In this document: positions 1-64,000 of the stretch, piece after piece
Layout of the letters: each line of letters starts with the position of its first letter
Numbering within the stretch: position 1 is the first letter of the stretch
NCBI GenBank assembly: GCA_964391965.1
Contig: CAYMOC010000002.1
Coordinates: 16,915-80,914, forward strand
Direction of reading: 5' to 3'
Length of the DNA stretch: 64,000 nucleotides
From: an uncultured Thermoplasmatales archaeon
GTDB lineage: Archaea > Thermoplasmatota > E2 > DHVEG-1
Notes under the pieces: model-generated
The model's input: only the letters and a program-made list of their open reading frames with translations
Database searches by the model: none
What the model was told of the DNA's origin: nothing
Translations under genes and position numbers: made by a program

Positions 1-1385
1 GACGATCTGAACAAAGTTCTTTGATTTCAACTTTGTTTCATAGAAGAGTAGTATCAGATGAATTCTGGAAACACATAAATATGTTATCTGATAATTTTGA
101 AGATCTTTCTGAAAAAGACAAAATTGTTGTTAAAAAACTAAAAAAAGATGTAGAAAAATCAAGGAAAATCCCTGAGGATTTTGTAACACGTATGTCCAAG
201 GCTACAACTATTGCTTATCAGAAATGGGAGGAAGCTCGAAATAAAAAAGATTTCAAGGTTTTTGCATCTGATTTAGAAAAAATAGTGGAACTAGAAAAAG
301 AATACTGCGGTTATATGGATCTTCCAGGACCACGATATGATACATTATTAGATGACTATGAGGAAGGTATGACTGCTGAGAAACTTAAAAAAGAATTCTA
401 TCCATTAAAAAAAGAACTTATTAAAATCCTTGAAAAAATAAAAGATAGTAATGTTTATTCTAACCAAGAAAAGTTAAATAAAAAGTTTAGTAAAGATCAG
501 CAAAAAAAGCTTTGTGATCTTGTTATTGAAAAAATGCTTCTTCCAAAGGACCGGGCGAGGGTTGATGAAACCACGCATCCATTTACCACTTCAATTGGTA
601 ACCAGGATGTGCGTATTACTACTAACTTTGGAAGAGGTGATCCATTGTTTTCTTTTACATCAACTGTTCATGAAGCAGGTCATGCATTGTATGAGCTGGG
701 TATGCCGAAAGGTGAATACGAGTATACTGTTATTTCTGATTCACCGTCTTTAGGTCTTCATGAGTCTCAGTCTCGTTTCTGGGAGAATATGATTGCTAAA
801 AGCAAAAGTTTTTGGAAATATTTTTACCCAAAGTTTGTAAATACTGCTCCAGATCAGTTTGAAAACACAGGTTTTGATGATTGGTATAAACTTGTGAACC
901 GTGTTGAACCATCTCTTATAAGGGTTGAAGCTGATGAGTTGACTTATTGTTTACATGTAATTCTTCGTTTTGAAATAGAGCTGGGTCTTATGGATGGATC
1001 TATTAGTGTTTCTGAGCTGCCTCAGGTTTGGAATCAAAAAATGGATGAAATGCTTGGAGTAACACCCTCTAACGATGTTGAAGGAGTGCTTCAGGATATG
1101 CATTGGAGTGGAGGAAGCATAGGTTATTTTCCCACTTATGCAATTGGTTCTATTTATTCTTCTCAACTTTTTAAAACTCTAACATGTGAAAAACCAAAAA
1201 TTTATGAAGATATAGAAAAAGCAGAGTTTGCAGAAATTCTCAGCTGGCTGAGGAAAAAAGTTCATGTCCATGGACGAAAGTATATGGCTGATGATATCAT
1301 CAAAAGAGTATGTGGAGAGGGGCTTAATTCTAAAGTTTTTGTTGATTATCTAAAAAACAAATACTTCGAATTATACGAAGTATAA
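1..1385 (+). CDS. M32-family (Taq-type) zinc carboxypeptidase, 5'-truncated at window edge
   Basis: The reading frame is open from the window start. It carries the M32 signature motifs HPF, DVRITT (DxRxT), HEAGHALYE (HExxH), HESQS, IRVEADE and GVLQDMHWS. Confidence 0.75.
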   Translation, partial: RSEQSSLISTLFHRRVVSDEFWKHINMLSDNFEDLSEKDKIVVKKLKKDVEKSRKIPEDFVTRMSKATTIAYQKWEEARNKKDFKVFASDLEKIVELEKEYCGYMDLPGPRYDTLLDDYEEGMTAEKLKKEFYPLKKELIKILEKIKDSNVYSNQEKLNKKFSKDQQKKLCDLVIEKMLLPKDRARVDETTHPFTTSIGNQDVRITTNFGRGDPLFSFTSTVHEAGHALYELGMPKGEYEYTVISDSPSLGLHESQSRFWENMIAKSKSFWKYFYPKFVNTAPDQFENTGFDDWYKLVNRVEPSLIRVEADELTYCLHVILRFEIELGLMDGSISVSELPQVWNQKMDEMLGVTPSNDVEGVLQDMHWSGGSIGYFPTYAIGSIYSSQLFKTLTCEKPKIYEDIEKAEFAEILSWLRKKVHVHGRKYMADDIIKRVCGEGLNSKVFVDYLKNKYFELYEV

Positions 1386-1469
1386 AGATTTCATTATTTT
1401 ATATACCCAAAGGATAAATACAAAAAAAATATAACCACTAAAAAAATTGTAATTAGGATAGTATCATCG

Positions 1470-2528
1470 ATGATTAAAAAAACTGTACGTTGCCCTAAAT
1501 GTAACGGTGTTACATCATTTTCTGGCATGGAAGGAGAAACAAAAAATATAACTTGTCCATCTTGTGGTAATACTGGTAAAGTTACTTTTAGAAAAGAGTC
1601 TGAAGAGAAGTCTTATGCTATTGAGGTTTCGGATCTTAAAAAGATTTATGGAAATCTATCAGCTGTTGATGGTATTTCTTTTAAGGTTAAAAAAGGAGAA
1701 GTTTTTGCTTTTCTAGGCCCTAATGGTGCAGGTAAAACAACTACGGTTGAAATGATTGAATCTATTAGAAAACCTAATCAGGGTTCAATAAAAATTTTGG
1801 ATAAAGACGTCTCTGTTTCTTTTAATGATGTTAAAAATTTGATTGGTATTCTTCCTCAGGAGTTTCATAGTTTTGAAAGACTCACGGTTAGGGAGACTCT
1901 TGATTATTTTTCTAAACTTTATGAAAAAAATGCAGATATTGATGAAATTATTGATGCGATGAATCTTAACGATGATGAAAACAAACTTTACAAGGACCTT
2001 TCTGGTGGTTTGAAACAACGTGTTGGTGTAGCTATTTCTTTGGTTAATGATCCTGATATTGTTTTTCTTGATGAACCAACAACGGGTCTTGATCCTAAGG
2101 CACGACGTGAAGTTTGGGATGTTATAGCGGGTCTTCGTGATAAAAATAAAACTGTTTTTTTAACCACTCATTACATGGAGGAAGCAGAGTATTTAGCAGA
2201 TCATATAGCTATTATTCATAAAGGAAAAATTATAGCTGAGGGTTCTTTGGAAGAGTTGAAAGATAAGTATGGCAAGGGTAGTGTTTTGCGTGTTAAAAAC
2301 TGTAAGAATCATGATGCAGTTGAAATCTTAAAAGATAAAGGTTTTGATGTTAAAAAAGAAGGAAATGGTGATATTGCAGTTAATATTGAACATAAGGATC
2401 GTGTTTTAGAGGTCTTGTCTTCTTTGAAAAAAGAATGTATTGATTATGATAGTATAGATATCCGTAAGAGTAATCTTGAAGAAGTTTTTCTTTATCTTAC
2501 TGGTGCTCGTTTGAGAGGTGACACTTGA
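1470..2528 (+). CDS. ABC transporter ATP-binding protein with N-terminal CxxC...CxxC zinc-ribbon
   Basis: Walker A is GPNGAGKTT, the ABC signature is LSGGLKQRV and Walker B is IVFLDEPTTGLD. The first ~40 aa contain CPKCNG...CPSCGN. Confidence 0.8.
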   Translation: MIKKTVRCPKCNGVTSFSGMEGETKNITCPSCGNTGKVTFRKESEEKSYAIEVSDLKKIYGNLSAVDGISFKVKKGEVFAFLGPNGAGKTTTVEMIESIRKPNQGSIKILDKDVSVSFNDVKNLIGILPQEFHSFERLTVRETLDYFSKLYEKNADIDEIIDAMNLNDDENKLYKDLSGGLKQRVGVAISLVNDPDIVFLDEPTTGLDPKARREVWDVIAGLRDKNKTVFLTTHYMEEAEYLADHIAIIHKGKIIAEGSLEELKDKYGKGSVLRVKNCKNHDAVEILKDKGFDVKKEGNGDIAVNIEHKDRVLEVLSSLKKECIDYDSIDIRKSNLEEVFLYLTGARLRGDT

Positions 2529-2531
2529 TTT

Positions 2532-3641
2532 ATGAGACCGCGTTTTATTTTGTTTGATTTGTATTATAATATTAAGACATGGATGAGGAGTAAGGGTACG
2601 GTTTTTTGGACTTTGCTTTTCCCGGTTTTGTTAATTCTTATTTTTGGTGCGATTTTTTTAGATACAGGTGATGTTGAGTATGATCTTGTTGTTCAAGATC
2701 TTGATGATAGCGAACACTCGGAGGAGTTTGTTAAGGTTCTTAGGAATATTTCTGTTTTTAGGGTTATTGAGATTGATTTAGATGAAGATATCTCGGATTA
2801 TATGAAGGATAATGATAAGTCTTCAGCGTTGCAGATACCTAAAAATTTTGGTAGTAGTGTTCAGATGTCTTTTGTGGATGAGAATGTTAGTACTAATTTG
2901 ACTTTTTTTAATGATCCATCTGATCAGAGTACAACTGGTGTTGTAAGAAACGTTGTTTCTAATGCTTTAAATGAGTATAATATGGGTATTACACAGGGTC
3001 GTCGTGTTGTTGGATTGGATGAAGAAAGTACGGTTGGTGATGATTTTGAGTTTATTGATTTTTTTGTTCCAGGTATTATCGGGTTTACTATTATGACTAG
3101 TTGTATTTATGGTAGTATTGAACGTAATACTAAGTATCGTAAGGATGGTATTCTTAGAAAACTTTTGACAACGCCTGTAACTCGGACTGAATGGATTGTT
3201 TCTAAGATGCTTTTTATGTTGTTTCTTTCTTTTGTTTCAACTTTGTTGATTATCGTTGTTGGTATGGGTGTGTGGGGTCTTAGTGTTAATATTGGTGTTT
3301 TCTTTTTTGTAATTATTATTGCGACTAGTTTTCTTTTTTCGGGTATGGGTATGATTATTGGTCGTTTTGTTAAAGAAGAGGAAACAGCTGATATGGCTGG
3401 TGGAGCGATTACTTTTCCTATGATGTTTCTAGCGGGGACTTTTTTTCCTTTGGAGCAGATGCCGGATTTTTTGCAGACTATTGCTCAGTTTCTTCCTTTG
3501 TATTATGTTAATGAGGCTCTAAGAAATACTATGATTTATGGCAATTTAGATAAGACTCTTTATTTCACTGGTTTTGTTTTGGTTTTTGCTTTGGTGTTTT
3601 TTGTTGTGGGTGTTTTGGTTACAAAGTGGAAAGAAGATTAA
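2532..3641 (+). CDS. ABC-2 type transporter permease
   Basis: Its start lies 4 bp after the ATPase stop. It has multiple hydrophobic helices, a long extracytoplasmic loop after TM1 and an ABC-2 type C-terminal TM bundle. Confidence 0.6.
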   Translation: MRPRFILFDLYYNIKTWMRSKGTVFWTLLFPVLLILIFGAIFLDTGDVEYDLVVQDLDDSEHSEEFVKVLRNISVFRVIEIDLDEDISDYMKDNDKSSALQIPKNFGSSVQMSFVDENVSTNLTFFNDPSDQSTTGVVRNVVSNALNEYNMGITQGRRVVGLDEESTVGDDFEFIDFFVPGIIGFTIMTSCIYGSIERNTKYRKDGILRKLLTTPVTRTEWIVSKMLFMLFLSFVSTLLIIVVGMGVWGLSVNIGVFFFVIIIATSFLFSGMGMIIGRFVKEEETADMAGGAITFPMMFLAGTFFPLEQMPDFLQTIAQFLPLYYVNEALRNTMIYGNLDKTLYFTGFVLVFALVFFVVGVLVTKWKED

Positions 3642-3768
3642 GTTGATGCTATAGTCTTAAATAGTAGTTTTTATAAAAATCAAAAAATATAAATAGTTTG
3701 AACTACAAACATAATAATAGTGAATGATGTTAACAATTATCATTATTTGCTGGGGGTATAGAAAAATA

Positions 3769-3897
3769 TGTTAATCATCGGCCAAGTATCAAACGAACAA
3801 GAAAAAAACATGGTAACCTTCGTAGCAAAAGTCTTCATCGTAGGAGAAAGATTCAGATACTTAGCAAGAAGAGAAAGAGAAAAAAAATTTAGATAAA
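3769..3897 (+). CDS. small ORF (42 aa), Arg/Lys-rich C-terminus; hypothetical
   Basis: The ATG lies just downstream of a duplicated promoter-like motif. The ORF is below the ORF-track size cut-off and I found no homology. Confidence 0.15.
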
Positions 3898-3910
3898 ATA
3901 GTTTGACGCT

Positions 3911-4333
3911 TCAAGAAAAAAGAGGTGATATAGATGAAAAACTTTCTTTATCAAACTCGATATTATCAGACAAAGCTTGAAGTAAACACATCCAAGAAGC
4001 AGGATGAAACAAAAGAACTAAAATAAAAATCAAAGTATGATCCGTGATAAAATCAACCATCCCTGGAGAGAAATGGTCGTCCATATACACAATAAAAAGA
4101 AGCACCCACTCAAAAAAATTTGAAACTATCAAAGCAAGAATTATAAATATAAACAAAAAACCCATAAAAAGTGGTTCTGGAGTTGCTTGATATTCCATGA
4201 AGAAATCAGTTTTTTCAACATTTACTTTAAAATCTTTACCTGAAAAATTTGGAACTGCAGAGATTGAAGAAAACATCAAAAAGATTGAAAAAAATGCCAT
4301 ACAAAAAATTAAAAATTTTTTTATTTTTTTCAT
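3911..4333 (-). CDS. hypothetical small membrane protein
   Basis: It has an N-terminal signal/TM segment and two further hydrophobic helices. I recognised no family. Confidence 0.3.
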   Translation of the reverse strand: MKKIKKFLIFCMAFFSIFLMFSSISAVPNFSGKDFKVNVEKTDFFMEYQATPEPLFMGFLFIFIILALIVSNFFEWVLLFIVYMDDHFSPGMVDFITDHTLIFILVLLFHPASWMCLLQALSDNIEFDKESFSSISPLFS

Positions 4334-4439
4334 AAAAACAAAACCTCAAATTTTAAAATATTATAAAAATAATCAAAGTAATCAGAGTATAAAAAAATAT
4401 CTAGATAAAAAAATTTAAGAAAAAAATATTTTGATATTT

Positions 4440-4706
4440 TTAGCCAGATAAACTCTCTGTACTAATCAAAGTTTTCGAGTCCATTACTCCCTTAATTGCT
4501 CTAATATTTTTAATTACAACTTTTCCAATCATATCAATATTTGATGCCTCAATTTTTACAAGAATATCATACTCTCCAAAAAGAGGATGAACTTCAACAA
4601 CCTGAGGCATATCAGATAATTTCTGAAATACTTCTTTTTCCTGTAATGGACTTATTGTTATTAATGCAAATCCAGTTGCCATAGAATCGCATAATGCAAC
4701 TAACAC
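4440..4706 (-). CDS. stand-alone Lrp/AsnC-type ligand-binding (RAM) domain protein
   Basis: It is about 88 aa and shows the beta-alpha-beta-beta-alpha-beta pattern typical of AsnC C-terminal domains (…EVHPLFGEYDILVKIEA…). Confidence 0.5.
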   Translation of the reverse strand: MLVALCDSMATGFALITISPLQEKEVFQKLSDMPQVVEVHPLFGEYDILVKIEASNIDMIGKVVIKNIRAIKGVMDSKTLISTESLSG

Positions 4707-4787
4707 ATATTATAGTTTTTCTTTCAATTATTTGTAAAAAATGTAATTTTTTTACCAATCAAAAAATATTTATCCTATTTATGCATT

Positions 4788-5138
4788 ATGTTAACAATTG
4801 ACTGGGGGTTTTATGTTTTGGTAAATGAAGAAAAAAACAAATCAAGTATTACAAGTGTGGCAGAAAAAGAAATAAATCTATTAAACAGACATGTAGATGT
4901 ATTAAAAACAGTAAAAGAACACGGACCCATAGGAATAATACGACTATCAAAAATGACAGGGCAACCACAACATACAATTCGATATTCACTAAGAACACTT
5001 GAAAAAGATGGAATAATCGAGCCGTCACCAAATGGAGCAATGGTCACAGACAAAGCAGAAGATACACTTGATACAATTGAAACAACAATAGATGAATTTA
5101 CAACAACCATGAAAGGAATAAAAGATAAACTCAAATAA
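4788..5138 (+). CDS. winged-helix transcriptional regulator (possible start at TTG 4818)
   Basis: An HTH-like segment (LSKMTGQPQHTIRYSLRTLEKDGII) resembles TrmB/MarR-type wHTH. Confidence 0.4.
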   Translation: MLTIDWGFYVLVNEEKNKSSITSVAEKEINLLNRHVDVLKTVKEHGPIGIIRLSKMTGQPQHTIRYSLRTLEKDGIIEPSPNGAMVTDKAEDTLDTIETTIDEFTTTMKGIKDKLK

Positions 5139-5269
5139 AGAAATATTTATATTATTTTTATATAAAATAGCGTAATTTCCTGTTTTTGGTAATTAATGTT
5201 AAACAACTTTTATAAACTAGTTATGTGTATAATAAGGAGTAGAGAACAAAAAAAGATAAAAAAATCGGA

Positions 5270-6382
5270 GTGAAAATTAAGATGAAGAAATTTAAGATCA
5301 TAACAATGACATTAGGACTTATGCTACTATTCACACTAGGATCAGTTGCTAGCTCAGAAGACGTTAATGTAACTATAAATGATCCGAAAGCAGATGTAAT
5401 GGACTTCTATAAAGCTCTACAAGGAATTTATAGTGGCGGTGATTACAACGAAGATATTGATATAAAAACAATATCCTATGAAAAATCAGAAGGAAGCACT
5501 AAATTATCTTTTGATTTAGAAGTATTCGGTAAAATACTAGACAGTGGAGATGTAAGCGCACTTACCGGAGAAATGGACCCGGATATGGAGGAAACAGATC
5601 CTTTATCAATGATATCAAAATTAAAAGATCCTATAGTTTATTATGCAATATCATTCCAAAGCTCAGAAGAAATTTACACATTCAATTATATTAATACTAA
5701 TTGTTCAGTGACAATTGCTGAAGAAACAATCTGGGATTTAGACTATGAAATAAACAATGGCGTTCTTTCATCATCATTTAATCTCAAAAACGAAGATGAA
5801 ACGATAGAAAACATTACAGTAGAAACAACGTATATGAAAATTGACATAGATTTATCATCCTTATCAGATCCTTCAAATGCTGAAAATATAGATGAATCAT
5901 CTATGATTAACTGGTACTCTGATAGCTATCCAAATATGGAAGGTTTCTTTGCATCATTTTATACTGAACCGACAAATCCACAACCAGATGAGGAAACAGA
6001 GATAACTGCTAGTATATATGGCGGAACTGAACCGTACTCATATAAATGGGATTTTGGAGACGGCAGTGAATCAACAGGTTGGTTAGATGATCCAGGCACA
6101 ACTCATATATTTGAAGAAAAAGGAACATACACTGTTAACTTAACAGTAGAAGATAATGAAGGCAATTTAAGTTATGCAGAACTACCTGTTTTTGTTGGAA
6201 CAGAAAATTTAGATGATGTAAATCAAACCGGTGATACAAACAGCAGTAGAAATAAAAATAATAACGATGGTTTTCTTGCTGCTGCAACAAGTGGTAACAC
6301 GGGTCTGATAGCATTTATTGCCCTTGTAGCAATAATATTAGTAGCAGGTCTTGCAGTACTCTACTATATTAGCAAAAGATAA
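5270..6382 (+). CDS. secreted surface protein with PKD domain and C-terminal TM anchor
   Basis: It has a signal peptide, a PKD-like motif (YKWDFGDGSESTGW) and a C-terminal hydrophobic helix followed by KR. Confidence 0.55.
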   Translation: MKIKMKKFKIITMTLGLMLLFTLGSVASSEDVNVTINDPKADVMDFYKALQGIYSGGDYNEDIDIKTISYEKSEGSTKLSFDLEVFGKILDSGDVSALTGEMDPDMEETDPLSMISKLKDPIVYYAISFQSSEEIYTFNYINTNCSVTIAEETIWDLDYEINNGVLSSSFNLKNEDETIENITVETTYMKIDIDLSSLSDPSNAENIDESSMINWYSDSYPNMEGFFASFYTEPTNPQPDEETEITASIYGGTEPYSYKWDFGDGSESTGWLDDPGTTHIFEEKGTYTVNLTVEDNEGNLSYAELPVFVGTENLDDVNQTGDTNSSRNKNNNDGFLAAATSGNTGLIAFIALVAIILVAGLAVLYYISKR

Positions 6383-6480
6383 AAAAAATACATATTTTTT
6401 TTCTTTTTTTATTTTACTCTTTTTTAGTTATGTTTTTATTTAAAGAATATATCATGTTTCTTAATTAGTGAGGAACATTT

Positions 6481-7836
6481 ATGGCTAAAAAAGAAAATAA
6501 GAAAAGCGAATACACTTATAAAAGAAATTTTGCATGGGATGTTTTTTCAAAAAAACAGATTGAGGATGTTTTTAGTTTTTGTGAAGAATATAAAGATTTT
6601 TTAAACAATTCTAAAACTGAACGAGAAAGTATTAAAGAAATTAAAAAAATTGTAGAGAAAGCAAAAAAGAAAATCATTCTAAACCGTGAATCTGAAGCAG
6701 CAATTTTTATCAATGGAAATAAAAAAGTTGAGGATGGTTTAAGAATTATTATTTCTCATGTGGATAGTCCTCGTTTGGATTTAAAACAGGTTCCATTGTT
6801 TGAAGATGGTGATAGTAATCTTGCACTTTTTGAAACACATTATTATGGAGGTATAAAAAAATTTCATTGGGTTACAATTCCTCTTGCTTTGCATGGAGTA
6901 ATTATTAAAAAAGATGGAGAAAAACTTTATTTTAATCTTGGTGAGGATGAAAAAGATCCTGTTTTTTCTGTACCTGATTTGTTACCTCATCTTTCTTATG
7001 AAGTACAGAATGAGAAAAAAATGTCTAAAGCAATCAAGGGTGAAAGTCTTGACATTATGGTTGGGAATCAACCTGTTAAGGATGAAGAAGTTAAAAACCG
7101 GATTAAAGCAAATATTCTTGAAAAACTTCATGAGAAATATGGACTTATCGAAGAGGATTTTATATCAGCAGAGTTAGAAGCAGTGCCAATTTATAAAAGC
7201 CGGGATGTGGGTTTTGATCGTTCAATGATTGGTTCCTATGGCCAGGATGACCGTGTTTGTGCTTTTACAGCTATGAAAGCAGCACTTGATGCTAAAAACA
7301 AGTACAGTTGTATTGTTTTATTTGTAGATAAAGAAGAAATAGGAAGTGAAGGTAACGCTACAGCACAGGTATCAAATTTTATAAGGTCAGTTATTAAAAA
7401 ACTTGATAAAAATGTTGATGTAGATGAGGTTATGCTTAAAAGCAAAGTTATTTCTGCTGATGTTAATGCCGCTGTTACACCAAATTATACTGAGGTTTTT
7501 GAGTTGAAAAACGCTTCATCCTTAGGTAACGGTGTTGTAATGTCTAAGTTTACAGGTCATGGTGGTAAGTATGCTGCTAATGATGCCACAGCTGAGTTTG
7601 TCTCAGAGATTAGAACACTGTTAAATGAGAATAAGATTCCTTGGCAGACTGCTGAACTGGGAAAAGTAGACAAAGGCGGCGGTGGAACTGTTGCTAAATA
7701 CTTTAGTCGCCTTGGTATGGATGTAATAGATTTGGGTCCTGCGGTTATGAGTATGCATGCACCATTTGAAATTACTAGTAAAGTCGATGTTTATTCAGCA
7801 TATTTAGCCTATAAAAAATTCTTAGAAGCAACATAA
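6481..7836 (+). CDS. M18-family (aspartyl/ApeA-like) aminopeptidase
   Basis: It has the HVDSP motif, DDR and a C-terminal MHAPFE-type metal-ligand region. Length is about 450 aa. Confidence 0.6.
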   Translation: MAKKENKKSEYTYKRNFAWDVFSKKQIEDVFSFCEEYKDFLNNSKTERESIKEIKKIVEKAKKKIILNRESEAAIFINGNKKVEDGLRIIISHVDSPRLDLKQVPLFEDGDSNLALFETHYYGGIKKFHWVTIPLALHGVIIKKDGEKLYFNLGEDEKDPVFSVPDLLPHLSYEVQNEKKMSKAIKGESLDIMVGNQPVKDEEVKNRIKANILEKLHEKYGLIEEDFISAELEAVPIYKSRDVGFDRSMIGSYGQDDRVCAFTAMKAALDAKNKYSCIVLFVDKEEIGSEGNATAQVSNFIRSVIKKLDKNVDVDEVMLKSKVISADVNAAVTPNYTEVFELKNASSLGNGVVMSKFTGHGGKYAANDATAEFVSEIRTLLNENKIPWQTAELGKVDKGGGGTVAKYFSRLGMDVIDLGPAVMSMHAPFEITSKVDVYSAYLAYKKFLEAT

Positions 7837-7862
7837 AAAAAATCTATTTTTTTTTTATTTTT
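7837..7862. terminator. T-rich bidirectional terminator between convergent genes
   Basis: An oligo-T/A tract (tattttttttttatttttt) lies between the stop codons of convergent genes. Confidence 0.3.
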
Positions 7863-9483
7863 TACTAAGACGATCAATTATATGATTACGACAATACTCA
7901 GGATTACATTTTTTATCTGTTTTTCTCGCCACTGGTAAACCCGCGAGTCGCATCATAGGCCGGGTTGCTTTTTTTCCATGTTTCCAACGAGCATAAAACC
8001 AATGTACAAAGAAAAACATAGGACCAAGTACCTTTTGCATCTGCGGCGCCCAGAAATCAATATTATTACGCCAGCAACGAGAAAGTACCTCCCATTGAAG
8101 CTCTGTAAGATTATCAAGATTTGTTCGATGTGAATCACTAAGAAGTGCTTCACGAAGTGGAATAAAAAGAACAGGAGTGTAAAACATTTTAGAATTTTGA
8201 GCTCGCAGTTCATCTATCAACTCAAGTGTTGCCAATACATCATCCTCTGTTTCATCAGGCTGACCGGTCATAATAGTACACAATGGATACCAATCATGAT
8301 CATTTAGATGCCCTATTGCTTCAACTACAAGCTCAGGCCAATTATCAACACTGAAAGGCAATGCTTTTCCTTTCATATATTTCTGCATCAAACGAACACT
8401 ACCTGTTTCAATACCCATCTCAACAGAAATAAATGGTTTTTTGTAAAGTTCACTAGTCTTAGGAGTCCATTTAGTTTTCTCTATCAATATCGGTGTAAGT
8501 TCCTCAAGAAGTGTTTTATCGTACAAAATCGGTGCAAAAGAACCATGTGAAAGAAGAATATGTTCAACACCAGGATAATCCGCAATTGTCTTGTAAAGTT
8601 TTACAACCTCAGGTGTATTTGGAACAAAATTTTTTTTACATTTATAAAGAAAAATATCCTCAGTTACAGTAAAAATAGATTTAGAACCTTCTTTTATATT
8701 GGTTTTAACTTCTTTCATTATATGATCAATTGGAAAACTATGCCTGTTACGCATAGTAGGGCTACAAAAAGCACAACCACGTCCACAACCACGCATAATC
8801 TCAACCATTCCATAACTAGAAGCATGTTTAATCGTTGGAATGAAATCTCTTTTAGGATGAGCCGCCTCATAAAAAGCAGGAAATTTTTCACTGTTTAACA
8901 ATTTTTTGAAAACAGGTACAACTTCTTCCTCCCCTTCACCCTGAAAAATATGATCAATACCAAGCTTTTCTTGCATATTTGCTTCAGCAATCTGCCAGGC
9001 ACCCTGGCCGCCAACAATAACCTTTGGATCATATTTTTTAATAGAAGGATGCTTCAACAATTTCACAAACTCTGAAGCATTCAATGCTTCTCCACCAAAA
9101 CCAATCAAACTATTATAAGTAGTAGAAACATAAGCAAGACCCATAGGATCCATAGTTGAAATACCAACAACTTTTGTTTTTCGTCCTACAAAACGATGAA
9201 TTTGATCATAATGAGTGCAAACCACATTTTCTTCACCGAACTCATCAATAAGCATCGATTCAACCTTACGTAACCCATAAATAGTTTGTTTAGCAGAACC
9301 ATCAGAATTGCATTCAAGATTGTTTAAATGTTCACGAAGAGCATAACCCGAAAGTTTTTTTGGAAAAGTACAAATAAACGCGGCAAAAGGATTGTTATCA
9401 TACTCATTAGCTTCAGCTCTAGAAGCAGCTAAAACAATCGGTACACCTTCAACATCTGTATCCAACTCTAAATTATTGCTCAT
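7855..9483 (-). CDS. radical SAM protein with N-terminal B12-binding-like domain and long C-terminal extension (542 aa)
   Basis: CGRGCAFCS is a CxxxCxxC motif. An N-terminal Rossmann-like region (VVGISTMDP…KVIVGGQGA) is present. Confidence 0.6.
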   Translation of the reverse strand: MSNNLELDTDVEGVPIVLAASRAEANEYDNNPFAAFICTFPKKLSGYALREHLNNLECNSDGSAKQTIYGLRKVESMLIDEFGEENVVCTHYDQIHRFVGRKTKVVGISTMDPMGLAYVSTTYNSLIGFGGEALNASEFVKLLKHPSIKKYDPKVIVGGQGAWQIAEANMQEKLGIDHIFQGEGEEEVVPVFKKLLNSEKFPAFYEAAHPKRDFIPTIKHASSYGMVEIMRGCGRGCAFCSPTMRNRHSFPIDHIMKEVKTNIKEGSKSIFTVTEDIFLYKCKKNFVPNTPEVVKLYKTIADYPGVEHILLSHGSFAPILYDKTLLEELTPILIEKTKWTPKTSELYKKPFISVEMGIETGSVRLMQKYMKGKALPFSVDNWPELVVEAIGHLNDHDWYPLCTIMTGQPDETEDDVLATLELIDELRAQNSKMFYTPVLFIPLREALLSDSHRTNLDNLTELQWEVLSRCWRNNIDFWAPQMQKVLGPMFFFVHWFYARWKHGKKATRPMMRLAGLPVARKTDKKCNPEYCRNHIIDRLSKK

Positions 9484-9504
9484 AACAGAAACCTACAAAG
9501 AATT

Positions 9505-9828
9505 TTATGTTTTTTTAACAAGCATTTTTTTAAACAAAGGATCCTTAAGAGTCTCCTGAAGTTGACCTAGAAAATCATTCCATGAAAGACTATTATTAGA
9601 CCATTTAATCATTTCTTTTTTATGAAGTGAAAAAATTTTAAGAAAACTCTGCCAACTATAACCATCATCTTTTAATGGTTTAGACCAACCAGCATCACGC
9701 CAAAGATAACTAGGAAGCTTGTTTCCAAACCATAAAGTAAAAGAATCTATTTTAAGTTCCAAGTTTTTTTTCTGATTCATAAAATGTTTTTTTAATTTTT
9801 TAGGTTCAGGTGGAATATGATAATTCAT
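9505..9828 (-). CDS. hypothetical protein, probably co-transcribed with downstream radical SAM gene
   Basis: A 21-bp gap separates it from the next gene on the same strand. It is Trp-rich and I recognised no family. Confidence 0.3.
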   Translation of the reverse strand: MNYHIPPEPKKLKKHFMNQKKNLELKIDSFTLWFGNKLPSYLWRDAGWSKPLKDDGYSWQSFLKIFSLHKKEMIKWSNNSLSWNDFLGQLQETLKDPLFKKMLVKKT

Positions 9829-10026
9829 AGATTTTATACCCCATATATACTATATATAATATTTACAGCAAAGAGAGCATCAAGTATATATTTTTTTATA
9901 AAAAAATAAGAGAAAAACTACAATAATTAAGGATAAATGAGAAAAAAAATATTACACTACTCTAAATTTATTAATAGAAAACTTAATATTTAGATAACAA
10001 AAATATAACTAAAAGAATATAAGACG

Positions 10027-11019
10027 GTGGAAGAGCTGAAAAAAATTATAACCATTAAGGATAAACTATTTGCTCATTTAGAAACTTGGAGGATTTATAC
10101 TATTATATGGTGTGGTCTTGTAAGTCTTACAGGTTCATGCATATCTCATGAAGGTTTTCCACCATTAATAATTGCTTTTTTTGTAACAATTACACCGATG
10201 ATGGGATGGGCGGCAGCTCTATATCTATCAGATTTTTTAGACAGAAAACTTGATGCTATAGAAAAACCCCATAGGCCTATCCCTTCTGGAAGAATCAGCC
10301 CCAAAGAAGCAATAATTGTAGGCGGAATCTTTGTGATAACAGGGCTGATTATTTCATATATCTTAGGAATCTATAACTTTATTTTAGTGTTTATAGTAGC
10401 TATACTAGTTTATTCATATACAAAGATTTCAAAATCAAAAGGTTTAATGGGCAATCTGAACCGTGGAGTTGTAATAGTCGCAGCATATTTTTATGGAGTT
10501 TTTTCAGCAAATATACATATTGAATTATTGCCAGTATATATCTGGATATTACCACTTGTATTTCTCTTTCACGACACTAACAGCAATTTAGTTGGAGCCA
10601 TTCGAGATATGAAAGGCGACAAAAAAGGAGGATATCAAACTATACCAGTCAAGTATGGCCTGGAAAAATCTGTTTATATTTCATTAATTTTAACATTTAT
10701 ATGGCATGGTATACTATTATTTTTACAATATAACTATAAATTTTTAGAACCAGTTTTTTATGTTTTTTTGTTAATCGATATTTTTATTATAGTTTCATTA
10801 TATGGTTATATGTTTAGATCTATCAAAGACTACACTCGAAAAAAAGCTTTAAATTTTCATCGTTTTTTTGTGATAGAAAGAATAATACTTGCATCTAGCA
10901 TCATATTAGGAATAATTGAAATTAACTTAGGAGTAATTATTCTGATTTTATCCTTGATAACAACTATTACATCTCAACATTATTTAAGAAGTAGATATGA
11001 GTTTGTTGATAAAAAATGA
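10027..11019 (+). CDS. UbiA-family prenyltransferase (DGGGP-synthase-like)
   Basis: It has Asp-rich motifs DFLDRKLD (DxxDxxxD), RPIPSG and DMKGDKKGG. There are about 8 TM helices. The start codon is GTG. Confidence 0.65.
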   Translation: MEELKKIITIKDKLFAHLETWRIYTIIWCGLVSLTGSCISHEGFPPLIIAFFVTITPMMGWAAALYLSDFLDRKLDAIEKPHRPIPSGRISPKEAIIVGGIFVITGLIISYILGIYNFILVFIVAILVYSYTKISKSKGLMGNLNRGVVIVAAYFYGVFSANIHIELLPVYIWILPLVFLFHDTNSNLVGAIRDMKGDKKGGYQTIPVKYGLEKSVYISLILTFIWHGILLFLQYNYKFLEPVFYVFLLIDIFIIVSLYGYMFRSIKDYTRKKALNFHRFFVIERIILASSIILGIIEINLGVIILILSLITTITSQHYLRSRYEFVDKK

Positions 11020-12011
11020 AATATGCAGTTATTGGCTTAGGTGCCGTTGGGAGTATCATTGCTGGTTTACTTTCAAAAAACAATGAAAATGTTATCTTAA
11101 TTGGTAAAAAAACACAAATCGAGCAGATTAAAAAAAATGGATTAAAAATCTCAACAAATCAATCTGAGACAATAATAGAAAATCTTAACTTATCATCAAA
11201 GTTTGCTTCTGTAGAGAAAGTTGATATACTTTTTGTATGTGTAAAATCACAGGATACTAAAAAATTATTTTTAGAACTAAAAGAGTTTCTAAAAGAAGAA
11301 ACGGTTATTGTTTCATTACAAAATGGTGTTAGAAACGCTGAAATAATAAATAAAATTGTTAAAAATAAGGTACTTTCATCAGTAGTTTTATTCAATGCCG
11401 TATACAAAAAACCAGGAAACGTCGACTTGTCAATCAGGGGAGGAATTCTATTAGAAGATGATAAAAAATATTCAAAAATAATAGATGAATTATTCAAAAA
11501 CACGGATGTAAAAATAACTCTTGTCGAAAACATAAAAAGTTACCAATGGAGTAAACTTATCCTAAATCTGCAAATAGCTGTAACTGCACTTACTGGTCAA
11601 ACAATAAAAGAATCAATTATAAATAAGGATTCGAGGAAAATTTTAGCTGAAACAATGTCTGAAGGAGTAAAAATTGTTGACAAATCAGGTGTTAAACTTG
11701 AAAAACTGCCGGGTCTTGATCCAAAAAAAATGATTAAACGGCTTAATATGCTTAATTCAATATTTTTAAGAATAGGAAGTAAATTTCTTGGTGTTTCAAA
11801 GAATGCTAGAAATTCAATGTGGCAGAGTCTTGCAAGAAATAAAAAAACTGAAATAGATTTTATAAATGGTGAAATTGTAAAACTTGCAGAGAGAAATAAT
11901 TTAGAAGCACCTATAAATGAAAAACTTGTAAAATATGTAAAACAGGCCGAAAAAAAAGACAGTGTTGGTAACATCAAACCCAAGAAGTTGAGAAAAATAT
12001 TAGATTTTTAA
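11016..12011 (+). CDS. ketopantoate reductase (ApbA/PanE) family NAD(P)H oxidoreductase
   Basis: The N-terminus MKYAVIGLGAVGSIIAGLL is a Rossmann fold. Its start overlaps the UbiA stop (ATGA), giving translational coupling. Confidence 0.6.
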   Translation: MKYAVIGLGAVGSIIAGLLSKNNENVILIGKKTQIEQIKKNGLKISTNQSETIIENLNLSSKFASVEKVDILFVCVKSQDTKKLFLELKEFLKEETVIVSLQNGVRNAEIINKIVKNKVLSSVVLFNAVYKKPGNVDLSIRGGILLEDDKKYSKIIDELFKNTDVKITLVENIKSYQWSKLILNLQIAVTALTGQTIKESIINKDSRKILAETMSEGVKIVDKSGVKLEKLPGLDPKKMIKRLNMLNSIFLRIGSKFLGVSKNARNSMWQSLARNKKTEIDFINGEIVKLAERNNLEAPINEKLVKYVKQAEKKDSVGNIKPKKLRKILDF

Positions 12012-12064
12012 TTATTAAATTTTATTGGAAGCATTCTTAAGTTTGATATGAATTATAATGGATA

Positions 12065-12913
12065 ATGAAAAGAAATTCAAATAAACAAATTCAAGAGCAA
12101 TGGGCAAAATATTGGGATAACGTCTGGGTTCAGAAAGACGACTCAAAAAAACTTAAATCAATTAATAAAAAAGAGCAAATTTATTTTTCTTTAGCAGGCA
12201 TTATCAACTCATATATTAAAAATTATATTAAAAATGATAAAGAATACAGAATAATTGAGATTGGTTGCGGTGGTTCTTCAATATTTCCAATTTTGATGAA
12301 GAGCTTTAAAAATCTAAAAATCGCAGGTATTGATAGGTCTCTTCTTGGATGTAATTTCGTATTTGAAGGAAATGAATATAGAAATGGATCTGTTGATGTC
12401 ATCTGTGGTGATGCATTACAAATTCCAATAAAAAATAATTCTTTCGATATCTCTTATAGTATTGGCCTTGTTGAACATTTTGAAAATCAATATGAAATTA
12501 TCAAAAGCCATGTAGATCTTTTAAAAAAGGAGGGGTTAGTTGTAATAGTGATACCAAATCTAACTGGTTTTCAAAAAAAACTATTAAGATCTGAGCTTTT
12601 TAAATCCAAAACAGCATTGAACAATCAAAATTGGATTAATGGAATGAAAATAACGACAACTAATGATTTAAAAAAAATATTAAAAAAGCTAGATTGTAAA
12701 AAAATCGAAATCATACCCGCAGGAGGGTTACATCCGCTTTTAATGTTGGAATCATATTATTCAGAGAAATACTCTGAAGCAAATAAATTTTCAGATACTA
12801 TTTATAAAATCTTTTTATCAGGACTGTTTATAATAATTAATATTCCCTTTATATTTAGATTAAACATGATGAATTTATCACCTTTCATTGTAGCCACTGC
12901 AATAAAAAAATAA
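12065..12913 (+). CDS. class I SAM-dependent methyltransferase
   Basis: Motif I is IIEIGCGGSS. An acidic loop and a motif II-like region (VICGDALQIP) follow. Confidence 0.6.
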   Translation: MKRNSNKQIQEQWAKYWDNVWVQKDDSKKLKSINKKEQIYFSLAGIINSYIKNYIKNDKEYRIIEIGCGGSSIFPILMKSFKNLKIAGIDRSLLGCNFVFEGNEYRNGSVDVICGDALQIPIKNNSFDISYSIGLVEHFENQYEIIKSHVDLLKKEGLVVIVIPNLTGFQKKLLRSELFKSKTALNNQNWINGMKITTTNDLKKILKKLDCKKIEIIPAGGLHPLLMLESYYSEKYSEANKFSDTIYKIFLSGLFIIINIPFIFRLNMMNLSPFIVATAIKK

Positions 12914-12940
12914 TAAAAAAAACATATAAGTTGATAAAAA

Positions 12941-13594
12941 ATGAGTAGTAAAATAGTTATAAATTTTTTTTCTTTTATCAAAAAAATTTTGTTTTCTGAA
13001 TTTCCTGATAAATTCAAACCCGGGAGTTTAAAAAATGTTGTAGATCTGATGTTCAGAGTTTTTGAAAAAACAGCTCATAATTTTGATTTTATAACAAATG
13101 CATATTTGAATGCATATGAAGTTATGATTGAAAAAGAGTTAAAACTAACAGAGGTATCAAAGGATGATTCTGTTTTAATCATTGGATGTGGTTCTCTGCC
13201 TTCTACATCTATTGTTATTGCTGAAAAAACTAATGCTAAAAATGTTAGTATGGATATAGATAAATCTGCAGTTGAAGCAGCTAGAAAAATATTAAAGAAA
13301 ATGAATCTTTTAGATAAAGTAAAAGTAAGACTTGTTGAAGATATAAATTATCCAATAGATGATTTTGATTTAATCTTTATTTTATATGGTGTTAAGAAAC
13401 AGGAAAAAATTTTTAGACATATTTTTGAAAATGCAAAATCAGATGTTAAAGTTATAATTAGATCATATTCAGATGATTTTAAGAATGTTTTTGATTTTAA
13501 AAATTTTAAAGTTTTAGATCATTTTATAATTGTTAAAAAAGTTAGATCTGATGTTTTTGGACCTGTTTTTTCTTTTCTTTTAGAAAAAAAATAA
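12941..13594 (+). CDS. SAM-binding Rossmann-fold enzyme, nicotianamine-synthase-like glycine loop (or methyltransferase)
   Basis: VLIIGCGSLPSTSIVIAEK resembles the NAS motif (F/V)(I/V)GSGPLPLTSI(V/L). The protein is 217 aa. Confidence 0.4.
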   Translation: MSSKIVINFFSFIKKILFSEFPDKFKPGSLKNVVDLMFRVFEKTAHNFDFITNAYLNAYEVMIEKELKLTEVSKDDSVLIIGCGSLPSTSIVIAEKTNAKNVSMDIDKSAVEAARKILKKMNLLDKVKVRLVEDINYPIDDFDLIFILYGVKKQEKIFRHIFENAKSDVKVIIRSYSDDFKNVFDFKNFKVLDHFIIVKKVRSDVFGPVFSFLLEKK

Positions 13595-13601
13595 GTTTGT
13601 T

Positions 13602-14978
13602 TTATTTTTTTATTTTAGAAACTATTACTTTTATTTGATCTGAACGTGCATCTTTTTGTATATGATCTGTTTCTGTTACTCTGACTTTAACACTTTTTCC
13701 TATTTTTTGTTGAAATCTTTTTTGAAGTTCATTAATTAATTCTTTAACACTTACTCCTTGGTTTCTTTGTTTTTCATCTATTACGATTAATATTTCAACG
13801 TCATCAAGATCATGTTGCACTATTTGGAATTGTTTTATTTTATAAGAGTTAAAAAATTCCATTGTTTTTGCAGGGATACCAGTTACACTCAATGGAGAAA
13901 GTGTTTTTCCATTTGGAAGATAAATTAATTCTGATGTTCGGCCTTCGATGTGTTTTATTAATTTTGAAGTTATTCCACAACTTGTTTTTTTATCAATAGG
14001 TACAACTATGTCATCTATACCTGTATATCTTATTATTGGGGTTCCTTTCCCGTATAGTTTTGTTATTACTGTATGACCTGGTTTGTTTAAAGGAACGGGT
14101 TTATTGTTATCATCAAGTATTTCCATGTAGACATAGTCTGAGTGGATGTGGAAAAAGTTGCCTTCAACACATTCGAAACCTATTGGTCCTCCTTCTGTTG
14201 TTCCATAAATGTCAAAAACGCGTGTGTTGAATGCCTTTTCTACATATTTTTTTGTGTACTCATCAAGTGTTGAACCTCCAGAGCCTATGAATTTTGGTTG
14301 AATGTTTTTTCCTTGCCCATTGTGTTTTAAATATGCTAGTTGTCTAAGCATGTTAGGATCAGTAGCTAAAAACTCTGGTTGGAAAACATTTAGTTCTTTG
14401 ATTATTTTTTCTGGTTTTTCACCTAAATGCAGATATTTTACATGATCCATTGATATGAATTTTTTTGCGAAAGGCATTAGACTTTCTGAGAAAAAAGCGT
14501 TTTCTGCACTACCTGGTTCTACATCTATTATCAGACATGATTTTGTAGTTCTCCAGTTTCCACCATATGCTTTTAAAACTCTTATAAAAGCAAGCAGGCT
14601 TTTGATTGCAGCAAAACGGTCGATATAAATAAAAACTGGTTTACCAGTAGAGCCACTAGTAGATATTGTAAAACCGTCTTTTGTTTTAAAATTATAAGGT
14701 TTAATGTTTACAGGATAGTTATTTCTTAAATCATCTTTTGTGATGAAAGGAAGTTTACCGATATCATTTATTCCATGTATATCATCGGGATGAACTCCAG
14801 CTTTTTTGTATTTATCATGATACATTGGCACAGTGTATGCATATTTCACAATTTTTCTAAGTTGTTTATCCTGATATCGTCTAAGTTTTTCTTTGTCAAA
14901 ACTCCATGGTCTATTGATATCAGAAAGATAATTTTTGCCTAGATTATATAGAAATTTAGGATCGATAAAGAAACTCAT
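13602..14978 (-). CDS. PaaK/coenzyme F390 synthetase-like adenylate-forming enzyme
   Basis: It has the AMP-binding P-loop TSGSTGKP and an N-terminal region typical of COG1541. Confidence 0.65.
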   Translation of the reverse strand: MSFFIDPKFLYNLGKNYLSDINRPWSFDKEKLRRYQDKQLRKIVKYAYTVPMYHDKYKKAGVHPDDIHGINDIGKLPFITKDDLRNNYPVNIKPYNFKTKDGFTISTSGSTGKPVFIYIDRFAAIKSLLAFIRVLKAYGGNWRTTKSCLIIDVEPGSAENAFFSESLMPFAKKFISMDHVKYLHLGEKPEKIIKELNVFQPEFLATDPNMLRQLAYLKHNGQGKNIQPKFIGSGGSTLDEYTKKYVEKAFNTRVFDIYGTTEGGPIGFECVEGNFFHIHSDYVYMEILDDNNKPVPLNKPGHTVITKLYGKGTPIIRYTGIDDIVVPIDKKTSCGITSKLIKHIEGRTSELIYLPNGKTLSPLSVTGIPAKTMEFFNSYKIKQFQIVQHDLDDVEILIVIDEKQRNQGVSVKELINELQKRFQQKIGKSVKVRVTETDHIQKDARSDQIKVIVSKIKK

Positions 14979-15098
14979 TTTTCAAATATTTCCTCTTTTT
15001 TTGCTCTACATGTATTATTAACACAAGATATTTAACTTTTAATAATAGAACTATATTATTTGATTTAAAGGGAGGCGTCTTAACTGAGCGTGTTTTCT

Positions 15099-16412
15099 AT
15101 GATTCGTGGATTTTTAGCTTTAAAAATTCATGAAAGAAACTCTAGAGAAAAAATACTTAAAATTCAAGAAAAAAAATTCCGTAAAATTTTAAAATTTGCC
15201 TATAACAATTCTAAATTTTATCATAATCTGTATAAATCAAAAGGTATTTCAGAGGAGGAATTGGATAATATACCTGTTGAAAAAATACCTGTGGTAGATA
15301 AAGAAACATTAATGGAAAATTTTGATGATGTGGTAACAGTAGATGATGTTTCCAAAAAAGAGGTTCTGAGTTTTTTAAATGAAAGTAAACATCCTAATGA
15401 TCTTTTAAAAAACAAATATCATGTTATTCATTCATCAGGTTCCTCTGGTAAATTAGGTTTGTTTCTTTACAGCAAAAAAGAATGGGACAGCATTTACCCA
15501 TATATTACAAAAGCTTATGATTTCAATTTCAGAAAAAACCGTTCTGTTTTTATAGGTGCAACAGGAGGACATTTCGCAGGAGCCAGCTTTAGTAGTTGGG
15601 GTGGAAAAGGAATACCTGGTTTATTTAATGAACCACTTATACTTAATGTAAATGAACCAATAGATCAGATAATAAAAAAACTAAATAATTTTAAACCAAC
15701 AATTTTAGGTGGTTATTTTAATGCTTTAAAAATTCTTGCTCAGAAAAAAGAAAATGGTTTACTCAAAATTAATCCTAAAATATTAGTAAACTGTGGGGAA
15801 GGACTAAACCTTAAAGACAAAGAATTTATTGAGAATGTTTTCGATGCACCTATGTCAAATTTGTATAGTTTTGCTGAATGTATTGTTTTAGGATTTGGAA
15901 AGGATGAATATGAAGGCATATACCTTTTTGATGATTTAGCAAAAATTGAATTTAAAAAAGATTATATAATTGTTACAAACCTGTATAATAAAACAGAGCC
16001 GATAATTAGATACAGAATTGATGACTATATTTCATTAAAAAAAGATAAAAAAAACAAGTATCCCTTTACACTAGTAAATGAAATAATTGGAAGAGCAGAG
16101 TTTATAATTTGGTTTAAAAATGAAGAAGGAAACAAAGATTTTATTCATCCTTTGATTTTTACAGATTTTTTTGTTAAAGGATTAGATAAACATCAAATAA
16201 TTATAACCGGTGAATCTTCATTTATTTTTAAAGCAGTTATTAAATCTGATGAAAAAAAGAGAGTTTTAAAGGAAATAGATAAAAAATTAGAAAAAATTTT
16301 ATTAGATAAAAAATTTTCAAATGTCAAATACCAAATCAAAGAAGTTGATGAAATTCCTGTTAACCCAAAAACAGGTAAATATAAACTAGTAATAGATAAG
16401 AAAAAAAATTGA
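15099..16412 (+). CDS. PaaK-like adenylate-forming enzyme paralogue with degenerate P-loop
   Basis: Its architecture matches 13602-14978, but the P-loop is HSSGSSGKLG. The ATG at 15099 is preferred over the GTG at 15090. Confidence 0.5.
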   Translation: MIRGFLALKIHERNSREKILKIQEKKFRKILKFAYNNSKFYHNLYKSKGISEEELDNIPVEKIPVVDKETLMENFDDVVTVDDVSKKEVLSFLNESKHPNDLLKNKYHVIHSSGSSGKLGLFLYSKKEWDSIYPYITKAYDFNFRKNRSVFIGATGGHFAGASFSSWGGKGIPGLFNEPLILNVNEPIDQIIKKLNNFKPTILGGYFNALKILAQKKENGLLKINPKILVNCGEGLNLKDKEFIENVFDAPMSNLYSFAECIVLGFGKDEYEGIYLFDDLAKIEFKKDYIIVTNLYNKTEPIIRYRIDDYISLKKDKKNKYPFTLVNEIIGRAEFIIWFKNEEGNKDFIHPLIFTDFFVKGLDKHQIIITGESSFIFKAVIKSDEKKRVLKEIDKKLEKILLDKKFSNVKYQIKEVDEIPVNPKTGKYKLVIDKKKN

Positions 16413-16416
16413 TGTT

Positions 16417-17814
16417 TTAATCATCTCTTATAAAAAACATTCTAAGTCCTGCTTTAATAAAACGGAAATCCCATTTTTTAAAAGCTCTAAAAATTTGTCG
16501 AAAAAGATATTTAGGATTAAAATAAAATTTTTTATGAGCATATAAACAGTAATCATTTAGCTCCTCTTTTGACAGTTTACTTAATCCTCTGTTTGAGTCT
16601 GCATCCACAATATATTCATCTGATCTGACTTTGCCATTTTTCACAGCTTCATCCCACATCTCGGAACCGCGGTAATAACCAAGAGTTAAAAAATGTGCGA
16701 TATCCAATGGAATACTTCTAGCAAAACGAATTGTATCCTCAATATCTTCTTTTGTTTCCATTGGTGCACCAAAAATAAAACTACCAGAGGTTATGAAACC
16801 CATTTTGTGGCTAAGATGTACTGCATTACGAATTTGATCAGGAGTTGTTCTTTTATTATAAAAATCTAAAACTTTCTGATTAGCTGATTCGATACCAAAA
16901 GAAATAAATTTTACACCGGCATCCTTCATTTTTTTATAAATTACTGGATCTGCTGAATCTACTCTAGCAGCCATAACCCAGAAATTTAGATTAAAATTAT
17001 TCTCGATTACTTTATCCATTATTTTTCCGACACGTTTCTTATTTGCAAGAAAATTATTATCAACAATTATAACAGTTTCAAAACCATCTTTTACAATCTT
17101 ACGAAGCTCTTTGATGACATTTTCAACAGATCTCTCACGATAACATGGATCTATTGCATTATAACCACAGAATCTGCAATTATATGGACAACCCCGTGTT
17201 GTGATTATAGAAGTTGTTTTACCATCGGTCATTTTTTGACCTAAGATATAACCATAGTCATATTTTTCAACAAGATGGCGAGCTGGAAAAACGATCTTAT
17301 CTAAATCTTTTATAACATCTAAATCCGCGGTTTTTTTAATCAAACCTTTTTTATCACAATAACAAATCCCTTTAATCGCTGATAGGTCTTTTTTACCGTT
17401 CAAGGCATCAACAATATCAAGTATGTTTTGCTCCCCTTCCCATTTAACACAAATATCTGAATCAAAATCCATAAGAGCATCTTCTGGATCTAACGCACAA
17501 TGAGGGCCACCAATTAAAAAAGGTTTATTTTTTTCAATGTTTCTAATAAATTTTGCTAATTCTTTTGATTGCTCAAAAGAACTTGTACAAATAGTTAGAC
17601 CTATAACATCTGACCATGAAATCAATGATTTAAGTTTTTCACGTTCAACATTTTCAGCAGTTAAATCTAATACTTCAATACTGTGACCGTCTTTTTCTAG
17701 AATTGCTGAAAGATATAATATTCCCAGAGGTGGAGAATAAGGATTAACCGGTAAGGTTTTTTTATCTGCGATTCTAAATCCTCTACCTGGAGGGAAAATA
17801 AACAAAAAATTCAT
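16417..17814 (-). CDS. B12-binding radical SAM protein
   Basis: It has an N-terminal cobalamin-binding-like domain and the motif RGCPYNCRFCG (CxxxCxxC). Confidence 0.7.
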   Translation of the reverse strand: MNFLFIFPPGRGFRIADKKTLPVNPYSPPLGILYLSAILEKDGHSIEVLDLTAENVEREKLKSLISWSDVIGLTICTSSFEQSKELAKFIRNIEKNKPFLIGGPHCALDPEDALMDFDSDICVKWEGEQNILDIVDALNGKKDLSAIKGICYCDKKGLIKKTADLDVIKDLDKIVFPARHLVEKYDYGYILGQKMTDGKTTSIITTRGCPYNCRFCGYNAIDPCYRERSVENVIKELRKIVKDGFETVIIVDNNFLANKKRVGKIMDKVIENNFNLNFWVMAARVDSADPVIYKKMKDAGVKFISFGIESANQKVLDFYNKRTTPDQIRNAVHLSHKMGFITSGSFIFGAPMETKEDIEDTIRFARSIPLDIAHFLTLGYYRGSEMWDEAVKNGKVRSDEYIVDADSNRGLSKLSKEELNDYCLYAHKKFYFNPKYLFRQIFRAFKKWDFRFIKAGLRMFFIRDD

Positions 17815-17828
17815 TTTTAGATCCTTTT

Positions 17829-19157
17829 TTAAATATTAAAATCATTTTTGTAATATCTTCTAAATGTAACATTAGTCCCCATAGGAAGTAATGCTCCCAT
17901 TCTCCTAACTGTTGTTAAAATCCTTGTGTTTCTTTTTATGATATTCTTCCACGAGTAAAATTCTTTAGCGACTTTTTTACTCCCGTTTAATAATTCTTCA
18001 ACGGTCATATTTTTGGGTTCAAAAACAACATCAACCTGATTATATTTACTCCAATCTTTAGTAAAAATACGTCCTTCTCTATCAAGCCTATCAAATAAAG
18101 GCGTACCTGGATACGGCGTTAAAATATTTATTTCAAGAACATCTATTTCAAGTTCATTTATTTTTTCAAGAGTTGCATCAAAAACATCAGGTGTGTCTTC
18201 ATCAAAACCAAATATTATCCCCCCTTGAATTGACATCCCGTAATCATGAACACGATCTATCATTTTACTAAAATCTTCAACCTTATTATGTGTTTTTTTT
18301 ATACCATTAAGAGCAGCCTGACTAACTGATTCAAAACCTACAAACCATTCAACACAACCAGATTCTCTAGCCAGCTGTAAAAATTCATCATCAGCTTTTA
18401 ACAAAACATTAGTTGTACCATTAGACACCCAACTTTTATTTATCTTATTTTTAATCATTTCCTTGAAAAGTTTTTTAGCATATTTTGGATTCGCAGTTAA
18501 ATGAGGATCATGAATTGTAAAGAGTCGGTTAGGCATTTCTTTCATTTCATTTATTACATTTTGTATAGGTCTTTGTTTAATACCATGCTCGCAGAAACTA
18601 GCAATTGCACAAAACTCACACCTGTTGGGACAACCACGTGTTGTCTGAACAGCACCCATAATAGGATTATGTCTGATAAGATCTCTTCTTATAGGAGGTA
18701 TGTCCTCGGGTTTATAGTTTGTATCTTTTTCATAAATTTTTTTAAGTTTTCCTTTCTCAAAATCAGCAAGAAGCTTAGGCCAGTTCGATTCAGCCATACC
18801 TAAAATAATACTATCAGCATGTTTCAAAGCCTCTTCAGGCACAGCAGTTGGATGATAACCTCCAAGAACTACTTTTTTACCCCTTTTTCTAAACTCATCA
18901 GCTATTTCATAGACACGTGGAGCTGTCATAGTATAACAAGTAATACCTATAAGATCTGCATCAGTATCAAAATCAAGGGAATCATAGTTCTCATTAACGA
19001 TTTCTACATCATATTTTTTAGGAGTGATTGCTGCAACATGGGGCAAAGTAATTATTGGATAACCAAAAAGAATAGAAGCCCATGAGCTTTTATCATTTAC
19101 AGTAGTTGCACCATGTTCAATCCTTGGAAACACAAGAAGTACTTTAATAAAGTTCAA
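17829..19157 (-). CDS. B12-binding radical SAM protein (DUF4070-like C-terminus)
   Basis: The radical SAM motif is RGCPNRCEFCA. It is a clear paralogue of 22762-24045. Confidence 0.7.
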   Translation of the reverse strand: MNFIKVLLVFPRIEHGATTVNDKSSWASILFGYPIITLPHVAAITPKKYDVEIVNENYDSLDFDTDADLIGITCYTMTAPRVYEIADEFRKRGKKVVLGGYHPTAVPEEALKHADSIILGMAESNWPKLLADFEKGKLKKIYEKDTNYKPEDIPPIRRDLIRHNPIMGAVQTTRGCPNRCEFCAIASFCEHGIKQRPIQNVINEMKEMPNRLFTIHDPHLTANPKYAKKLFKEMIKNKINKSWVSNGTTNVLLKADDEFLQLARESGCVEWFVGFESVSQAALNGIKKTHNKVEDFSKMIDRVHDYGMSIQGGIIFGFDEDTPDVFDATLEKINELEIDVLEINILTPYPGTPLFDRLDREGRIFTKDWSKYNQVDVVFEPKNMTVEELLNGSKKVAKEFYSWKNIIKRNTRILTTVRRMGALLPMGTNVTFRRYYKNDFNI

Positions 19158-19270
19158 ACCTCCCTAATTAATATTAAACTATTTATTGAACCTAAATAAT
19201 TTTTATGATGATTTATCCTTAAGAAGGGGAAGTATATTTAATCTTTTTTATTAGGTGATTAATAAAAAAA

Positions 19271-20587
19271 TCAAAAAAGTTTATCAAAATCCGAGATGAA
19301 ATAATCGGATTTATTTATTTCAACAGACTTAAAATCTATTTTAATTTTTGGATAGAGTTGAAATTTTGTTTTAATTTTTTTATTTAGACCATGTGAATTT
19401 AAAACTAAATTTAAACCAAAACCTTCAGGTGGTTTTAAAAAATCTAAGCTTATAGAACTATGATTTGTGTTAAATAATTGTCTTTGAGGTTCAAATTTAC
19501 AAAACCCTTCTAAATCTATTCTTCTATCGCCATTTGAATAAAAACCTTTTACAGTTCCAGGTTGTTCATAAACTATATATGCATTCTTATTGTCAGATAA
19601 TTTAAATAGAAAACCATATGGGTCAGTTTTTTTCTTAAAATTTATTTTGAATTTTTCTTTATCATCCTGAAAGATTAAACTTATTTCAGTGGGGTAATAA
19701 ATATCATGATCTTCTGAATATTCAATTTTTTTATATTCAAAACATCCATTAAAAAATTCTTTATATTTGCATCCATCCTTAGATAAAATAATTGTGCCTA
19801 TAACAGGGCCTTTTAATATCCATCCTAAAATATTACCATAAAAAAGAGTCCAACCATTATCAAAAACTGCCCATGCCCAATCATAACCAAGAGGGTTATT
19901 GTCTTTACTAAAAGCTAAGGAATTTGGGATTCTTGGTTTTTTGCATTGCAACCATTTACCCATTAGTTTAGCATAAGTTGAAAGACTTTTTTTAATATTT
20001 CTTGAATATGTAAACCAGTTTGTATATGAAAAATCTCCCCATACATGTTCATAATATCCAGAGCCGTTTACTGAAAAATTATTTTGATTTATGTTTAACA
20101 AACCTGAGATTTTACATTTTGGGATAAAACCATACCTGTAAAAACCTAAACCCATTGGAAGCCAGCCGTTAGTTGTTCCTTGGGATACCCAATGTGGTAG
20201 TGCTTCTGATTTATATGTTAAATTGGTTTGTATATTGTTTTTTTTATCATTCAAAAAAATTTTATAATCTGGGAATAAACCTTCGATGTATGAATCTTTG
20301 TAATTTATTTTTTGAGTTTTGTGATCTGCATATATTTTCAGTTTTTTTCGCTGATTTTCAGAATAATAACTATAATGTTTATTTTCATCTAAGTCGAAAA
20401 GAGTTATAAAAAAATTTGAGCCGTATTCTTTTGATTTTTTGAACCATTCGCCAAAGGAGGCTTTTAAATTCCATTTTTTTTTATTATCATTTTGTTTTAA
20501 AAAAGCTTCGAAACACCACCACTCTATTGCACTTTTTTCATGTTCTTTTTCATCAGAACAGCTCCAAGGATTTTTATTATCAACCAT
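19271..20587 (-). CDS. CrtC/AttH-like (carotenoid 1,2-hydratase/lipocalin-like) protein, tentative
   Basis: HEKSAIEWWCFEAFL resembles the H..EWWY.TGhL N-terminal motif of the CrtC/AttH family. The protein is Trp/Tyr-rich and beta-rich. The internal ATG at 20587 avoids overlap with the divergent gene. Confidence 0.35.
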   Translation of the reverse strand: MVDNKNPWSCSDEKEHEKSAIEWWCFEAFLKQNDNKKKWNLKASFGEWFKKSKEYGSNFFITLFDLDENKHYSYYSENQRKKLKIYADHKTQKINYKDSYIEGLFPDYKIFLNDKKNNIQTNLTYKSEALPHWVSQGTTNGWLPMGLGFYRYGFIPKCKISGLLNINQNNFSVNGSGYYEHVWGDFSYTNWFTYSRNIKKSLSTYAKLMGKWLQCKKPRIPNSLAFSKDNNPLGYDWAWAVFDNGWTLFYGNILGWILKGPVIGTIILSKDGCKYKEFFNGCFEYKKIEYSEDHDIYYPTEISLIFQDDKEKFKINFKKKTDPYGFLFKLSDNKNAYIVYEQPGTVKGFYSNGDRRIDLEGFCKFEPQRQLFNTNHSSISLDFLKPPEGFGLNLVLNSHGLNKKIKTKFQLYPKIKIDFKSVEINKSDYFISDFDKLF

Positions 20588-20682
20588 AGACAAAAATTGT
20601 ATTAAATAGATTATATAAATATGTTTATCATACATATAAAAAAGTTTTTTTATAGGATAAAACATATAAAAAATGGTTTTCT

Positions 20683-21699
20683 TTGCAGATGAAAAAAACA
20701 AAAGTTGACATAATAGGCGGGGGAATATCAGGATTAGCCGCAGCCATAGCAATAAAAAAACTTAACAAAAAAATAGATGTAAATATCTATGAAAAACACA
20801 AAAAAATAGGATACAACCCAGAAGGAAGAAGATGTGGAGAAGCCCATTCAATAGAAGGAAAATGGAAAAAATGGAAACCAAACAAAAAAAGCATATTCAA
20901 TGAAATATACAAAGTCGAAACAATAGTCGGGAAAAAAACTTATACACTAAAAAGAAAAAAAGGAACATCCTGCATATTAAACAGACAAGAATTCATATCA
21001 AATTTAGGAAAAAAAGCAGAAAAACTTGGAGCATACATACAAACAGATAACAAAATAAAAACAATAAAAGAATTAGATGCAAAATACATAATCGATGCAT
21101 CAGGATGCCCTAGCTTTGTAAAAAAAGAATTAAAAATTAACCATGGAATAACAGGAAAAACATATCAACAAACAATAGAAAACTCAAATTTTTTCATAAA
21201 AGACACCGTTAAAATATTTATAACAGAAAAAACAGGCTATTATTGGATTTTTCCAAGAAATCCCGATAAAAAAGAAATTAATCTAGGTGTAGGCATTGTC
21301 GGAAAAAAACAAGCTAACTTAAAAAAAATATTAAATGAATTTAAAGAAAAATACAAAGTCACAGGAGAAATTAATTACAAAACAGGAGGGTTGATACCGG
21401 TCGGGCTGCAGAGGCCGCTTAAACATGAAAATATACTATTTGTTGGGGATACAGGAGTCGGCACTTTTCCGTATACTGGAGAGGGAATATACCGTGCTCT
21501 ATTAAGTGGAGATATCGCAGCGGATTGCATCGTCAAAAAACAAATAAGAAGATATCCTCATGAAATAAATCAAAATTTTATCAAATGGGATCTTATTGGA
21601 AAAAATGTAATAAGGATAAGCTCAGTATTAGAAAGTATAAGCCCAAAAGCTGTTGTTTCAATGCATCAAAAATATCTCAATTTTTTTATTAGCAATTGA
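20683..21699 (+). CDS. geranylgeranyl reductase-family FAD-dependent oxidoreductase (short, 338 aa)
   Basis: It has the FAD-binding motif DIIGGGISGLAAA and the GGR-family motif FVGDTGVGTFPYTGEGIYRALLSG. Confidence 0.55.
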   Translation: MQMKKTKVDIIGGGISGLAAAIAIKKLNKKIDVNIYEKHKKIGYNPEGRRCGEAHSIEGKWKKWKPNKKSIFNEIYKVETIVGKKTYTLKRKKGTSCILNRQEFISNLGKKAEKLGAYIQTDNKIKTIKELDAKYIIDASGCPSFVKKELKINHGITGKTYQQTIENSNFFIKDTVKIFITEKTGYYWIFPRNPDKKEINLGVGIVGKKQANLKKILNEFKEKYKVTGEINYKTGGLIPVGLQRPLKHENILFVGDTGVGTFPYTGEGIYRALLSGDIAADCIVKKQIRRYPHEINQNFIKWDLIGKNVIRISSVLESISPKAVVSMHQKYLNFFISN

Positions 21700-21735
21700 A
21701 TAGAAAATAATATTATTACTATTTATTTTTAAATT

Positions 21736-22716
21736 TTATCTATCAAATTTTTTGGGATACATGGTGTAACCAAATTCGTCAAAATAAAAAATCATTTTTT
21801 TATAAATGTATTCTCTAAGAAACTTTACTTCTCGGGCAAGATTAAGATTTCTAGGCTCTACATAATCCTTAAAATCTACGTCAGTTGTTACATCTAAAAA
21901 ATCAAGTACTTCATCCATTGTTTTATCTGTTTTATTACAAAGTGACTCATATGTAATAGAAACATAATCATTATCATTTAACTTATGTATATTATTTAGA
22001 TAAAAACTTGTTTCTTTTGAAGCCCTATTTATAATATCAAAAACACCAGTAGGAAAAAAACCTGAATAATATAAACGATTTAATGCTAAAAGAATAGGAT
22101 TTTCATATGTTTTATTATATTTTTTTGAAAACATTGCAGTATACAAATTCTTTTTCTCTAATAATTTCTGCCATGCCCTCATTGTAGAACTGATAACTGC
22201 TAGTGGATTTCTGTTGATAAAAATAAATTTGGCATTTGGAAAATGTTTTTTTATAAATAAAAAATTTGGATAATCATATGGGTTTTTAAGAAGAACAGGA
22301 TAATTATTTTTAGATATAAACATAATTTTTTGACATAATTGTTTTAAAAGAGCTGTGTTTTCCAAAGAAGTTTTCTCAGACATGTTTTTTTTAGTGTAAA
22401 TGTAAACATATTCATGAGCGTAATCAGCTGTTACTTTAATTCGATCAATTTTTCTATTAGTGATTCCTTTTGATTTAAAAACTTCATTAAGTTCTTCCTT
22501 TGTATCTTGTTCAAGGTTATTTATATGATTATAAATTAACTCATCATATTTTAAAATATGATACGCAGTTACAATATTGAGTTTTTTTGTATCACCTAGC
22601 ATTTTGTAAAGAATGCTTGTACCAGATCTATGCAAACCCATGATAAATATAGGATAAAAATCCATATTTTCTATTAGGTTAAGATGTGTTTTGTCAATAT
22701 TTTTTTCTTGTAACAT
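21736..22716 (-). CDS. PAPS-dependent sulfotransferase
   Basis: The 5'-PSB motif is GLHRSGTSIL and the 3'-PB motif is RNPLAVISS. Confidence 0.65.
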   Translation of the reverse strand: MLQEKNIDKTHLNLIENMDFYPIFIMGLHRSGTSILYKMLGDTKKLNIVTAYHILKYDELIYNHINNLEQDTKEELNEVFKSKGITNRKIDRIKVTADYAHEYVYIYTKKNMSEKTSLENTALLKQLCQKIMFISKNNYPVLLKNPYDYPNFLFIKKHFPNAKFIFINRNPLAVISSTMRAWQKLLEKKNLYTAMFSKKYNKTYENPILLALNRLYYSGFFPTGVFDIINRASKETSFYLNNIHKLNDNDYVSITYESLCNKTDKTMDEVLDFLDVTTDVDFKDYVEPRNLNLAREVKFLREYIYKKMIFYFDEFGYTMYPKKFDR

Positions 22717-22761
22717 TTTTTTATCAGAAAAATATAGTTTATTGTTATAAAATAATTTTTT

Positions 22762-24045
22762 TCAGATGTTTAGTTTTTCATTTTTGTAAAAATATCTAGT
22801 ACTTAAACCTGAAAGAAATGATGTTAAAACATCTATAACATTAAAACCATTGTTTTTTATACTTCTTTTTAAACAGTTTTTAACCGAGTAAAACTCTCCA
22901 GCTATCCTTCTGATACCCTCATATAATTCATCAGCCGTCATTTCTTTTGGTATGAAATTTACTTTACCTTCTTCATATCTTGACCAATCATAACTTGTTA
23001 TCCTTCCTTCTTTTTCCAATCTATCAAATAGTGGGGTACCTGGATAAGGTGTTAATATACTAAATGTTGCTGAATCAAGACCCCAATCATACATTGCTTT
23101 AAGTGTTTCATCAAAACAATCTGGTGTGTCATAATCTAACCCAAATACAAAAAAACCTGTAACTTTCATATCATGATTTTTGATTTTTTGGATAGCTTTT
23201 TCATAATCTTCAACCTTATTTGTACCCTTACCAGCAGAATCGATGCTTTCTTGGGATATAGATTCTATACCAAGATACCATCTTACAACGCCTGCTTTTT
23301 TAGCTAATTCTAAAAATTCATCATCTTTTGCTACAATATTTATATTGCCAAATGCATAAAATTTTTTATCAAGTTTCGCCATTTCCCTAAAAAGTTTTTT
23401 TGTATATTTTGGATTGATCGTGAGTGATGCATCTGCAAAAAATATTGATTTAGATTTTATTTTTTTCATTTCGTCAATTACAGATTCTACAGGACGGGCT
23501 CTAAAAATTCTTCCCTCCACCCTATTCATAGCGCAGAATTCACAACCAGTTGGACAACCTCGAGATACTTGGATTCCCTCCATAAAAGTATAATTACCGA
23601 CATCATGTCTTGCCTGTGGTATTTCTTCAGGTTTTACTAATCTTTCAGGTGTATATATTTTTTTAAGTTCTCCTTTTTCTAAATCCTTTAAAAGTTTAGG
23701 CCAAGTAAGTTCTCCTTCTCCAATAACTATTGCATCAGCATGCTCTTTTACTTCATCAGGCATAAGAGTTGCATGATAACCACCAATTACTACAGGCATA
23801 TTTTTTTCTCTAAATTTTTTTGCGACTTCATAAGCTCTAAGAGAATTATAAGTTAGAGACGTGATACCGACCAAATCATATTTTTTATTAAAATCTATAG
23901 TTTCATATCTTTCATCAATGATTTCAACATCATGTCCGTCCGGTGTAATACCAGCGATTTGTTGTAAAGTCAAACTAGGATAAGTAATCTTATTTAACAT
24001 ACTTCTTTTTGTATTTGGATGAGGAGAAACTAATAAAATTTTCAT
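22762..24045 (-). CDS. B12-binding radical SAM protein
   Basis: The radical SAM motif is RGCPTGCEFCA. It is a paralogue of 17829-19157. Confidence 0.7.
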   Translation of the reverse strand: MKILLVSPHPNTKRSMLNKITYPSLTLQQIAGITPDGHDVEIIDERYETIDFNKKYDLVGITSLTYNSLRAYEVAKKFREKNMPVVIGGYHATLMPDEVKEHADAIVIGEGELTWPKLLKDLEKGELKKIYTPERLVKPEEIPQARHDVGNYTFMEGIQVSRGCPTGCEFCAMNRVEGRIFRARPVESVIDEMKKIKSKSIFFADASLTINPKYTKKLFREMAKLDKKFYAFGNINIVAKDDEFLELAKKAGVVRWYLGIESISQESIDSAGKGTNKVEDYEKAIQKIKNHDMKVTGFFVFGLDYDTPDCFDETLKAMYDWGLDSATFSILTPYPGTPLFDRLEKEGRITSYDWSRYEEGKVNFIPKEMTADELYEGIRRIAGEFYSVKNCLKRSIKNNGFNVIDVLTSFLSGLSTRYFYKNEKLNI

Positions 24046-24289
24046 CTTTTAACACATCTAACAAATTTTTTTTATAAATTTTTTATATACAATTCTTATA
24101 TTTGTAGTTTTACCAACAAAACCCTGTTAATAAACTAAATTTTAGCGTAAATACACTCTATACTGGTTTAGTTTACTAAATAGGTTTTATTTAAAATTTT
24201 TTGATAGATCTATCCAAAAGAAAAAATTGATATCAACAGTAGTTTTTAATATTTCATGTTTTATTTTCCAATACTGGCGAATTGATATT

Positions 24290-25687
24290 ATGAATGAATT
24301 CTTTAATCCAAAAAATACATTTTCGTTTTTAAAAACATTTTTTTTCGATCCAAAAAGATTAAAGAATTTTTCCAAAGAAAAAATGGAAAGATATAGAAAT
24401 AAAGCATTTAGAAAAACAATAGAGTATGCTTATACAGTTCCTTTATACCATAAAAAATATAGAAAAGCAGGAGTACACCCTAAAGATATAAAAGGATTTA
24501 AAGATATAGAAAAACTACCTTTCGTTACAAAGAAAGACCTTAGAGAGGCATCCTTAGAAGAGATTATTTCAAAAGGTGCAAAAAAAGAGAATAAATATGT
24601 TGTTTGCACCAGTGGTTCTACTGGAAAACCTGTAAATTTTTTTACTGATTTTCAAACATTATCAAAAAGTATTGGGATTTACTTGAGAGAATTAGAGATT
24701 TTTGATTTACATTGGAGAAAGTCAAAAGTAGCACATATTGGAAATTTTAGTAAAGACAAAGCAGATTCTGCTTTCGAAGAAGGTTTTGTATCCAAAACAC
24801 GTGTTTTTTACAACCATAGTAACTCTCTTTCAATTAACAATTTTGAACCGATAGATAAAATTATGAAAAAATTAGACAGTTTTAAACCCGATCTGATTTT
24901 ATCCTACCCGGTGACTTTTAAAAATTTAGCTTTTTTAAAAAATAAAGGATATGGTAAAAACGTTAACCCCCAGGTTTTAGCTGTTGGCGGTTATGTTTTA
25001 GATGAATATACCAAAAAATATGTAGAGGATGCTTTCAACTGTAAAATGTTAAATGTTTACTCATCAGCAGAATCAGGTGCAGATATTGCATTTGAATGTT
25101 TTGATGATACTTGGCATGTAAACCATGATTTTTTCCATGTTGAATCTATAGATGAACAAAGAACTCCTGTTGATGATAAAACTTCAGGTCATGTTGTTTT
25201 GACAAGGATGTTTGGACAAGGAACGCCTATAGTTAGATACACAGGTATGGATGATTGGGTTACAATAGAAGAAGATTATAACTGCAGTTGTGGTTTAAAT
25301 ACCCCTATTTTAAAAGGTGGTATTAAAGGTAGGATGAGCACAAGTGTTATTTTACCAGATGGAAGAGTTTATCCTTCTGCATCATTTGCTTTTATATCTG
25401 TTATTTTAAATAAGTTTAATACAAAAAAAGTGAAACAATTTCAGATAATTCAGAATAAAATTGATGATATTGAGATTTTACTTGTAATAGATGAAGTCCT
25501 TAGAGATAAACCTCCCGCGGTTGATAAAATTTTTAATAAAATAAAAGAAAAATATCAAGAGATCTGCGGAGAAAATGTTAATATCAAAGTAAGAGAGGTA
25601 GATGAAATTAAATCTGAAAGAGGGAAACCTTCACCTTTGGTGATTTCAAAGATTGATACTGAAGAGGCATATAAAAAAATATTATAA
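24290..25687 (+). CDS. PaaK/coenzyme F390 synthetase-like adenylate-forming enzyme
   Basis: The P-loop is TSGSTGKPVNFF. It is a close paralogue of 13602-14978. The start is at the internal ATG at 24290. Confidence 0.65.
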   Translation: MNEFFNPKNTFSFLKTFFFDPKRLKNFSKEKMERYRNKAFRKTIEYAYTVPLYHKKYRKAGVHPKDIKGFKDIEKLPFVTKKDLREASLEEIISKGAKKENKYVVCTSGSTGKPVNFFTDFQTLSKSIGIYLRELEIFDLHWRKSKVAHIGNFSKDKADSAFEEGFVSKTRVFYNHSNSLSINNFEPIDKIMKKLDSFKPDLILSYPVTFKNLAFLKNKGYGKNVNPQVLAVGGYVLDEYTKKYVEDAFNCKMLNVYSSAESGADIAFECFDDTWHVNHDFFHVESIDEQRTPVDDKTSGHVVLTRMFGQGTPIVRYTGMDDWVTIEEDYNCSCGLNTPILKGGIKGRMSTSVILPDGRVYPSASFAFISVILNKFNTKKVKQFQIIQNKIDDIEILLVIDEVLRDKPPAVDKIFNKIKEKYQEICGENVNIKVREVDEIKSERGKPSPLVISKIDTEEAYKKIL

Positions 25688-25765
25688 AGAATAGATTTTA
25701 ACATTATTTTTTATTGATATATTTGGAAGTCGAAAATATTAAATCAAATAGTTTTATTCCTCAGG

Positions 25766-26224
25766 TTGAGAACTATGAAAATACAAGTTATAATGGGATC
25801 AAAATCTGATATGAAGGTAGCTGAAAAAGCAGAGAAAATATTAAAAGAATTCAGTGTAGATTATGATATTAAAGTAGCTTCAGCACATCGTACACCTGAT
25901 TTTTTAAAAGAACTCGTTCAAAAATCTGATGCAGATGTATTTATTGGAATAGCCGGGCTTTCCGCAGCACTACCAGGCAGTATAGCCGCACATACAATAA
26001 AACCTGTTATAGGCGTTCCTGTTTCAGGTAAAGTAAATTTTGATTCGATTCTTTCAATTGTTCAAATGCCTCCAGGGATACCTGTTGCCGCTGTTGGTTT
26101 AGACCGTGGAGATAACGCAGCTCTTTTAGCAGTTGAAATACTTTCCCTGATGGATTCGAAAATTAAGGATGAGTTGAAAAAATATAGAGAAAAAAGAAAA
26201 GAACAGACTATAAAAAGCAACTAA
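25766..26224 (+). CDS. purE: N5-carboxyaminoimidazole ribonucleotide mutase
   Basis: It matches the PurE fold, with the GSKSD and AHRTP motifs. Confidence 0.8.
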
Positions 26225-26244
26225 GTTTTGTTTGGTAAAAAATT

Positions 26245-27192
26245 ATGTTTAAAGCTAAAAAGTTTATAGAAGAATCAGTTGAAAAAATCAAAAACGATGT
26301 CGACGGTAAAGCCCTTATAGCTTTTTCTGGAGGAGTAGATAGTACTGTTTGTGCAGCTCTTGTAAATAAAGCAATCGGTGATGACCTAATAGCAGTACAT
26401 GTAGACACTGGTTTTATGAGGAAAGGCGAATGTGAATCGGTAAAAGAATTAATGGAAAACATGAATCTTAATTATCGATTTATTGATGCAAGCCAAGATT
26501 ATTATAAAGCTCTTAAAAATATTGTTGATCCTGAACAGAAACGTAAAATTATTGGTGAAAAATTTATACGTATTTTTGAAAAAGTAGCCAAGGAAGAAAA
26601 CATTGATTATTTGGTTCAAGGAACAATAGCTCCGGATTGGATTGAATCAGGTGATGATGTACGTGATACAATTAAATCTCATCATAATGTCGGTGGTCTT
26701 CCTGAAAAAATGGATTTAAAACTTGTTGAACCACTTCGAGATCTTTACAAAGACGAGGTCCGCAAACTTGCTAGAGAGATGAAGTTACATGTTTCAGAAA
26801 AACAACCATTCCCGGGACCGGGTCTAGCAATTAGAATTATGGGTGAGGCAACATCAGAAAGAGCAGATATTGTTAGAGAAGCATGTTTTATTGTTGAAGA
26901 TGAAATAAACAAAGCTGTTGAAAAAAAACTTATGGAGATGCCTTGGCAGTATTTTGCAGTACTACTCCCAGTTAAAACAGTTGGAGTACATGGAGACAAA
27001 AGAGTTTATGGAGATGTTATAGCTGTTAGAGCAGTAAAAAGTATGGATGCCATGAGTTGTTCATTTAGTAGCATACCTGATGAAATCTTAGATAACATAT
27101 CTAACAGAATCACAAACACACTTGGGGATAAAATCAACCGTGTGGTTTATGATGTGACAAATAAACCACCTGGAACAATCGAATGGGAATAA
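26245..27192 (+). CDS. guaAB: GMP synthase subunit B (ATP pyrophosphatase)
   Basis: It has the SGGVDS PP-loop and a GMP synthase C-terminal domain. Confidence 0.8.
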   Translation: MFKAKKFIEESVEKIKNDVDGKALIAFSGGVDSTVCAALVNKAIGDDLIAVHVDTGFMRKGECESVKELMENMNLNYRFIDASQDYYKALKNIVDPEQKRKIIGEKFIRIFEKVAKEENIDYLVQGTIAPDWIESGDDVRDTIKSHHNVGGLPEKMDLKLVEPLRDLYKDEVRKLAREMKLHVSEKQPFPGPGLAIRIMGEATSERADIVREACFIVEDEINKAVEKKLMEMPWQYFAVLLPVKTVGVHGDKRVYGDVIAVRAVKSMDAMSCSFSSIPDEILDNISNRITNTLGDKINRVVYDVTNKPPGTIEWE

Positions 27193-27198
27193 AAAACC

Positions 27199-27777
27199 AT
27201 GGTTAAAATCTATGTTGTAGATAACGGCGGTCAATGGACACACAGGGAATGGCGTACATTAAAATACTTAGATGTAAACACAAAAATCATTCCAAATACA
27301 ACACCTTTTAATGATTTAGAAAATAAAAAAATTGATGGTTTAGTTCTATCCGGTGGAGCACCACGCATAGGATTAAAAAACGAATTAGGGAACTGTGCTG
27401 AATATCTAGAAAAAGCAGATTTTCCAATCATGGGAATCTGTGCAGGTCATCAATTCATGGCAAGGTTTTTTGGAGGAGAAGCAAAACCCTCAAAAATCCC
27501 TGAATTTGGAAAAATAGAATTAACTATTATTGAAAACAATGATCTTTTCGAAGATGTACCCGAAAAATCAGTAGTTTGGGAATCCCATAATGACGAGGTT
27601 ACAAAACTACCAAAAGATTTTATAAATTTAGCCGAGAGTGAAAACTGCAAAATTCAAGCTATGAAACATAAAAATAAACCATTTTATGGACTACAGTTTC
27701 ATCCAGAGGTAGACAACACTGAATACGGAGAGGAAATCTTTAAAAACTTTGTAAAAAAATGTTTACAAAAAAAGTAA
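27199..27777 (+). CDS. guaAA: GMP synthase subunit A (glutamine amidotransferase)
   Basis: It has a class I GATase triad (GICAGHQ…HPE). Confidence 0.8.
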   Translation: MVKIYVVDNGGQWTHREWRTLKYLDVNTKIIPNTTPFNDLENKKIDGLVLSGGAPRIGLKNELGNCAEYLEKADFPIMGICAGHQFMARFFGGEAKPSKIPEFGKIELTIIENNDLFEDVPEKSVVWESHNDEVTKLPKDFINLAESENCKIQAMKHKNKPFYGLQFHPEVDNTEYGEEIFKNFVKKCLQKK

Positions 27778-27812
27778 TTAAACGCCTTTATAATTTTTAA
27801 AAAATAATTGGA

Positions 27813-28400
27813 GTGGAGAGGAAAATGAAAAAAAATATAATAATTACTACAATTTTACTTGTTTTTATAACAACCTTTATTTTAACTGGTTGTTTTGAAG
27901 AAGAAAAAATAACTAACCAAAATGAGTTGCTTTCAGATGTCCCATTTGAAGATATGAAACTCTCAAGTTCATCATTCAACAATAGCGAATATATACCAGA
28001 AAAATATACAAAATATGGAAAGGGTGTATCTCCGCCTCTAAGTTTTAATAATTGTCCAAACAACACTAAAAGTTTTGTTTTAATAATGGATGACTTCGAT
28101 GCAGAAAATTTTGTTCATTGGCTTGTATGGAACATACCAGCTAATGATACAGGTTTTTATGAAAATGAAACAATTATTTATCCACAGGGGCTGAATGATT
28201 TTAATGAAATAGGTTATGGCGGACCAAAACCTCCAGCTAAATCCGATGTTCATAATTATCGGTTTATTTTATATGCTTTAAATGTAGAAGAAATAAATCT
28301 AAAAGAAGGTTCAACCCGAGAAGAATTGGAATCTTTAATAGATGAAAACAGTTATGCTATAGAAAAATCTGTTTTAATGTGTAAATACAAAAAAAATTAA
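27813..28400 (+). CDS. PEBP (YbhB/YbcL) family lipoprotein
   Basis: It has a signal peptide with a Cys lipobox. The PEBP motifs DDFDAENFVHW and GGPKPP…HNYRF are present. Confidence 0.65.
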   Translation: MERKMKKNIIITTILLVFITTFILTGCFEEEKITNQNELLSDVPFEDMKLSSSSFNNSEYIPEKYTKYGKGVSPPLSFNNCPNNTKSFVLIMDDFDAENFVHWLVWNIPANDTGFYENETIIYPQGLNDFNEIGYGGPKPPAKSDVHNYRFILYALNVEEINLKEGSTREELESLIDENSYAIEKSVLMCKYKKN

Positions 28401-28424
28401 AAACAGAGTTAGTCTACTGTTAGA

Positions 28425-29240
28425 TTGTTTGGTGAGAAATCAAAAAAATTTTCTTATAGAGTGGGAGAGTATATTTTGTATACAGATAATAAACTAAAAC
28501 CAAGTATTGCTGATGCATTAAAATTTATTGAAAATAAACATAAATCTGTACCTGAAAAAACTATTCTTTTAATAGCAGGTGATTGTATGATTGATTACAA
28601 GGGACGTGCTCGATCGTTTCTAGACTGGGGCGAACGTATAATTATGATAAAAGAAGATGGAAACGTGCTTGTCCACCGTCCGGAACTACGGGAACCAGTT
28701 AACTGGCAACCAGCAGGAAGTAAAACAGATTTTAAAATCGAAAAAAAGTTTTTAGTTATGAGATGTAGCCATAGTAAACCTGCTGAAAAAATGAAAATTA
28801 AGTTTCGATCTATAAAATTTGTGACAGCTACAAGGCTAAAAGATAAAGCTGCACCAGTGATTTCTGGTATGGAATCAGATGTAGTTAATCAAATTATGTC
28901 TGAACCAGAATGCATAGAAGAAGGATTCAGAGTAAAAAAACGAGAGAAACAGGTTAAATCAGGTATGATTGATCTTTATGGTTTTGACAAGGACCACATT
29001 CCTGTTGTAATCGAAGTAAAACGCAGTCTTGCAACCATAAGCGCAGTACATCAACTACGAATGTATGTAAATGATATAAAGGGTGAAGCAGAGGAAGCGA
29101 AAGTACGAGGCATACTTTGCGCACCTCGTGTTCCTGACATGGTAAAACATCTATTAGAAGATTATAACCTCGAATGGCAAGAAGTAGAAAGAAAAATAGT
29201 ACTACCAGATGATTATCAAAAAACACTAAAAGATTTTTAA
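28425..29240 (+). CDS. nucS: NucS/EndoMS endonuclease
   Basis: The C-terminus has a RecB-like PD-(D/E)xK motif (IDLYGFD…VIEVKRS). An N-terminal DUF91-like domain is present. The start codon is TTG. Confidence 0.55.
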   Translation: MFGEKSKKFSYRVGEYILYTDNKLKPSIADALKFIENKHKSVPEKTILLIAGDCMIDYKGRARSFLDWGERIIMIKEDGNVLVHRPELREPVNWQPAGSKTDFKIEKKFLVMRCSHSKPAEKMKIKFRSIKFVTATRLKDKAAPVISGMESDVVNQIMSEPECIEEGFRVKKREKQVKSGMIDLYGFDKDHIPVVIEVKRSLATISAVHQLRMYVNDIKGEAEEAKVRGILCAPRVPDMVKHLLEDYNLEWQEVERKIVLPDDYQKTLKDF

Positions 29241-29309
29241 CAAAAATTTCAAAAATAAATATATAAATAATAAAATTATACATCTTAGTTTAGAGAGTGA
29301 TGTAAAAAA

Positions 29310-29693
29310 ATGAAAAAAAGCATAATAATATTTGTATCATTTTTTATAATATTTTTAATGACATCAAACACTACAGCAGTTTCAAACACATTAACACCAG
29401 AAAAAGAAAAAATTATTGAAAAAAATGAAGAAAATAAAGATTATGAGAACATTGAAAAAGAGATAGATATTTTAAAAAATAATCTTGACTTAAAACATAC
29501 AACAGGATTATTTGAATTCTTAGCTGCATGGCTTATAACTTGGGCGATCCATGTCGTCGATTTCTTTGAAACTTTTCATCCAATTGCATACAAAATAATG
29601 GAGATATTTGAAATACCTCTCTTAGTTGCTCTGTTGTTTCCTATGACCTATGTTTTATTAGTTGTATCTTTCTTTGAAGTTCTTTTCACATGA
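29310..29693 (+). CDS. hypothetical secreted/membrane protein
   Basis: It has a signal peptide and two C-terminal TM helices. Confidence 0.35.
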   Translation: MKKSIIIFVSFFIIFLMTSNTTAVSNTLTPEKEKIIEKNEENKDYENIEKEIDILKNNLDLKHTTGLFEFLAAWLITWAIHVVDFFETFHPIAYKIMEIFEIPLLVALLFPMTYVLLVVSFFEVLFT

Positions 29694-29750
29694 TAGCAAT
29701 CAAAAAAATTACCTTTATTTTTTTAAACAAGTAAACCAATACATATCTTA

Positions 29751-30206
29751 ATGGTAGAAATTGTATTTGAAAATTTTATAAGTTCAGAGGATGTAGAATT
29801 AGTAATAAGACTATTTGCTGCTGTGATACTTGGTGCCATTGTTGGTTATGAAAGAGAGATGAGCCATAAACCCGCGGGTCTTAGAACACATATATTTGTT
29901 TGTATGGGTTCATGTCTTTTCACAATTGCTTCTTTTTTCTTGCTACCTGGAGATGTTAGTGGCAATTATGATGTAACAAGGATTGCAGCTGGCGTGGTTG
30001 CAGGAATAAGTTTTATCGGTGCAGGAAGTATAATAGCACTCCGCGGGGATGTGAAGGGACTTACAACTGCTGCTAGTTTATGGGTTGTTGCAGCTATAGG
30101 ATTGATTATCGGACTTGGAAATTATTTACTTCCAATTCTTGCCACAGTTATTTCTTTTATAATCTTACAGTTAGAAAGAGTGAAGAAGAGACATATAAAA
30201 AAATAA
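29751..30206 (+). CDS. MgtC/SapB family membrane protein
   Basis: The N-terminal sequence LFAAVILGAIVGYERE is conserved in MgtC. Confidence 0.65.
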   Translation: MVEIVFENFISSEDVELVIRLFAAVILGAIVGYEREMSHKPAGLRTHIFVCMGSCLFTIASFFLLPGDVSGNYDVTRIAAGVVAGISFIGAGSIIALRGDVKGLTTAASLWVVAAIGLIIGLGNYLLPILATVISFIILQLERVKKRHIKK

Positions 30207-30218
30207 AAATTTTTTTTA

Positions 30219-31784
30219 TTAGTTAAAGATATGGCATGGAAGGATAATATCAAATAGATTTTTAACAAAATTTTTGAAAATATTCAATATTTTAAAGATA
30301 AGTGTTTTTTCTGTAAAGAATCGGTTTGTATTTGAGGTTTCTGTCCATGTGCTTTCTGCTCCATGTTCATCCTTTGTTTTGACTTTTATAAAATTTTCAT
30401 ATTCACGTATTATTTTACATGATTCTCCAGATTCGTATGGACCTAACCAGCCTGAATTGTCTCCGTTTTCCCATTGAAAAAGATAGTAAATTTTGTGTTT
30501 TTCTGCATCTGTTGTTGTAGCAGAATATCCTTCGTTTCCATTTATTGTTGTTCTTTCTACATCAGGTTTACTAGGTGCAGTATTGTAAATATTTAGATTT
30601 AAATTTTGAGACCATTCACTTTCCTGACCGTACACATCCATTACTTTTACTTTTATATCAAAATTTGTTGTAGAGGTTACACTCCAACTATGAGTTATAG
30701 TCATTTCTTCTCCAGATGGTTTTGGGGGGAGCCATCCTGTGTTTGTTTCATCCCCCCAGTCAAAAAAGTAGTATAATCCGTTGTTATCTGGATCTGTTGA
30801 GCTAGCAGTAAATGTTATTGTTTCACCGGCATTACTTCCATATATATCTGGATAGAAATTAATTGGTTTTTCTGGTTTTTGGTTTTCACCTATTGTCATA
30901 TAGTATGATTCCTGGTTTATTTCACATTCTTTGTATTTTATTTTAAAAAATCCTTCTTCTCCCCAGTTTGTTCCCCAACTGTTTTTACATATCCAATAAC
31001 CTGGATTATCATTGTATCCAACTATTGAAACGCAGTGTCCTCCAAGTTTTGATCCCCATACATGTTCATATATACCGCTGTTGTAATATTTGAAATCTTC
31101 ATAAACGATAAATGTTGCTACAAGTGGACCATGAGTTACTATTGCATCTTTCATACCTTCAATGCTATTTGCTCTTCTGTAATTTGAGATTTTTGCTACT
31201 TTTTTCTGCCAGTTTTCACATGCATCATCACATTCTGTGTTTTTTGAGTCATATGGTAGACATGTTTCAGGTGGAACTCCAGTTGTTTTTAATCTATCAA
31301 GAGCGTTTTTTGGAAGCCATCCTGAACCGCATGTTCCTCCGCCGCAGAAAAAAAGTTGGCCCTCCGATAGATCAAAATCATAAAAGTTGTCTGAGTTTGA
31401 TTTTAGGTAAACTTCAAATGCTGAAAGAGTTCCAAAAGCTACACAGCTTCCGCAATCTTCTTGGTTTTTAATTGGTGTTGTATAATCTACTCCGTTAATA
31501 TTTCTCCAATCGTAACTTTCAGGGAGATTTGAGGAGGTTGGTTTTTGATCTGGAAGGTTGTCAGTTTCTTCTCTTTTTGCTCCTAATAGTGTTTTCATTT
31601 CTTCATTGGTTAGTTGTGATATGCTATTTTCAGCTGCAATCCATTCTGCATTGTTTTTTTCTATCGATGCCTGGATTTGATCTATTGTGTTATTTGATTT
31701 TGCAATGATGGAGTTGAAGTTTAATGAGATTATTAATAAAATTGTGTAAGCTATTATTATTTTTGGTTTTAACATATTTGACAT
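30219..31784 (-). CDS. secreted papain-like (C1) cysteine protease with two C-terminal PKD domains
   Basis: It has a signal peptide. The catalytic-Cys motif is CGSCVAFG. PKD-like motifs are YFFDWGDETNTGW and YLFQWENGDNSGW. An SD-like GGAGAG lies upstream of the ATG at 31784. Confidence 0.6.
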   Translation of the reverse strand: MSNMLKPKIIIAYTILLIISLNFNSIIAKSNNTIDQIQASIEKNNAEWIAAENSISQLTNEEMKTLLGAKREETDNLPDQKPTSSNLPESYDWRNINGVDYTTPIKNQEDCGSCVAFGTLSAFEVYLKSNSDNFYDFDLSEGQLFFCGGGTCGSGWLPKNALDRLKTTGVPPETCLPYDSKNTECDDACENWQKKVAKISNYRRANSIEGMKDAIVTHGPLVATFIVYEDFKYYNSGIYEHVWGSKLGGHCVSIVGYNDNPGYWICKNSWGTNWGEEGFFKIKYKECEINQESYYMTIGENQKPEKPINFYPDIYGSNAGETITFTASSTDPDNNGLYYFFDWGDETNTGWLPPKPSGEEMTITHSWSVTSTTNFDIKVKVMDVYGQESEWSQNLNLNIYNTAPSKPDVERTTINGNEGYSATTTDAEKHKIYYLFQWENGDNSGWLGPYESGESCKIIREYENFIKVKTKDEHGAESTWTETSNTNRFFTEKTLIFKILNIFKNFVKNLFDIILPCHIFN

Positions 31785-31865
31785 GTTTATCTCTCCTTTT
31801 AAAAGCAATAACAAAAATAATTAACATACGTTAACTATATAATATTTTTCCAAAAAAAGAAAAAA

Positions 31866-32420
31866 TTATCCCCATCTATCAAAAAGAGAATGAGCAAGTC
31901 CAAGCTGATCCAAAATTTTTCCAACCACAAAATCAACTAAATCCTCAATTTTTTCTGGTTTATGATAAAAACCAGGCATAGCAGGCAATATTGTAGCACC
32001 AGCAAGTTTTGCTTTTTTCATATTATCAATACCTGTTAAATCAAGAGGAGTCTCCCGTGGAACAAGAACAAGCTTTCTTCCTTCTTTAAGAGCGCAAACA
32101 GCAGCACGAGCAGTAAGAGTATCACCATAACCATTAGCAATAGAAGAAAGTGTTTTCATACTACAAGGGCAAACAACCATAGCATCAAGCTTAAAAGACC
32201 CGCTAGCTGGTCCTGCAAACATATCATCATTTTCGTAAACAAAATCAACAGATTTTTTTAAAACATTAAAAGAAAAACCAGTTTCATGTTCTAAAATATT
32301 TTTTCCACCAGATGAGGCTATTAAATGAATTTCAACATTTTTATTTTTAGAAAGAATTTCAACAAGTTTAACCCCATAGATAGAACCCGATGCTCCACCA
32401 ATACTTACTAATAATTTCAT
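31866..32420 (-). CDS. ubiX: flavin prenyltransferase UbiX
   Basis: The N-terminus is MKLLVSIGGASGSIYG… (flavoprotein fold). The protein is about 185 aa. Confidence 0.7.
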   Translation of the reverse strand: MKLLVSIGGASGSIYGVKLVEILSKNKNVEIHLIASSGGKNILEHETGFSFNVLKKSVDFVYENDDMFAGPASGSFKLDAMVVCPCSMKTLSSIANGYGDTLTARAAVCALKEGRKLVLVPRETPLDLTGIDNMKKAKLAGATILPAMPGFYHKPEKIEDLVDFVVGKILDQLGLAHSLFDRWG

Positions 32421-32436
32421 TTTAAAACAAAAAAAA

Positions 32437-33198
32437 TTATATTTTTGTTGCCTCAACAATTTTATTAAGAGCACTTTCAAGATTTTTTTCTTCCTCAAGA
32501 GCAGTACCAGTTACAATAATATCTGCTCCAGCTATAGCTTTTTTTCTAACAGTTTCGGCATCACGAATGCCACCACCGACAACCAAGGGAATATTGATGT
32601 TTTTCTTAACCGCTTTGATCATCTCATCAGAAACAGGATCGGGTGCACCGGAGCCAGCCTCTAAATAAAAAAACTTCATTCCAAGAAACTCAGAAGCAAT
32701 ACCGTATCCTACTGCAGTTTCAATATCAGATCGTTCGACTAAATCCACATCCCCCATCTTACCCGCAGTCATACCAGGTTCAACAATAAGATAACCCATA
32801 GAAATAGGTTCAAGACCAACATGTTTGACAAAAGGTCCACCTTTTACATGTTCACGGATAACAAAATCAAGATTCCGAGAATTAAGAAGACTCATAAAAA
32901 AAATCGCATCAGCATAACCACTAAGAAATTTAGCACCCGAGGGAAACAAAATAACAGGAAGATTACATTGAGCTTTAATTGCTTTAACAGTATCATCAAC
33001 CTGTTCACTAGAAGCAAGAGTTGATCCGCCTACCATTATTGCACTACTACCTGCTTTTTCAGCGGTTTTTGCTTTAACAGCAGCTTCATCGGAAGTTTGA
33101 TCCTCAGGGTCTAAAAGAGCGAAATGAAGAGTTCTTTCTAATGCAGTTTTTGATATATCTTCAGATAATGTCATACTAACACGTCGAAAATAAAACAT
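32437..33198 (-). CDS. geranylgeranylglyceryl phosphate synthase
   Basis: It has a PcrB/GGGPS TIM-barrel with the conserved C-terminal GGGIRD. Confidence 0.7.
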   Translation of the reverse strand: MFYFRRVSMTLSEDISKTALERTLHFALLDPEDQTSDEAAVKAKTAEKAGSSAIMVGGSTLASSEQVDDTVKAIKAQCNLPVILFPSGAKFLSGYADAIFFMSLLNSRNLDFVIREHVKGGPFVKHVGLEPISMGYLIVEPGMTAGKMGDVDLVERSDIETAVGYGIASEFLGMKFFYLEAGSGAPDPVSDEMIKAVKKNINIPLVVGGGIRDAETVRKKAIAGADIIVTGTALEEEKNLESALNKIVEATKI

Positions 33199-33222
33199 AC
33201 TATTTAAACATTATAGTTATCT

Positions 33223-34008
33223 TTAACCCAAAACTGTAAGATTTTCAATTAATTCCTTGTTACACGCTGCTATGACACTAGTTCTTTCATCCAAAGACAG
33301 GGGCATATCAAGCTTTCTACCCATCATATCTGTCACAAAACCACCAGCCTCACGAACAAACAAGGTAGATGCGGCAATATCAGTAACCCTCATGTACTCA
33401 CGTCCAACAATATAAAAATCCAAAGCACCTGTAGCCACAAGACACATCTCCAAGCTAGCACAACCTAAAGAACGAACTTTATCTTGTTTAGCAAGAACGA
33501 AACTTTTTTTATCATAATTATTACCCAAAGTCAAACAAGAAAGAATCTGCTTATCGGGAACCTCTGGAGCGGCAACACGGTTTTTGTTCATAAAGGCACC
33601 ATGACCTTTTTCGCAAACAAACAAATCACCAGTAGGAATATTACGAACCACACCATACCATACATCTGACAAGTTTTGTTTACCCACAGCTAAAGAAACA
33701 GAATAAAAAGGAATACCACGAGAGGCGTTACGAGTACCATCCACAGGATCCAAAACAAAAACAAACTCTCCCCCATTATCAACAAAACCAGCTTCTTCAC
33801 TAAGAACATTAACCTTAATTTTAGATTTCTTAATAGCCTTTAACGCTACATCCTCAGCAAGCTGATCAATAAACTTAGTAGGAGTACCATCAGCACCAAT
33901 ACCTACATTTCGTTTAAAACTAGAAAAATCAGATTTAGCAACACGTCTAACCTTACGATAGATTTTATCAACAACTTTACCAGCTAAAATTTTTATTTCT
34001 TCAACCAT
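33223..34008 (-). CDS. inositol monophosphatase / fructose-1,6-bisphosphatase family (SuhB-like)
   Basis: It has the VLDPVDGT metal-binding motif. Confidence 0.7.
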   Translation of the reverse strand: MVEEIKILAGKVVDKIYRKVRRVAKSDFSSFKRNVGIGADGTPTKFIDQLAEDVALKAIKKSKIKVNVLSEEAGFVDNGGEFVFVLDPVDGTRNASRGIPFYSVSLAVGKQNLSDVWYGVVRNIPTGDLFVCEKGHGAFMNKNRVAAPEVPDKQILSCLTLGNNYDKKSFVLAKQDKVRSLGCASLEMCLVATGALDFYIVGREYMRVTDIAASTLFVREAGGFVTDMMGRKLDMPLSLDERTSVIAACNKELIENLTVLG

Positions 34009-34140
34009 AAATAAAATTCAACAAAAAAATAACAACAGATCTTAAAATAAAAAAATTTGGTAAAAAAAATTGTTTTGTTTGAGATTCAATCGGTTTTGTA
34101 ATGAATTCATTATAAAAAAACAAGTTTTTCAAATAATCTT

Positions 34141-34262
34141 TCAACAAAATTGTGTTTTTGAGTATTAATATCTAGTAACACAAAATTTGTAACTTTTATT
34201 TTTAAACTATCCGACCATTCTCCTTCATTACCATGAACGTCTTTTGCTTTTACACGTAGTTT
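34141..34262 (-). pseudogene. out-of-frame remnant of a PKD/Ig-like domain C-terminus downstream of the subtilase stop
   Basis: The reverse-strand translation LRVKAKDVHGNEGEWSDSL parallels KVKVMDVYGQESEWSQNL in the C1 protease PKD domain. It is preceded by a stop codon in that frame. Confidence 0.2.
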
Positions 34263-34297
34263 ATATTTTAATTGTTATCCAAACCAAATCTTCTTTA

Positions 34298-37200
34298 TTA
34301 TTTTATAAGCTTATTAACTAACATAAATATAAGGGGAAATCTTTGTGTAAACTGATAGAGTTTAAACAAAAACGAATTCACTTCTGAAACATGAACTCCA
34401 TCTATAACTGTTTGAGTGATACTGTTACCATTTAAATCAATTGCATTTGTTCTGAAAGAAAGTTTTGTATCATCTACTACAGAAATTTCTGCAATCCATC
34501 TATTTTCTGAAGTGGGAATTAAAGAAGTATTTTTCCAGGTTTTTCCGTTATCAGCAGAATGCTGCAAATTTAATTTTAACAAAGAACTTTCATCTTGGAC
34601 TTCCATTACCAATTGTATCTTATTATCTTTGGTAATAACTCTATTGTACAAATTATTGTTTAAACATCTAAGATAAACATCCGGAGGATTTGAATCTTTT
34701 GAAAGATTAGCAAAACTTTCAATTTTCGTAATAATTTTTGATGAAATTGAAAGATTTAAGTAACTTTCCGCTATGATTTCAAATTTAGAGGTATCCTTGA
34801 AACTAAAATAATCGTCCAGTTCTTCAGTTATGACATTATCATACAATACATTTCCATCTTGAATAATTGTCCAAATTGTTCTATCAACACCCGAAAAAAC
34901 ATTGTTACCATGTGCATCTTCTAAAATTGTATCAGTTAAAGTAATATAATTATTAGTTTCATTAAGTTTATTTTTGGATATTCTCAGGCCAGATTTAAAA
35001 GGATGTTCTCCAAATACTTTCGTAGGATTGCTATTTTTTCCGTAGCTTTCAATATTAAGCGACATAAAAGAGATACTTTTATTCTCATACATTCCAATTG
35101 CAGCATCGATATATTTAACTGGCTCAGCTTGAAGAAATACATTTATTTTATAAGGTGAAGGCATCGTAATTAATTTTGGTATCAAATCAATTGGATTCAT
35201 AAAATAAAATCCAAAAATATTGGTCAATTCATAGTCTTCTACAAAAGGAAACAGACCCCAATTTACAATACCCTCTTTGATCTGAGGAGTTTTAAGTATT
35301 GTTTCTCTTTTTATGAAGTTATTATAATCCGGTTTAAATGTTGTATCTTCTTTTATCCCTTGTTGGTTAAATCTTACAACATAAAAACTTGGCATTTTTG
35401 TTTCATGACTTAAATACCACATATAATCCTTGAACAATCTTAACTTTGGATGAAATTGGTAATTTAATGTCATGTTAAATTTCTCATTTGGAGAAATCCT
35501 AAAATCACCATCATAAAAAGTACTGCCAAATCCCGCCCTGTCAATACCAATACGATTATAACAAACAATTTGATTGATTCTTCCTGGATTAAAATCTACT
35601 TTTACTGTATTTTCTGAATCCACTATTATTCTACAATCATCGATTATACTGAGATCTTCTTTTAATAAAATATTTGTTTCTACTTTATTAGAAATAAAAT
35701 CATCCAGTTTTTTTGAGAAGGACTCACAAGAGTAGATATGATAAACACCATCTGGTAAATAAAAAACACTATTTAAACTACCTATTTCCGTCTCATTTTT
35801 ACCCATTTTTAAATACGTATAATAAGAGAAACCATACCAGTTATTTTCCTCAGAAAAAATCATTGTATAAGCAGTATAAATTCCAAAAAGTTTTATTTCA
35901 TCTTTATTCTTAAAAGGAGTAGAAATATTAATTTTATTTAAACCACTAATTCCAAACATTACATTATAACTGTCATTTAAATCAGAGGTTATCGATATTC
36001 GTCCATAATAGATTTTTTTAGGTATATTAGTTGTGTTAACTGTTAACTTTATAGATCTCTTGCATCCTGCAGGAATTATTAACTCAGTTTCATTTAATTT
36101 CACAAAATCAAATATGTTACCATGAATATCATATAATGATAATTTTAGACTTACTTCATGATCAACTATTTGGTTAAGATTTTCAATGTAAAATATTTCT
36201 TCTTTTGTAATAAACTCTGTAAACACTCCAAAATTGATAAATGAGTTTGAGATATGTAAATCAGAACTAACCGCCGAAGAAACATTTAATCTTCCAGCAC
36301 CCTCCTGATAAGCATTATAACCCAACGGATTTGCAGTTGAGGTTAACGCATCTTTAACATCAGAAACATTCCAATCTGGATGTGCCTGCATAACTAGACT
36401 AGCAGCACCTGCTACATGTGGACAAGCCATACTAGTACCAGAATAAGTCACATATCCCTCACTAAAAGCATCTGCTGCAGTAATCCTATAACCCGGAGCA
36501 ACAAGATCAGGTTTCATAAGATGATTAAAAGACGGTCCTTTACCGCTAAAATATGCTAACTCATCATTTTTTGTACTTGCACCAACAGATATTACATCAT
36601 TAGTACTAACAATTGGATTCATAGTATAATATCCAGCGCTTCCATCGTTTCCCGAGGCGACTACCACCAAAACATTATTCTCAATTGCATTGTTAATTGC
36701 TTTTTCTAAAGGATTTTCTGTAACACTACTAAATAATGTACTCGGGCCTAGACTCATACTTACAATATCTGCTTCATCTCCAGTATTTGAAATATTATCC
36801 GGCCCATAAGCAGCATATTCAATTCCAGAAATAATCCAAGAAATATAACCTCCGTCTTTACCTAATACTTTAACGTTCCATAGTTTTGCTTTTGGAGCAA
36901 TGCCAGTATAACGATAATCTGAGGCGGCACCAGTTCCTGCTGCTATACTAGCACAATGTGTACCATGACCAACAACATCCTCTTCAGTTTCATTATACTT
37001 GTTTTCCCTGGAGGGTATGCATAACTTATTTTCAACTACCTTTGGGTCATGTGTTAAAGGATTATCGTCTAAATCATCAAGATCAGGATGAGAACTATTT
37101 ATGCCTGTATCCAGAATGGCAATTTCGATATTTTCTCCATCAAATCCATAGTTATGAGCCAAATCCGCCCCTACAATTGGAACGCTTTCATCTAAACAAA

Positions 37201-37864
37201 CATCTACTTTTCTATCTAACCATATTTTATTTATATTATTATCTGAAATTAACGATTCAACTTCAAAATCAGGTTCTTTTATAGAGATTTTTGAGGCGAC
37301 TAAATTTGCAATACTATAATAATTACGAGACATCGTATTTTCTTTTATCAGCCTATCAGTTTTAAGTAAAGAAGTATCATCTAAAAAAGAGGATCTGCAA
37401 ATATTATTTACCTCGCTTCGACTATCTTTCAACTCTATAATAACAGGTATATAATCTAATTTATAATATTCATTTTCAATTAAATAATCAATGTTAAAAA
37501 ATTCAATATCGATTTTTTCCAAATCTATATTCTTTGGAATTAAATAATTATTATTTTTGATTTTTAATTCATGAAAATTATTGAGATCTTCTATTTGATC
37601 TGAGGGAAATATTATTGGTTTTTTATCTACATTTTCAATTTGTTTAACTAAAAAACGATCACCAGATATTAACATTAAATCTTGTGTGTCTCCAGATTTA
37701 TCCGATTGATAGTTATTATCAATCAAATAGTTATTATTATTCATTTTATAATTGGTAAAAATTTTCTTCCCCGATATACTACTAACATTATTTGTCATTA
37801 GAAGATTAAAACCAGCTAAAAATAAGATGCTTACTAATACAATAGATATGAGTTCTTTTTTCAT
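34298..37864 (-). CDS. secreted subtilisin-like (S8) serine protease with very long C-terminal extension
   Basis: The D/H/S triad motifs are AILDTGI, HGTHCAS and GTSMACPHVAG. A signal peptide follows the ATG at 37864. Confidence 0.7.
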   Translation of the reverse strand: MKKELISIVLVSILFLAGFNLLMTNNVSSISGKKIFTNYKMNNNNYLIDNNYQSDKSGDTQDLMLISGDRFLVKQIENVDKKPIIFPSDQIEDLNNFHELKIKNNNYLIPKNIDLEKIDIEFFNIDYLIENEYYKLDYIPVIIELKDSRSEVNNICRSSFLDDTSLLKTDRLIKENTMSRNYYSIANLVASKISIKEPDFEVESLISDNNINKIWLDRKVDVCLDESVPIVGADLAHNYGFDGENIEIAILDTGINSSHPDLDDLDDNPLTHDPKVVENKLCIPSRENKYNETEEDVVGHGTHCASIAAGTGAASDYRYTGIAPKAKLWNVKVLGKDGGYISWIISGIEYAAYGPDNISNTGDEADIVSMSLGPSTLFSSVTENPLEKAINNAIENNVLVVVASGNDGSAGYYTMNPIVSTNDVISVGASTKNDELAYFSGKGPSFNHLMKPDLVAPGYRITAADAFSEGYVTYSGTSMACPHVAGAASLVMQAHPDWNVSDVKDALTSTANPLGYNAYQEGAGRLNVSSAVSSDLHISNSFINFGVFTEFITKEEIFYIENLNQIVDHEVSLKLSLYDIHGNIFDFVKLNETELIIPAGCKRSIKLTVNTTNIPKKIYYGRISITSDLNDSYNVMFGISGLNKINISTPFKNKDEIKLFGIYTAYTMIFSEENNWYGFSYYTYLKMGKNETEIGSLNSVFYLPDGVYHIYSCESFSKKLDDFISNKVETNILLKEDLSIIDDCRIIVDSENTVKVDFNPGRINQIVCYNRIGIDRAGFGSTFYDGDFRISPNEKFNMTLNYQFHPKLRLFKDYMWYLSHETKMPSFYVVRFNQQGIKEDTTFKPDYNNFIKRETILKTPQIKEGIVNWGLFPFVEDYELTNIFGFYFMNPIDLIPKLITMPSPYKINVFLQAEPVKYIDAAIGMYENKSISFMSLNIESYGKNSNPTKVFGEHPFKSGLRISKNKLNETNNYITLTDTILEDAHGNNVFSGVDRTIWTIIQDGNVLYDNVITEELDDYFSFKDTSKFEIIAESYLNLSISSKIITKIESFANLSKDSNPPDVYLRCLNNNLYNRVITKDNKIQLVMEVQDESSLLKLNLQHSADNGKTWKNTSLIPTSENRWIAEISVVDDTKLSFRTNAIDLNGNSITQTVIDGVHVSEVNSFLFKLYQFTQRFPLIFMLVNKLIK

Positions 37865-37937
37865 TTTATCCAAACCAAATTTTTTATTTGTTTGTTTATA
37901 TAAATTTTCATATATAAATTTTTCCTTATATAAAAAA

Positions 37938-38846
37938 TTAATTAATGTTTTCAAAATTTGCACTATAAAATGACAAAAAAACTACAACAAAAAACCCTGC
38001 AATTATTGAAAAAAAGGTAAAAAATACATTCGAAGGATTATCAAGTATAATCTTACCAGGGGAACGAAGAGCACCTACCATCAAACCAATAACAAAACAT
38101 AAAGTAGCTGTATGATACTTTTTAAGAAGAAAAGACAAAACTCGAGAAAAAGAAAGTAAACCAACTGCTCCACCAGCAATATATAATACTGCATAGGGAA
38201 GATCAGTGAAATCTAAAGTCGCGATTTTTTTTAAAACATTTATCATAAAACTATACTGACCAAGAACAAGAAGAATAAAAGCACCAGACACACCTGGCAG
38301 TATCATAGCACAAAAAGAAATGAAACCAGCAAGAAAAATAACTATAAAAGAATGGGTGGTATTTATTTGTTCTAAACCTACAACCAGAAAACCAACTAAA
38401 AACCCAATTAAAACAAAAAAAAGAGACCTAAAAGTAATATTTTTCTTAACCGAATGATAAACAAAAAAAGCAGAAGCAAGAATTAAACCAAGAAAAAAAG
38501 CATAAGTATAATTCTTAAAATTAATTATCAAATAATCCATAAGATGAGCAAGAGATAAAAAAGCAATAAAAATACCAAATGCTAACGGAATTAGTAAAGC
38601 AAAATCTATTTTTAAAAAATTTTCACAAGCTTTTTTAAAATATTTTCGTTTATAGAAACCTTTAAAAAAATAAAAAACAAACTTCAAATCTATAGCTCGG
38701 ATAGCATAAACCAGTCTTTCATAAATACCAGTTATAAGAGCAATTGTTCCACCAGAAACACCAGGGATTATATCAGCACTACCCATGAATAATCCTTTTA
38801 GAAAAATCAGTAATGCCTCAAACTTTGTGTTTTTTGTTTTTTCCAA
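37938..38846 (-). CDS. DUF368-family polytopic membrane protein
   Basis: Two repeats carry a PGVSGxT motif (BacA-like PGxSRSGxT) and there are about 8 TM helices. Confidence 0.45.
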   Translation of the reverse strand: MEKTKNTKFEALLIFLKGLFMGSADIIPGVSGGTIALITGIYERLVYAIRAIDLKFVFYFFKGFYKRKYFKKACENFLKIDFALLIPLAFGIFIAFLSLAHLMDYLIINFKNYTYAFFLGLILASAFFVYHSVKKNITFRSLFFVLIGFLVGFLVVGLEQINTTHSFIVIFLAGFISFCAMILPGVSGAFILLVLGQYSFMINVLKKIATLDFTDLPYAVLYIAGGAVGLLSFSRVLSFLLKKYHTATLCFVIGLMVGALRSPGKIILDNPSNVFFTFFSIIAGFFVVVFLSFYSANFENIN

Positions 38847-38902
38847 GAATCTTATGCCACCTTAAATCTTAAAAGTTGATAGTAGAAAACATAATTAAAT
38901 AA

Positions 38903-40183
38903 TTATACTTTTTTTCCAAAACCTTTGCTTACCATTAATTCTTTACCCTCTATTACTCTTTCACCACGTATAAAAACATCCGAAGGAAAACATGCTCTAA
39001 AACCTTCAAATGGCGTCCAACCACAACGTGAATGAAGCATATCCGAATCAATCTTGGTTTCATCTTTTAAATCAATAACAACTAAATCAGCATCAAAACC
39101 TTTAACGATTTTTCCTTTACGGATATTTAATATTTCTGCAGGTTTTTCACATAATAAAGAAATCAAACGATTCCAAGAAATTTTTTCTTTTTTAGCCAAA
39201 TACAAAAACAAAGGATACATTGTTTCAACACCCGGAACACCAGAGGGTGCTTCGTTAAACTCTTTTTCTTTTTCTTCCAAGCTGTGTGGTGCGTGATCAG
39301 ATTCTAAAACATCAAAACCATGTTTAATTATATTTTCAAATAAAAAATCCCTGATATCTTTTTGTCTAATTGGAGGGTTAACTTTGTAAAAACTCTGAGG
39401 AGAAAGATGTTTATCAACATATAATAGACTATGATGAGGGGTTACACCACAACTAACATTATTTTCATTACAGTCCTTAATTAAATTAAATGCTTCTTTT
39501 GTCGAAATATGACAAAAATGAATTTTAACATCCAAACCTTTCTTAAATTCTAACACTTGTTTAACAGCTAATTGTTCACATACACCTGGACGAGTTTTAA
39601 GGTGATCCGAAATGTTTTCTTCTTTTATTCTATATTTATTTAAACATTTTTCATCCTCAGCATGAAACAAAATAGGAACATCAACTCCATCCAATGTTTC
39701 AAACAAAGATTTAAGATTATCAAAATCAAATAACAATGAATTTGTTGAACTACCAAGATATGCTTTGAAACCATTACCAAAATCTGCTAACTTATAAGCA
39801 TCTGAAAAATTGTTGTTATTTAAACCAGCGTACAATCCAAAATCTACAACAGATTTATTTTCAGCAGTAGAAATCTTATCTTTTAAATCTGAAACAGTAA
39901 CAGTTTGTGGTTTTGTATTCGGCATATCAAAAACACAAGAAATACCTCCAAAAACAGCGGCTTTTGAACCTGTATAAAAATCCTCTTTTTGTGTCATACC
40001 AGGATCCCTGAAATGAACATGGATGTCTACCCCTGCTGGAAGGATAACCTTGTTTTTAAACTTAAAATGTTTATCACCGGTTAGAATCTTTTTAATACTA
40101 ACTATTTTACCTTCATCTATTCCAATACAACAGTTTTGAAAACCGCCATTAATGTAACATTTTCCTTCAACAACTGTTTCCAT
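38903..40183 (-). CDS. pyrC: dihydroorotase
   Basis: DIHVHFRDPG…MPNTKP is a cyclic amidohydrolase signature. The start is at the internal ATG at 40183. Confidence 0.7.
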   Translation of the reverse strand: METVVEGKCYINGGFQNCCIGIDEGKIVSIKKILTGDKHFKFKNKVILPAGVDIHVHFRDPGMTQKEDFYTGSKAAVFGGISCVFDMPNTKPQTVTVSDLKDKISTAENKSVVDFGLYAGLNNNNFSDAYKLADFGNGFKAYLGSSTNSLLFDFDNLKSLFETLDGVDVPILFHAEDEKCLNKYRIKEENISDHLKTRPGVCEQLAVKQVLEFKKGLDVKIHFCHISTKEAFNLIKDCNENNVSCGVTPHHSLLYVDKHLSPQSFYKVNPPIRQKDIRDFLFENIIKHGFDVLESDHAPHSLEEKEKEFNEAPSGVPGVETMYPLFLYLAKKEKISWNRLISLLCEKPAEILNIRKGKIVKGFDADLVVIDLKDETKIDSDMLHSRCGWTPFEGFRACFPSDVFIRGERVIEGKELMVSKGFGKKV

Positions 40184-40778
40184 CAATTTTTTTCTCCAAT
40201 ATTTCTCCATTGGGTTTTGTTTCAGTAAAAATCTGACCAGAGAATTTATAAATTTTTGTATCAGTTTCAAACCAGGAATCAGGAGGAAGTCCTGCTTTCA
40301 TACAAGTGTGATTCAAAAATTCTTCTTTATCCCACTCTTGTTCAACAGGCACCTGTGGAAGAAGTAGTCCTTTAAACATTCCTTTTTCCACGATGAGTCC
40401 ATCTCGTCCGATTTTTATTGTATCAACATACTCTTGTGGTTTATCAACCTTGATTATTTCTGGTTTTGTAAGAATTGTAACCTCAATAATAATTTTATCA
40501 AGCTCATCAACACTTAAAGGAGGAAAACGAGGATCCCGGGTAGCTGAACTAGCTCCTTCTGCTATAGCGTCTTTTAGTTTCATAACAGGCGTGGGAATTC
40601 CTATACATCCACGTAAATCATGATTTGGGTGAGTATGAAGTGTTACAAAAGCTCCTTGTTTTTCATCAAAAAAATCTTCATCAAAACCAGGTATAGTATC
40701 ATTTTTAACTTTATTTTCAACAACGTTTCTAGCATACTTTACTGCTTTTTTTCCTTTATCTAAATCAATCATAATCAA
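40167..40778 (-). CDS. AMMECR1 domain protein
   Basis: It has the LRGCIG signature. Confidence 0.7.
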   Translation of the reverse strand: MIMIDLDKGKKAVKYARNVVENKVKNDTIPGFDEDFFDEKQGAFVTLHTHPNHDLRGCIGIPTPVMKLKDAIAEGASSATRDPRFPPLSVDELDKIIIEVTILTKPEIIKVDKPQEYVDTIKIGRDGLIVEKGMFKGLLLPQVPVEQEWDKEEFLNHTCMKAGLPPDSWFETDTKIYKFSGQIFTETKPNGEILEKKIDGNSC

Positions 40779-40852
40779 AAAAAGAGTAACATATTTGTTA
40801 TTTAAAAGAAATTTGGTAGAAAAAAAATAAAAAAAGAAATTTTTAAAAATAT

Positions 40853-43800
40853 TTAGTCTTCATCTCTTGACATCAATATGTTTTCTGTTTGAGTCATTGG
40901 TTCATTATCTTCAGAAACAACTTCAAGTGTTCCAATATAGGTATAATTAACTGTATCATTTCCAAATTTAACTGTTTGATTTATAGATACATTATATGAA
41001 CCGGGTTTCAACTCTAGATAATACTGACCGTTTTTATCAGAGGTTATTGTTTTTGATGCTGCTGTGTTATTAACAACTGATTCGTTTTTATCAAAATCAA
41101 TCTTTATGTTACCAATGTTTGAACCATTAATTTTGTCCTTTGTTTCACCACTTACATTGACTGTATGTTTTGTAAGAGAGATATCTAAAGAACTTGTAGA
41201 TGCTGTATCTATTTGTCCATCATAGGAATACACCAAAGCTTTACCCTCTTCTGTATAGCTTCGAATGGTTATATTATAAGAAGCATCATTATTTAATTCT
41301 ACAGTGAACTCTCCGTTTTCATCACTAGTTGGATCATCGGGTGATTTAGCAGGGTTATCCTCTGCTGATTTATCTATCGAGAAATCAATTTCTATATCAT
41401 CAACAGGTTGATTGTTAAATTCAACGTTTCCTGTGAAAGTTAAAGATTCTTTGGTTAATGAAATATTTTGACTTGTTCCATCAGAAGCAGAATCTATATC
41501 ACCTGAACCTGTGTAAACAACTACATCACCTTCGGTGTAATTAACAGATATATTGTAGTAACCTTCAGGTGTTAATTCAACCAGATAGTATCCATCTGAA
41601 TCTGTTGTTGGATTAAATGGTTTTAACGCTGAGTTATTTTCAATTGATTCATCGATTTCAAAATCAAGAGCGATACCTGATTTTTCTATAACGTTTGAGC
41701 TTTTATCAACTATATAACCAGTTATTGTAGCGGAATGTTTCTCAGTTAGTTCTATGTCTTTATCATTGATTTCTGTTTCACTTTTATCAATTGTAAAACC
41801 ACTTTCATTATAAGTGTAAACTAAAACATCTCCTTCTTTATGACTTATCGAAATATTATATACTCCAGGTATCAAATCAAACTTTTCATCAGTTTCTCCA
41901 TTTAATTCATTTGTATATTCGCCATTTAAGTTAGTAATAGCAGTTTTTGCAACTGCAGTATTATTAACAGGATCCTCAACAGACAGATCTGGTGAAAACT
42001 CAATCTGTATTTCTTTATCTTCAACATCTTCACCATCGTATTCAACAGAACCACTTACTTCAACAGGTGCAAGACCAACTGAAATATTATAAGTCAAGGT
42101 CTCATTTTCCTGAGGGAAAATGTATTCCTCTGCAGCATATTCAGTAGTCTCAACTTTTAAAGTGTAGTTGTTAAGATTTAAACCATTAATTGAACCAGGT
42201 ATAAGATTTTTAAAAGAAAAATCTCCTTCGGAATCAGTTGTATCATTTTTAATTTCAGAAGCAACAGTGAACATGTCAGTTGTTTTTTTATGAAGTAAAC
42301 GAACAGTCACATCTTTTAGTTCTTCACCAGAATCATATTTTCCATTCTGGTTTTCATCATAAAATAATTTACCTTCAACATTGGCTGGTTTAGCTTTTGA
42401 AATATTAAGTGTTTTAGTACCAGAATGTAAATTCACAAGATTTCCATAAATGTTGAAATCACCTTCTGATGCATATAGTTGATATCTTCCAGGGAATAAA
42501 TCTGAAACACCATAAAAACCTGATTCTGAAGAAGTATTATCGCCTCGATCGCCTCCCGCAGTATCAGGTTGACCATTTTGATCTATTTTAGTTATTTCTA
42601 TAAGATTCACAGATACATTAGAAAGAACTTTATCAGAGGAAGAATCAAAACTACTATTATCATCCTTATTTTCAAAAACATAACCTTCAACACCTGCAGG
42701 TTTAATTGTAATATTTCCAAGATCTATTCTTCCTTTATCATCAGTAAGTCGCATAGCTTCATCCTCTGAAACTTGAACAGTTATATTTTTAAGGATGAAA
42801 CCACCAACATTTTCATTTTCAATGGATGCAGGAATACCAGAACCAATGGTTGGATAAATATTGAATAATTGTGACATATACTCAGGATAACGAATAACAC
42901 TGAGTTTTATTTCCCCGCCACCAGTTAAAGCACTAAAGTTACCATCAGAAATATTAATCTGATCATGTGTTACTGGAATAACAACTTCATCTGTGTAACT
43001 AAGATTTTTCTGAACCAGCATCATCACAGGTTTATTCATATATTCACCTTGATAAACAAGTGAACCGTTGACTGTGGCACCCTCGTAATATTTAGCAATG
43101 ACAACTGGAGCGAAACCTTGATATTTGGAAATATCAGAAACATACTCTGCATAGAAATGCTTCATACCCTGACAAGGGAGTTGAAAATTTGGAAACTGAC
43201 TTTGTTGTTGCCCTTGCATCTGTGACATTTGACTTTGCCTATATCCAAAGAATGTTTTGTAAAACATAGTATTAAAATATGGATCTTGATAATCCTGACT
43301 AGTGTCAGTAACTTGATAATATTGCCTTTCATTTTCAGGTAATTCTAGAATTTCTTTGGCATACTGATCGAACCTACGTTCAGGTTCTCCTTGTGGATTC
43401 AAAACTTCTCCTTTGTAATTGATTTTAACAAATTCATCACTTGGTACTTGTTGAGTCATAATAAGACTTTTATCAGCAAGAAATGCAAATATACTAAAAA
43501 TTTGTCTATCATAGATTTCTGTAGCATAATAACGAATACTTAACCCCGTAGTTTCCTGAATATCATGATAGAACCACACGGTTTCATCCAGAGATAGACC
43601 AGTTGTGTTATTATTTACCAAATCAACAATATCATGATAATAAGCATTTTCAGGCCATTGAGCACCTACTTTTAGAAATCTTTCATCAATATTTTGAATA
43701 TACTGATGATACTCAGGATAAATGTCTTCACCGTATGATGGAGACTCAGTAGGCTGTTCTAACCAAGAAGAGATCTTTTCTGCATTATCCGGGAAATATT

Positions 43801-45790
43801 TATTTAAAACATCATACACATCATCAGAAACTTTGTTTTTGTTTTTTGAAACATCGCCTTCCATCAAACGTATCGCTAAAACAGCTATAGCTTCTTTTTC
43901 ACTAGTAGCAGTATGAAAATTACTGGCAGGAGGAATACCATCCTGGAAATTGTCAGCAACAGTAGGATGTTCACCAATTGCAACCTCATAGAAACCATAA
44001 TCCCACCAGGATATAACAGCAGGACGATCTACTGGATCTGAAATATCTGTATCTTGTTGTTTCAACCATTGAAAAGCTTCAGTCCAATATCTTTCTTTTC
44101 CAACACCTAAACCAAATGGATGAGAAACTTCTTCACCCCAAAACATTTCCTTCCATGTGCCATCTCCATCTTCAGTTTCAGCATTAGGAATAGCAGCAGT
44201 AAAAACAGGTATAATATTAAAAATCAAAGACATAGAAACAAAAAGGATTCCCACTACATGTAAAACTTTTACACCACGTCGTATCCCATGCAAACCTCCT
44301 CCAGCATTTTTAATATCCCTAACCATACCTGGATAGTCAATTTTATCAATAATTAACCAAGTTAGAAAACCAGCAAAAATAGCTATCACCGGCGCCATAT
44401 CTGTAAGAAAACGACCAGCAATACCAGTCAACCAAACATTTACCATAAACAAGATAACCAAAAATAATAAATCATTTCTCTCATGATTTTTATAAAATTT
44501 ATAGATTACAAAAATAAAACCAGCCCAACCAAGCCAATACAAAACAGCACCGAAATTCATAACAGTATTACTAATCGGAAAAGTATTAGCCTCAGCAATA
44601 GTCAAAGAAACTTTATTAGAATAAATCCCGCCAGTACCACGAATGATTTCACTAAACTTTGAAAGCTGACCTATATATGGGACAACAGAACTAAGCTCTG
44701 GAATAAACCATAAAAAGGAAAAACCAGCACCACCTAAAATTAATATAACAGGCAATGAAAGAGTCCAAGGGATTTTTCTTCTACCCAACACATAATAGAT
44801 TAATCCAAAAATCAAGACTCCTAATATCATATAAAATGGGATTGTTGCTCTGAAACCACTCGCCCATTTTGATGCGATCACAGGCAACGAAACCATATAA
44901 CCTGTAAAAAGTATAACCAAAGGAGGCATAAACGTTTTAATATCATCTTTTCCTTTTAAAAGATCGATAAAAATTTGAACAAATGCATACAACGCAATAA
45001 CAGTATACAAGTATTCATGTTCAACCCAAACCATACTTAAACCAGCAAGAGATATTCCTCCAAGAAGAGCATAAAAAAATGATTTTGCTCTATCTTTTTC
45101 TTTAATGCTTTTTATAAGAAAAGCAAACGTTATGAAAAACAAAAGTAAGTTAAATGAATCATGATCAAAAAGAGAATAAGCTGAACCATGACCTGTACCA
45201 ACAATTGCAACAGTTAACGAAAGCCATAAAGCAGAGATTAATCCAACTTTTTTATTAAATACATCTTTTCCTATAGAATAAACTGGGAAAACAAGTAACG
45301 CTCCAAATAAAGCAGGTATAAACTGCATCGCATATCCAATTGCATCAATTTCATCCATAAACGGAGTTAACACTCTACTGAAACCAAGAGCCATCATGTT
45401 AAATAATGGAGCACGACCACCAGATCGGCCAATAGGATAATCTAGTAAGGGATCATTCTCTGAGTAAAACTGGTACGTCCCCTCATTATATGTTTCTTCA
45501 ACGATTCTCATATTATAGTAAGGGTCCGGGCCTGAAAGATAATATTTTTCTAAGCCATCTCCATCAGGATTATATGCTACACCACTTATAATGTTGAAAT
45601 AGGAATTAAAGAGTAATACTAATAAAAAGATTCCAATTAAAGCAACTCCTATCCACCAGTTTTTTTTCAGTTTAGGGATTGTGCTTTTTGGTTTTTCAAT
45701 CACTGTTTTTCTGGTGGATACATGTTTTGGTTCTTCTGAATAGGTTTTACTTTTTCTTTGTGCTCGTTTTCGCATTTTAACTTTCACCAT
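40853..45790 (-). CDS. aglB: oligosaccharyltransferase AglB/STT3 with ~700-aa C-terminal repeat extension
   Basis: It has a polytopic N-terminal domain, the WWDYG motif (ISWWDYGFYE) and an N-terminal DPYY/SGGRAPL region. C-terminal repeated beta-domains contain YNISVNYTEGDVVVYTG-like units. Confidence 0.8.
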   Translation of the reverse strand: MVKVKMRKRAQRKSKTYSEEPKHVSTRKTVIEKPKSTIPKLKKNWWIGVALIGIFLLVLLFNSYFNIISGVAYNPDGDGLEKYYLSGPDPYYNMRIVEETYNEGTYQFYSENDPLLDYPIGRSGGRAPLFNMMALGFSRVLTPFMDEIDAIGYAMQFIPALFGALLVFPVYSIGKDVFNKKVGLISALWLSLTVAIVGTGHGSAYSLFDHDSFNLLLFFITFAFLIKSIKEKDRAKSFFYALLGGISLAGLSMVWVEHEYLYTVIALYAFVQIFIDLLKGKDDIKTFMPPLVILFTGYMVSLPVIASKWASGFRATIPFYMILGVLIFGLIYYVLGRRKIPWTLSLPVILILGGAGFSFLWFIPELSSVVPYIGQLSKFSEIIRGTGGIYSNKVSLTIAEANTFPISNTVMNFGAVLYWLGWAGFIFVIYKFYKNHERNDLLFLVILFMVNVWLTGIAGRFLTDMAPVIAIFAGFLTWLIIDKIDYPGMVRDIKNAGGGLHGIRRGVKVLHVVGILFVSMSLIFNIIPVFTAAIPNAETEDGDGTWKEMFWGEEVSHPFGLGVGKERYWTEAFQWLKQQDTDISDPVDRPAVISWWDYGFYEVAIGEHPTVADNFQDGIPPASNFHTATSEKEAIAVLAIRLMEGDVSKNKNKVSDDVYDVLNKYFPDNAEKISSWLEQPTESPSYGEDIYPEYHQYIQNIDERFLKVGAQWPENAYYHDIVDLVNNNTTGLSLDETVWFYHDIQETTGLSIRYYATEIYDRQIFSIFAFLADKSLIMTQQVPSDEFVKINYKGEVLNPQGEPERRFDQYAKEILELPENERQYYQVTDTSQDYQDPYFNTMFYKTFFGYRQSQMSQMQGQQQSQFPNFQLPCQGMKHFYAEYVSDISKYQGFAPVVIAKYYEGATVNGSLVYQGEYMNKPVMMLVQKNLSYTDEVVIPVTHDQINISDGNFSALTGGGEIKLSVIRYPEYMSQLFNIYPTIGSGIPASIENENVGGFILKNITVQVSEDEAMRLTDDKGRIDLGNITIKPAGVEGYVFENKDDNSSFDSSSDKVLSNVSVNLIEITKIDQNGQPDTAGGDRGDNTSSESGFYGVSDLFPGRYQLYASEGDFNIYGNLVNLHSGTKTLNISKAKPANVEGKLFYDENQNGKYDSGEELKDVTVRLLHKKTTDMFTVASEIKNDTTDSEGDFSFKNLIPGSINGLNLNNYTLKVETTEYAAEEYIFPQENETLTYNISVGLAPVEVSGSVEYDGEDVEDKEIQIEFSPDLSVEDPVNNTAVAKTAITNLNGEYTNELNGETDEKFDLIPGVYNISISHKEGDVLVYTYNESGFTIDKSETEINDKDIELTEKHSATITGYIVDKSSNVIEKSGIALDFEIDESIENNSALKPFNPTTDSDGYYLVELTPEGYYNISVNYTEGDVVVYTGSGDIDSASDGTSQNISLTKESLTFTGNVEFNNQPVDDIEIDFSIDKSAEDNPAKSPDDPTSDENGEFTVELNNDASYNITIRSYTEEGKALVYSYDGQIDTASTSSLDISLTKHTVNVSGETKDKINGSNIGNIKIDFDKNESVVNNTAASKTITSDKNGQYYLELKPGSYNVSINQTVKFGNDTVNYTYIGTLEVVSEDNEPMTQTENILMSRDED

Positions 45791-45870
45791 TTTTTAAATA
45801 ATTCTAAAATTGGGTTTTAATAGTCAGAACCCGTAAAAAGTCTAGCATTATATATAAGTTATCTAAATAA

Positions 45871-46743
45871 TTATAATGATTGATTTGAAAGAATCTTTTT
45901 CATAACAGTTGCAGTTTTTACTATACTAAAATCATTTTCGATAGTATCAGTTGATATGATTTCATCACATCCATTAGATTTTAGTTTTTCAACAGCATTT
46001 TTTGCAAACAAACCATGAGTGCAAGCTGCAAAAACTTTGTTTGCACCATTTTTTTTAAGCTGCTGAATTGATTTAGCCATGGTGCCACCAGTTGAGATTA
46101 TATCATCAACTATTGCTACATTTTTGTTTTTTGCATCAAGATTTTTTGGTTTAATTTCAACTGTCTCTCCATCGATGCGTGTTTTTTCCATATAATCAAA
46201 ATCACAACCAATGATCGATGCTGCTTTTTTAGCTCTATTAAGTGCTCCTTTGTCAGGAGCAAGAATCATATCAACATCTTTTGTTTTTAGATGTTCTGCA
46301 ATAGCAGAAACAGCTGAACAACTTTTAGCTTCACAATCAAAAAAATCAAGAATGTATTCTTTATGAGGATCCACTGTTACAAAAAAATCTGTATTCAAAC
46401 TAATAAGTTTAGCAATAGCACGAGCACTAATTGGTTCCCCATCTTTAAATTTTTGATCCTGACGAGCATAACCAAAATAAGGAGCAACAACTGTGATACT
46501 ATTTGCTTTTGCTTCTTTTACTGCATCCATAAGTAAAAAAAGCTCAATTATTTTTTCATCAGGAAAAGTAGTTTGAACAATTATAACATCTTCATCAGAT
46601 ACATCATCCATGAGTCTAACATACAATTCTCCATCAGGAAAACGTTTTCTCTCAAGTTTAACCACTGATACATTCAAAACTTTAGATAAGTCATTAGATA
46701 TTTTCTTTGATGCTGAACCTTCAATAATCTTCATAACAATCAA
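45871..46743 (-). CDS. prs: ribose-phosphate pyrophosphokinase
   Basis: It has the PRPP-binding motif VDDIISTGGT. Confidence 0.8.
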   Translation of the reverse strand: MIVMKIIEGSASKKISNDLSKVLNVSVVKLERKRFPDGELYVRLMDDVSDEDVIIVQTTFPDEKIIELFLLMDAVKEAKANSITVVAPYFGYARQDQKFKDGEPISARAIAKLISLNTDFFVTVDPHKEYILDFFDCEAKSCSAVSAIAEHLKTKDVDMILAPDKGALNRAKKAASIIGCDFDYMEKTRIDGETVEIKPKNLDAKNKNVAIVDDIISTGGTMAKSIQQLKKNGANKVFAACTHGLFAKNAVEKLKSNGCDEIISTDTIENDFSIVKTATVMKKILSNQSL

Positions 46744-46839
46744 AAAATCGAAACTGCAATTAGATTAAAAAGTTTTTTTGGTAAGAAAGTTTTTATAACA
46801 ATCAAATATTATTCTATTTAAAGAAGGTGGGATGTAATA

Positions 46840-49029
46840 ATGAAATACAATCGTACTATTATTTTTATATTAATAATCGGATTAATTTTTTCTTCTGTAG
46901 CTGTTAATATTGACACGATAAATGCAGATGATGAAAATGCACAAGACAATGTGGATACTGAATTCAGAATTACAATAAATTCTCCCACTTATTTTTTGAT
47001 TAATGCAACAACGATTGTTGAACATATAACCCTACCAGGCAGCGGTAAAACATATAACACCTCTCAGATTGAATCAGGGAGTGCACCTCTCGAGGCTATT
47101 AAAGGACGCATCCATGAAGTTATAAATGAAACAATAAGAAATACATTCCCAGGATGTAAAATAAATCCGAATCAGGATTTACCAGCATATACTAATGGTT
47201 CTTTTAACTCCGATTTTTTTATAACTGTAACAACAGAGTTTTTTTCAATGAACGAAAAAGCAGATTTAGCTAAAATGCTAAAAGGAATGCTAAATATGGG
47301 TGCAGATATAGTATACGATTTTAATCTATACGCAACAAACGGATGGCAGAACACTTTTGAATTTTTTTCTGAATCAGAATACACAATCATCAGCTCCAGC
47401 AGAAAAAAAACTGTTGATGGAAATATACAAAACGAAAATAACAAAAAAATTAAGATTACAAACATGTCAAAATCATCAAGTCTAGAAGAAAAAATCACAT
47501 TTGATTTTAAGATTGATTCAACACAAAATAAAAGAAATTCTCTAGAGATTACAATGACAATAAAATCAATCGCAATATCTATTTATAACCTTCCTGATTA
47601 TGTCGACAAATTGAGTTTTATAACTGCTGATGGAATAAGACTTTTTATAGAAAACAAATTTAACAATTTCACATGGAGCAATATAAAAACCACTACAATC
47701 AATCCTCTAATAAAAGACACGTCATCAATAATTGAAAATTCATCTCTAAATCAAACACTGAACCTCGAATTTGAATGGGATACAAACTCTACAGAAGTTT
47801 CACCGGGCTATGATTTAAATAATATGGATAGTCAACCACCTATAAAAACAACATTTATAGACGACTATGTTAACTTAAGCATATGTAATATCTCTGATAA
47901 AGCATTTTATGGCATAATAAATTCAGGAGGCAAAGTAAATCTTAATTCCGAGGATATCAATTTTGGTGATGGTTTAAACAAATTATCATATGAATATGAG
48001 AATTCAATATTATTCCCAAAAAATATGACATTAAGTAATCAAAATCCATTTACATGGAAACAATCAGAGGATTTTAACGGAAACTTTGAATCGAAAGATG
48101 CAAAGGATTACAATAAAGAAAATAAAGAAACAGTTATTGAAATTGACCTTCAAAATCCTCGGTTAAATGTTTTGAGTTTTATAACAGGTAATACCGAGCT
48201 TGAATTTGATGCAATAGTTACAGAGAGTAGAAAATATTATGTTTCAAATATATCAAATGAATCAGAATATTTCCCAATTCCAGAAAAAATTTCTCTGGAT
48301 TATCTTTGCGCTGATGCCTTTAGATTATGTGTAAATGAAAATGTTTTCAGTGATGAAAACATGACTAGTTTTTTACAGAATGAAAAAAATATTTTCAAAC
48401 AAAGAACAAATGATTTATGGCCGGGTTTAAAAATCGGTAAACAAGCAAAAATAGATAAAACAACGTTTGAAAAATCCTTAAATTCCGAAGAAGTAAATAT
48501 TTTTGATATGGACGAATATCCTGCTATAAATGTTGACAGTAACGCTAAAATAGTTAAGCCTATCAATTTTGATTTAGGTCTTCTACCGCCGTCTTTTAAA
48601 ATAGAAAAACAAACATTTAAAATAGAAAGTTTAGAGGATCAAAATATAACGTATAGGATTATATTCCCAGATGGCATAAATGTAAAGGTTAGAAATAGTT
48701 TAATTAAAGATGCGGATATACAAAAAACAAAAGATGGAAGAACAATAATTGAATTTAGTTTCAATAGTTCAGAAGGAGGTTTGCCTGCTAATCTCATAGA
48801 TTGCGAACTTGAGACGTCCGGTGTTTTTATCCTTGGCATGTTTCTACCATGTATACTCACATTTATTGTGGCAATTATTCTTGTATTAGTAATTATTTTT
48901 GTTAAAAGAAAAAAAGGTGGAAGATTCAGAGATTTAATACCACGTAGATCTAAAAAAGAAAAATTTGAAGAAGACAGTTACGAAGATGAAGAATTCTATG
49001 TTCCGCCACCACCGGAAGGAAAAAAATAG
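46840..49029 (+). CDS. type-I membrane surface protein, hypothetical
   Basis: It has a signal peptide, a large Asn/Ser-rich ectodomain, a C-terminal TM helix and a basic tail with PPPP. Confidence 0.45.
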   Translation: MKYNRTIIFILIIGLIFSSVAVNIDTINADDENAQDNVDTEFRITINSPTYFLINATTIVEHITLPGSGKTYNTSQIESGSAPLEAIKGRIHEVINETIRNTFPGCKINPNQDLPAYTNGSFNSDFFITVTTEFFSMNEKADLAKMLKGMLNMGADIVYDFNLYATNGWQNTFEFFSESEYTIISSSRKKTVDGNIQNENNKKIKITNMSKSSSLEEKITFDFKIDSTQNKRNSLEITMTIKSIAISIYNLPDYVDKLSFITADGIRLFIENKFNNFTWSNIKTTTINPLIKDTSSIIENSSLNQTLNLEFEWDTNSTEVSPGYDLNNMDSQPPIKTTFIDDYVNLSICNISDKAFYGIINSGGKVNLNSEDINFGDGLNKLSYEYENSILFPKNMTLSNQNPFTWKQSEDFNGNFESKDAKDYNKENKETVIEIDLQNPRLNVLSFITGNTELEFDAIVTESRKYYVSNISNESEYFPIPEKISLDYLCADAFRLCVNENVFSDENMTSFLQNEKNIFKQRTNDLWPGLKIGKQAKIDKTTFEKSLNSEEVNIFDMDEYPAINVDSNAKIVKPINFDLGLLPPSFKIEKQTFKIESLEDQNITYRIIFPDGINVKVRNSLIKDADIQKTKDGRTIIEFSFNSSEGGLPANLIDCELETSGVFILGMFLPCILTFIVAIILVLVIIFVKRKKGGRFRDLIPRRSKKEKFEEDSYEDEEFYVPPPPEGKK

Positions 49030-49038
49030 TTGATAAGT

Positions 49039-50223
49039 TTATTTTAAAAGTTTAGGTAAAAATCTTACCAACGAAGGTGATTTCTTAATCAAAGGTTTAA
49101 CTAGTTTAGAAGGAAAATCTATATCCCCATGTTCATTTATCGTGTTAATTATTTTTTCATTTTCAAACTTTTTAATATAGAAATCTAATTCTTCATCAGC
49201 TAAGTTTTTGAATATTTTTCTAAATCTCATACCTATTTTGATTTCTTTACCAAGCATGTTTGTCCATTTTTTTTGATAAATACTAAGGTTTTTTGCTGTA
49301 AAATCATTATTTCCAAGAGAATTTAGTGCTGTTTCGGCACAAAAATCTGCTGAAACTAAACCAGGGTATAAACCACCACCGGATGTGGGTTTTACCTGAG
49401 ACGCTGCATCTCCAACGATCATAAGATTGTCATCAAAAGTTTTTTTTAGAAACCCAACAGGTATTATTCCACCGATATTTTTTGTAATTTTAATATTTTT
49501 AAAAATTTTTTTTGTGTGTTTATGTTTTAAAAAACGGTTGAAATAATATTTTGATGAATGTTTACAGTTCTGTTGTATACATAAACCTATTCTTGCCTTG
49601 GTTCCCTCATCGTTTAAAGGGATGATCCATGCAAAAAAACCTGGAGATATTTTGTTTCCAACAAATATTTCGACAAAATCAGGATCAAGTTTTGTGTTTA
49701 TAATTTCTGCTCCGATACCGATTAGTTTTTCTTCAGGTTCAGGTAGTTTGAATTGTTTTCTAACCCTGGATAATGCTCCATCTGCACCTATTAATAATTT
49801 AGTATTGTAAACGTTTTCTTTATTTGTTTTGATTTTTATTTGATTGTGTTTTTTAACGGTTTCAATAAATTTTTCATTTCTATAAATCTGTGTGTTGCTA
49901 TCAACTGAGTTTTCTATTAGTTTTTTATCAAAAAGCTGTCGGTCTATAACCAACGCATGTGTTTTATTTCCACCAAGTGTTAATATATGATTTGATGGAG
50001 AATGAACGTGAGCTCCTTTTATCTTATTTTGGAGTGATTCATTTTTATTTATATCAATAAGTTTAAAGATTCTTGATGTGACTAAACCTGCGCATTGAAT
50101 ATGTTGTCCTATTTCTTTGTTTTTCTCTATAATTACTACTTTGTAACCTTTTTTTGAGATTTTCTGAGCAACTGATGCGCCTATTGGCCCTCCGCCGATA
50201 ATTGTAACATCTGTTTCCATCAT
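49039..50223 (-). CDS. geranylgeranyl reductase family FAD-dependent oxidoreductase
   Basis: It has the motifs VTIIGGGPIGASVA and VGDAASQVKPTSGGGL. Confidence 0.6.
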   Translation of the reverse strand: MMETDVTIIGGGPIGASVAQKISKKGYKVVIIEKNKEIGQHIQCAGLVTSRIFKLIDINKNESLQNKIKGAHVHSPSNHILTLGGNKTHALVIDRQLFDKKLIENSVDSNTQIYRNEKFIETVKKHNQIKIKTNKENVYNTKLLIGADGALSRVRKQFKLPEPEEKLIGIGAEIINTKLDPDFVEIFVGNKISPGFFAWIIPLNDEGTKARIGLCIQQNCKHSSKYYFNRFLKHKHTKKIFKNIKITKNIGGIIPVGFLKKTFDDNLMIVGDAASQVKPTSGGGLYPGLVSADFCAETALNSLGNNDFTAKNLSIYQKKWTNMLGKEIKIGMRFRKIFKNLADEELDFYIKKFENEKIINTINEHGDIDFPSKLVKPLIKKSPSLVRFLPKLLK

Positions 50224-50311
50224 TTTTATACAAGAGATTGTGTAATGTGCCAAAGATTTATAATGGAATCGTTGATTCACTGGCTTTAACAAAAAATACA
50301 AGAGTTTTTTA

Positions 50312-50674
50312 ATGGAGTATCAAAACGCTATGGGCCTGTTTAAAAAAATCAAAGAGACATTTTTTACATTTAAGAAAAAAGAGAAAAAATCTAAAAACGA
50401 TGATGATAAAAACTATGATGAAATGTTGTGTCGTTTTGTTCTAGATGGATCTGGTAACACTGTTGGAGAAAGTATAGCGGTTAATGAAAACGAAAGCGTT
50501 ATGATTATTAAATCTGATAAAAATTACCTTGGTGTTCCATTGAAACATATTGAAAAAAGAGGGAAAACTCTTCTTGTAAAAGGTTTGGTTGATCAGGAAA
50601 AAGCAAGTATTATGGGCGAACAATGGCGTAAGGAATCATATCAAGAGATAAAACATTCAAAAGAAAGTGAATAA
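50312..50674 (+). CDS. hypothetical protein (possible PRC-barrel-like)
   Basis: This is an acidic/basic small protein with weak resemblance only. Confidence 0.25.
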   Translation: MEYQNAMGLFKKIKETFFTFKKKEKKSKNDDDKNYDEMLCRFVLDGSGNTVGESIAVNENESVMIIKSDKNYLGVPLKHIEKRGKTLLVKGLVDQEKASIMGEQWRKESYQEIKHSKESE

Positions 50675-50695
50675 AAAATGTGTTTTGAATATAAA

Positions 50696-51037
50696 ATGGT
50701 GATAGTAACAAGAAAAGATCTTAAACTTTCACCAGGTAAACTTGCTGCTCAAGTTGCTCATGCTGCCGTGGAATGTGCCTTTGGTACTAAAAAAAATAAT
50801 TCCAAATGGTTTAAAAAATGGCAGCAGGAAGGCGCTAAAAAAGTTGTAGCAAAAACAACTTCAGAAAAAGATTTTTTTATTTTAAGAGAAAAAGCAAAAG
50901 ATCTCGGGGTTTTTACAAAAATAATAACTGATGCAGGACATACTGAGATAGCTGCGGGTACTAAAACTGTTTTAGGTGTTGGACCCGCGCCATCTAATAT
51001 TATCGATCAAATAACTGGAGAACTGACTTTACTATAA
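50696..51037 (+). CDS. pth2: peptidyl-tRNA hydrolase, archaeal type
   Basis: MVIVTRKDLKLSPGKLAAQVAHAAV matches the Pth2 family. Confidence 0.75.
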   Translation: MVIVTRKDLKLSPGKLAAQVAHAAVECAFGTKKNNSKWFKKWQQEGAKKVVAKTTSEKDFFILREKAKDLGVFTKIITDAGHTEIAAGTKTVLGVGPAPSNIIDQITGELTLL

Positions 51038-51291
51038 AGAAATAACAAAAAAGTTTTTTTGGGTTTTTCTATTTTCTCTTTTTTTATGATTAGAAACAAT
51101 TGCTGAATTTAGCGCTGTAACGATATGTATAAACTTGCTATTAAAAATCAAATTAATGGGTTTTATTTTTTTAAAATGAGTTATGATATATATCAATATA
51201 TTTTTTAAAATACTATAACATTTTCACAAAAAAAAGAGTTTTTCCCAAAACTTAAATATAAAAATATTCTTTTGCGAATAAATGTGGTAGT

Positions 51292-52101
51292 GTGAAGAAA
51301 AATATAGTTGTGATGCTAATATTGATGCTGTTAGTAGGCTTAGTTTTTAGTGGTTGCATTGGAACTGATGATGAAAATAATGATGAATCTGATAATGTAG
51401 ACAACGATGTTGATGGCAATGATGGAAAAATGACAGGAACGGCCAACTATTCCGGAACATGGTCAGGTTCAATAGGTGGAGAATCCTATAGCGGAACATG
51501 GGAATTCGATGTCGACTTCGATGAAGGAACAGTAACCGGCTCGTTTTCAGGCGATGGCACAGGAGATATAACTGGAACAGTTTCCGATAGAGAAATACAG
51601 GCATCTGGGAACGCAGCCTTCGGCACCGTTGAATGGTCCGGTGATTTTACATCTAACGGCGAAGAAGTTTCAGGCACCTGGGAACTCGCTGGGGACTATG
51701 CCTACTCTGGATCTGGCACATGGAGTGGAGAATTAGGCGAAATAGAGAACGGAAATGACGGTGACAACGAGGATAATGGCGATGAAAATGGTCTGCCAGA
51801 CGAAGATCAAGTCGATGGAGATGAACCAATAGCCCGATATCCGGATTCAATTATGCTGGAGCATTCCAATTTCACATCTGAGGAGGGGCAGATAATAGAA
51901 ATCAATTATGGAACTACTGATAGTCTCGATGATGTTGTAGCCTGGTACAAACAAGAGTTAGGGGGACCTAACGCAGAAGAGAGCGAAGACGGTGAAACAA
52001 CACTTCACTATATGTTTGAAGAAGAGGAATATGCTAAGATAACAGTCTCAACAGATGAATATACTCTAATCGAACTCCGATATGGGGTTTCAGAGGGATA
52101 A
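51292..52101 (+). CDS. acidic secreted lipoprotein-like protein with GTW/SGTW repeats
   Basis: It has a signal peptide with Cys (VFSGCIG) and internal repeats. Its GC content is higher than the neighbouring genes. Confidence 0.45.
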   Translation: MKKNIVVMLILMLLVGLVFSGCIGTDDENNDESDNVDNDVDGNDGKMTGTANYSGTWSGSIGGESYSGTWEFDVDFDEGTVTGSFSGDGTGDITGTVSDREIQASGNAAFGTVEWSGDFTSNGEEVSGTWELAGDYAYSGSGTWSGELGEIENGNDGDNEDNGDENGLPDEDQVDGDEPIARYPDSIMLEHSNFTSEEGQIIEINYGTTDSLDDVVAWYKQELGGPNAEESEDGETTLHYMFEEEEYAKITVSTDEYTLIELRYGVSEG

Positions 52102-52168
52102 TATTACAATTCCATATTTCTTTATTTTTCTATTTCATCAATTTTTTCTTTAATTTTTAAGAAAAAAA

Positions 52169-53032
52169 TTATAGTTTTTTCTTTTTTAAAATTATAATCG
52201 CTACAGCTAAAGCGACAACAAATGCAAATAGTTCAAAACCTGGTATCCCGCCGTTATCATCTTCTTCAGTTTGTTCGTAAACTGTTCCAGTCATTTCATT
52301 CATAATACTAATTGAATCCTGATTCCATTGAGTTAAATCCACATCGCTAAAAGCTCTAACATATAATCGCACATCTTTCAGAATTTTATGTGTATCTTTT
52401 TCAGGTATTTCAAAAGGAATTTTACTACTGTTAAGTGGTCCATTCACATATTGTCTACCTCTAAATGTAGACCAATCATCATCCCCATTAGGACCTGTTC
52501 CAATAAACGTTAATTCAAAAGAGTAATCAGCTAAATCTAAACCTGATTGTTTAAACGGACTCATCCAAACATTTGCATGTTCAGCTGAGTCATCTTCATA
52601 GTAATTAACTAGAATATAGTAACATGCATAAACATCTCCAGATGTTGAACCATCAAAAGTCATGTCAAACTCTACATTATTATCCTTATTTGAATAATCT
52701 AAATCAAAATTTTTTATAGAAACAGAAATACTCTCATCAGTTGGTTTTTCTGAACCAGGTTCATTGTTAGAATCTTGATGATAAATTTTATAGTTTTCAT
52801 CAGATTCTTCAGGTGGTTCAATGTTTTCAATGTCTTCAGCTAAACCAAAAAGATTTTTAAAAAAATTGATTGTTTTATTTACAATTGGGATTTTTTTAAG
52901 GAATTCAAGAATTGGTCCATCACGATTATTTTTAAAAAAAACGTTTGTGTTATCTGTTTTTGCGTTTACAACCGTTACAAACATTGTAGTAAACAATAGC
53001 ATTGCTATTAAAAAAATTAATATTTTTTTCAT
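52169..53032 (-). CDS. PGF-CTERM sorting-signal surface protein
   Basis: It has a signal peptide and a C-terminal GGIPGFELFAFVVALAVAIIILKKKK. Confidence 0.5.
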   Translation of the reverse strand: MKKILIFLIAMLLFTTMFVTVVNAKTDNTNVFFKNNRDGPILEFLKKIPIVNKTINFFKNLFGLAEDIENIEPPEESDENYKIYHQDSNNEPGSEKPTDESISVSIKNFDLDYSNKDNNVEFDMTFDGSTSGDVYACYYILVNYYEDDSAEHANVWMSPFKQSGLDLADYSFELTFIGTGPNGDDDWSTFRGRQYVNGPLNSSKIPFEIPEKDTHKILKDVRLYVRAFSDVDLTQWNQDSISIMNEMTGTVYEQTEEDDNGGIPGFELFAFVVALAVAIIILKKKKL

Positions 53033-53146
53033 ACAAATTGCCCCATATATTAATATTTTTATACAAATCACTATTGTAATATTTCTTATATAATTATCGC
53101 TGTTTTTTTAAGTAAAAAAATAAAACTTAGATAAAAAAGAGAGGGG

Positions 53147-53890
53147 TTATTTTCTTTTTCTTAAAAAGATTAAAGCCAACCCAATTGCAGCTAATAATGA
53201 AATTATTTCAAAACCAGGTATGCTTCCTCCGCCATTATCACCGTCGTCATTTGAAGAAGATGCAGAAGGATACATGCTTCCAGCCCATTCACCAGGCCCC
53301 AAAGGTGCAGCATCAACATAGGTTTTGGTTTCAAAATCTGTATTCTGCGGATTTTCTGTATCTATATTTGTATAATCAAAATTTGTTACAACCTCGGTTG
53401 TCACAGCCCAGAATTCAAAAGAGGGCTCATCTGTCTGAATTTCAAATGACGCAGTAAAAGTCTTATCTCCATTTGATAAAGGATTAGATATAGTTCCTAT
53501 ATTTTGAGAACCACCCTGAATTGTTTGATATGTCGCTGTACCGGAGGTTGTATAAGTAGCAGTATGCCAATAATCTGAATTATCAGGATCGCCATAATAT
53601 AATACATATGAGCAGATAGAACTTTGATTGAAAGACGGTATTTGTTCTTCCACAGATAAAGACATAGTAAGGTTATTACCATTTAATGAATAACTAGCTT
53701 TTATAATGTCAATATAGGGTCTATCTCCAACATTTTTTGAAGAAATTGAATAAGTATTTGCTCCAGTGTTTATTTTATAACAAAAAATATCATTTTTTTC
53801 ATCAGTTATCTCTTTTGCAGAAACTGTACATGTTATTAACAGCATACTAAAGATTGATATTAGAATAAATATTTTTTTAGATTTCAACAT
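53147..53890 (-). CDS. PGF-CTERM sorting-signal surface protein
   Basis: It has a signal peptide and a C-terminal GGSIPGFEIISLLAAIGLALIFLRKRK. Confidence 0.5.
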   Translation of the reverse strand: MLKSKKIFILISIFSMLLITCTVSAKEITDEKNDIFCYKINTGANTYSISSKNVGDRPYIDIIKASYSLNGNNLTMSLSVEEQIPSFNQSSICSYVLYYGDPDNSDYWHTATYTTSGTATYQTIQGGSQNIGTISNPLSNGDKTFTASFEIQTDEPSFEFWAVTTEVVTNFDYTNIDTENPQNTDFETKTYVDAAPLGPGEWAGSMYPSASSSNDDGDNGGGSIPGFEIISLLAAIGLALIFLRKRK

Positions 53891-53982
53891 TTTTTTTTCA
53901 ACATCCATAATATCAAAAAAGTTATTCCTTATTAGTTTAACTAAAAATTATAATGAATAAAAAAATAGAAAGGATTAAAAAT

Positions 53983-55248
53983 TTATTTTTTGTTTTTTCT
54001 TTTTAAGAGTATTAAGGCGATACCAATTGCTGCAATTAAAAAAACAGTTTCAAAACCAGGTATGCCGGACCCTGAACCGTCATCATCTGATGAATTTGAA
54101 CCATCATCTGATGAATTTGAACCATTTAGAGTATTAATGCTATATGAGTCTTGGTTCCATAGTGTTCCATTAGCATCTTTATAAGCTCTAACAAAAACTT
54201 CAGTTTTTGATAATGTTTTATTGGAATCTACATCCTCTGAGACAAGAGGAGAGGTTTCGGAATACGAGGTGTCAAGTGTACCTTTTATTTTGTATTCCCA
54301 GGTCTGCCAATTATCAGATAAGGATTTGAAATGATAAGCTTCAAACTCAGTTTCTCCCATAAAAGATCCAATTGCACTAAGATAAGAGGTCATATCGAAA
54401 CCAGACGTCCAGACATATTGTTCATCTGTTGTTCCATCACTGTAGTAATTAACAAGACAGATTTTACAATGATCAACCCCGCTTGTGGTTCCTGAAATTC
54501 TCATATCAACAGTACTTTTATTATCACTAGAGCTAAAATCATAATTTGCTGAATCAATTGAAACTTGAATAGATGTATCTGTAGGTGTTTCACTAGAAGG
54601 ATCTGTTGTGGTTTCAGTATAATTCATCATATCATCCATATCGTTAGGAATATCACCCCAACCATTATCAGAGGGGTCATCCTCTTCTTCCGGCTCTGTT
54701 CCATCATCTCCACTTGAATCTTGATAGTATGGTGCAAACATATCTGGTGCGTAATCATAATATGCCTCTGTGGCATCCACTGATTCAGATGCCATGCCAT
54801 ATATGTCAAAACTATCTTCAGGATGGTTAATATCAAAGATTGCAGTAAATGTATCTCCCGAAACAGGATCTGTTAACTGCCCCATTTCACCACTATACTT
54901 ATTGTTTCCTATCCACATCCCGCTGCCAGCTGAATAAGTTGCATAATATTGACCGGATGAATTTTCAAGATAAATGATATAAGTATGATACATGTCATTT
55001 TGTATCTCACCTTCTACGGTTAAAGATGCAGTGACTGTAGAACCTGAAATTTCATAACTAACACTTGTCACATCAACATTGTCTCTTGAACCTGAATATT
55101 GACGATAGGCCATACCTGAACCCCCAAGTTCATAAACCCAAACATCATCAGTATCATCATTTACAGTTGTTCCTGAGGCGCCAACACTCAAAAGAGTTAT
55201 TGCAATTAAACCTGCAATTATTAGACTTGTTTTTTTTAAAAGTTTCAT
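53983..55248 (-). CDS. PGF-CTERM surface protein, two-domain fusion of the neighbouring paralogue types
   Basis: It has a signal peptide and a C-terminal SGIPGFETVFLIAAIGIALILLKRKNKK. The N-domain resembles 53147-53890 and the C-domain resembles 52169-53032. Confidence 0.5.
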   Translation of the reverse strand: MKLLKKTSLIIAGLIAITLLSVGASGTTVNDDTDDVWVYELGGSGMAYRQYSGSRDNVDVTSVSYEISGSTVTASLTVEGEIQNDMYHTYIIYLENSSGQYYATYSAGSGMWIGNNKYSGEMGQLTDPVSGDTFTAIFDINHPEDSFDIYGMASESVDATEAYYDYAPDMFAPYYQDSSGDDGTEPEEEDDPSDNGWGDIPNDMDDMMNYTETTTDPSSETPTDTSIQVSIDSANYDFSSSDNKSTVDMRISGTTSGVDHCKICLVNYYSDGTTDEQYVWTSGFDMTSYLSAIGSFMGETEFEAYHFKSLSDNWQTWEYKIKGTLDTSYSETSPLVSEDVDSNKTLSKTEVFVRAYKDANGTLWNQDSYSINTLNGSNSSDDGSNSSDDDGSGSGIPGFETVFLIAAIGIALILLKRKNKK

Positions 55249-55340
55249 ATTTTATTTCCCTCGGCCAGTCGTAAAAGGTTTATTTCTTATAAAACTATTG
55301 AAAAGTTTTCTAAAGGTCTTTTTGTTTAATTTCTTTTATA

Positions 55341-55916
55341 TTGATGAAAAAACAAATAAGACTTCTTGGAATTGATGATTCTCCTTTTACCTTTAAAGAT
55401 AAGTTTTCCTCTGTTATCGGTGTGGTTATGCGTGGTGGAGAATACTTGGAATGTGTTTTAAAAGATAAAGTCGAGATTGATGGAGAGGATGCAACAAAGA
55501 TCGTTAAAAAAATGATAAAGAATACTCGTCATAAGAAACAACTTAAAGCTATGCTTCTTGATGGTGTGGCTTTAGGGGGTTTTAATGTTGTTGATATTGA
55601 CAATGTGTATGATTCAACAAATCTACCAGTTATAACGGTTACTAGAACTAAACCTTGTTTTAGTAAAATTAAAACTGCTCTAAAAAGTAATTTTGATGAT
55701 TGGAAGAGGCGTTGGAATATTATAAAATCTGGAGAGCTTTATAAGGTTGAAACAGGGTTTAATCCGATTTATGTTAAATGTTCAGGAATTGATTTTGAGG
55801 AGGCAAAAGAAATAATAAAGTTGTCTACGATACGAGGGGTCATACCTGAACCTGTCCGGGTTGCTCATCTTATAGCATCAGGTATCACTAGAGGTGAAAG
55901 CTATGGTAAAGCCTAA
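55341..55916 (+). CDS. DUF99/UPF0215-family protein
   Basis: The N-terminus RLLGIDDSPF is typical of archaeal DUF99. Confidence 0.4.
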   Translation: MMKKQIRLLGIDDSPFTFKDKFSSVIGVVMRGGEYLECVLKDKVEIDGEDATKIVKKMIKNTRHKKQLKAMLLDGVALGGFNVVDIDNVYDSTNLPVITVTRTKPCFSKIKTALKSNFDDWKRRWNIIKSGELYKVETGFNPIYVKCSGIDFEEAKEIIKLSTIRGVIPEPVRVAHLIASGITRGESYGKA

Positions 55917-56091
55917 AGCAATTGTTGATAAAGAAAAATGTCTTGCCTGTGGCGGTTGTATTAGTGTATGCCCACAGGATGCAATTTCATGGATTGGAAA
56001 TAAAGCCTTTGTAACTAAAGAAAAATGTATATCATGTAAGATTTGTTTTAAAACATGTCCAGTTGGAGCGATTTCTATGGAGGAGTACTAA
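55894..56091 (+). CDS. 2x[4Fe-4S] ferredoxin
   Basis: It has two CxxCxxCxxxCP motifs. It overlaps the upstream gene and ends 4 bp before the GGR gene. Confidence 0.6.
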   Translation: MKAMVKPKAIVDKEKCLACGGCISVCPQDAISWIGNKAFVTKEKCISCKICFKTCPVGAISMEEY

Positions 56092-56094
56092 AAT

Positions 56095-57291
56095 ATGAAA
56101 TATGATGTTGTTGTAGTTGGATCGGGGCCGGCGGGAAGCGTAACAGCTCGTTTTGCTGCTGAAAATGGTGCTAAAGTTCTTGTTATAGAAAGACGCGCTG
56201 AAATTGGTGTACCCGTTCTCTGTGGCGAAGGAATTAGCCGGAAAATTGATGACTGGGATATGCTCAAAGGAAATCGTTGGATAGCAGGTCGTATGGATGG
56301 AGCACGAATCTATTCACCAGATAAAACATGTGTAACCCTTGATGCAGATATGGCAGGTAATGAAACAGGATATGTTGTATACCGTGATGTGTTTGATCAA
56401 GAACTTGCTCGTCGTGCTGCAGAAGCAGGAGCAGATTTTATGATGAACACACAAGCAACAGGGCTAATAAAAAAGGATGGAGAAATAAAAGGAGTTACAG
56501 CTAAACATTTTGAAGAGGAAATACAGATAGAAGCAGATATCGTAGTTGGTGCCGATGGAGTAGAATCAAAAATTGGTCAGTGGGCTGGTCTTAAAACAAT
56601 CTTGAAACCACATGATTTGGAAACATGTTGTCAATACACTTTTACCAACTGTGAAAACCTGGATGCATATTGTGATTTCTATCTTGGAAAAAAAATAGCG
56701 CCAGGAGGATACATATGGGTTTTTCCAAAAAGTGATGGTACAGCCAATGTTGGTATAGGTATACTTGCAAGCCTTTCTGAACCTGGACTTGCTAAAAAAC
56801 TACTAGATGAATTCATAGAAAAAGATAAAAGATTTACTGATGCTCAACCAATACGTTTTCTAACTGGTGCAGTACCTGTTTCAGAACCCGCAGAAGAAAC
56901 AGTTGATGATAATCTGATTTTAGTTGGTGATGCGGCAAGACATGTAGATCCCATAACAGGCGGGGGTTTGACTCATAGTTTAGAAGTCGGAAAAATAGCT
57001 GGAGAGATTATCGGAAAAGCAGTAAAAAACAAGGATTTTTCAAAAGAATTCCTATCAGAATATCAAGAAAAATGGAAAAAAACAATAGGGAAAAAAATAA
57101 AACGTAACTACATGGTTAAAGAAATAATGCTTGACATGGAAGATAAAACATTCAATATGCTAGCGGATTCCTTAAAAGATTATAAATTCGAAGAACTCAG
57201 TACTTTTAGTTTAATAAAAGCACTAGTCGGAAAGCATCCTACACTCTTAATAAAATTAAAACCTCTTATGAAAGTTGCAAAAGAAAAATAA
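56095..57291 (+). CDS. digeranylgeranylglycerophospholipid (geranylgeranyl) reductase
   Basis: It has the motifs VVVGSGPAGS and LVGDAARHVDPITGGGL. Confidence 0.7.
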   Translation: MKYDVVVVGSGPAGSVTARFAAENGAKVLVIERRAEIGVPVLCGEGISRKIDDWDMLKGNRWIAGRMDGARIYSPDKTCVTLDADMAGNETGYVVYRDVFDQELARRAAEAGADFMMNTQATGLIKKDGEIKGVTAKHFEEEIQIEADIVVGADGVESKIGQWAGLKTILKPHDLETCCQYTFTNCENLDAYCDFYLGKKIAPGGYIWVFPKSDGTANVGIGILASLSEPGLAKKLLDEFIEKDKRFTDAQPIRFLTGAVPVSEPAEETVDDNLILVGDAARHVDPITGGGLTHSLEVGKIAGEIIGKAVKNKDFSKEFLSEYQEKWKKTIGKKIKRNYMVKEIMLDMEDKTFNMLADSLKDYKFEELSTFSLIKALVGKHPTLLIKLKPLMKVAKEK

Positions 57292-57310
57292 AAAATTGTT
57301 GTGTATTTGT

Positions 57311-58123
57311 ATGAAATGGGGAATTGTTTACAATTTACATACAAAAAAAGCATCATCTCTTGCTGAAGAAATATATGAATTTCTAAAAGAAAAACAAGAA
57401 GTTTTTTTGGAAAAAAAATTCTCCAAAAAAGACCGAGTAAAAGAACATTCCTTATCTGAAATTAATAAAAAATGTGATATAGTTGTAACCATTGGTGGAG
57501 ATGGAACTATTCTTCGTGCTCTTGAAAAAATAGATAAACCAATCTTTGCGATAAACTGCGGCGGGATGGGTTTTCTTTGTGAATCAGAATCTAAATATGC
57601 AAAAGAAGGAATAAATCGTGTTATTTCTGGTGATTATAATGTTGAAGAACGAGCTAAACTAAAAATAACACTTGATGGAAAAAGACTGCCTGATGCTGCA
57701 AACGAAGTAACTGTACAAACTGCAAGGATTGCAAAAATTATGTATTTACAGGTCTTTGTTGAAAACGAACTTTTAGAAACACTTGGTGCTGACGGAGTGA
57801 TTGTTGCAACACCAACTGGTAGTACAAGTTATGCTCTTAGCGCTGGTGGACCGATACTTGATCCTATGGTTAACGCGATGGTTATAGCGCCTCTTGCACC
57901 GTTTAAACTTGGTGCTCGTCCTTGGATTGTTCCTCTTAGTAAAAAAGTACAAATTAAGGTCCTTCCTAAAAGTGAGGATTCAAGTATTGTAATCGACGGG
58001 GAATCTCCTCAAAAAGTCGATACAGAAAGCGAAATTATGATTACGGGTTCTGAAAATAAGGCTCGTTTTGTTAGATTTGGTGAAAGCTTTTATCAGATGG
58101 TTAGATTAAAACTAGTTAGATAA
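57311..58123 (+). CDS. nadK: NAD kinase
   Basis: It has the GGDGT, NCGGMGFL and DGVIVATPTGSTSYALSAGGP motifs. Confidence 0.75.
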   Translation: MKWGIVYNLHTKKASSLAEEIYEFLKEKQEVFLEKKFSKKDRVKEHSLSEINKKCDIVVTIGGDGTILRALEKIDKPIFAINCGGMGFLCESESKYAKEGINRVISGDYNVEERAKLKITLDGKRLPDAANEVTVQTARIAKIMYLQVFVENELLETLGADGVIVATPTGSTSYALSAGGPILDPMVNAMVIAPLAPFKLGARPWIVPLSKKVQIKVLPKSEDSSIVIDGESPQKVDTESEIMITGSENKARFVRFGESFYQMVRLKLVR

Positions 58124-58138
58124 AATCCTGAGTTTTTT

Positions 58139-58561
58139 ATGTTTTTTAAAAAAAAGAAAAAGGATAGGAAAATAGTTGATCCTGTGAAACCCTGGCGTAT
58201 TACAAAGAGTTGTCTTGAGATGATTTTGGAGTCTTCTAAAGATGTTTTTCCAAAAGAATTTGGTGGGCTTCTTAGAGTTGATAGCTATGATAAACATTTG
58301 ATAACAGAAATTGTTATGCTCCCGGGCACCATTTCAGGTAATACTCATGCGATTTTTCAGATGCATATGAGACCCATTGATTATAGTATTATTGGAACGG
58401 TTCATAGTCATCCTTCAGGATCTTTTTATCCTTCAAATGCAGATAAGGAGATGTTTAGAAAGTATGGTAAAGTTCATATTATTGTTGCTTCTCCTTTTTC
58501 TTTTGAGTCGTGGAGTGCTTATGATTATGATGGTGAAAAAATAAAGTTAGAAATTTTTTAA
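58139..58561 (+). CDS. JAMM/MPN+ metalloprotease
   Basis: It has the JAMM motif E…HSHPSGSFYPSNAD. Confidence 0.55.
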   Translation: MFFKKKKKDRKIVDPVKPWRITKSCLEMILESSKDVFPKEFGGLLRVDSYDKHLITEIVMLPGTISGNTHAIFQMHMRPIDYSIIGTVHSHPSGSFYPSNADKEMFRKYGKVHIIVASPFSFESWSAYDYDGEKIKLEIF

Positions 58562-58591
58562 AAAAAAAGTTTTTTTTATTTTGTTTTTTCT

Positions 58592-58651
58592 TGTCCGCAG
58601 CTTTTGCATTTTTTCCAACTATCAAGGTTTCCATGTCCGCAGTTTTTACAT
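58592..58651. repeat. 18-bp imperfect direct repeat TGTCCGCAG(C/T)TTTT(G/A)CAT x2, 42 bp apart
   Basis: The copies lie at 58592-58609 and 58634-58651, in a convergent 3' intergenic region. Confidence 0.4.
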
Positions 58652-58688
58652 ACCCAACCTGTCAAAAAATTATTCCTCCTGTATTGTA

Positions 58689-58919
58689 TTATTTTTCAAA
58701 AATTCTGAGCAGTTCTTTTCCTTTTTCGGTTAATGTGTATTTTTTACTCCTGTTTTGCTCGTCTTCTTCTTTAATGAGATTCATTTGTTTTAAGTCTTTA
58801 AGATGACCGTAAACTGTAGAGAGAGATAGATTTAAAGCAGATGCTATTTTGTAACCGTGTAAGGGTTTATTTTCAATTTGTTTTAGGATTTTTTTCTTGG
58901 TTCTGCCTAGAATGTCCAT
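58689..58919 (-). CDS. small winged-helix transcriptional regulator (PadR/ArsR-like)
   Basis: The HTH segment is HGYKIASALNLSLSTVYGHLKDL. Confidence 0.5.
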   Translation of the reverse strand: MDILGRTKKKILKQIENKPLHGYKIASALNLSLSTVYGHLKDLKQMNLIKEEDEQNRSKKYTLTEKGKELLRIFEK

Positions 58920-58974
58920 TTTATTTTTTACCTAATGCAGATTTACAGTCATAAAAAATATTGCAATTATATAC

Positions 58975-59026
58975 GTTATAACGGAAAAAACCGTTATATG
59001 TAACCTGTATAACTAAGTAGATATCA
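58975..59026. promoter_or_regulatory. candidate operator: inverted repeat TATAACGG-6-CCGTTATA plus extra TATAAC half-sites upstream of HTH regulator
   Basis: The arms lie at 58978-58985 and 58992-58999, 55-105 bp upstream of the regulator start. Confidence 0.3.
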
Positions 59027-59209
59027 GCATTTTGTTACAATAAAAATTTTTTTTATAGCAATATTAAATCACTAACTTTTGAGACCTCACAATGATTAAT
59101 AACAATCGTTAATATATAAAATTTTTTCTCATCCAAAAAACCTAAACAAAGATAAGAGTTTATATAAAAAATAAACATTCCATCAAAATTGAGGAGAAAC
59201 AAAAAAAAA

Positions 59210-60274
59210 ATGGATGCTCCATCAATAGATACACTGATATTTGCACCACTTGCACCAATACTCTGTGTTCTATTACTATGGTTCATACAACTACTATTCA
59301 TAGAAAGCGAAAAATATCTTCTCGAAAAAATAAGGCCATTACATGAAGCTTTATTTCGTTTTACAAACTTTTTAGGCATACTCTTTCAAAACATATGCCA
59401 TGCATTAGGATACACGGTTACAAAAAGTGGGGTATCTGATTTTCATATAACAATACATTACGGCAAAGTTAAACCTAAAAGAGAAAAAACCGGTATTTTC
59501 GAATGGATATCCAATGCCTTTCTATTTGTAGGGCCTTTTTTCATACCAGCCTTTTTACTATTAACATGTCTCTTTTTCTTGATTCAGAGAGGATACGGGT
59601 TTCAGATACCTTATAACTTAGAAGGACTTGAACATACTTTTGGCGGCCAGATAATAATAGTAGGAACCAGCCTTTACGAGTTCACAGCTAAATTTTTAGG
59701 GTTTTTAGTAAACATAGATCTATTACACCCCGCGCATTTTGGGTTTTTCTTATTTATGATCATATTAGGAATGGGCATAAGGCCAATATACATTGGTGAA
59801 AAAAAAACACAAAGAGTAGACATGTTTTATGATCTAAAAAACATCTGGAATCTAATAGTTGACCACCCTCGTTATCTACTCTATTTTTTTATTTTAGCTT
59901 ACTCGTTTTTTTATATATCATATTATTTCCAAAATAACTGGTATGTCTTCATATTCTCCATATTCGGATGGCTCTCAATAATATCAATTTTCTCAATCCT
60001 TATTTCAGATATGATACTACTTTTAGTGATGAAAACAGATGAAATAAAAGGTTTAAAAAAAGCTATACCTTTCATCATAATCCCAATAATTTACATTTTG
60101 ATGCGTATAATCTTTTATTATCACCCAACAGATTACAGTAACAGCGCATCCTTGTTGGTTACATTTCTAACTACTATTCTTGTTACATATTTGCTACTCA
60201 AAAAATCTACCAATAGTTTTAAATCTAAATTAGGATTTAAAATGTTTAAAAAGAAAAAAAAGGGAGAAAAATAA
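59210..60274 (+). CDS. hypothetical polytopic membrane protein
   Basis: It has about 8 predicted TM helices. I recognised no family. Confidence 0.35.
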   Translation: MDAPSIDTLIFAPLAPILCVLLLWFIQLLFIESEKYLLEKIRPLHEALFRFTNFLGILFQNICHALGYTVTKSGVSDFHITIHYGKVKPKREKTGIFEWISNAFLFVGPFFIPAFLLLTCLFFLIQRGYGFQIPYNLEGLEHTFGGQIIIVGTSLYEFTAKFLGFLVNIDLLHPAHFGFFLFMIILGMGIRPIYIGEKKTQRVDMFYDLKNIWNLIVDHPRYLLYFFILAYSFFYISYYFQNNWYVFIFSIFGWLSIISIFSILISDMILLLVMKTDEIKGLKKAIPFIIIPIIYILMRIIFYYHPTDYSNSASLLVTFLTTILVTYLLLKKSTNSFKSKLGFKMFKKKKKGEK

Positions 60275-60278
60275 GTTT

Positions 60279-61166
60279 ATGTCTGATGATGAAATTTTAA
60301 AAGGTGAAAAAATTGAAAAAGTGCTTTCACCACATCCTTTTTCATTTATGAATCTGCAATCATTATGTATATTCTTAATAATATGGGGTTTACTAAGTGC
60401 ATGGATAATTAATTTTTCTGAATGGAGTCCGGCTTTTGAGGGGAATTTCTGGCTTTCATTATTTTTATGGGGAATTGGGTTGTTATTAGCAGGAATTGTT
60501 GCATCACTATTAACAGTCAGATGGAGTATTTTCTTTTTATATCTAGGAGTTTTTGCAGGCGGAACAGGCCTTATTTTTCTACTTTCAATAGATGGAGCAA
60601 TAGGGTTATTTGCTCCAGCTTGGACCATTAGTATGTCCATTATCGGTTTTTTGCTTGTTGAATGGTATCGAAGATCACATAAATACATATTATCCAATAA
60701 GAGATTAAAATTCAAAGGAGGGGTATTTACAAAAGAAGAAAGAACCATCCGATATGATAAAATCTCTGACATTAATGCTAAACAAGGAATACTAGGTCAA
60801 ATTTTTGGTTTTGGAACAATCATACCAATAACGCAATCAGGTTTTGGACTTGGAAGCGATGAATCAATGGCCGGTGGAGGTGTTGCACTTGGCGGGAAAA
60901 AAGCAAAACTTTTTGGTTTCGCAGGAGGCGGGCGTGAAGTAAGCACACCACGAGCACGCAGCTATTATGAACTACATGGAGTATATCCTTATAAAGAAAT
61001 AAAAAAAATTGTTGAAAAAATGGTTCAGGAATCATCGATTACACCATATCAACAAGAACAAGTAGCTTTTCAAAAAGAACAAGTCGATATTCAAAAACAA
61101 ATGCGTGATTTACTTAAAATGCAGGATGCTAACAAAAACATTGAGGAAGAAGATAACGAAGAATAA
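60279..61166 (+). CDS. membrane protein with bacterial-type PH (bPH_2/YdbT-like) domain
   Basis: TM helices flank YILSNKRLKFKGG…RTIRYDKISDINAKQGILGQIFGFGTI. It has an acidic coiled-coil tail. Confidence 0.45.
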   Translation: MSDDEILKGEKIEKVLSPHPFSFMNLQSLCIFLIIWGLLSAWIINFSEWSPAFEGNFWLSLFLWGIGLLLAGIVASLLTVRWSIFFLYLGVFAGGTGLIFLLSIDGAIGLFAPAWTISMSIIGFLLVEWYRRSHKYILSNKRLKFKGGVFTKEERTIRYDKISDINAKQGILGQIFGFGTIIPITQSGFGLGSDESMAGGGVALGGKKAKLFGFAGGGREVSTPRARSYYELHGVYPYKEIKKIVEKMVQESSITPYQQEQVAFQKEQVDIQKQMRDLLKMQDANKNIEEEDNEE

Positions 61167-61176
61167 AAAGGAGCAG

Positions 61177-61680
61177 ATGAGTTTTTTGATCCCAAAAAAA
61201 TTATTTCTTACAAAAGGGAAAGGTTTTCATAAACATAAACTTCAATCTTTTGAACTTGCACTTCGTGATGCAGGAATAAGCAGATGTAATCTAGTAAAAG
61301 TATCCAGCATCATTCCTCCAAAATGTGAAATAATTAACAAAAAAAAAGGTGTTTCTTTTCTTAAACCTGGTGAAATAACATTTTGTGTGCTATCTGTTTG
61401 TGAAACAAATAATGCTAACGAAGAGATAGCAGCCGGTATCGGTTTAGCATACTCAGATAATCGAGAAATATTTGGATATGTAGCAGAAGGAATTAAAAAA
61501 GGGGAAGAAAGTGGAAAACTTACAGAGGATGTCGAGGAGACAGCTGAAAACATGTTAAAAACTGTTTTAATAGATACTCAATCGGATTGTGTTTTAAACA
61601 AAAAAAGTATAGTTCAGACATTTAAAGGAAAAGAAGATGTTTGGTCAACAGCCGTTGCTGCAGCTGTTTTTTTAATGTAA
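61177..61680 (+). CDS. pdaD: pyruvoyl-dependent arginine decarboxylase
   Basis: LALRDAGISRCNLVKVSSIIPP matches the PdaD self-cleavage region (…SS…). GGAG lies upstream of the ATG at 61177. Confidence 0.6.
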   Translation: MSFLIPKKLFLTKGKGFHKHKLQSFELALRDAGISRCNLVKVSSIIPPKCEIINKKKGVSFLKPGEITFCVLSVCETNNANEEIAAGIGLAYSDNREIFGYVAEGIKKGEESGKLTEDVEETAENMLKTVLIDTQSDCVLNKKSIVQTFKGKEDVWSTAVAAAVFLM

Positions 61681-61784
61681 AAAATTAAGTGATTTTATAT
61701 GTTTTTCAAAGTATTGATTTTATAGAAGAAGACTTTATATACAGGTTTCCTTTACCAGTGTTAAATTAAGGAGTGTATATTAGA

Positions 61785-64000
61785 ATGAAAGAAGAATTCA
61801 ATATTTGGTTTGAAGATCTTAAAATGGAGGATGTGCCATCTGTGGGTGGAAAAAATGCATCACTTGGAGAAATGATAAGATCTCTAAAAGAAAAAGGCGT
61901 TAACGTCCCATCAGGTTTCGCAGTTACAGCCTATGCATATAAATACACAATGGAAAAAGCAGGTACTGATAAAAAAATAAGAGAAATCTTATCAGATTTA
62001 GACACGCATGATGTAAAAAACCTTGCAGAACGCGGTAAAAAAATCCGTGAAATAATAAAAAACACACCACTTCCAAAAGAAATAGAAGAAGACATCCGTA
62101 AACACTACCGTGGAATGGAAGAACGATACGGTAAAAATTGTGATGTTGCAGTAAGAAGCAGTGCAACAGCAGAGGATCTTCCTGATGCAAGTTTCGCAGG
62201 TCAGCAAGAAACATATTTGAATGTTCAAGGCGAAGAAGAATTACTTGAAAAAGTACGTGAATGTTTCGCTTCACTTTTCACAAACCGTGCAATATCCTAT
62301 CGTGAAGACAAAGGATTTGATCACTTCGACGTGTACCTCTCTGTTGGAGTTCAGAAAATGGTAAGATCAGATCTAGCTAGTTCTGGTGTTATGTTTTCAA
62401 TTGATACAGAAAGTGGTTTTGAAGATGCAGTATATATAACTGGTGCATATGGACTTGGAGAAAACGTTGTACAAGGAGCAGTAAATCCTGATCAATTCTA
62501 TGTTTTCAAACCAACTCTTAAAAAAGGATTCAAACCAGTTGTAGAAAAAAAACTGGGAAGTAAAGAAAAACGTATGATTTACTCTGATAGAGGTGTAAAA
62601 AACGAATCAGTTTCAGAGGAAGATAAAAATAAATTTGTTATAGGTGATGACGAAGTCATACAGCTTGGTAAATGGGCAACAATTATTGAAGAACATTACA
62701 AAAAACCAATGGATATAGAATGGGCAAAAGACGGAAAAACCGGAGGACTTTTTATAGTACAAGCACGTCCAGAAACAGTTCATTCACAAAAAGATGTTAC
62801 AAAATTAGAAACATATGTACTTGAAGAAAAAGGAAACGTTCTCGCACAAGGAGAAGCAGTAGGAGCTAAAATCGGCCAAGGAGAAGTAAACGTTATAGAA
62901 TCAGCTGAAAACATTGACCAATTCAAGAAAGGGCAAGTTCTTGTAACAGATATGACAGATCCGGATTGGGAACCAATCATGAAAATCGCAGGAGCAATTG
63001 TTACAAACAGCGGCGGAAGAACATGTCATGCAGCAATAATATCTCGAGAATTAGGTATCCCTTGTGTAATAGGAACAGTTAATGGAACAGAAAAAATCAA
63101 AAATGGTGCAAAAGTCACAGTAGACTGTTCAGAAGGTGTAGGAAACATCTATGATGGTCTTTTAAAATTCAAAATAGAAGAAACCAAACTTGATAGCATA
63201 CCAGAAACAAAAACCAAAGTGATGATGAACGCAGCAATTCCTGAAAAAGCATTCCAACAAGGACAAATACCAAACGATGGAGTAGGACTAGCAAGAGAAG
63301 AATTCATAATAAACAGTCACATCGGAATTCACCCAAAAGCATTACTAGACTATGATGAACTAAAAAACAAAGCACAAAATGATGAAAAAATCGCTGAAGT
63401 AATAAAAAAGATCGATAAGATAAGCGCAGGTTACACAGACAAAAGAGAATTCTTTGTTGATACTCTTGCACGAGGAATCGCTAAAATCGCTGCAGCATTT
63501 TACCCCCGTGATGTAATTGTTCGTATGAGTGATTTTAAAACCAACGAATATGCAAATCTAATAGGCGGATATCTTTACGAACCAAAAGAACACAACCCAA
63601 TGATCGGATGGCGCGGGGCAAGCCGTTACTATGATAAAAACTACAAAGAAGCATATGGAATGGAATGCGAAGCCATTAAAAAAGTACGAGACGAAATGGG
63701 TCTAACCAATGTAAAACCAATGATACCATTCTGCAGAACCCCTGAAGAAGGACGTAAAGTAATAGAAACCATGGAAGAATTCGGCCTAAAACGCGGAGAA
63801 AATGACCTAGAAGTCTATGTGATGTGCGAGATACCAAGTAATGTAGTAGTTGCAGATCAATTCGCAGAAATATTTGACGGATTCAGCATAGGATCAAACG
63901 ATTTAACACAACTAACACTAGGACTTGACCGTGACAGCGATCTTGTAGCACATATATTCGATGAAAGACAAGAAGCAGTAAAAAGACTAGTAAAACAAGT
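61785..64000 (+). CDS. ppsA: phosphoenolpyruvate synthase, 3'-truncated at window edge
   Basis: VPSVGGKNASLGEM is the PEP-utilising N-terminal domain. The frame is open to the window end. It is missing from the ORF track because no stop codon falls in the window. Confidence 0.85.
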   Translation, partial: MKEEFNIWFEDLKMEDVPSVGGKNASLGEMIRSLKEKGVNVPSGFAVTAYAYKYTMEKAGTDKKIREILSDLDTHDVKNLAERGKKIREIIKNTPLPKEIEEDIRKHYRGMEERYGKNCDVAVRSSATAEDLPDASFAGQQETYLNVQGEEELLEKVRECFASLFTNRAISYREDKGFDHFDVYLSVGVQKMVRSDLASSGVMFSIDTESGFEDAVYITGAYGLGENVVQGAVNPDQFYVFKPTLKKGFKPVVEKKLGSKEKRMIYSDRGVKNESVSEEDKNKFVIGDDEVIQLGKWATIIEEHYKKPMDIEWAKDGKTGGLFIVQARPETVHSQKDVTKLETYVLEEKGNVLAQGEAVGAKIGQGEVNVIESAENIDQFKKGQVLVTDMTDPDWEPIMKIAGAIVTNSGGRTCHAAIISRELGIPCVIGTVNGTEKIKNGAKVTVDCSEGVGNIYDGLLKFKIEETKLDSIPETKTKVMMNAAIPEKAFQQGQIPNDGVGLAREEFIINSHIGIHPKALLDYDELKNKAQNDEKIAEVIKKIDKISAGYTDKREFFVDTLARGIAKIAAAFYPRDVIVRMSDFKTNEYANLIGGYLYEPKEHNPMIGWRGASRYYDKNYKEAYGMECEAIKKVRDEMGLTNVKPMIPFCRTPEEGRKVIETMEEFGLKRGENDLEVYVMCEIPSNVVVADQFAEIFDGFSIGSNDLTQLTLGLDRDSDLVAHIFDERQEAVKRLVKQ

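Follow-up and report, generated by a model that had tools for sequence, protein, structure and literature searches.

A conserved gene island of uncultured Thermoplasmatota carries three B12-domain radical SAM genes and may tailor isoprenoid lipids

In Ca. Bathyarchaeota B1_G15 and on a Guaymas scaffold, the gene for Ted, a B12 radical SAM tetraether desaturase, overlaps the gene for the AttH-like hydratase Hgs, and hydroxy-GDGTs are made (Garcia et al., bioRxiv 10.1101/2025.10.20.683597). The same study counts as Ted homologues proteins of at least 500 aa with BLASTP E ≤ 1e-100 to Ted, finds Hgs homologues to be nearly confined to Methanobacteriota and Bathyarchaeota, with none in Thermoplasmatota at E ≤ 1e-80, and describes a Has route in which a biosynthetic double bond is hydrated without a desaturase (bioRxiv 10.1101/2025.10.20.683597). 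Other archaeal B12 radical SAM enzymes acting on unactivated isoprenoid-chain carbons are the GDGT ring synthases GrsA/GrsB and the GDGT/GMGT methylases Gmm, Cgm and Pgm. Here we analysed a 64,000-nucleotide stretch of DNA from an uncultured Thermoplasmatales archaeon (the window), and liken its radical SAM gene island most closely, by architecture, fold and gene order, to the Ted/Hgs system.

A sequence-only reading of the window had proposed three B12-binding-like radical SAM genes, and all three, here called A, B and C, are intact (Table 1). Each combines a radical SAM core (PF04055 at 64–98 bits; 98.2 bits in A) and a single CxxxCxxC motif for the [4Fe-4S] cluster (CPYNCRFC at residue 209 of A) with an N-terminal Rossmann-type cobalamin-binding domain that matches PF02310 at 53.2 (A), 42.9 (B) and 47.4 bits (C), above the Pfam gathering score of 32.1, which upholds their proposed assignment to class B. 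The N-terminal domain of each holds a GGxH motif, and B and C additionally match DUF4070. Cobalamin use by the three proteins is probable from this architecture. A motif search found DxHxxG in none of A, B and C; to our knowledge, going by solved structures, class B radical SAMs would not be expected to have this motif.

Table 1. Genes of the island and its surroundings, in window positions
Feature	Coordinates	Strand	Remarks
Radical SAM A	16417..17814	minus	465 aa; class B architecture; family distinct from B and C
Radical SAM B	17829..19157	minus	442 aa; paralogue of C
Radical SAM C	22762..24045	minus	427 aa; paralogue of B
AttH/CrtC-like double-lipocalin protein	19271..20587	minus	438 aa; fold by model and Foldseek
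Short geranylgeranyl-reductase-family (GGR) paralogue	20683..21699	plus	338 aa; PF22578 GGR_cat
Sulfotransferase	21736..22716	minus	326 aa; PF13469, E 1e-22
PaaK/F390-synthetase-like adenylating enzyme	24227..25687	plus	NCBIfam PaaK-type, E 1e-26, below cut-off; divergent from C
F390-synthetase-related adenylating-enzyme paralogue	15090..16412	plus	440 aa; TIGR02304, E 3e-34, below cut-off
PaaK-like adenylating enzyme	13602..14978	minus	458 aa; best PDB match phenylacetate-CoA ligase 4r1l, E 6e-31
NAS/CntL-like small SAM-dependent transferase	12941..13594	plus	217 aa; NCBIfam CntL, E 1.5e-16
Class I SAM methyltransferase	12065..12913	plus	282 aa; PF08241 and related families
Ketopantoate-reductase-family NAD(P)H oxidoreductase	11016..12011	plus	TIGR00745, 203 bits, above cut-off 141
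UbiA-family prenyltransferase, DGGGP-synthase/chlorophyll-synthase type	10027..11019	plus	best PDB match 6m31
Fourth radical SAM	7855..9483	minus	542 aa; PF04055; divergent from UbiA operon

B and C align end to end with 188/436 identities (43%, E 1e-131), against 27% between A and C (E 1e-26) and 24% between A and B (E 2e-19), so the B–C match far exceeds the background level for class-B-type radical SAMs. The paralogy suggested earlier for this pair thus holds, and both pairs of peptides quoted for it, ITPKKYDVEIVNENY with ITPDGHDVEIIDERY and EFYSWKNIIKRN with EFYSVKNCLKRS, are matched in the alignment. In the window the two genes are not adjacent but separated by 3.6 kb with three other genes. 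Relatives of the locus nevertheless support the proposed course of tandem duplication followed by divergence: C and B sit side by side in at least 11 related loci, most related loci have the order C, B and then a gene for an AttH-like protein of about 430 aa (L007, L008, L009, L012, L038, L056 and L060, among others), and the proteins form two separate orthologue clades, with 84 positions conserved in both and 30 conserved within each clade yet different between them. Because the clades are separate and their genes adjacent in most related loci, the duplication is, judged from these sequences, ancient and the window a rearranged derivative; the two copies would since have come to act on different positions or substrates. 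B-type orthologues in relatives are 64–77% identical, and A-type homologues (42–50% identity) occur in 12 of the 46 related loci of at least 8 kb. C has 4784 homologues at E ≤ 1e-10, of which the best 120 are 63–90% identical and, where their source is named, come from Thermoplasmatota MAGs.

None of the three proteins reached the cut-off of a curated NCBIfam model, those for BchE, HpnJ, HpnR, PhpK, MgmA and AprD4 included. The best-scoring curated models, BchE, HpnJ, HpnR and the ladderane-cluster family TIGR04072, share the B12 domain and radical SAM core with A, B and C, and BchE and HpnJ a DUF4070-type C-terminus as well, but their scores are 65–165 bits against cut-offs of 360–650, and their contexts are tetrapyrrole, hopanoid or fatty acid, whereas the present genes have an archaeal host and an isoprenoid context. 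The best matches of A were HpnJ, BchE and PhpK, at 157–165 bits against cut-offs of 480–600. The BchE model (TIGR02026, cut-off 481 bits) gave 163.5 bits for A, 108.4 for B and 151 for C, aligning to B and C over the C-terminal two-thirds only; HpnR (TIGR04367, cut-off 650) gave 107.5, 64.8 and 93.2 bits, AprD4 (NF033070, cut-off 500) gave 72.2, 38.3 and 59.4 bits, and no HpnP model was among the NCBIfam matches of the three. With all scores so far below their cut-offs, HpnP/HpnR, BchE and similar families were rejected as the wrong families. TIGR04072, the 'lipid biosynthesis B12-binding/radical SAM' family, occurs in clusters that also hold PaaK-like (DVU_1553-type) and methyltransferase (DVU_1556-type) partners, and the NCBIfam models of both types find weak matches here. 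The likeness of A, B and C to the Grs, Gmm, Cgm and Pgm enzymes is one of class B architecture; the neighbourhood differs, and none of the three is annotated or recognised as any of these.

Among solved structures, MgmA, an MCR glutamine C-methyltransferase (PDB 9ccb; PMC11796369), is the best sequence match of A (E 1e-22) and near C by fold. The AF2 model of C (pLDDT 91.7) has full-length Foldseek matches to AprD4, MgmA, TsrM, CysS, TokK and OxsB, with the radical SAM diol dehydratase AprD4 (PDB 6fd2) as the closest solved fold (E 2.5e-22, TM 0.75) by a small lead over MgmA (E 9e-21) and TsrM. The NCBIfam models of MgmA and AprD4 score far below cut-off, and the locus lacks an MCR or aminoglycoside context. 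AprD4 has a B12-like domain that is not known to bind cobalamin, and its place as top match of the modelled fold would count against a cobalamin-dependent reading of C.

The gene between the GGR paralogue and B extends to 20752 as a mechanical open reading frame, and the conserved start is the methionine at 20587. The AF2 model of its product (pLDDT 91.5) predicts the AttH/CrtC double-lipocalin fold of Hgs and AttH-like hydratases, with Foldseek matches to AttH (2ich, E 5e-14) and kievitone hydratase (7a0t, E 1e-11). This two-lipocalin fold is common to CrtC carotenoid 1,2-hydratase, kievitone hydratase and AttH, although identity to them is only 10–15%. The Pfam CrtC N-terminal lipocalin domain is matched by 28 of 40 AttH-like homologues, among which 56 residues are invariant; the window protein itself scores 18 bits, below the threshold of 22.5. 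Hydratase activity is not assured, because Diels-Alderases and a phosphosteroid lyase share the fold.

A, B and C sit in a modular gene island that is conserved among uncultured Thermoplasmatota, mostly from sediments. Its recurring members are the DGGGP-synthase-like UbiA, the reductase, the NAS/CntL-like SAM transferase, PaaK-like enzymes, the short GGR paralogue and A-type radical SAMs, with a sulfotransferase or glycosyltransferases as occasional neighbours. In the commonest layout (at least 11 related loci), which we take as ancestral, C, B and the AttH-like gene lie on one strand and face an operon of PaaK-like, NAS/CntL-like, reductase and UbiA prenyltransferase genes. The layout of the window is rearranged to C, sulfotransferase, GGR paralogue (on the opposite strand), AttH-like gene, B and A, with the sulfotransferase gene 45 nt downstream of C and B ending 14 nt upstream of A. 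Two further GGR paralogues lie elsewhere in the window, and a GGGP synthase (PcrB) and a UbiX-like flavoprotein 8 kb from the island; no tetraether synthase was identified within the window. Next to the island, L007 has genes with GHMP-kinase, UbiD, LpdD-chaperone and AcnX domains and L011 has LpdD-chaperone and AcnX genes, a set that we take to match the modified archaeal mevalonate pathway.

These other genes suggest chemical tailoring of isoprenoid membrane lipids. The reading we favour, whose chances we put at about even, is that the radical SAM proteins, with their class B architecture, functionalise C–H positions of isoprenoid lipid chains, with hydration and decoration to follow. Both the substrate and every reaction of this pathway are what we infer. 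The DGGGP-synthase-like UbiA would build an ether-linked, possibly ester-linked, isoprenoid lipid, and the GGR paralogue would set the saturation pattern of its chains. With a 5'-deoxyadenosyl radical, and probably cobalamin as well, A, B and C would take hydrogen from unactivated chain or backbone carbons, and desaturation and/or C-methylation would be the outcome. The AttH-like enzyme would add water to an isoprene double bond, with a tertiary alcohol as the result, and a hydroxyl group would be decorated by the sulfotransferase here or by glycosyltransferases in relatives. Several radical steps on one scaffold, as supposed before, are plausible from gene co-occurrence. Of the partners, the PaaK-like and NAS/CntL-like genes are the most constant; we know of no part that such genes play in tailoring archaeal core lipids, and a small-molecule pathway fits them equally well.

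Comparison with Ted/Hgs bears on the same reading. Both systems are archaeal with an isoprenoid-lipid gene context, and in both a gene for an AttH/CrtC-fold protein directly follows, in the same orientation, a radical SAM gene with a B12 domain. In the window, B and the AttH-like gene are direct neighbours on one strand, B starting 113 nt downstream. Among relatives, B is the identifiable gene that most often directly precedes the AttH-like gene on its strand (18 of 69 cases), with A-type and UPF0004-type radical SAMs in the place of B elsewhere. The two systems differ in that A, B and C, at only 427–465 aa, are shorter than Ted homologues, that the island holds two paralogues and a third radical SAM family, and that the genes for Ted and Hgs overlap whereas those for B and the AttH-like protein do not; Ted/Hgs have no described partners of the PaaK-like, NAS-like, UbiA, GGR or sulfotransferase kind. 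Thermoplasmatota are reported to lack Hgs, which leaves the AttH-like family as a distant relative of it at most. The length of Ted homologues, the reported absence of Hgs and the want of a tetraether synthase in the window were counted against a lipid pathway.

B and C could instead be sequential C-methyltransferases rather than desaturases, acting on isoprenoid tails (of the Me-GDGT/Me-archaeol type) or on the glycerol backbone (butanetriol/pentanetriol tetraethers, BDGT/PDGT), while the AttH-like protein acts independently on double bonds from incomplete GGR reduction; we regard this as possible but rather unlikely. As far as is known, class B radical SAMs most often catalyse methylation, and two diverged paralogues would suit two successive or position-specific methylations. 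Examples of methylating B12 radical SAMs exist in Gmm, Cgm and Pgm (bioRxiv 10.1101/2025.10.20.683597), and neither the enzymes named in that preprint nor those in a 2026 review of lipid radical SAMs include a BDGT/PDGT methylase. The GGR paralogue beside the AttH-like gene, an arrangement that its orthologues (57–69% identity) repeat in 6 related loci, would let a biosynthetic double bond be hydrated with no desaturase involved, as in the Has route. Coupled chemistry is, however, the better explanation for B and the AttH-like gene lying so close together on one strand, and the host organisms are not known to be linked to BDGTs or methylated GDGTs.

It seems improbable that the island makes not a membrane core lipid but a prenylated small molecule, such as a cofactor or a quinone-like or opine/nicotianamine-like compound. 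PaaK-like enzymes would then turn a carboxylic acid into an activated acyl-AMP or acyl-CoA, the NAS/CntL-like protein would add aminobutyrate or methyl, the reductase would reduce a keto group, UbiA would prenylate, and the radical SAMs would attach alkyl groups to the activated intermediate, like CysS and TokK, whose substrates are pantetheinyl compounds. Three PaaK-like genes, recurrently paired with particular radical SAM types, a NAS-like protein closest to CntL and thermonicotianamine synthase (its best PDB matches), and CysS and TokK among the matches of the modelled C would fit such a pathway, as would the varying gene content at one conserved chromosomal site (L008 against L094), a cassette-like variation typical of natural-product clusters. 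The prenyltransferase, on the other hand, is of the DGGGPS/chlorophyll-synthase type and not aromatic: its best PDB matches are M. jannaschii DGGGP synthase (6m31, E 3e-20) and then chlorophyll synthase, with no aromatic prenyltransferase in the PDB sequence search. The substrates of GGR and AttH-like enzymes are long isoprenoid chains, the island has isoprenoid and ether-lipid genes close by, and the wide spread of closely similar C-type proteins suggests a core function.

A reading in which the B12-like domains bind no cobalamin and B and C work as AprD4-type radical dehydratases, or as other redox-neutral enzymes, on a polyol or sugar head group is highly improbable: AprD4 is the top fold match of C, and islands hold reductases, glycosyltransferases and a sulfotransferase, but its margin over MgmA and TsrM is slim, its sequence model (38–72 bits, cut-off 500) ranks under those of BchE, HpnJ and ladder_B12, and A, B and C all pass the PF02310 threshold.

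The remaining genes recur to differing degrees. UbiA orthologues are 56–64% identical in related loci, and the window protein scores below all NCBIfam cut-offs; the GGR paralogue likewise scores 124 bits with TIGR02032, below the cut-off of 158.8. The NAS/CntL-like transferase occurs in 27 of the 46 related loci and the class I SAM methyltransferase in one, L075, while the reductase position is held by ApbA-type enzymes in L031, L032, L045 and L094 and by SDR/epimerase-type enzymes in L008 and L011. The sulfotransferase has an 88% identical counterpart in L001 and a 45% identical one in L033, and in L010 a 204-aa sulfotransferase gene follows directly downstream of the AttH-like gene. Divergent pairing of C with a PaaK/F390-synthetase-like gene recurs in L001, L002, L003 and L022. 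The PaaK-like enzyme at 13602, for which the NCBIfam models PaaK, FlxY and DVU_1553 all score below cut-off, is also recurrent in related loci; its divergent partner, the F390-synthetase-related paralogue, has homologues with 53–57% identity in L041, L043 and L045. At the equivalent position L094 has a 442-aa gene without a Pfam match, the likeness being one of position. The fourth radical SAM, a possible member of the island, has TIGR04013 and MiaB-like N-terminal matches, all below cut-off. Identity as the tetraether synthase Tes/GDGT-MAS was rejected for it, a PDB search (E ≤ 0.01) giving only RimO, MiaB, TM_1862 and MgmA. L030 has the same M18, radical SAM and UbiA arrangement as the window.

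Three B12-binding-like radical SAM genes had been read from the sequence alone, and all three (A, B and C) are intact, complete ORFs at the positions listed in the table. Their N-terminal domains score above the gathering threshold of PF02310 (B12-binding), in line with the cobalamin-binding profile expected of them, and each protein also matches PF04055 (Radical_SAM), with a further DUF4070 match in B and C. Every one of them carries one CxxxCxxC, a GGxH in the N-terminal domain and few further cysteines; a motif scan of the three proteins did not find DxHxxG, an absence that we set aside as uninformative for class B. The proposal that B and C are paralogues holds as well, since an alignment over their whole length gives 43% identity (E 1e-131), compared with 27% for A and C and 24% for A and B, and both peptide pairs quoted in its favour align with each other within the B–C alignment.

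Positions of the features discussed, with lengths and remarks where available
Feature	Position	Strand	Remarks
M32 carboxypeptidase	21-1385		
M18 aminopeptidase	6481-7836		
Fourth radical SAM	7855-9483	-	542 aa
Ketopantoate-reductase-family gene	11016-12011	+	
NAS/CntL-like transferase	12941-13594	+	
Radical SAM A	16417-17814	-	complete ORF, 465 aa
Radical SAM B	17829-19157	-	complete ORF, 442 aa
AttH-like gene	19271-20587	-	
GGR-family gene, divergent from AttH-like gene	20683-21699	+	
Radical SAM C	22762-24045	-	complete ORF, 427 aa
Papain-family C1 protease	30219-31814		531 aa
UbiX-like flavoprotein	31866-32498	-	overlaps PcrB-family gene
PcrB-family GGGP synthase	32437-33198	-	
Inositol monophosphatase family gene	33223-34008	-	next to PcrB-family gene
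S8 subtilase	34298-37963		1221 aa
Undecaprenyl-phosphate-translocase-like gene	37938-38846		before AglB/STT3 homologue
AglB/STT3 oligosaccharyltransferase homologue	40853-45790	-	1645 aa
GGR-family gene	49039-50301	-	420 aa
GGR-family gene	56095-57291	+	398 aa

Among NCBIfam models, the top matches of A, B and C were BchE, HpnJ, PhpK, TIGR04072 ('lipid biosynthesis B12/radical SAM'), HpnR, MgmA and AprD4, all scoring far under the curated cut-offs, by about 4- to 10-fold. HpnJ, HpnR, BchE, PhpK, MgmA, ArsL, BzaD, AprD4, TsrM-type and MiaB/RimO assignments were rejected on such scores, and no family listed in a 2026 review of lipid radical SAM enzymes corresponds to A, B or C. A PDB sequence search gave 9ccb, the MCR glutamine methylase MgmA (PMC11796369), as the closest solved relative. 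A RiPP or protein-modification reading, prompted by the MgmA-like matches, was set aside because the annotated ORFs show no evident substrate or precursor gene and the surroundings are isoprenoid. The predicted model of C (pLDDT 91.7) has full-length structural matches to AprD4 (E 2.5e-22, TM 0.75), MgmA, TsrM, MiaB, CysS, TokK and OxsB, which make the class-B architecture, as judged from the model, solid. AprD4 reportedly carries a B12-type domain without cobalamin bound, so the use of cobalamin by A, B and C is something that we infer; the dependence on cobalamin and the single shared scaffold that the sequence-only reading had envisaged are both putative.

The family is very widespread (C-type homologues at E<=1e-10 number 4784). 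Identity is 63-90% for the best 120 listed, whose named members come from Thermoplasmatota and Thermoplasmatales MAGs. A scan of a genome collection by narrow C peptide patterns returned 6 loci. In a neighbour-joining tree of 80 sequences, B and C form clades apart from each other and the A-type proteins a distant third group, with median identities of 68% within the B clade, 64% within the C clade, 44-45% between B and C and 22-26% between A and either. At 84 alignment positions the B and C clades share one conserved residue, and at 30 more each clade conserves a residue of its own, several of these differences being non-conservative. Among related loci from other genomes and metagenomes (numbered with L), C is followed directly by B in L002, L003, L007, L008, L009, L012, L022, L038, L039, L056 and L060. 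This adjacency, the separate clades and the clade-specific positions argue for the tandem duplication and divergence that had been suggested, and refine it: the event was ancient, with both copies maintained and their specificity diverged. The window and L001 (93% identical) have a rearranged minus-strand order of C, sulfotransferase, GGR paralogue (opposite strand) and AttH-like gene; in the window B and then A come after the latter, and the L001 sequence stops inside it.

The gene after B in relatives encodes a ~430-aa protein without Pfam annotation on record, whose window homologue is the AttH-like gene. Its mechanical ORF runs to 20752 (-), into the 5' end of the divergent GGR gene, and this extension is not conserved in homologues. 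The homologues and their alignment indicate that the protein starts at the Met at 20587, leaving an intergenic region of ~95 nt; an identical database protein, P0121, has 464 aa, equivalent to a start 26 codons further upstream. Of the PDB entries, those most like a structure model built from 40 homologues (pLDDT 91.5) are AttH (2ich, E 5e-14) and kievitone hydratase (7a0t, E 1e-11); Fsa2/Phm7/CghA-type pericyclases and a phosphosteroid lyase rank below these, and the Pfam CrtC N-terminal lipocalin domain is matched by 28 of the 40 homologues. Enzymes of this fold hydrate isoprene double bonds to tertiary alcohols (10.1101/2025.10.20.683597). Two AttH-like paralogues, adjacent or near each other, occur in one island in L013, L018, L020, L022, L028 and L059, and these pairs are 37-51% identical to the window protein.

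No account of the island turned up in the literature searches. We compared 80 metagenomic loci fetched with the AttH-like protein, together with other loci in hand, and counted genes in the 46 loci of at least 8 kb. B-type radical SAMs occur in 28/46, NAS/CntL-like transferases in 27, PaaK-like enzymes in up to 25 (13 PaaK486-type and 12 PaaK458-type, in loci that may overlap), UbiA in 17, C-type radical SAMs in 15, A-type in 12 and the short GGR paralogue in 6. Glycosyltransferases (L007, L094) or sulfotransferases (the window, L001, L010, L033) are occasional members. Directly upstream of the AttH-like gene on the same strand, the commonest identifiable gene is B-type (18/69), and in other loci A-type or UPF0004-type radical SAMs occupy this position. 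In L010, L011 and L082 the neighbour is a MiaB-like UPF0004 + Radical_SAM protein without a TRAM domain; this use of a UPF0004-type enzyme in place of the B12-domain type suggests that different radical SAMs are interchangeable partners of the AttH-like protein. The islands of L094 (with an A orthologue, 60% identical) and L008 (with C, B and AttH-like) lie at one chromosomal site, alongside UbiA, two response regulators, RNase HII and an aminotransferase, and despite this their tailoring genes differ; the island is therefore cassette-like. The NAS/CntL-like gene, the most constant island partner, encodes a small SAM-dependent enzyme closest not to methyltransferases but to the aminobutyrate transferases CntL and nicotianamine synthase, and together with the nearby ketopantoate-reductase-family gene loosely recalls the opine-metallophore (CntL/CntM) logic.

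A 2025 preprint describes a comparable pair: Ted, a Bathyarchaeota B12 radical SAM, desaturates saturated GDGT tails, and Hgs, an AttH-like protein whose gene overlaps that of Ted, hydrates the resulting double bonds to hydroxy-GDGTs, the enzymes for which had until then been described as unknown (10.1101/2025.10.20.683597). Judged by their published description, in which they are given as locus tags, Ted and Hgs share their logic and gene adjacency with the window module. The systems also differ. The window radical SAMs fall below the 500 aa required of Ted homologues; the island holds two paralogues (B and C) and a third family (A); the PaaK-like, NAS/CntL-like and reductase genes that constantly accompany it have no equivalent beside Ted and Hgs; and Hgs homologues are reported to be essentially absent from Thermoplasmatota (10.1101/2025.10.20.683597). 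By analogy, we regard the island as a variant of the Ted/Hgs kind that is widespread in uncultured Thermoplasmatota.

The genomic setting is isoprenoid and, with the AttH-type fold, points to a probable isoprenoid substrate. In a PDB search UbiA was closest to the M. jannaschii DGGGP synthase (E 3e-20), with chlorophyll synthase next and no aromatic prenyltransferase matches. One GGR-family paralogue lies inside the island; elsewhere in the window are a further two genes of this family, together with genes for a PcrB GGGP synthase and a UbiX-like flavoprotein. In L007, GHMP-kinase, UbiD, LpdD-chaperone and AcnX domain genes abut the island, and LpdD-chaperone and AcnX genes lie near it in L011; we take this gene set to represent the modified archaeal mevalonate pathway. 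Three GGR paralogues, the short island copy included, thus fall within 64 kb, and the core ether-lipid/isoprenoid group (31866-34008) is 8 kb from the radical SAM island.

We give about an even chance to a role of the island in tailoring an isoprenoid lipid with ether linkages: unactivated carbons would be functionalised by the radical SAMs (desaturation and/or methylation), a double bond would be hydrated by the AttH-like enzyme, and a hydroxyl would be decorated by the sulfotransferase or glycosyltransferases. What the analysis shows is architecture, fold, paralogy and gene linkage, and from these we infer all reaction steps. A possible but distinctly less probable reading makes B and C pure methylases, perhaps including methylation of the glycerol backbone to BDGT and PDGT, and double bonds left in place by the GGR paralogue would be the substrate of the AttH-like enzyme; B12 radical SAMs related to Ted do methylate GDGTs (10.1101/2025.10.20.683597), and no BDGT methylase is among the enzymes in that preprint or the 2026 review. 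We think it quite unlikely that the PaaK-like and NAS/CntL-like enzymes drive a prenylated small-molecule pathway, to which the closeness of the NAS-like protein to CntL and of the PaaK-like proteins to phenylacetate-CoA ligase would point. An AprD4-like, cobalamin-independent dehydratase is very improbable.

Returning to lipid tailoring, unsaturated, hydroxylated and methylated tetraethers are on record from environmental samples. For uncultured sedimentary Thermoplasmatota, no direct measurement of membrane lipids exists (PMC11868695). That the C–B–AttH-like module makes an undescribed archaeal membrane lipid class in these abundant organisms is a speculative and rather unlikely extension, and we are equally hesitant about the part given in it to variable partners (sulfotransferase, glycosyltransferases, A-type radical SAMs and the GGR paralogue). 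Such lipids could carry chains modified in turn by desaturation, hydroxylation and sulfation or glycosylation; alternatively, B and C could be the missing backbone methylases for butanetriol/pentanetriol tetraethers. In either form, if true, the genes would serve to trace orphan lipid biomarkers in sediments to the organisms that make them. What is new here is the context: in uncultured Thermoplasmatota, a widespread uncharacterised module of radical SAM and AttH-like genes sits in an isoprenoid island. The radical SAM pair, AttH-like hydratase and isoprenoid genes form a concrete, testable candidate for tetraether modifications that, if true, would extend the 'desaturate then hydrate' logic to a phylum reported without Hgs, and hosts for such tests already exist in M. 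acetivorans expressing tes and in T. kodakarensis.

The fourth radical SAM, with a MiaB/MJ_1487-like N-terminal region, is divergent from the UbiA operon, and the M18/radical SAM/UbiA arrangement recurs in L030 at 78% identity. It was rejected as a tetraether synthase, having no similarity to the solved GDGT-MAS, and at 23% identity it is not closely related to the UPF0004-type radical SAMs beside AttH-like genes. Searches of the window for tRNA genes and Rfam families found none, and six ORFs of 253-729 aa had no Pfam match at E<=1e-5 (within 46840-49029 (+), 51292-55248 and 59189-60274 (+)). G+C is ~30% throughout. The archaeal gene content shows in the split GMP synthase, NucS, the PcrB-type GGGP synthase and the AglB/STT3 homologue, which bears C-terminal CarboxypepD_reg, SdrD_B and Big_1 domains. 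Peptidase genes are dense in the window, which fits the protein-degrading lifestyle proposed for sedimentary Thermoplasmatota.

Follow-up and report, generated by a model that had tools for sequence, protein, structure and literature searches.

A divergent gene pair for an AttH/CrtC-fold protein and a compact GGR-family flavoprotein in an uncultured Thermoplasmatales archaeon: putative tailoring enzymes of isoprenoid lipids

On a stretch of 64,000 nucleotides from an uncultured Thermoplasmatales archaeon (hereafter the window), a gene for a CrtC/AttH-like protein and a gene for a short GGR-like flavoprotein stand head to head. This arrangement raises the question of whether a hydratase acting on isoprenoid double bonds and a GGR-type reductase form there a coherent pair of tailoring enzymes, as a sequence-only reading of this DNA had proposed. 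Hydroxylated and unsaturated tetraether lipids serve as environmental and palaeotemperature markers; little is known of which organisms make them in anoxic sediments, since the archaea concerned have not been cultured. Hgs, the first enzyme known to form OH-GDGTs by hydration, was reported late in 2025 (bioRxiv 10.1101/2025.10.20.683597). Combining profile searches, structure models and comparison of gene neighborhoods, we find that the pair is best read as a hydratase and a reductase tailoring isoprenoid ether lipids, a variant on a known theme.

The gene pair and its two protein families

Both claimed reading frames were found (Table 1), and the claimed head-to-head spacing of about 95 bp is 95 bp or 101 bp depending on whether the plus-strand gene starts at the TTG in 20683 or at the ATG in 20689. 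On the minus strand the longest mechanical ORF (19271-20752) opens with a TTG and encodes 493 aa. Every one of the 42 aligned homologues starts at the MVDNK position, which supports the ATG at 20587 as the start; the 464-aa product P0001 of the protein collection (sources NCBI and Logan) is probably over-extended. The product from the ATG at 20689 is 100% identical to the database entry P0121. Since each gene has hundreds of conserved homologues in the protein collection, neither is a chance ORF. The stretch between them is about 90% identical to that of a relative (locus L008), and its geometry points to a divergent promoter. The minus strand carries an exact archaeal TATA consensus (TTTATATA) at 20612-20619, 24 nt 5' of the ATG at 20587, but this provides weak promoter support because this motif is not enriched across the window (33 found versus 35.4 expected).

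The assignment of the minus-strand protein to the CrtC/AttH-like family holds at the level of family and fold. The match to the CrtC profile PF07143, on which the pairing argument had been made to depend, is borderline for the window sequence itself (E 0.0049; 18 bits against a gathering score of 22.5, with positions 1-167 of the 168 in the profile covered) and clear for its family: 25 of the 43 homologues reach E<0.01 (best 7.9e-7), several relatives exceed the gathering score and a broad superfamily profile finds AttH (PDB 2ICH) at E 2.4e-30. The other suggested profile, the lipocalin-like PF17186 (Lipocalin_9), has no sequence match in the window protein and matches a single one of the 43 homologues at E<0.01; distant archaeal relatives match it above GA. 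The fold is predicted to be two consecutive lipocalin-like beta-barrels, the structure model aligning over 285-287 residues to two-barrel structures.

The motif behind the original CrtC-like call, HEKSAIEWWCFEAFL, includes E22-W23-W24, all invariant in the 43 homologues; across the broad superfamily alignment E22 does not vary and W23/W24 reach at least 90% conservation, and the three residues align to IEWWY of AttH 2ICH. The superfamily signatures D-x-G-x-H...EWW(Y), G-x-G-(W/Y)-x-(D/E)-H-x-W-G and G-W-D-W are all present, the residues being, in alignment to the AttH sequence, D12/E13/H16, E22-W23-W24, G175-x-G177-Y-Y-E-H181-V-W183-G184 and G234-Y-D236-W237. In the superfamily alignment H181-x-W183 aligns with the conserved H-x-W-G of bacterial AttH-like sequences, and D236 falls in the WDW motif common to AttH. 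Alanine mutants of CrtC at H239 and W241 are inactive (PMC4717167), and H181/W183 may be the counterparts of these residues. Y235/D236 or Y250 are candidate counterparts of CrtC Y266/D268 (R. gelatinosus numbering; no direct alignment to CrtC). An amphipathic helix at residues 195-215 is an insertion specific to the family. Every characterised hydratase of the AttH/CrtC fold makes a tertiary alcohol from an isoprenoid C=C (bioRxiv 10.1101/2025.10.20.683597; PMC6013536). The fold also houses Diels-Alderases, epoxide-rearranging enzymes and a phosphate lyase, and hydration is not guaranteed.

The GGR-like call of the plus-strand protein was right, as the family motifs are kept and the best structural matches are GGRs. 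The profile PF22578 (GGR_cat) scores 36.3 bits (cutoff 27), and TIGR02032 is covered at positions 5-297 of 297 with 124 bits, under its cutoff of 158.8. The best Foldseek matches are TaGGR (3OZ2; E 1.6e-21, TMq 0.81) and then SaGGR, the best PDB matches being GGRs with TMq values of 0.75-0.81. The protein carries IGGGISG (GxGxxG), RRC49GEA, with the Cys of the (P)CG motif, versus KPCGDA in SaGGR, GYYWIFP...NLGVG (YxWxFP-x8-GxG) versus GYWWYFP...NVGLG, and VGDTG versus IGDSG; the FAD, Cys, YxWxFP-x7-8-GxG and GD motifs are invariant in 39 homologues. From the SaGGR/TaGGR literature, we take the FAD GxGxxG, the flavin-proximal Cys, YxWxFP..GxG and GD to be the hallmark motifs of GGRs. There are 474 homologues, of about 336 aa among those listed, and by sequence the protein appears to belong to a conserved GGR subfamily of this length.

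As claimed, the protein is shorter than typical GGRs: with 336 aa it has 61-117 aa less than the enzymes of Thermoplasma (397) and Sulfolobus (453), the two other GGR paralogues of the window having 398 and 420. To the question of which domain is absent, the answer appears to be no whole domain but C-terminal helices and loops only. The shortness comes from the loss of about 38 C-terminal residues and several internal loops; full-length GGRs run on for about 38-115 further residues at the C-terminus, where the short protein keeps helices 266-282, 286-317 and 319-335. Compared with TaGGR and SaGGR (3ATQ), to which it is 19-22% identical, it lacks the last C-terminal helices and presents a PEGRR insertion before the Cys. 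It is the third, divergent paralogue in the window, and the presence there of a housekeeping Thermoplasmatales-type GGR (56095-57291) suggests a specialised role for the short one. Versus the closest relative, L008, the gene body has 66-77% nucleotide identity inside flanks of 90-95%, a pattern that looks like a recombination patch and would make the gene an exchangeable unit.

A conserved island and its variable composition

The pair lies within an island of roughly 18 kb (about 7.9-25.7 kb in window positions), which is conserved in uncultured sediment Thermoplasmatota; the AttH-like family is confined to these organisms.

Table 1. Genes and other features of the island, in window positions
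Feature	Position	Strand	Basis or remark
542-aa radical SAM protein, homologue of the ring-synthase-type (grs) gene product beside Ted	7855..9483	-	Sequence identity
UbiA-family prenyltransferase, DGGGP-synthase-like	10027..11019	+	PF01040, E 2e-35
ApbA/PanE-family NAD(P)H oxidoreductase, overlaps UbiA stop	11016..12011	+	Profile matches
Class I SAM methyltransferase	12065..12913	+	Profile match
Small SAM-dependent transferase, NAS/CntL-like methyltransferase fold	12941..13594	+	Profile matches
PaaK/F390-synthetase-like adenylate-forming enzyme 1	13602..14978	-	Profile matches
PaaK/F390-synthetase-related adenylate-forming enzyme 2	15090..16412	+	TIGR02304, 118.6 bits
B12-binding radical SAM enzyme A, HpnJ/BchE-like	16417..17814	-	14 bp downstream of B
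B12-binding radical SAM enzyme B (DUF4070)	17829..19157	-	Pfam B12-binding, Radical_SAM, DUF4070
AttH/CrtC-fold protein, 438 aa, subfamily AttH-1, putative isoprenoid C=C hydratase	19271..20587	-	Profile, fold, motifs
AT-rich divergent intergenic region (95-101 bp)	20588..20688	none	TATA consensus inside
Compact GGR-family flavoprotein, 336 aa (alternative start TTG 20683)	20689..21699	+	PF22578, TIGR02032, Foldseek, motifs
Sulfotransferase, convergent with GGR gene	21736..22716	-	PF13469, E 1e-22
B12-binding radical SAM enzyme C, paralogue of B (43% identical)	22762..24045	-	Profile matches
PaaK-like adenylate-forming enzyme 3	24227..25687	+	39% identical to enzyme 1

The first radical SAM protein of the island is 50% identical over 524 aa to the product of L070:4337-6052, a GDGT ring synthase gene co-localised with ted (bioRxiv 10.1101/2025.10.20.683597), and has relatives 78% identical in L073 and 79% in L051. 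The best PDB match of the UbiA protein is, over nearly its full length, the DGGGP synthase of M. jannaschii (6M31; E 3e-20), and a GGGP synthase (PcrB) is encoded elsewhere in the window. The B12-radical-SAM enzymes A, B and C are respectively 28% (E 6e-38), 26% (E 2e-33) and 27% (E 2e-37) identical to Ted. Enzyme B, encoded immediately downstream of the AttH-like gene, shows 65-80% identity to its counterparts in relatives, where its gene often directly adjoins the AttH gene. With about 440 aa versus 614 aa, the three enzymes are not Ted orthologues and could be methylases.

Neighborhoods were counted with HMMs within 10 kb of 68 AttH-like loci; the counts are lower bounds, since, for example, a Pfam-annotated sulfotransferase adjoining the AttH gene in L001 was not captured. 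A random gene is expected at this distance in about 1% of loci. A GGR gene is present in 12 of the 68 loci and is adjacent and divergent in 8; the GGR-AttH pair is thus recurrent but optional, and the commoner partners are UbiA (50 loci, directly adjacent in 25), B12-radical-SAM enzymes (49, adjacent in 21) and the small NAS/CntL-like methyltransferase (47, adjacent in 19), with PaaK-like genes in 34. A sulfotransferase was found in 13 loci and lies on the far side of the GGR gene in 8 of the 12 GGR-bearing ones, the sulfotransferase-GGR-AttH triad occurring in L006, L007, L008, L013, L047, L051, L073 and the window. Eight loci have the UbiA-ApbA pair, and in many relatives two different UbiA genes flank the AttH gene. 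A MatE exporter gene stands between the GGR and AttH genes in L006, L007 and L047, with the order GGR-MatE-AttH kept. The divergent adjacency recurs among AttH relatives that are 40-93% identical, including proteins only 40-52% identical to that of the window and members of two AttH subfamilies (L013, L016, L022, L051, L073), and L073 repeats the arrangement with an AttH-2 paralogue. Two of the three sampled short-GGR genes stand alone in unrelated contexts (L071, L072). The idea of a coherent isoprenoid-tailoring pair is therefore supported in part by the recurrent divergent adjacency and weakened by the fact that most AttH-like genes have no GGR gene nearby.

Relation to characterised enzymes and pathways

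The nearest tested functional analogue is the Hgs/Ted system of Bathyarchaeota, in which an AttH-like hydroxy-GDGT synthase and a B12-radical-SAM tetraether desaturase work on tetraether lipids, OH-GDGTs having been obtained in T. kodakarensis (bioRxiv 10.1101/2025.10.20.683597). As in that system, an archaeal AttH-like gene stands in the window beside a B12-binding radical SAM gene and near a grs-type radical SAM gene. The window family is nevertheless not orthologous to Hgs: the AttH-1 family is a separate, CrtC-like branch of the fold that includes Hgs. The BLASTP comparison of the window protein with Hgs gave E 0.18, the homology threshold of the preprint being E <= 1e-80, and hhalign of the family profile A1 against the Hgs family gave a probability of 2%, versus 77% (E 2e-5) for a broad superfamily profile built without the Hgs sequence. 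Hgs has 344 aa and no Pfam match and lacks the HxW and WDW motifs of the window protein; ted overlaps hgs, whereas 113 bp separate the AttH-like gene from the B12-radical-SAM gene of the window, and the window enzymes, about 170 aa shorter than Ted, share only 26-28% identity with it. Descriptions of Hgs mention no UbiA, methyltransferase, PaaK, GGR or sulfotransferase partners. Hgs is also reported to be nearly absent from Thermoplasmatota, a phylum with Ted homologues (bioRxiv 10.1101/2025.10.20.683597).

NE1406, the AttH-like protein of Nitrosomonas europaea (2ICH; COG 'predicted secreted hydrolase'), is only 14-16% identical to the window protein, and profile A1 searched against PDB sequences matched nothing even at E 10, so that 2ICH was not found in that way. 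Compared with NE1406, the window protein is about 100 aa longer through the inserted helix and extra C-terminal strands, lacks a signal peptide and has H-V-W in place of R-E-W; no reaction is known for AttH itself. CrtC (PF07143) and kievitone hydratase (7A0Q/7A0T) differ by context, the window host being archaeal and carrying no carotenoid or flavonoid gene context. In the hydroxyarchaeol route, Has hydrates one double bond of an unsaturated ether-lipid intermediate and GGR saturates the rest (bioRxiv 10.1101/2025.10.20.683597). The logic of this pairing is like that of the window pair, but Has belongs to an unrelated flavoprotein family (the phytoene-desaturase family) and, unlike the window genes, those for Has and GGR have not been described as divergent neighbors.

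Proposed function and its alternatives

We infer that the island tailors isoprenoid ether lipids and that the AttH-like hydratase and the GGR-type reductase act in one pathway, a proposal to which we give an even chance. The AttH-like enzyme would most probably be cofactor-independent, protonating a trisubstituted polyprenyl C=C and adding water to yield a tertiary alcohol; the acidic D236 of the conserved GYDW, aided by H181/W183, would be the catalyst inside an aromatic-lined barrel, and the amphipathic helix probably docks the enzyme on the membrane. The short GGR would use FAD to saturate the remaining double bonds of a chain that is probably the one installed by the neighboring DGGGP-synthase-like UbiA. 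The hydrated double bond, whose terminal position in the sequence-only reading is conjectural, could be a biosynthetic one that is not yet reduced, as in the route of Has and GGR, or one re-introduced by the adjacent B12-radical-SAM enzyme, as with Ted and Hgs. The DGGGPS-like UbiA, the three Ted-like B12-radical-SAM enzymes, the grs-type homologue and the PcrB of the window favor lipid tailoring, and the sub-threshold PF07143 score of the window protein and the minority state of the GGR adjacency speak against it. Several recurrent neighbors, namely the three PaaK-like ligases, the NAS/CntL-like transferase, the second UbiA, the sulfotransferase and, in some relatives, MatE, have no role in known archaeal core-lipid pathways, which hints at a more elaborate or different product.

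Such a product could be a prenylated small molecule other than a membrane lipid, for instance an electron carrier of quinone or phenazine type or a secreted metabolite, an explanation that we consider unlikely but worth keeping in view. A PaaK-like ligase would activate an aromatic or carboxylic head group, UbiA would prenylate it and the B12-radical-SAM enzymes and methyltransferases would methylate it; the AttH-like enzyme would hydrate or cyclise the prenyl side chain (compare kievitone hydratase or PenF/AsqC), the short GGR would saturate it as MenJ does on menaquinone, and the sulfotransferase and MatE would decorate and export the product. The three PaaK/F390-synthetase-like enzymes, a UbiG/UbiE-like methyltransferase match, the NAS/CntL-like transferase, the weak MenJ match of the short GGR and the interposed MatE gene all fit this scheme, as do the two different UbiA genes around many AttH genes, which to our knowledge core lipid synthesis does not need. 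On the other hand, UbiA is closest to DGGGP synthase, its MqnP/UbiA-type matches being far weaker, the likeness of the radical SAM enzymes to grs and Ted suggests tetraether lipids, and the scan of about 55 window ORFs found no recognisable quinone or phenazine ring-building genes. We hold it improbable that the neighbors share no pathway at all, AttH working with UbiA, the B12-radical-SAM enzymes and the methyltransferase, and the short GGR and the sulfotransferase being an independent cassette that saturates, for example, dolichol or another polyprenol and landed beside the AttH gene in one lineage. Archaeal GGR paralogues that saturate dolichol are known, and the low share of AttH loci with a GGR gene, the solitary short-GGR genes in L071 and L072 and the apparent exchangeability of the gene body versus L008 would agree with such a cassette; its weakness is that the divergent adjacency is kept among strongly diverged AttH proteins and with two AttH subfamilies, against a chance expectation of about 1%, and that the gene order survives where MatE is inserted.

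The triad in eight loci offers three chemically consecutive steps, and the AttH-like protein could in that case be a lyase: the sulfotransferase would activate a tertiary isoprenoid alcohol by turning it into a sulfate ester, sulfate would be eliminated to leave an alkene and the short GGR would reduce it, with a net oxygen-independent removal or relocation of a hydroxyl, by analogy with the 25-phosphosteroid lyase (9FZN) acting after 25-hydroxysteroid kinase. We regard this as very improbable. That lyase eliminates phosphate instead of hydrating and needs a kinase partner, whereas the sulfotransferase is the only candidate activating enzyme in the window; in structure the window protein resembles AttH and kievitone hydratase more than it does the lyase, and it keeps the CrtC-type H-x-W motif, a sulfotransferase accompanies few AttH loci (a lower bound), and no PAPS-synthesis genes were seen in the window. 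We know of no documented sulfation of a tertiary alcohol by this sulfotransferase family. Finally, a genuine carotenoid 1,2-hydratase (CrtC) acting on acyclic carotenoids would account for PF07143 being the only Pfam family matched and for the conserved H-x-W motif, if this is equated with H239/W241. This reading is hardly credible and we reject it because no carotenoid genes were found, neither phytoene synthase, phytoene desaturase nor any other, in the approximately 55 window ORFs or in the annotated neighborhoods of relatives; furthermore, the PF07143 match is sub-threshold, the hosts are anaerobic sediment Thermoplasmatota and the conserved partners are UbiA and B12-radical-SAM genes.

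A bolder form of the lipid-tailoring proposal, which we think improbable, is that the island encodes an undescribed pathway of sediment Thermoplasmatota (MBG-D-type) for making or remodelling hydroxylated, C-methylated and possibly sulfated isoprenoid ether lipids, with the AttH-like protein as the missing hydratase and the triad as a three-step module. Without the need for oxygen, the triad would then convert tertiary alcohol, sulfate ester, alkene and alkane into one another on lipid tails, mirroring the logic of kinase and 25-phosphosteroid lyase in anaerobic sterol degradation.

The compact GGR represents a naturally minimised form of an enzyme of biotechnological interest. If the AttH-like family does hydrate lipid tails, the compact set of AttH-like protein, short GGR, sulfotransferase, B12-radical-SAM enzymes and UbiA would be testable in the archaeal hosts used for Ted and Hgs, another large archaeal group would become a candidate source of hydroxylated isoprenoid lipids, and lipid hydration would have evolved at least twice within one fold.

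Family assignment of the two divergent genes

The AttH-like protein presents a single Pfam match, to the N-terminal lipocalin domain of CrtC (PF07143, residues 21-184), and no match in NCBIfam. This match extends over positions 1-167 of the 168 of the profile and PF07143 is found at E<0.01 in 25 of the 43 aligned family members (best 7.9e-7), but the protein itself reaches only 18 bits (E 0.0049), below the gathering score of 22.5. The AlphaFold2 model based on the 43-member alignment (pLDDT 91.4, pTM 0.88) is nearly all beta-strand with one inserted helix, and Foldseek matched it in the PDB to AttH NE1406 (2ICH, E 4e-14), kievitone hydratase (7A0T, 1e-11), Diels-Alderases of the CghA/Fsa2 type (about 1e-7) and 25-phosphosteroid lyase (2e-7). 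With a profile from the broad alignment, AttH (2ICH) was recovered by sequence nearly end to end, at an E value of 2.4e-30. Fold, motifs and transitive sequence homology thus establish the protein as a member of the AttH/CrtC superfamily despite the sub-threshold score of the single sequence, and the CrtC/AttH-like call of the sequence-only reading was essentially right.

None of the 265 homologues (about 430 aa, 40-61% identity) has an annotation other than hypothetical, and their sources are without exception metagenome bins of Thermoplasmatota type; when one genome per species was scanned, 62 loci were obtained, essentially all labelled as Thermoplasmatota, Thermoplasmatales or Thermoplasmata. 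Among 1.84 billion representative proteins, the family profile found just 239 relatives at E<=1e-3. The distant archaeal members whose origin was checked belong to Thermoplasmatota and Helarchaeota; many of them have a hydrophobic segment at the N-terminus, and some score above the thresholds of PF07143 or PF17186. The remotest matches resemble bacterial-type AttH-like proteins by the motif W-x-D-H-Q-W-G ... G-W-D-W, a type judged from motifs. The gene defines an uncharacterised family restricted to Thermoplasmatota, distinct from CrtC and from the newly described hydroxy-GDGT synthase Hgs.

The motif on which the initial call was based, HEKSAIEWWCFEAFL, includes the EWW signature of the superfamily, and E22, W23 and W24 are invariant within the family. 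H181-x-W183 aligns with the H-x-W-G conserved in bacterial AttH-like sequences and would be equivalent to H239/W241 of the Rubrivivax CrtC, where substitution of either residue by alanine abolishes activity (PMC4717167). D236, an invariant Asp inside a G-(W/Y)-D-W motif, would correspond to CrtC Asp268, the single fully conserved Asp and the proposed proton donor; both correspondences are inferred. Y235, W237, W239, N252, E341, K364, E366, R369 and H376 are further conserved residues of the protein. Two features are family-specific: additional C-terminal strands, and a helix inserted between the barrels (residues 195-215), a candidate for membrane docking with the highest amphipathic moment of the whole protein (muH 0.62). 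Up to three AttH-like paralogues occur per locus in relatives, the window carrying AttH-1 alone: AttH-2 (about 35-40% identical) follows a methyltransferase, and AttH-3 (about 20% identical, about 455 aa) lies upstream of a B12-binding radical SAM (B12-rSAM) gene. Extra paralogues lie about 2 kb downstream of the AttH gene in the relative loci L006, L007, L013, L047 and L051, and others are present in L004, L030, L034-L036, L039, L044, L046, L048, L049, L054, L064, L065 and L068.

The second protein was also correctly read as GGR-like. It passes the cutoff of the GGR catalytic domain (PF22578, 36.3 bits for a cutoff of 27) and aligns with the whole length of TIGR02032 (5-297 of 297) at 124 bits, under the cutoff of 158.8. 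The sequence search of the PDB returned only Sulfolobus and Thermoplasma GGR structures, and the best structural matches of its model (pLDDT 90.6) were TaGGR 3OZ2 (E 1.6e-21, TMq 0.81) and SaGGR, with flavin monooxygenases and halogenases ranking behind. GxGxxG, the Cys of the (P)CG motif (RRC49GEA), GYYWIFP-x8-NLGVG and VGDTG are invariant in 39 homologues. The shortness of the protein had raised the question of which GGR domain was missing; alignment with the two full-length GGR paralogues of the window (398 and 420 aa) showed that no discrete domain is absent, the reduction coming from loss of the last helices (about 38 C-terminal residues) and of three internal loops (about 18, 8 and 5 residues); ahead of the Cys, a short PEG(RR) stretch is inserted. 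The compact length is a family property: of the 120 best homologues listed, out of 474, nearly all measure 330-349 aa. The short GGR is therefore a third, specialised paralogue in addition to the housekeeping GGR at 56095-57291; at least three GGR-type genes lie inside these 64 kb.

The closest relative locus, L008 (CAYLLH010000064.1), is colinear with window positions 19354-29686 at 90-95% nucleotide identity (300-nt bins), but the short-GGR gene departs from this: precisely along its body (window positions compared, 20854-21753) the value drops to 66-77%. At the protein level, the short GGR is 69% identical and the flanking proteins 88-97%. Such a pattern, limited to a single gene, suggests a patch produced by recombination or allele replacement.

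Gene starts, gene island and its conservation

In this window of about 30% G+C, the minus-strand ORF, opened by a TTG, extends over 19271-20752 (493 aa), and on the plus strand an ORF is present at 20683-21699, as first read. All 42 aligned homologues of the AttH-like protein begin at the position of ATG 20587 (MVDNKNPW...), giving 438 aa. The recorded product P0001 (464 aa; NCBI and Logan) starts 78 nt upstream (20588-20665) and is probably too long through a mis-called start codon, because its frame would cross the divergent intergenic region and almost reach the GGR start. The recorded short GGR (P0121) has 336 aa from ATG 20689, the alternative TTG 20683 lying two codons upstream. These starts leave an AT-rich gap of 95-101 bp, in agreement with the roughly 95 bp first estimated. 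It contains one exact archaeal TATA consensus, TTTATATA, on the minus strand at 20612-20619, 24 nt upstream of ATG 20587. The head-to-head geometry makes the suggested divergent promoter plausible, but as a candidate only, since the consensus is not enriched across the window (33 observed for 35.4 expected).

Genes of the island and other features of the window
Feature	Position	Strand	Remark
Radical SAM protein	7855-9483	-	542 aa
Conserved ORF	9505-9828		105-107 aa
UbiA prenyltransferase	10027-11019	+	best PDB match M. jannaschii DGGGP synthase, E 3e-20
ApbA-type (ApbA/PanE) reductase	11016-12011	+	overlaps stop of UbiA gene
Methyltransferase	12065-12913	+	
Methyltransferase, NAS/CntL-like	12941-13594	+	
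PaaK/F390-synthetase-like adenylating enzyme	13602-14978	-	
PaaK/F390-synthetase-like adenylating enzyme	15090-16412	+	
B12-binding radical SAM enzyme A	16417-17814	-	
B12-binding radical SAM enzyme B	17829-19157	-	
AttH-like gene	19271-20587	-	
Short GGR gene	20689-21699	+	
Sulfotransferase	21736-22716	-	
B12-binding radical SAM enzyme C	22762-24045	-	
PaaK/F390-synthetase-like adenylating enzyme	24227-25687	+	
UbiX/Dfp-type flavoprotein	31866-32498	-	
GGGP synthase, PcrB family	32437-33198	-	elsewhere in window
Inositol-monophosphatase-family protein	33223-34008	-	
AglB/STT3 oligosaccharyltransferase	40853-45790	-	1645 aa, fused to Ig-like + CarboxypepD_reg repeats
GGR paralogue	49039-50301	-	420 aa; GGR family
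Protein with terminal Loki-CTERM sorting signal	53983-55248	-	421 aa
GGR paralogue	56095-57291	+	398 aa; 344 bits, Thermoplasmatales-type digeranylgeranylglycerophospholipid reductase model

The neighbourhood was studied in 68 non-redundant AttH-like loci, whose six-frame ORFs were searched by HMMs from window proteins; the counts stem from metagenome bins, are lower bounds and are not phylogenetically independent. Within 10 kb, UbiA was found in 50 of the 68 loci (25 directly adjacent, mostly divergent), B12-rSAM in 49 (21 adjacent, mostly on the same strand), the NAS-like methyltransferase in 47 (19 adjacent), PaaK-like genes in 34 (14), the sulfotransferase in 13 (none), GGR in 12 (8, all divergent) and MatE in 4 (3). 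Leaving out the window and L073, a locus that had been found through its GGR, the GGR count becomes 10 of 66 within 10 kb and 6 of 66 adjacent. The order sulfotransferase -> <- GGR (<- MatE) <> AttH recurs as a triad in 8 of the 12 GGR-containing loci.

Other genes recur as well. The UbiA-ApbA pair is present in eight loci (window, L015, L017, L018, L023, L028, L037 and L048), the ApbA/PanE reductase having no obvious role in known lipid pathways; relatives of the 542-aa radical SAM protein (78-79% identical) occur in L073 and L051, there also near UbiA/AttH genes and accompanied by the 105-107-aa ORF. The genes at 31866-34008 place core ether-lipid and head-group functions in the same window as the AttH/GGR pair. 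The window also encodes four peptidases (M32 carboxypeptidase, M18 aminopeptidase, C1 papain-like and a 1221-aa S8 subtilase; 21-1385, 6481-7836, 30219-31814 and 34298-37963), in keeping with the protein-degrading lifestyle ascribed to sediment Thermoplasmatota.

Relation to Ted/Hgs and the proposed reaction

A full-text literature search returned one directly relevant paper, in which Garcia, Chadwick, Nayak and Welander describe a Bathyarchaeon B12-rSAM as the tetraether desaturase Ted, an overlapping gene encoding the AttH-like Hgs, which hydrates the double bonds made by Ted, and an adjoining GDGT ring synthase (grs) gene; in Thermoplasmatota, Ted homologues were reported and essentially no Hgs homologues (bioRxiv 10.1101/2025.10.20.683597). 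Using a primer sequence from the preprint supplement, we recovered the native locus (L070) from a JGI metagenome, with a grs-type radical SAM gene at 4337-6052, ted at 6080-7924 and hgs at 7917-8951. The 542-aa radical SAM protein of the window is 50% identical to the grs-type protein over 524 residues, and the three B12-rSAMs share 26-28% identity with Ted (E 1e-33 to 1e-38) but are about 170 aa shorter. In direct comparison, the AttH-like protein and Hgs presented no detectable similarity; the link to the Hgs family was made only by the broad superfamily profile with Hgs removed (probability 77% in hhalign, E 2e-5, 232 columns). Hgs lacks the HxW and WDW motifs, whereas the window protein has both, like AttH and the bacterial AttH-like proteins. 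Together, these comparisons indicate an arrangement of the same type, in which B12-rSAM lipid enzymes accompany an enzyme of the AttH fold; in the window this enzyme comes from a different, more CrtC-like branch of the fold, and the arrangement has additional partners. Because Hgs has no Pfam domain match, lacks these motifs and is reached by the broad superfamily profile alone, current domain libraries would miss its family (alignment A5; 253 homologues, best 120 listed).

Fold, motifs and gene order are the basis of the scheme that follows, and from them we infer the rest; our confidence that the AttH-like protein acts in it as a hydratase and the short GGR as a reductase is evenly balanced. 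The AttH-like enzyme would dock on the membrane via helix 195-215 and hold a polyprenyl tail in its aromatic-lined barrel, where D236, assisted by H181 and W183, would protonate a trisubstituted double bond, and water would quench the carbocation to give a tertiary alcohol. Such chemistry was proposed for CrtC, is performed by kievitone hydratase (PMC4717167, PMC6013536) and also by Hgs (bioRxiv 10.1101/2025.10.20.683597). The short GGR would then reduce the remaining double bonds, and the order described for hydroxyarchaeol is likewise hydration by Has, then GGR. Alternatively, a neighbouring B12-rSAM may introduce the double bond into an already saturated lipid, as Ted does.

The main rival is that the island makes a prenylated non-lipid product, which would better explain why PaaK-like, NAS-like and MatE genes and a second UbiA are present; we regard it as unlikely. 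That the two genes are unrelated neighbours seems rather improbable: GGR adjacency is a minority state among AttH-like loci and two of three short-GGR genes sampled on long contigs lie in unrelated contexts, but the adjacency is unlikely to be due to chance, since it persists with AttH proteins 40-52% identical to that of the window and, once (L073), with a different AttH subfamily. A sulfate-ester lyase modelled on 25-phosphosteroid lyase, a weaker structural match than AttH or kievitone hydratase, is very unlikely. A true CrtC function, for all the shared motifs, is scarcely credible; no carotenoid genes were found among the approximately 55 window ORFs scanned.

The family assignments of the two proteins are ordinary; three things are less so, namely the uncharacterised Thermoplasmatota family, distinct from CrtC and Hgs, that the AttH-like gene defines, the presence of this gene within a conserved island of lipid-type enzymes, and the triad in which it recurs together with a sulfotransferase and a minimised GGR. 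The island is directly testable in the Ted/Hgs expression systems, and it bears on which sediment archaea make hydroxylated tetraethers.

Follow-up and report, generated by a model that had tools for sequence, protein, structure and literature searches.

An intact sulfotransferase gene in a radical SAM and prenyl-chemistry gene cluster of an uncultured Thermoplasmatales archaeon and its possible role in tailoring an isoprenoid-derived product

The window analysed here, a 64-kb stretch of DNA from an uncultured Thermoplasmatales archaeon, carries on its reverse strand a gene for a sulfotransferase (ST) of 326 amino acids. This gene is part of a cluster extending from about 10.0 to 25.7 kb, which includes genes for a UbiA prenyltransferase, an ApbA-like reductase, two SAM enzymes, two PaaK/F390-like ligases, two B12-binding radical SAM proteins, a CrtC-like protein, a geranylgeranyl-reductase-like (GGR-like) protein, ST itself, a third B12-binding radical SAM protein and a CapK-like ligase (L numbers refer to the loci used for comparison):

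10027..11019, + strand: UbiA-family prenyltransferase (Pfam UbiA, 123 bits; no NCBIfam equivalog cut-off passed)
11016..12011, + strand: ApbA/PanE-family NAD(P)H oxidoreductase (TIGR00745, 203 bits, cut-off 141; kept in L011)
12065..12913, + strand: class I SAM methyltransferase, distantly UbiG/BioC-like
12941..13594, + strand: SAM-dependent enzyme nearest to nicotianamine synthase (NAS)/CntL (Pfam NAS, 27.5 bits, cut-off 27.1; CntL, 60.5 bits, below cut-off)
13602..14978, - strand: PaaK-like adenylating enzyme (TIGR02155, 127.5 bits, below cut-off; Pfam AMP-binding, 29.6 bits)
15090..16412, + strand: F390-synthetase-related/PaaK-like adenylating enzyme (TIGR02304, 118.6 bits, below cut-off)
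16417..17814, - strand: B12-binding radical SAM protein, HpnJ/BchE/PhpK-like (below all cut-offs)
17829..19157, - strand: B12-binding radical SAM protein with DUF4070
19271..20665, - strand: CrtC/AttH-fold two-barrel protein with an N-terminal hydrophobic helix
20683..21699, + strand: GGR-like flavoprotein, convergent with ST (Pfam GGR_cat, 36.3 bits; TIGR02032, 124 bits, below the cut-off of 158.8)
21736..22716, - strand: sulfotransferase (ST), 326 aa, ATG at 22716, stop codon ending at 21736
22762..24045, - strand: B12-binding radical SAM protein with DUF4070 (Pfam B12-binding, Radical_SAM, DUF4070)
24227..25687, + strand: PaaK/CapK-like adenylate-forming ligase, divergent (PDB PaaK 4r1l, E 5e-19; PF27533 CapK_C)

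The ST gene and the radical SAM gene directly upstream of it (22762..24045) lie on the same strand, separated by only 45 nt, and are therefore probably co-transcribed; the same arrangement occurs in L005, where this radical SAM protein is 93% identical. No glycosyltransferase was found in the cluster (10-26 kb). The CrtC/AttH-fold protein could be a hydratase of prenyl C=C bonds or a C-O lyase, UbiA genes recur elsewhere beside ST and CrtC-like genes, the 15090..16412 protein shares a BLAST cluster with CapK-like proteins, and the GGR-like protein falls into one cluster with the FAD protein encoded in the cysDNC-GT2-ST arrays described below. Directly upstream of the UbiA gene, two further reverse-strand ORFs may also belong to the cluster, namely a 542-aa radical SAM protein (7855-9483) with a weak Radical_SAM match and sub-threshold B12/MiaB-like similarity, conceivably a lipid enzyme resembling tetraether synthase, and a 107-aa ORF (9505-9828) without family. 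The NAS/CntL-type SAM enzyme, which is kin to aminocarboxypropyl transferases, is kept in L010 and L011, adjoins CrtC-like genes in L093 (9293-9853) and L095 (16377-17006), and recurs together with CrtC-like, UbiA and radical SAM genes. An ApbA/PanE-family reductase is encoded near it in the window (11016-12011 and 12941-13594) and in L011 (10903-12380), a pairing that hints at an aminocarboxypropyl or opine-like pathway step.

Pfam searches assigned the ST product to Sulfotransfer_3 (PF13469) with 81.8 bits against a cut-off of 27 (E 1.1e-22), residues 22-278 spanning profile positions 1-214 of 216 and passing the gathering threshold, and Sulfotransfer_1 scored 31.7 bits (cut-off 22), while none of the NCBIfam models matched. 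The RSGTS and RNPLAVISS motifs, which the initial annotation had proposed as the 5'-PSB and 3'-PB elements, are both present and begin at residues 30 and 169, respectively; given the exact ORF, the motifs and the Pfam scores, the coordinates, motifs and family assignment are correct far beyond chance. The sequence has no hydrophobic or TM segment, thus pointing to a soluble protein. Its fold is that of a sulfotransferase, distinct from P-loop kinases. The closest structural relatives are the mycobacterial Stf9 (PDB 2z6v) and Stf1 (PDB 2zq5), with an identity of only ~13%; their acceptors are, to our knowledge, undefined.

The ST family profile compared with PDB sequences reached the sulfotransferase of CurM at E 4.4e-8, TPST1 at 1e-6, that of OLS at 7e-6 and Stf1 at 3e-3 only. 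The 5'-PSB of ST, G27-L-H-R30-S-G-T-S34 (GLHRSGTS), aligns with PRSGTT of TPST and PRSGST of CurM, and its 3'-PB, FINRNPLAVISS (R169-N-P-L-A-V-I-S-S177), with VRDGRASVHS and VRHPYSVIES of the same two proteins. R30, S31, G32 and T33 are each found in 78 of the 79 family members from genomes, and R169 and S177 in all 79. K144, within the KNPYD stretch (K144-N-P) that aligns with the TPST motif KDPFA, whose lysine we take to be catalytic, is kept in 78/79 members, and YESL (Y256-E257) aligns with YEQL/YEDL. R88, D91, E102, K130 and C260 are invariant (79/79), and H53, aligned with H62 of CurM, occurs in 76/79. Glu60 of CurM, presumably the catalytic base of that sulfotransferase, aligns with A51 of ST, a position variable across the family, and the general base of ST is thus uncertain between H53 and E102; H53 is probably the candidate for this role, with the invariant E102 as the alternative. 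All cofactor-binding and catalytic residues are kept across relatives of 36-88% identity, which indicates purifying selection, and ST is very probably an intact and functional PAPS-type sulfotransferase.

A word-indexed search with ST retrieved 195 matches, typically 42-55% identical, the named ones being Thermoplasmata/Thermoplasmatota MAGs, and an exhaustive search of 1.84 billion cluster representatives (50% identity) yielded 577 at E <= 1e-3 and 131 at E <= 1e-30. Species-representative genomes hold 369 ST loci, of which the best 80 comprise ~65 from Thermoplasmatota MAGs and 13 from cyanobacteria, and two or three paralogues are encoded in several Thermoplasmatota MAGs (e.g. CP070724.1, CAYPWJ, CAVYNH and CAYLLH). 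With so many loci and multi-paralogue genomes, the view that cytoplasmic sulfotransferases are uncommon in archaea does not hold for the Thermoplasmatota lineage. The closest genome is that of the uncultured Thermoplasmatales archaeon CAYLLH010000064.1, whose ST is 88% identical and syntenic with the window; the cyanobacterial proteins (Crocosphaera, Moorena, Microcoleus, Nostoc flagelliforme, Okeania, Lyngbya, Planktothrix and others) are 38-45% identical. Archaeal sulfotransferases have already been characterised in Halobacterium (PMC11980604). Our literature searches retrieved no study on this family in Thermoplasmatota, and nothing relevant on sulfotransferases in Thermoprofundales/MBG-D lipid radical SAM clusters or on cyanobacterial clusters of ST with UDP-glycosyltransferase (UDPGT) and P450 genes. 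The family is an uncharacterised Sulfotransfer_3 subfamily expanded in sediment Thermoplasmatota, and the window ST adds an uncharacterised protein to an enzyme class that is itself well known.

The neighbouring ORFs of 82 loci were clustered and mapped on a neighbour-joining tree of the ST sequences, which is approximate and midpoint-rooted. The clade of the window (clade 1) is accompanied by CapK/PaaK-like ligase, B12-radical SAM and CrtC-like genes, the ligase being the one constant neighbour (L002, L005-L011, L091 and L092). In L002, L007 and L008 the ligase and ST form a pair alone amid housekeeping genes, and in L005, with its 88% identical ST, the synteny with the window is kept. The STs of L006 and L009-L011 are only ~51% identical and are followed, on the same strand and with gaps of 33-61 nt, by a B12-radical SAM gene and one or two CrtC-like genes; these directly downstream radical SAM proteins are orthologues of that encoded at 17829..19157 (66-69% identity), and further B12-radical SAM, PaaK-like, NAS-like and ApbA genes lie nearby. 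Other members of the clade have as ST partners four B12-radical SAM genes and a UbiE-type methyltransferase (L090), two CapK-like genes, a radical SAM-SPASM gene, LPG_synthase_TM and archaeal mevalonate-pathway genes (L091), or a CapK-ST-acyltransferase-radical SAM operon with MiaB-like radical SAM genes and a CMAS-type lipid methyltransferase (L092). Reverse look-ups from CrtC-like genes found UbiA, NAS-like, PaaK-like and radical SAM genes recurring nearby. Two of the three loci recovered in this way lacked ST (L093 and L095), and about half of the window-clade loci had ST without a CrtC-like gene. Since CrtC-like genes recur with prenyl-type genes and meet ST in one of the three cases, ST would be an optional tailoring step of a widespread prenyl-chemistry toolkit. 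That third locus (L094, 8001-9949) has a CrtC-like gene and, directly downstream of it in the same orientation, a gene for a short Sulfotransfer_3 protein (204 aa), with two UbiA prenyltransferases flanking them; it is an independent pairing of ST and CrtC-like genes that involves a different, truncated-looking ST.

The initial annotation had reported that sat and cysC are missing from the window, and this was borne out by two approaches: ATP-sulfurylase, APS_kinase and CysD/CysN domains were absent from all window ORFs of at least 100 aa in Pfam searches, and tblastn with archaeal CysD, CysN and CysC found nothing in the 64 kb. Genes for PAPS synthesis were not found within 10 kb of any window-clade ST either. 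Two apparent links to PAPS metabolism in the window were discarded: a PAPS_reduct match at 26245-27192 is weak and belongs to a GMP synthase, a PP-loop relative, and the Inositol_P protein at 33223-34008 scored 232 bits as FBPase/IMPase against 55 bits as a CysQ-type PAP phosphatase. The link to the donor comes from elsewhere in the family. The gene order cysD-cysN-cysC-(GGR-like)-GT2-ST-(GT1/LEA2/UbiA) occurs in at least 10 loci of the sister ST clade of SM1-50 type, in L026 and L028 cysC and ST share a strand, with cysC ending at position 9976 and ST beginning 25 nt further on, at 10001, and in Nostoc flagelliforme ST directly follows cysC. Given these cysDNC neighbours within the family and the intact PSB and PB motifs, PAPS is the donor to be expected, and it would be used likewise in the window organism. 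The absence of PAPS genes from the window and around all window-clade STs could alternatively be taken to mean that ST, though intact, is idle in this organism for want of PAPS or accepts a different donor. We regard this as very improbable, since the cofactor-binding and catalytic residues are under purifying selection, synteny is kept in L005, related genomes have several paralogues, some of them in cysDNC operons, and 64 kb is a small part of a genome (the related chromosome CP070724.1 has 2.3 Mb).

The sister clades differ in their partners. Clade 2 has a 418-aa unannotated protein, a type I phosphodiesterase/nucleotide pyrophosphatase and a second Sulfotransfer_3 gene (~275 aa); all three are present in every locus of that clade (L029, L039, L045, L048, L062, L071 and L075), which looks like a double-sulfation module. 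UbiA and GT2 genes accompany ST in clade 3, and GT1 and a LEA2-domain protein in clade 6. In clade 5 the ST gene is directly followed by one for a TauE/SafE-family anion exporter (L043, L053, L056, L063, L065, L070, L077 and L079), the ST of L077 being a second paralogue in the genome closest to the window organism. The cyanobacterial loci make up clade 4 (L051, L052, L057, L061, L068, L069, L072, L073, L076, L078, L080, L081 and L083), with a UDPGT in 8 of 13 and a P450 in 5 of 13. Their nested position inside the archaeal diversity on the approximate, midpoint-rooted tree, along with the UDPGT, P450 and cysC neighbours, suggests inter-domain transfer and a sulfated glycoside in filamentous/marine cyanobacteria. 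Finally, clade 7 combines cysDNC, GGR-like, GT2, LEA2 and UbiA genes, and its cysDNC arrays were located in Thermoplasmatales SM1-50-type MAGs (L003, 4505-12044; L020, L022, L023, L025, L026, L028, L033, L036 and L050). The cysDNC-GGR-GT2-ST-GT1 array is a strong candidate for a gene cluster of archaeal sulfated glycolipid synthesis.

It could therefore be asked whether the window ST, like these probable glycan-modifying relatives, sulfates a sugar on a glycolipid or on a dolichol-linked N-glycan. The commonest neighbours of the family are GT2 (Glyco_transf_21-like, 26 loci) and GT1-type genes (14 loci), UDPGT genes stand in the cyanobacterial loci, and an AglB gene lies within the window (40853-45790). 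The Halobacterium salinarum VNG1056C and VNG1057C proteins are characterised archaeal N-glycan sulfotransferases (PMC11980604), so that sulfotransfer does operate in Archaea, but they are encoded in an N-glycosylation cluster anchored by aglB, and the sugars that they sulfate are IdoA and GlcA, whereas the window ST is set apart by its radical SAM/PaaK-like/prenyl context. No glycosyltransferase occurs in its cluster or beside any window-clade ST examined, AglB is 18 kb away with housekeeping genes (purine, protease, lipid) in between, and the window ST belongs to a clade separate from the cysDNC-array STs, with a different conserved context. Sulfation of a glycan thus appears quite improbable for this protein. 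The AglB/STT3 oligosaccharyltransferase itself (- strand) is 1645 aa long and has C-terminal Ig-like, CarboxypepD_reg and SdrD_B domains.

In another alternative, ST would be a Tyr/Ser sulfotransferase like the tyrosylprotein sulfotransferases (TPSTs) and would modify a ribosomal peptide along with B12-radical SAM C-methyltransferases. TPSTs are Golgi enzymes with a membrane anchor and act on peptides; compared with TPST1 and TPST2, the window ST lacks both a TM segment and a peptide context. Stf9 and Stf1 score clearly above TPST, precursor-peptide genes, protease/transporter pairs and RiPP recognition elements did not come to light in an unsystematic look, and UbiA, GGR, CrtC-like and lipid-methyltransferase genes abound in the neighbourhood. 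Such peptide tailoring is hardly probable.

If PAPS is the donor, R30-S31-G32-T33 would bind its 5'-phosphosulfate and R169/S177 its 3'-phosphate, K144 would stabilise the transferring sulfuryl group, and the general base (probably H53, possibly E102) would deprotonate the acceptor hydroxyl, which would then attack the sulfur in line to give a sulfate ester and PAP. From the PaaK/CapK, B12-radical SAM and CrtC/AttH partners, together with the UbiA, GGR-like and methyltransferase genes, we infer that ST sulfates a hydroxyl of a lipid or metabolite that is prenylated or derived from isoprenoids and is produced by its gene cluster; this hydroxyl may have been introduced by the CrtC-like protein acting as a hydratase. 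We favour, as rather likely overall, a soluble PAPS-dependent O-sulfotransferase acting on a prenylated or isoprenoid-derived hydroxyl; the isoprenoid origin of the acceptor, judged by itself, we hold at slightly under an even chance. PaaK-like ligases act on carboxylates and are not obviously lipid enzymes, and that one of them is the only universal partner of the window-clade STs counts against a lipid acceptor, as do the ligase and ST pairs amid housekeeping genes and the CrtC-like genes that often occur without ST. Moreover, hydration of the CrtC type leads to a tertiary alcohol and, by our own chemical reasoning, a tertiary sulfate ester is labile, which would count against an acceptor hydrated by the CrtC-like protein.

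A functional comparison for the favoured O-sulfotransferase is provided by Stf3 of sulfomenaquinone synthesis, in which Cyp128 and Stf3 act (PMC7404182), and to this pair the CrtC-like protein and the window ST may be likened. The likeness to Stf3 is one of function only, and the hydroxyl-forming enzyme of that system is a P450, whereas the window has no P450 and offers the CrtC/AttH-fold protein as the candidate for this step. We also considered tailoring of a quinone (UbiA, UbiE-type methyltransferase, MiaB-like/B12 radical SAM, GGR-like), which is included within the explanation by a prenylated product. As a comparison for quinone tailoring, Thermoplasma has methylthio- and methyl-naphthoquinones.

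Sulfation could on the other hand serve to activate the substrate: an isoprenoid alcohol would be sulfated and the CrtC/AttH-fold protein, as a C-O lyase or cyclase, would expel the sulfate to leave an alkene, a shifted double bond or a ring. This reading is unlikely. The activating sulfotransferases of CurM and OLS (PDB 4gbm and 4gox) are domains in PKS modules followed by a thioesterase, whereas the window ST is a stand-alone 326-aa ORF, no PKS or TE domain was found in the window by Pfam, and the CurM base Glu60 is replaced by the non-conserved A51. In the Sterolibacterium tandem of 25-hydroxysteroid kinase and 25-phosphosteroid lyase the activating group is a phosphate, which a kinase rather than a sulfotransferase transfers from ATP; in structure, the CrtC-like protein matches AttH and kievitone hydratase better than the Sterolibacterium lyase, and any likeness to that tandem would be one of analogy. 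The frequent occurrence of ST and CrtC-like genes without each other also speaks against activation, and the sister clades with glycosyltransferases and cysDNC resemble makers of stable sulfated end products. We consider it distinctly unlikely that ST and the CrtC/AttH-fold protein together dehydrate, isomerise or cyclise archaeal isoprenoids as a module that works by sulfate activation. If true, such a module would be a sulfate-based counterpart of the 25-hydroxysteroid kinase/lyase tandem and of the CurM ST-TE pair, and anaerobic archaea would have a new route for remodelling the side chains of lipids or quinones.

Taken alone, the ST gene is unremarkable within an enzyme class that is well understood, and the leads come from its relatives. 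The newly defined family (577 representatives at 50% identity; 369 loci) splits into clades with distinct, conserved partners. Haloarchaea are well known for their sulfated ether glycolipids, and we know of no archaeal lipid sulfotransferase gene that has been assigned; in the cysDNC-GGR-GT2-ST-GT1 clade there is a candidate for archaeal sulfoglycolipid synthesis that can be tested directly. The window clade, for its part, points to a sulfated or sulfate-activated prenylated product made with PaaK-like ligases and B12-radical SAM enzymes. Should lipids of this kind exist, they would provide new biomarkers of these abundant benthic archaea and tie the membranes of these organisms to sulfur cycling in sediments.

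Several other features of the window were recorded. An Rfam search gave no matches. A 729-aa ORF (46840-49029, + strand) is without a Pfam or NCBIfam match, and four consecutive ORFs at 51292-55248 (269, 300, 253 and 421 aa) are without a Pfam match. The 62.3-64 kb stretch, which could pass for ORF-free, is part of a PEP synthase gene (61786-64000, + strand) that runs off the window edge and is 800 aa long in the Logan contig L089. The window encodes three GGR-family paralogues (20683-21699, 49039-50301 and 56095-57291); the one beside ST is short (338 aa) and divergent, and only that at 56095-57291 resembles the Thermoplasmatales DGGGPL reductase model (344 bits, below cut-off). Peptidase genes were found at 21-1385, 6481-7836, 30219-31814 and 34298-37963, the types in the window being an M32 carboxypeptidase, an M18 aminopeptidase, a papain-family C1 peptidase and a 1221-aa subtilase, and C25 gingipain-like peptidases occur in related loci; this abundance of peptidases is consistent with a protein-degrading lifestyle in sediments.

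Follow-up and report, generated by a model that had tools for sequence, protein, structure and literature searches.

The locus analysed here lies in a 64-kb stretch of DNA (the window) from an uncultured member of the Thermoplasmatota. In minus-strand order, it carries genes for ribose-phosphate diphosphokinase (prs, 45871..46743; NF002095, 365.9 bits against a cut-off of 296), the oligosaccharyltransferase AglB (1645 aa, 40853..45790), an AMMECR1-family protein (40167..40778; PF01871, E 3.8e-53; TIGR00296, 233.8 bits), the dihydroorotase PyrC (38903..40270; TIGR00857, 359.9 against a cut-off of 279) and a 302-aa DUF368/PopT-family polytopic membrane protein (37938..38846). The DUF368 start is 2006 nt downstream of the aglB stop on the same strand, and a previous sequence-only reading, which had described a DUF368 gene about 2 kb from aglB with pyrC and AMMECR1 between them, was correct in all gene positions. 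pyrC and AMMECR1 are unrelated housekeeping genes. The listed form of the pyrC ORF overlaps AMMECR1; family alignments start only at ORF residues 30-47, and the actual start codon probably lies 20-30 codons into the ORF.

Further along the minus strand are genes for a secreted S8 subtilase (34298..37963; PF00082, E 5.8e-58), located between DUF368 and an inositol-monophosphatase (IMPase)-family protein (33223..34008; PF00459, E 1.3e-30), and then for a PcrB-family (GGGP synthase-type) isoprenoid lipid enzyme (32437..33198; PF01884, E 2.9e-57) and a UbiX/CoaC-type flavoprotein (31866..32498; PF02441), both within a conserved block. On the other side of prs, a ~730-aa (729) surface protein, with a signal-like segment at its N-terminus and a membrane anchor at its C-terminus, is encoded on the plus strand (46840..49029), and a geranylgeranyl-reductase-family flavoprotein (49039..50301, minus strand; PF01494 and PF22578 GGR_cat) marks the edge of the block. 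The 26-nt overlap between the DUF368 and S8 protease ORFs was rejected as real, the protease start being most likely at an internal MKKELISIV signal peptide. The subtilase has no counterpart at this position in the relatives L001-L008. The aglB gene is solitary here, outside any agl cluster: no glycosyltransferase, Wzx/AglR-type flippase or NDP-sugar gene was found among the ORFs of at least 150 aa in the 64-kb window, nor was a member of the DedA/UptA family (PF09335) present in it.

AglB consists of an STT3 membrane domain (PF02516), an AglB core (AglB_core) with WWDYG at about residue 595, and a C-terminal region of ~700 aa made of beta-sandwich repeats; PF22627, PF13620 and others also match, and the protein has 32 N-X-S/T sequons against 14 expected from its composition. 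The genes from aglB through DUF368 share a strand and are separated by short gaps. The aglB-AMMECR1 intergenic region (40779..40852, minus strand), read directly, has a T-run (TTTTTTTATTTTTTTT) followed by ACCAAATTT...TTTAAATA, a BRE/TATA-like, putatively promoter-like element. Most relatives also have a 'CCAAATTTT...TTTAAA' element, in many cases after a hairpin. The hairpin, the T-run and the conserved element after aglB suggest that aglB and the genes that follow it may belong to separate transcription units.

Profile searches identified the 302-aa protein as a clear full-length member of the DUF368/PopT family, not an equivalog of its characterised members. PF04018 ("VCA0040-like / undecaprenyl phosphate translocase-like") is its sole Pfam match (E 2e-66; 224.5 bits against a cut-off of 26; profile positions 1-227 of 246), and the family assignment of the sequence-only reading is thereby confirmed. 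The NCBIfam matches are restricted to polyprenyl-phosphate transporter models, namely NF052563 (PopT, 107.7 bits) and NF052564 (V. cholerae type, 201.3 bits). Neither equivalog cut-off, 400 bits in both models, is reached, so the bacterial substrate is not simply transferable to this protein. The protein retains all positions with 90% conservation or more among 81 homologues from archaea and bacteria. Gene calls in databases begin at M21 and give 282 aa, whereas translation from the TTG start gives 302 aa. Two features speak for the long form: a Shine-Dalgarno-like GGTGG sits 10 nt ahead of the TTG, and the FLKG segment near the N-terminus shows conservation (G18 in 98% of sequences).

PGVSG occurs twice in the protein, at residues 28-32 and 184-188. 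The sequence-only reading had described two BacA-like PGVSGxT repeats; there are indeed two repeats, but PGVSGxT itself occurs just once, as PGVSGGT (residues 28-34; 38745..38765, minus strand), and the second motif is PGVSGAF (residues 184-190; 38277..38297, minus strand). P28, G29, S31, G32, G33 and T34 in the first motif and P184, G185, S187 and G188 in the second are conserved at 99-100% in the 81-sequence alignment. Profile-profile comparison (hhalign) of the N-terminal half (10-158) with the C-terminal half (166-290) gave 96% probability and an E-value of 4.5e-9 with the motifs in register; judged by this alignment, the protein is an internal duplication of two homologous halves of ~150 residues each. 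The AlphaFold2 model is all-helical (pLDDT 83.7, pTM 0.77), and in its secondary structure each half opens with a helix-break-helix element that holds the near-invariant PG(V/I/L)SG in the break, motif 1 between helices 7-26 and 32-39 and motif 2 between helices 167-182 and 188-195. The top fold match in the PDB is BacA/UppP, a C55-PP phosphatase, and this match is weak, partial and confined to 93 residues; nothing in the Foldseek search with the model was significant, BacA included. A profile search of all PDB sequences with the 302-aa protein gave no match at E<=1, and neither sequence nor Foldseek searches found a solved DUF368 structure in the PDB.

The order prs-AglB-AMMECR1-pyrC-DUF368 is kept in all 13 related Thermoplasmatota loci (13/13). 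AglB is encoded ~2 kb upstream of DUF368 on the same strand in 8/8 close genome relatives, in the more distant Thermoplasmata genome L047 and in four metagenome loci; the latter derive from three looked-up homologues, and two of them, L083 and L084, have an identical DUF368 protein. Collinearity extends across all available flank and includes the ~730-aa surface protein upstream of prs, the five genes from prs to DUF368, the IMPase-family gene directly downstream of DUF368 in all relatives, PcrB, the flavoprotein, guaA (two genes), purE and topA. The geranylgeranyl-reductase gene is kept in L002, L003 and L005-L008, with at least 50% query coverage in L003 and L005-L008. Since conservation within the clade spans every neighbouring gene, it reflects general collinearity, counts as a single evolutionary event and is not specific evidence for coupling. 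The nearness of DUF368 to aglB is probably ancestral in this Thermoplasmatota clade and lies within a long collinear housekeeping region. In L047, the most distant relative, whose DUF368 protein is 45% identical, prs through IMPase are retained and the downstream genes are lost, which suggests that the core is more tightly held together. In the closer relatives, the core block is flanked by PcrB, the UbiX-type flavoprotein and a geranylgeranyl-reductase paralogue. It is quite improbable that the prs-aglB-AMMECR1-pyrC-DUF368-IMPase core forms a functional dolichol-carrier/N-glycosylation supra-operon of the clade, with AMMECR1 or the IMPase-family phosphatase acting in the carrier-lipid cycle alongside AglB and the PopT homologue.

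AglB was searched for in other archaeal DUF368 loci by an HMM search iterated three times from the window AglB and by a scan for W[WS][DE][YWFN]G in ORFs longer than 400 aa. Of the 70 archaeal DUF368 loci sampled, 10, representing only two lineages, had AglB in the flank available; it was found in none of the loci from Methanobacteriales (36), DPANN (6), Methanomicrobiales (7) and Methanosarcinales (2). The HMM and the motif scan returned the same 10 loci; the lack of linkage in Methanobacteriales, DPANN and Methanomicrobiales is thus unlikely to be due to overlooked AglB genes. The second, independent lineage is represented by a Halorussus locus (L080), in which a Wzx-like gene (Polysacc_synt, flippase type), AglB and DUF368 are directly adjacent. 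A rough chance estimate for linkage within 10 kb in two independent lineages of ~8, with 1.8-Mb genomes assumed, is ~0.003. The DUF368-aglB linkage pointed out by the sequence-only reading holds in the Thermoplasmatota relatives and in Halorussus, but not in most of the sample.

In a wider neighbour survey, the four genes on each side of DUF368 were clustered for 80 loci, and Pfam scans were run on the cluster representatives and on 125 neighbours from non-Methanobacteriales archaea. Just one sugar-related gene recurs among the neighbours, an NAD-dependent epimerase found in five loci (four Methanomicrobiales and one unclassified Methanobacteriota), and no glycosyltransferase family ranks in the top 25. 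In four Methanobacterium-type loci, DUF368 has a divergently oriented DedA/VTT gene next to it, and the neighbours in Methanobrevibacter include an aquaporin, DUF2193, helicases and UvrA.

Genetic evidence from S. aureus and V. cholerae points to a role of DUF368 proteins in the translocation of C55-P (PMC9876793; 10.1101/2022.02.03.479048). In their 2022 preprint, Roney & Rudner assigned 37% of archaeal duf368 genes to N-glycosylation clusters, frequently beside aglB, and dolichol phosphate recycling was proposed there for the archaeal homologues (10.1101/2022.02.03.479048). Sit et al. found that the H. volcanii homologue partially complements V. cholerae delta-vca0040 (PMC9876793). In the searchable literature, later papers included, we found no report of archaeal DUF368 activity on dolichyl phosphate or dolichol. 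As both the DUF368-aglB pairing and the recycling idea were published in 2022, the present locus is an ordinary further example. The dolichol phosphate recycling role suggested by the sequence-only reading is consistent with the family membership, the published proposal and the partial complementation by the Haloferax protein; it is not new, however, and here aglB is solitary and the evidence from linkage weak.

The window protein shares PF04018, the paired PG(V/I/L)SG motifs and the internal two-fold repeat with S. aureus SAOUHSC_00846 (PopT) and V. cholerae VCA0040. It differs from them in scoring 108 and 201 bits against the 400-bit equivalog cut-offs, and its archaeal host presumably uses dolichyl phosphate as a carrier, whereas that of bacterial PopT is C55-P. 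As in the haloarchaeal agl clusters and Haloferax volcanii (HVO_RS12060), an archaeal DUF368 gene lies near aglB; unlike in those clusters, aglB stands alone, DUF368 follows it only after two unrelated genes, and glycosyltransferase and flippase genes are missing from the vicinity. It is to this haloarchaeal group that the published recycling hypothesis and the partial complementation relate. The Halorussus DUF368 protein is only ~38% identical to the window protein. DedA/UptA (PF09335) is likewise proposed for polyprenyl phosphate translocation, but it is an unrelated family and is absent from the 64-kb window.

We consider, with a probability of roughly 0.6, that the 302-aa protein is a PopT-type polyprenyl-phosphate translocase that serves the whole dolichol-phosphate pool, its substrate most likely being dolichyl phosphate, and that it is unlikely to be a dedicated AglB partner whose gene is co-transcribed with aglB. 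By analogy with the bacterial work and with the BacA-like architecture, its two re-entrant loops would meet near mid-membrane and bind the carrier lipid at its phosphate head group while the polyprenyl tail remains in the bilayer, and alternating access would bring the lipid back from the outer to the cytoplasmic leaflet. The dolichyl phosphate would be freed on the outer face when AglB transfers its glycan to Asn and, once recovered, could be used again in the next round of glycan assembly.

A reading with the same translocase role, to which we give somewhat less than even odds, takes the nearness to aglB to be without functional meaning, an inherited order in a slowly rearranging region with separate transcription and regulation. 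It is favoured by the collinearity of the whole neighbourhood in every relative over the available flank, as far as guaA, purE and topA, by the hairpin or T-run and conserved BRE/TATA-like element between aglB and AMMECR1, by the lack of further agl genes in the window and by the absence of AglB linkage from ~60 other archaeal loci. The distant L047, which keeps prs-IMPase and loses the genes downstream, argues against this reading, as does the direct AglB adjacency that arose independently in haloarchaea. That the protein instead handles a different lipid phosphate or a small solute, for example a carrier for non-AglB glycoconjugates, or has a function tied to Na+ or pH and not connected with dolichol, appears unlikely. 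The scores under the equivalog cut-offs of the characterised bacterial proteins, the unrelated neighbours in other archaea such as those in Methanobrevibacter, and the pH- and sodium-dependent V. cholerae phenotype (PMC9876793) would fit such a function. However, both motifs show extreme conservation across bacteria and archaea, which argues for a common head-group substrate; the Haloferax homologue partly replaces the Vibrio protein, and the Methanobacterium gene is paired with DedA/VTT, the other candidate family of polyprenyl-phosphate translocases.

Least probable of all, and in our view very improbable, is that the protein acts as a BacA-like phosphatase on dolichyl diphosphate and not as a translocase. 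The two families may be built on a common plan, a pair of inverted repeats whose P-G/V-x-S loops sit in re-entrant hairpins. However, the structural match covers just the 93 residues mentioned above, no PDB chain is similar in sequence by the profile search at E<=1, Pfam BacA does not match, and the loops are PGVSGGT/PGVSGAF here against FLPVSS/WPGFS in BacA. BacA/UppP (PDB 5OON) has no detectable sequence homology to the DUF368 protein and no significant Foldseek match; it is an enzyme with its own motifs, whereas the bacterial genetics point to DUF368 as a translocase of the monophosphate. A PGxSRS scan for UppP genes in the fetched locus DNA returned only spurious high-GC ORFs.

Neither in archaea nor in eukaryotes has it been proven how dolichyl phosphate gets back to the cytoplasmic side once N-glycosylation has taken place, and PopT homologues are the leading archaeal candidate for this step. 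The present locus adds one lineage, uncultured Thermoplasmatota, in which a DUF368 gene is near aglB, with the caution that this proximity is indistinguishable from general collinearity in the clade and that most other archaeal lineages sampled are without the linkage; it raises no new question and offers no new test of the old one. As a separate observation, the ~730-aa surface protein encoded beside prs, which has no Pfam match, shows the highest sequon density in the window (18 against 11 expected).

The genes between 31.8 and 46.7 kb of the window (G+C ~30%) run co-directionally on the minus strand, and their products were identified with Pfam and NCBIfam. From upstream to downstream, they are prs (45871–46743), aglB (40853–45790; 1645 aa, with an STT3 domain, an AglB core, C-terminal beta-sandwich repeats, and the WWDYG motif at approximately residue 595), AMMECR1 (40167–40778), the dihydroorotase gene pyrC (38903–40270), the DUF368 gene (37938–38846; 302 aa, PF04018, E 2e-66, 224.5 bits), and, beyond a secreted 1221-aa S8 subtilase (34298–37963), genes for an inositol-monophosphatase-family protein (IMPase, 33223–34008), PcrB (32437–33198), and a UbiX-type flavoprotein of PF02441 (31866–32498). 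The sequence-only reading had placed DUF368 near aglB on the same strand, separated by pyrC and AMMECR1; this layout is correct, with 2006 nt from the aglB stop to the DUF368 start.

Among named sequences, the DUF368 protein is closest to entries that Thermoplasmatota metagenome-assembled genomes list as 'DUF368 domain-containing protein'. NCBI already has an identical gene call, which starts at M21 (282 aa). We favour the 302-aa form because the 20 residues before M21 (window 38786–38846, minus strand) show protein-level conservation, with an FLKG segment, because 98% of 81 homologues have G18, and because a GGTGG element precedes the TTG start by 10 nt. The public M21 starts of this protein and many relatives are probably N-terminally truncated models. 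All positions that are at least 90% conserved in the alignment of these archaeal and bacterial homologues are kept, including the stretches 'MG.AD.IPGVSGGTIALITGIY' and 'CAMILPG.SG'. The protein is internally duplicated: in hhalign its N-terminal half (10–158) proves homologous to its C-terminal half (166–290) at a probability of 96% (E 4.5e-9), and the alignment pairs the two motifs with each other. The AlphaFold2 model is helical and confident (pLDDT 83.7, pTM 0.77), and the two conserved loop motifs sit in helix-break-helix elements (residues 27–31 and 183–187). Two PGVSGxT repeats had been claimed, which was half right: there are two PGVSG motifs in an internal repeat, but the second reads PGVSGAF. 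BacA is described as having two inverted repeats (residues 1–150 and 151–273), and the two-repeat plan is apparently common to both proteins; we treat this likeness as architectural resemblance, not family membership. There is no solved DUF368 structure: a profile search of PDB sequences gave no match at all at E ≤ 1, and Foldseek gave none at E ≤ 0.001.

Linkage to AglB was analyzed in the 80 loci that best match the query (70 archaeal and 10 bacterial) in a single scan of species-representative genomes, each taken with at most 10 kb of flank per side. Chosen by similarity, the archaeal loci do not sample archaeal DUF368 genes at random. To detect AglB, phmmer was combined with three rounds of HMM iteration and a search for WWDYG-type motifs. 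Of the 70 archaeal loci, exactly 10 gave an AglB: all eight close Thermoplasmatota relatives (DUF368 49–86% identical), a more distant Thermoplasmata locus (L047, 45% identical), and Halorussus. The same flanks yielded no AglB in 36 Methanobacteriales, 6 DPANN, 7 Methanomicrobiales, and 2 Methanosarcinales loci or in the 10 bacterial loci. The Halorussus locus is a true agl cluster, in which a Polysacc_synt (Wzx-like) gene, AglB, and DUF368 are side by side. Three further homologues that were looked up led to four metagenome loci, all in the same gene order, two of which (L083 and L084) carry an identical DUF368 protein. Occurrence in two independent lineages of about eight is more than expected by chance (crude estimate ~0.003 for 1.8-Mb genomes); therefore, the DUF368–AglB association in general is real, but lineage-restricted.

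Other neighbours of DUF368 also recur. A divergent DedA/VTT gene (PF09335) immediately adjoins it in four Methanobacterium-type loci (e.g., L011:9245–9853, minus strand), so that two candidate polyprenyl-phosphate translocase families are paired in these genomes. An NAD-dependent sugar-nucleotide epimerase/dehydratase gene is immediately upstream in five loci (four Methanomicrobiales and one unclassified Methanobacteriota; e.g., L062:8961–9908, minus strand); no other sugar-related neighbour recurs outside Thermoplasmatota and Halobacteria.

Across all visible flank in the Thermoplasmatota clade, the whole neighbourhood is collinear (a ~730-aa surface protein, prs, AglB, AMMECR1, pyrC, DUF368, IMPase, PcrB, the flavoprotein, two guaA genes, purE, and topA), and its conservation therefore counts as one ancestral event, not specific to the DUF368–aglB pair. 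We give somewhat less than an even chance to the view that the proximity to aglB is simply inherited gene order. The only hint of specificity is L047, where prs through IMPase is kept and enolase follows. No glycosyltransferase, Wzx/AglR flippase, or sugar-nucleotide genes were found among the ORFs of at least 150 aa in the 64-kb window. The aglB–AMMECR1 intergenic interval (window 40779–40852) holds an element 'ACCAAATTTT...TTTAAA', often preceded by a G+C hairpin, which is conserved at the same position in the close relatives and three of the metagenome loci (L081–L083). A T-run follows the aglB stop in the window, and most relatives have a hairpin and then a conserved 'CCAAATTTT...TTTAAA' ~25–35 nt upstream of AMMECR1. 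This arrangement resembles a terminator and, after it, a BRE/TATA promoter, which would argue for separate transcription units for aglB and the downstream genes. A distant 'Methanobacteriota archaeon' likewise has AMMECR1 next to pyrC (L060:18003–19912, minus strand), ~8 kb from its DUF368, and this pair may be an old conserved unit.

We consider the window DUF368 protein a candidate translocase of dolichyl phosphate (probability of roughly 0.6). The two re-entrant loops would form a mid-membrane phosphate site while the lipid tail remains in the bilayer, and, once AglB has used the glycan, alternating access would bring dolichyl phosphate back from the outer leaflet to the inner one. The carrier in this lineage may be dolichyl phosphate (Dol-P) or Dol-PP; according to PMC4476749, Dol-P is the source of most characterised archaeal glycans. 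Roney & Rudner (bioRxiv 10.1101/2022.02.03.479048) noted that many archaeal genomes have a DUF368 gene, which in 37% of cases lies within an N-glycosylation cluster and often adjoins aglB, and proposed that the PopT homologue recycles AglB-released dolichyl phosphate. A Haloferax volcanii homologue partly complemented V. cholerae delta-vca0040 (Sit et al., PMC9876793). No later papers testing archaeal DUF368 on dolichol were found in the searchable literature. The recycling role suggested from the sequence is therefore a restatement of a published, still unproven hypothesis, and is partly supported here.

The window AglB is unusually long compared with its relatives (1280–1421 aa; L001, ~1635 aa). 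Its ~700 C-terminal residues are CarboxypepD_reg/SdrD_B/Ig-like repeats, and the protein carries 32 N-X-S/T sequons where its composition predicts 14. Divergently upstream of prs–aglB in all relatives is a gene for a 729-aa protein (46840–49029, plus strand) with a signal-like N-terminus, a C-terminal membrane anchor, and no Pfam match. Its sequons (18, where 11 are expected) are the densest in the window, and the protein is a possible surface or S-layer-type glycoprotein. The S8 subtilase is an insertion, absent at the same position in L001–L008 and in the metagenome loci L081–L084. Together with papain-like C1, M32, and M18 peptidases also encoded in the window, it suggests a protein-degrading lifestyle. 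A cluster at 7855–24045 contains a radical SAM gene (7855–9483), three B12-binding radical SAM genes (16417–17814, 17829–19157, and 22762–24045), a sulfotransferase, two methyltransferases, an AMP-binding enzyme, a UbiA prenyltransferase (10027–11019), and a geranylgeranyl-reductase-like gene (20683–21699), and may serve lipid modification or natural-product synthesis. Genes for isoprenoid lipids are plentiful in this region, with three geranylgeranyl-reductase-family paralogues in 64 kb (20683–21699, plus; 49039–50301, minus; 56095–57291, plus) in addition to PcrB and the UbiX-type flavoprotein.
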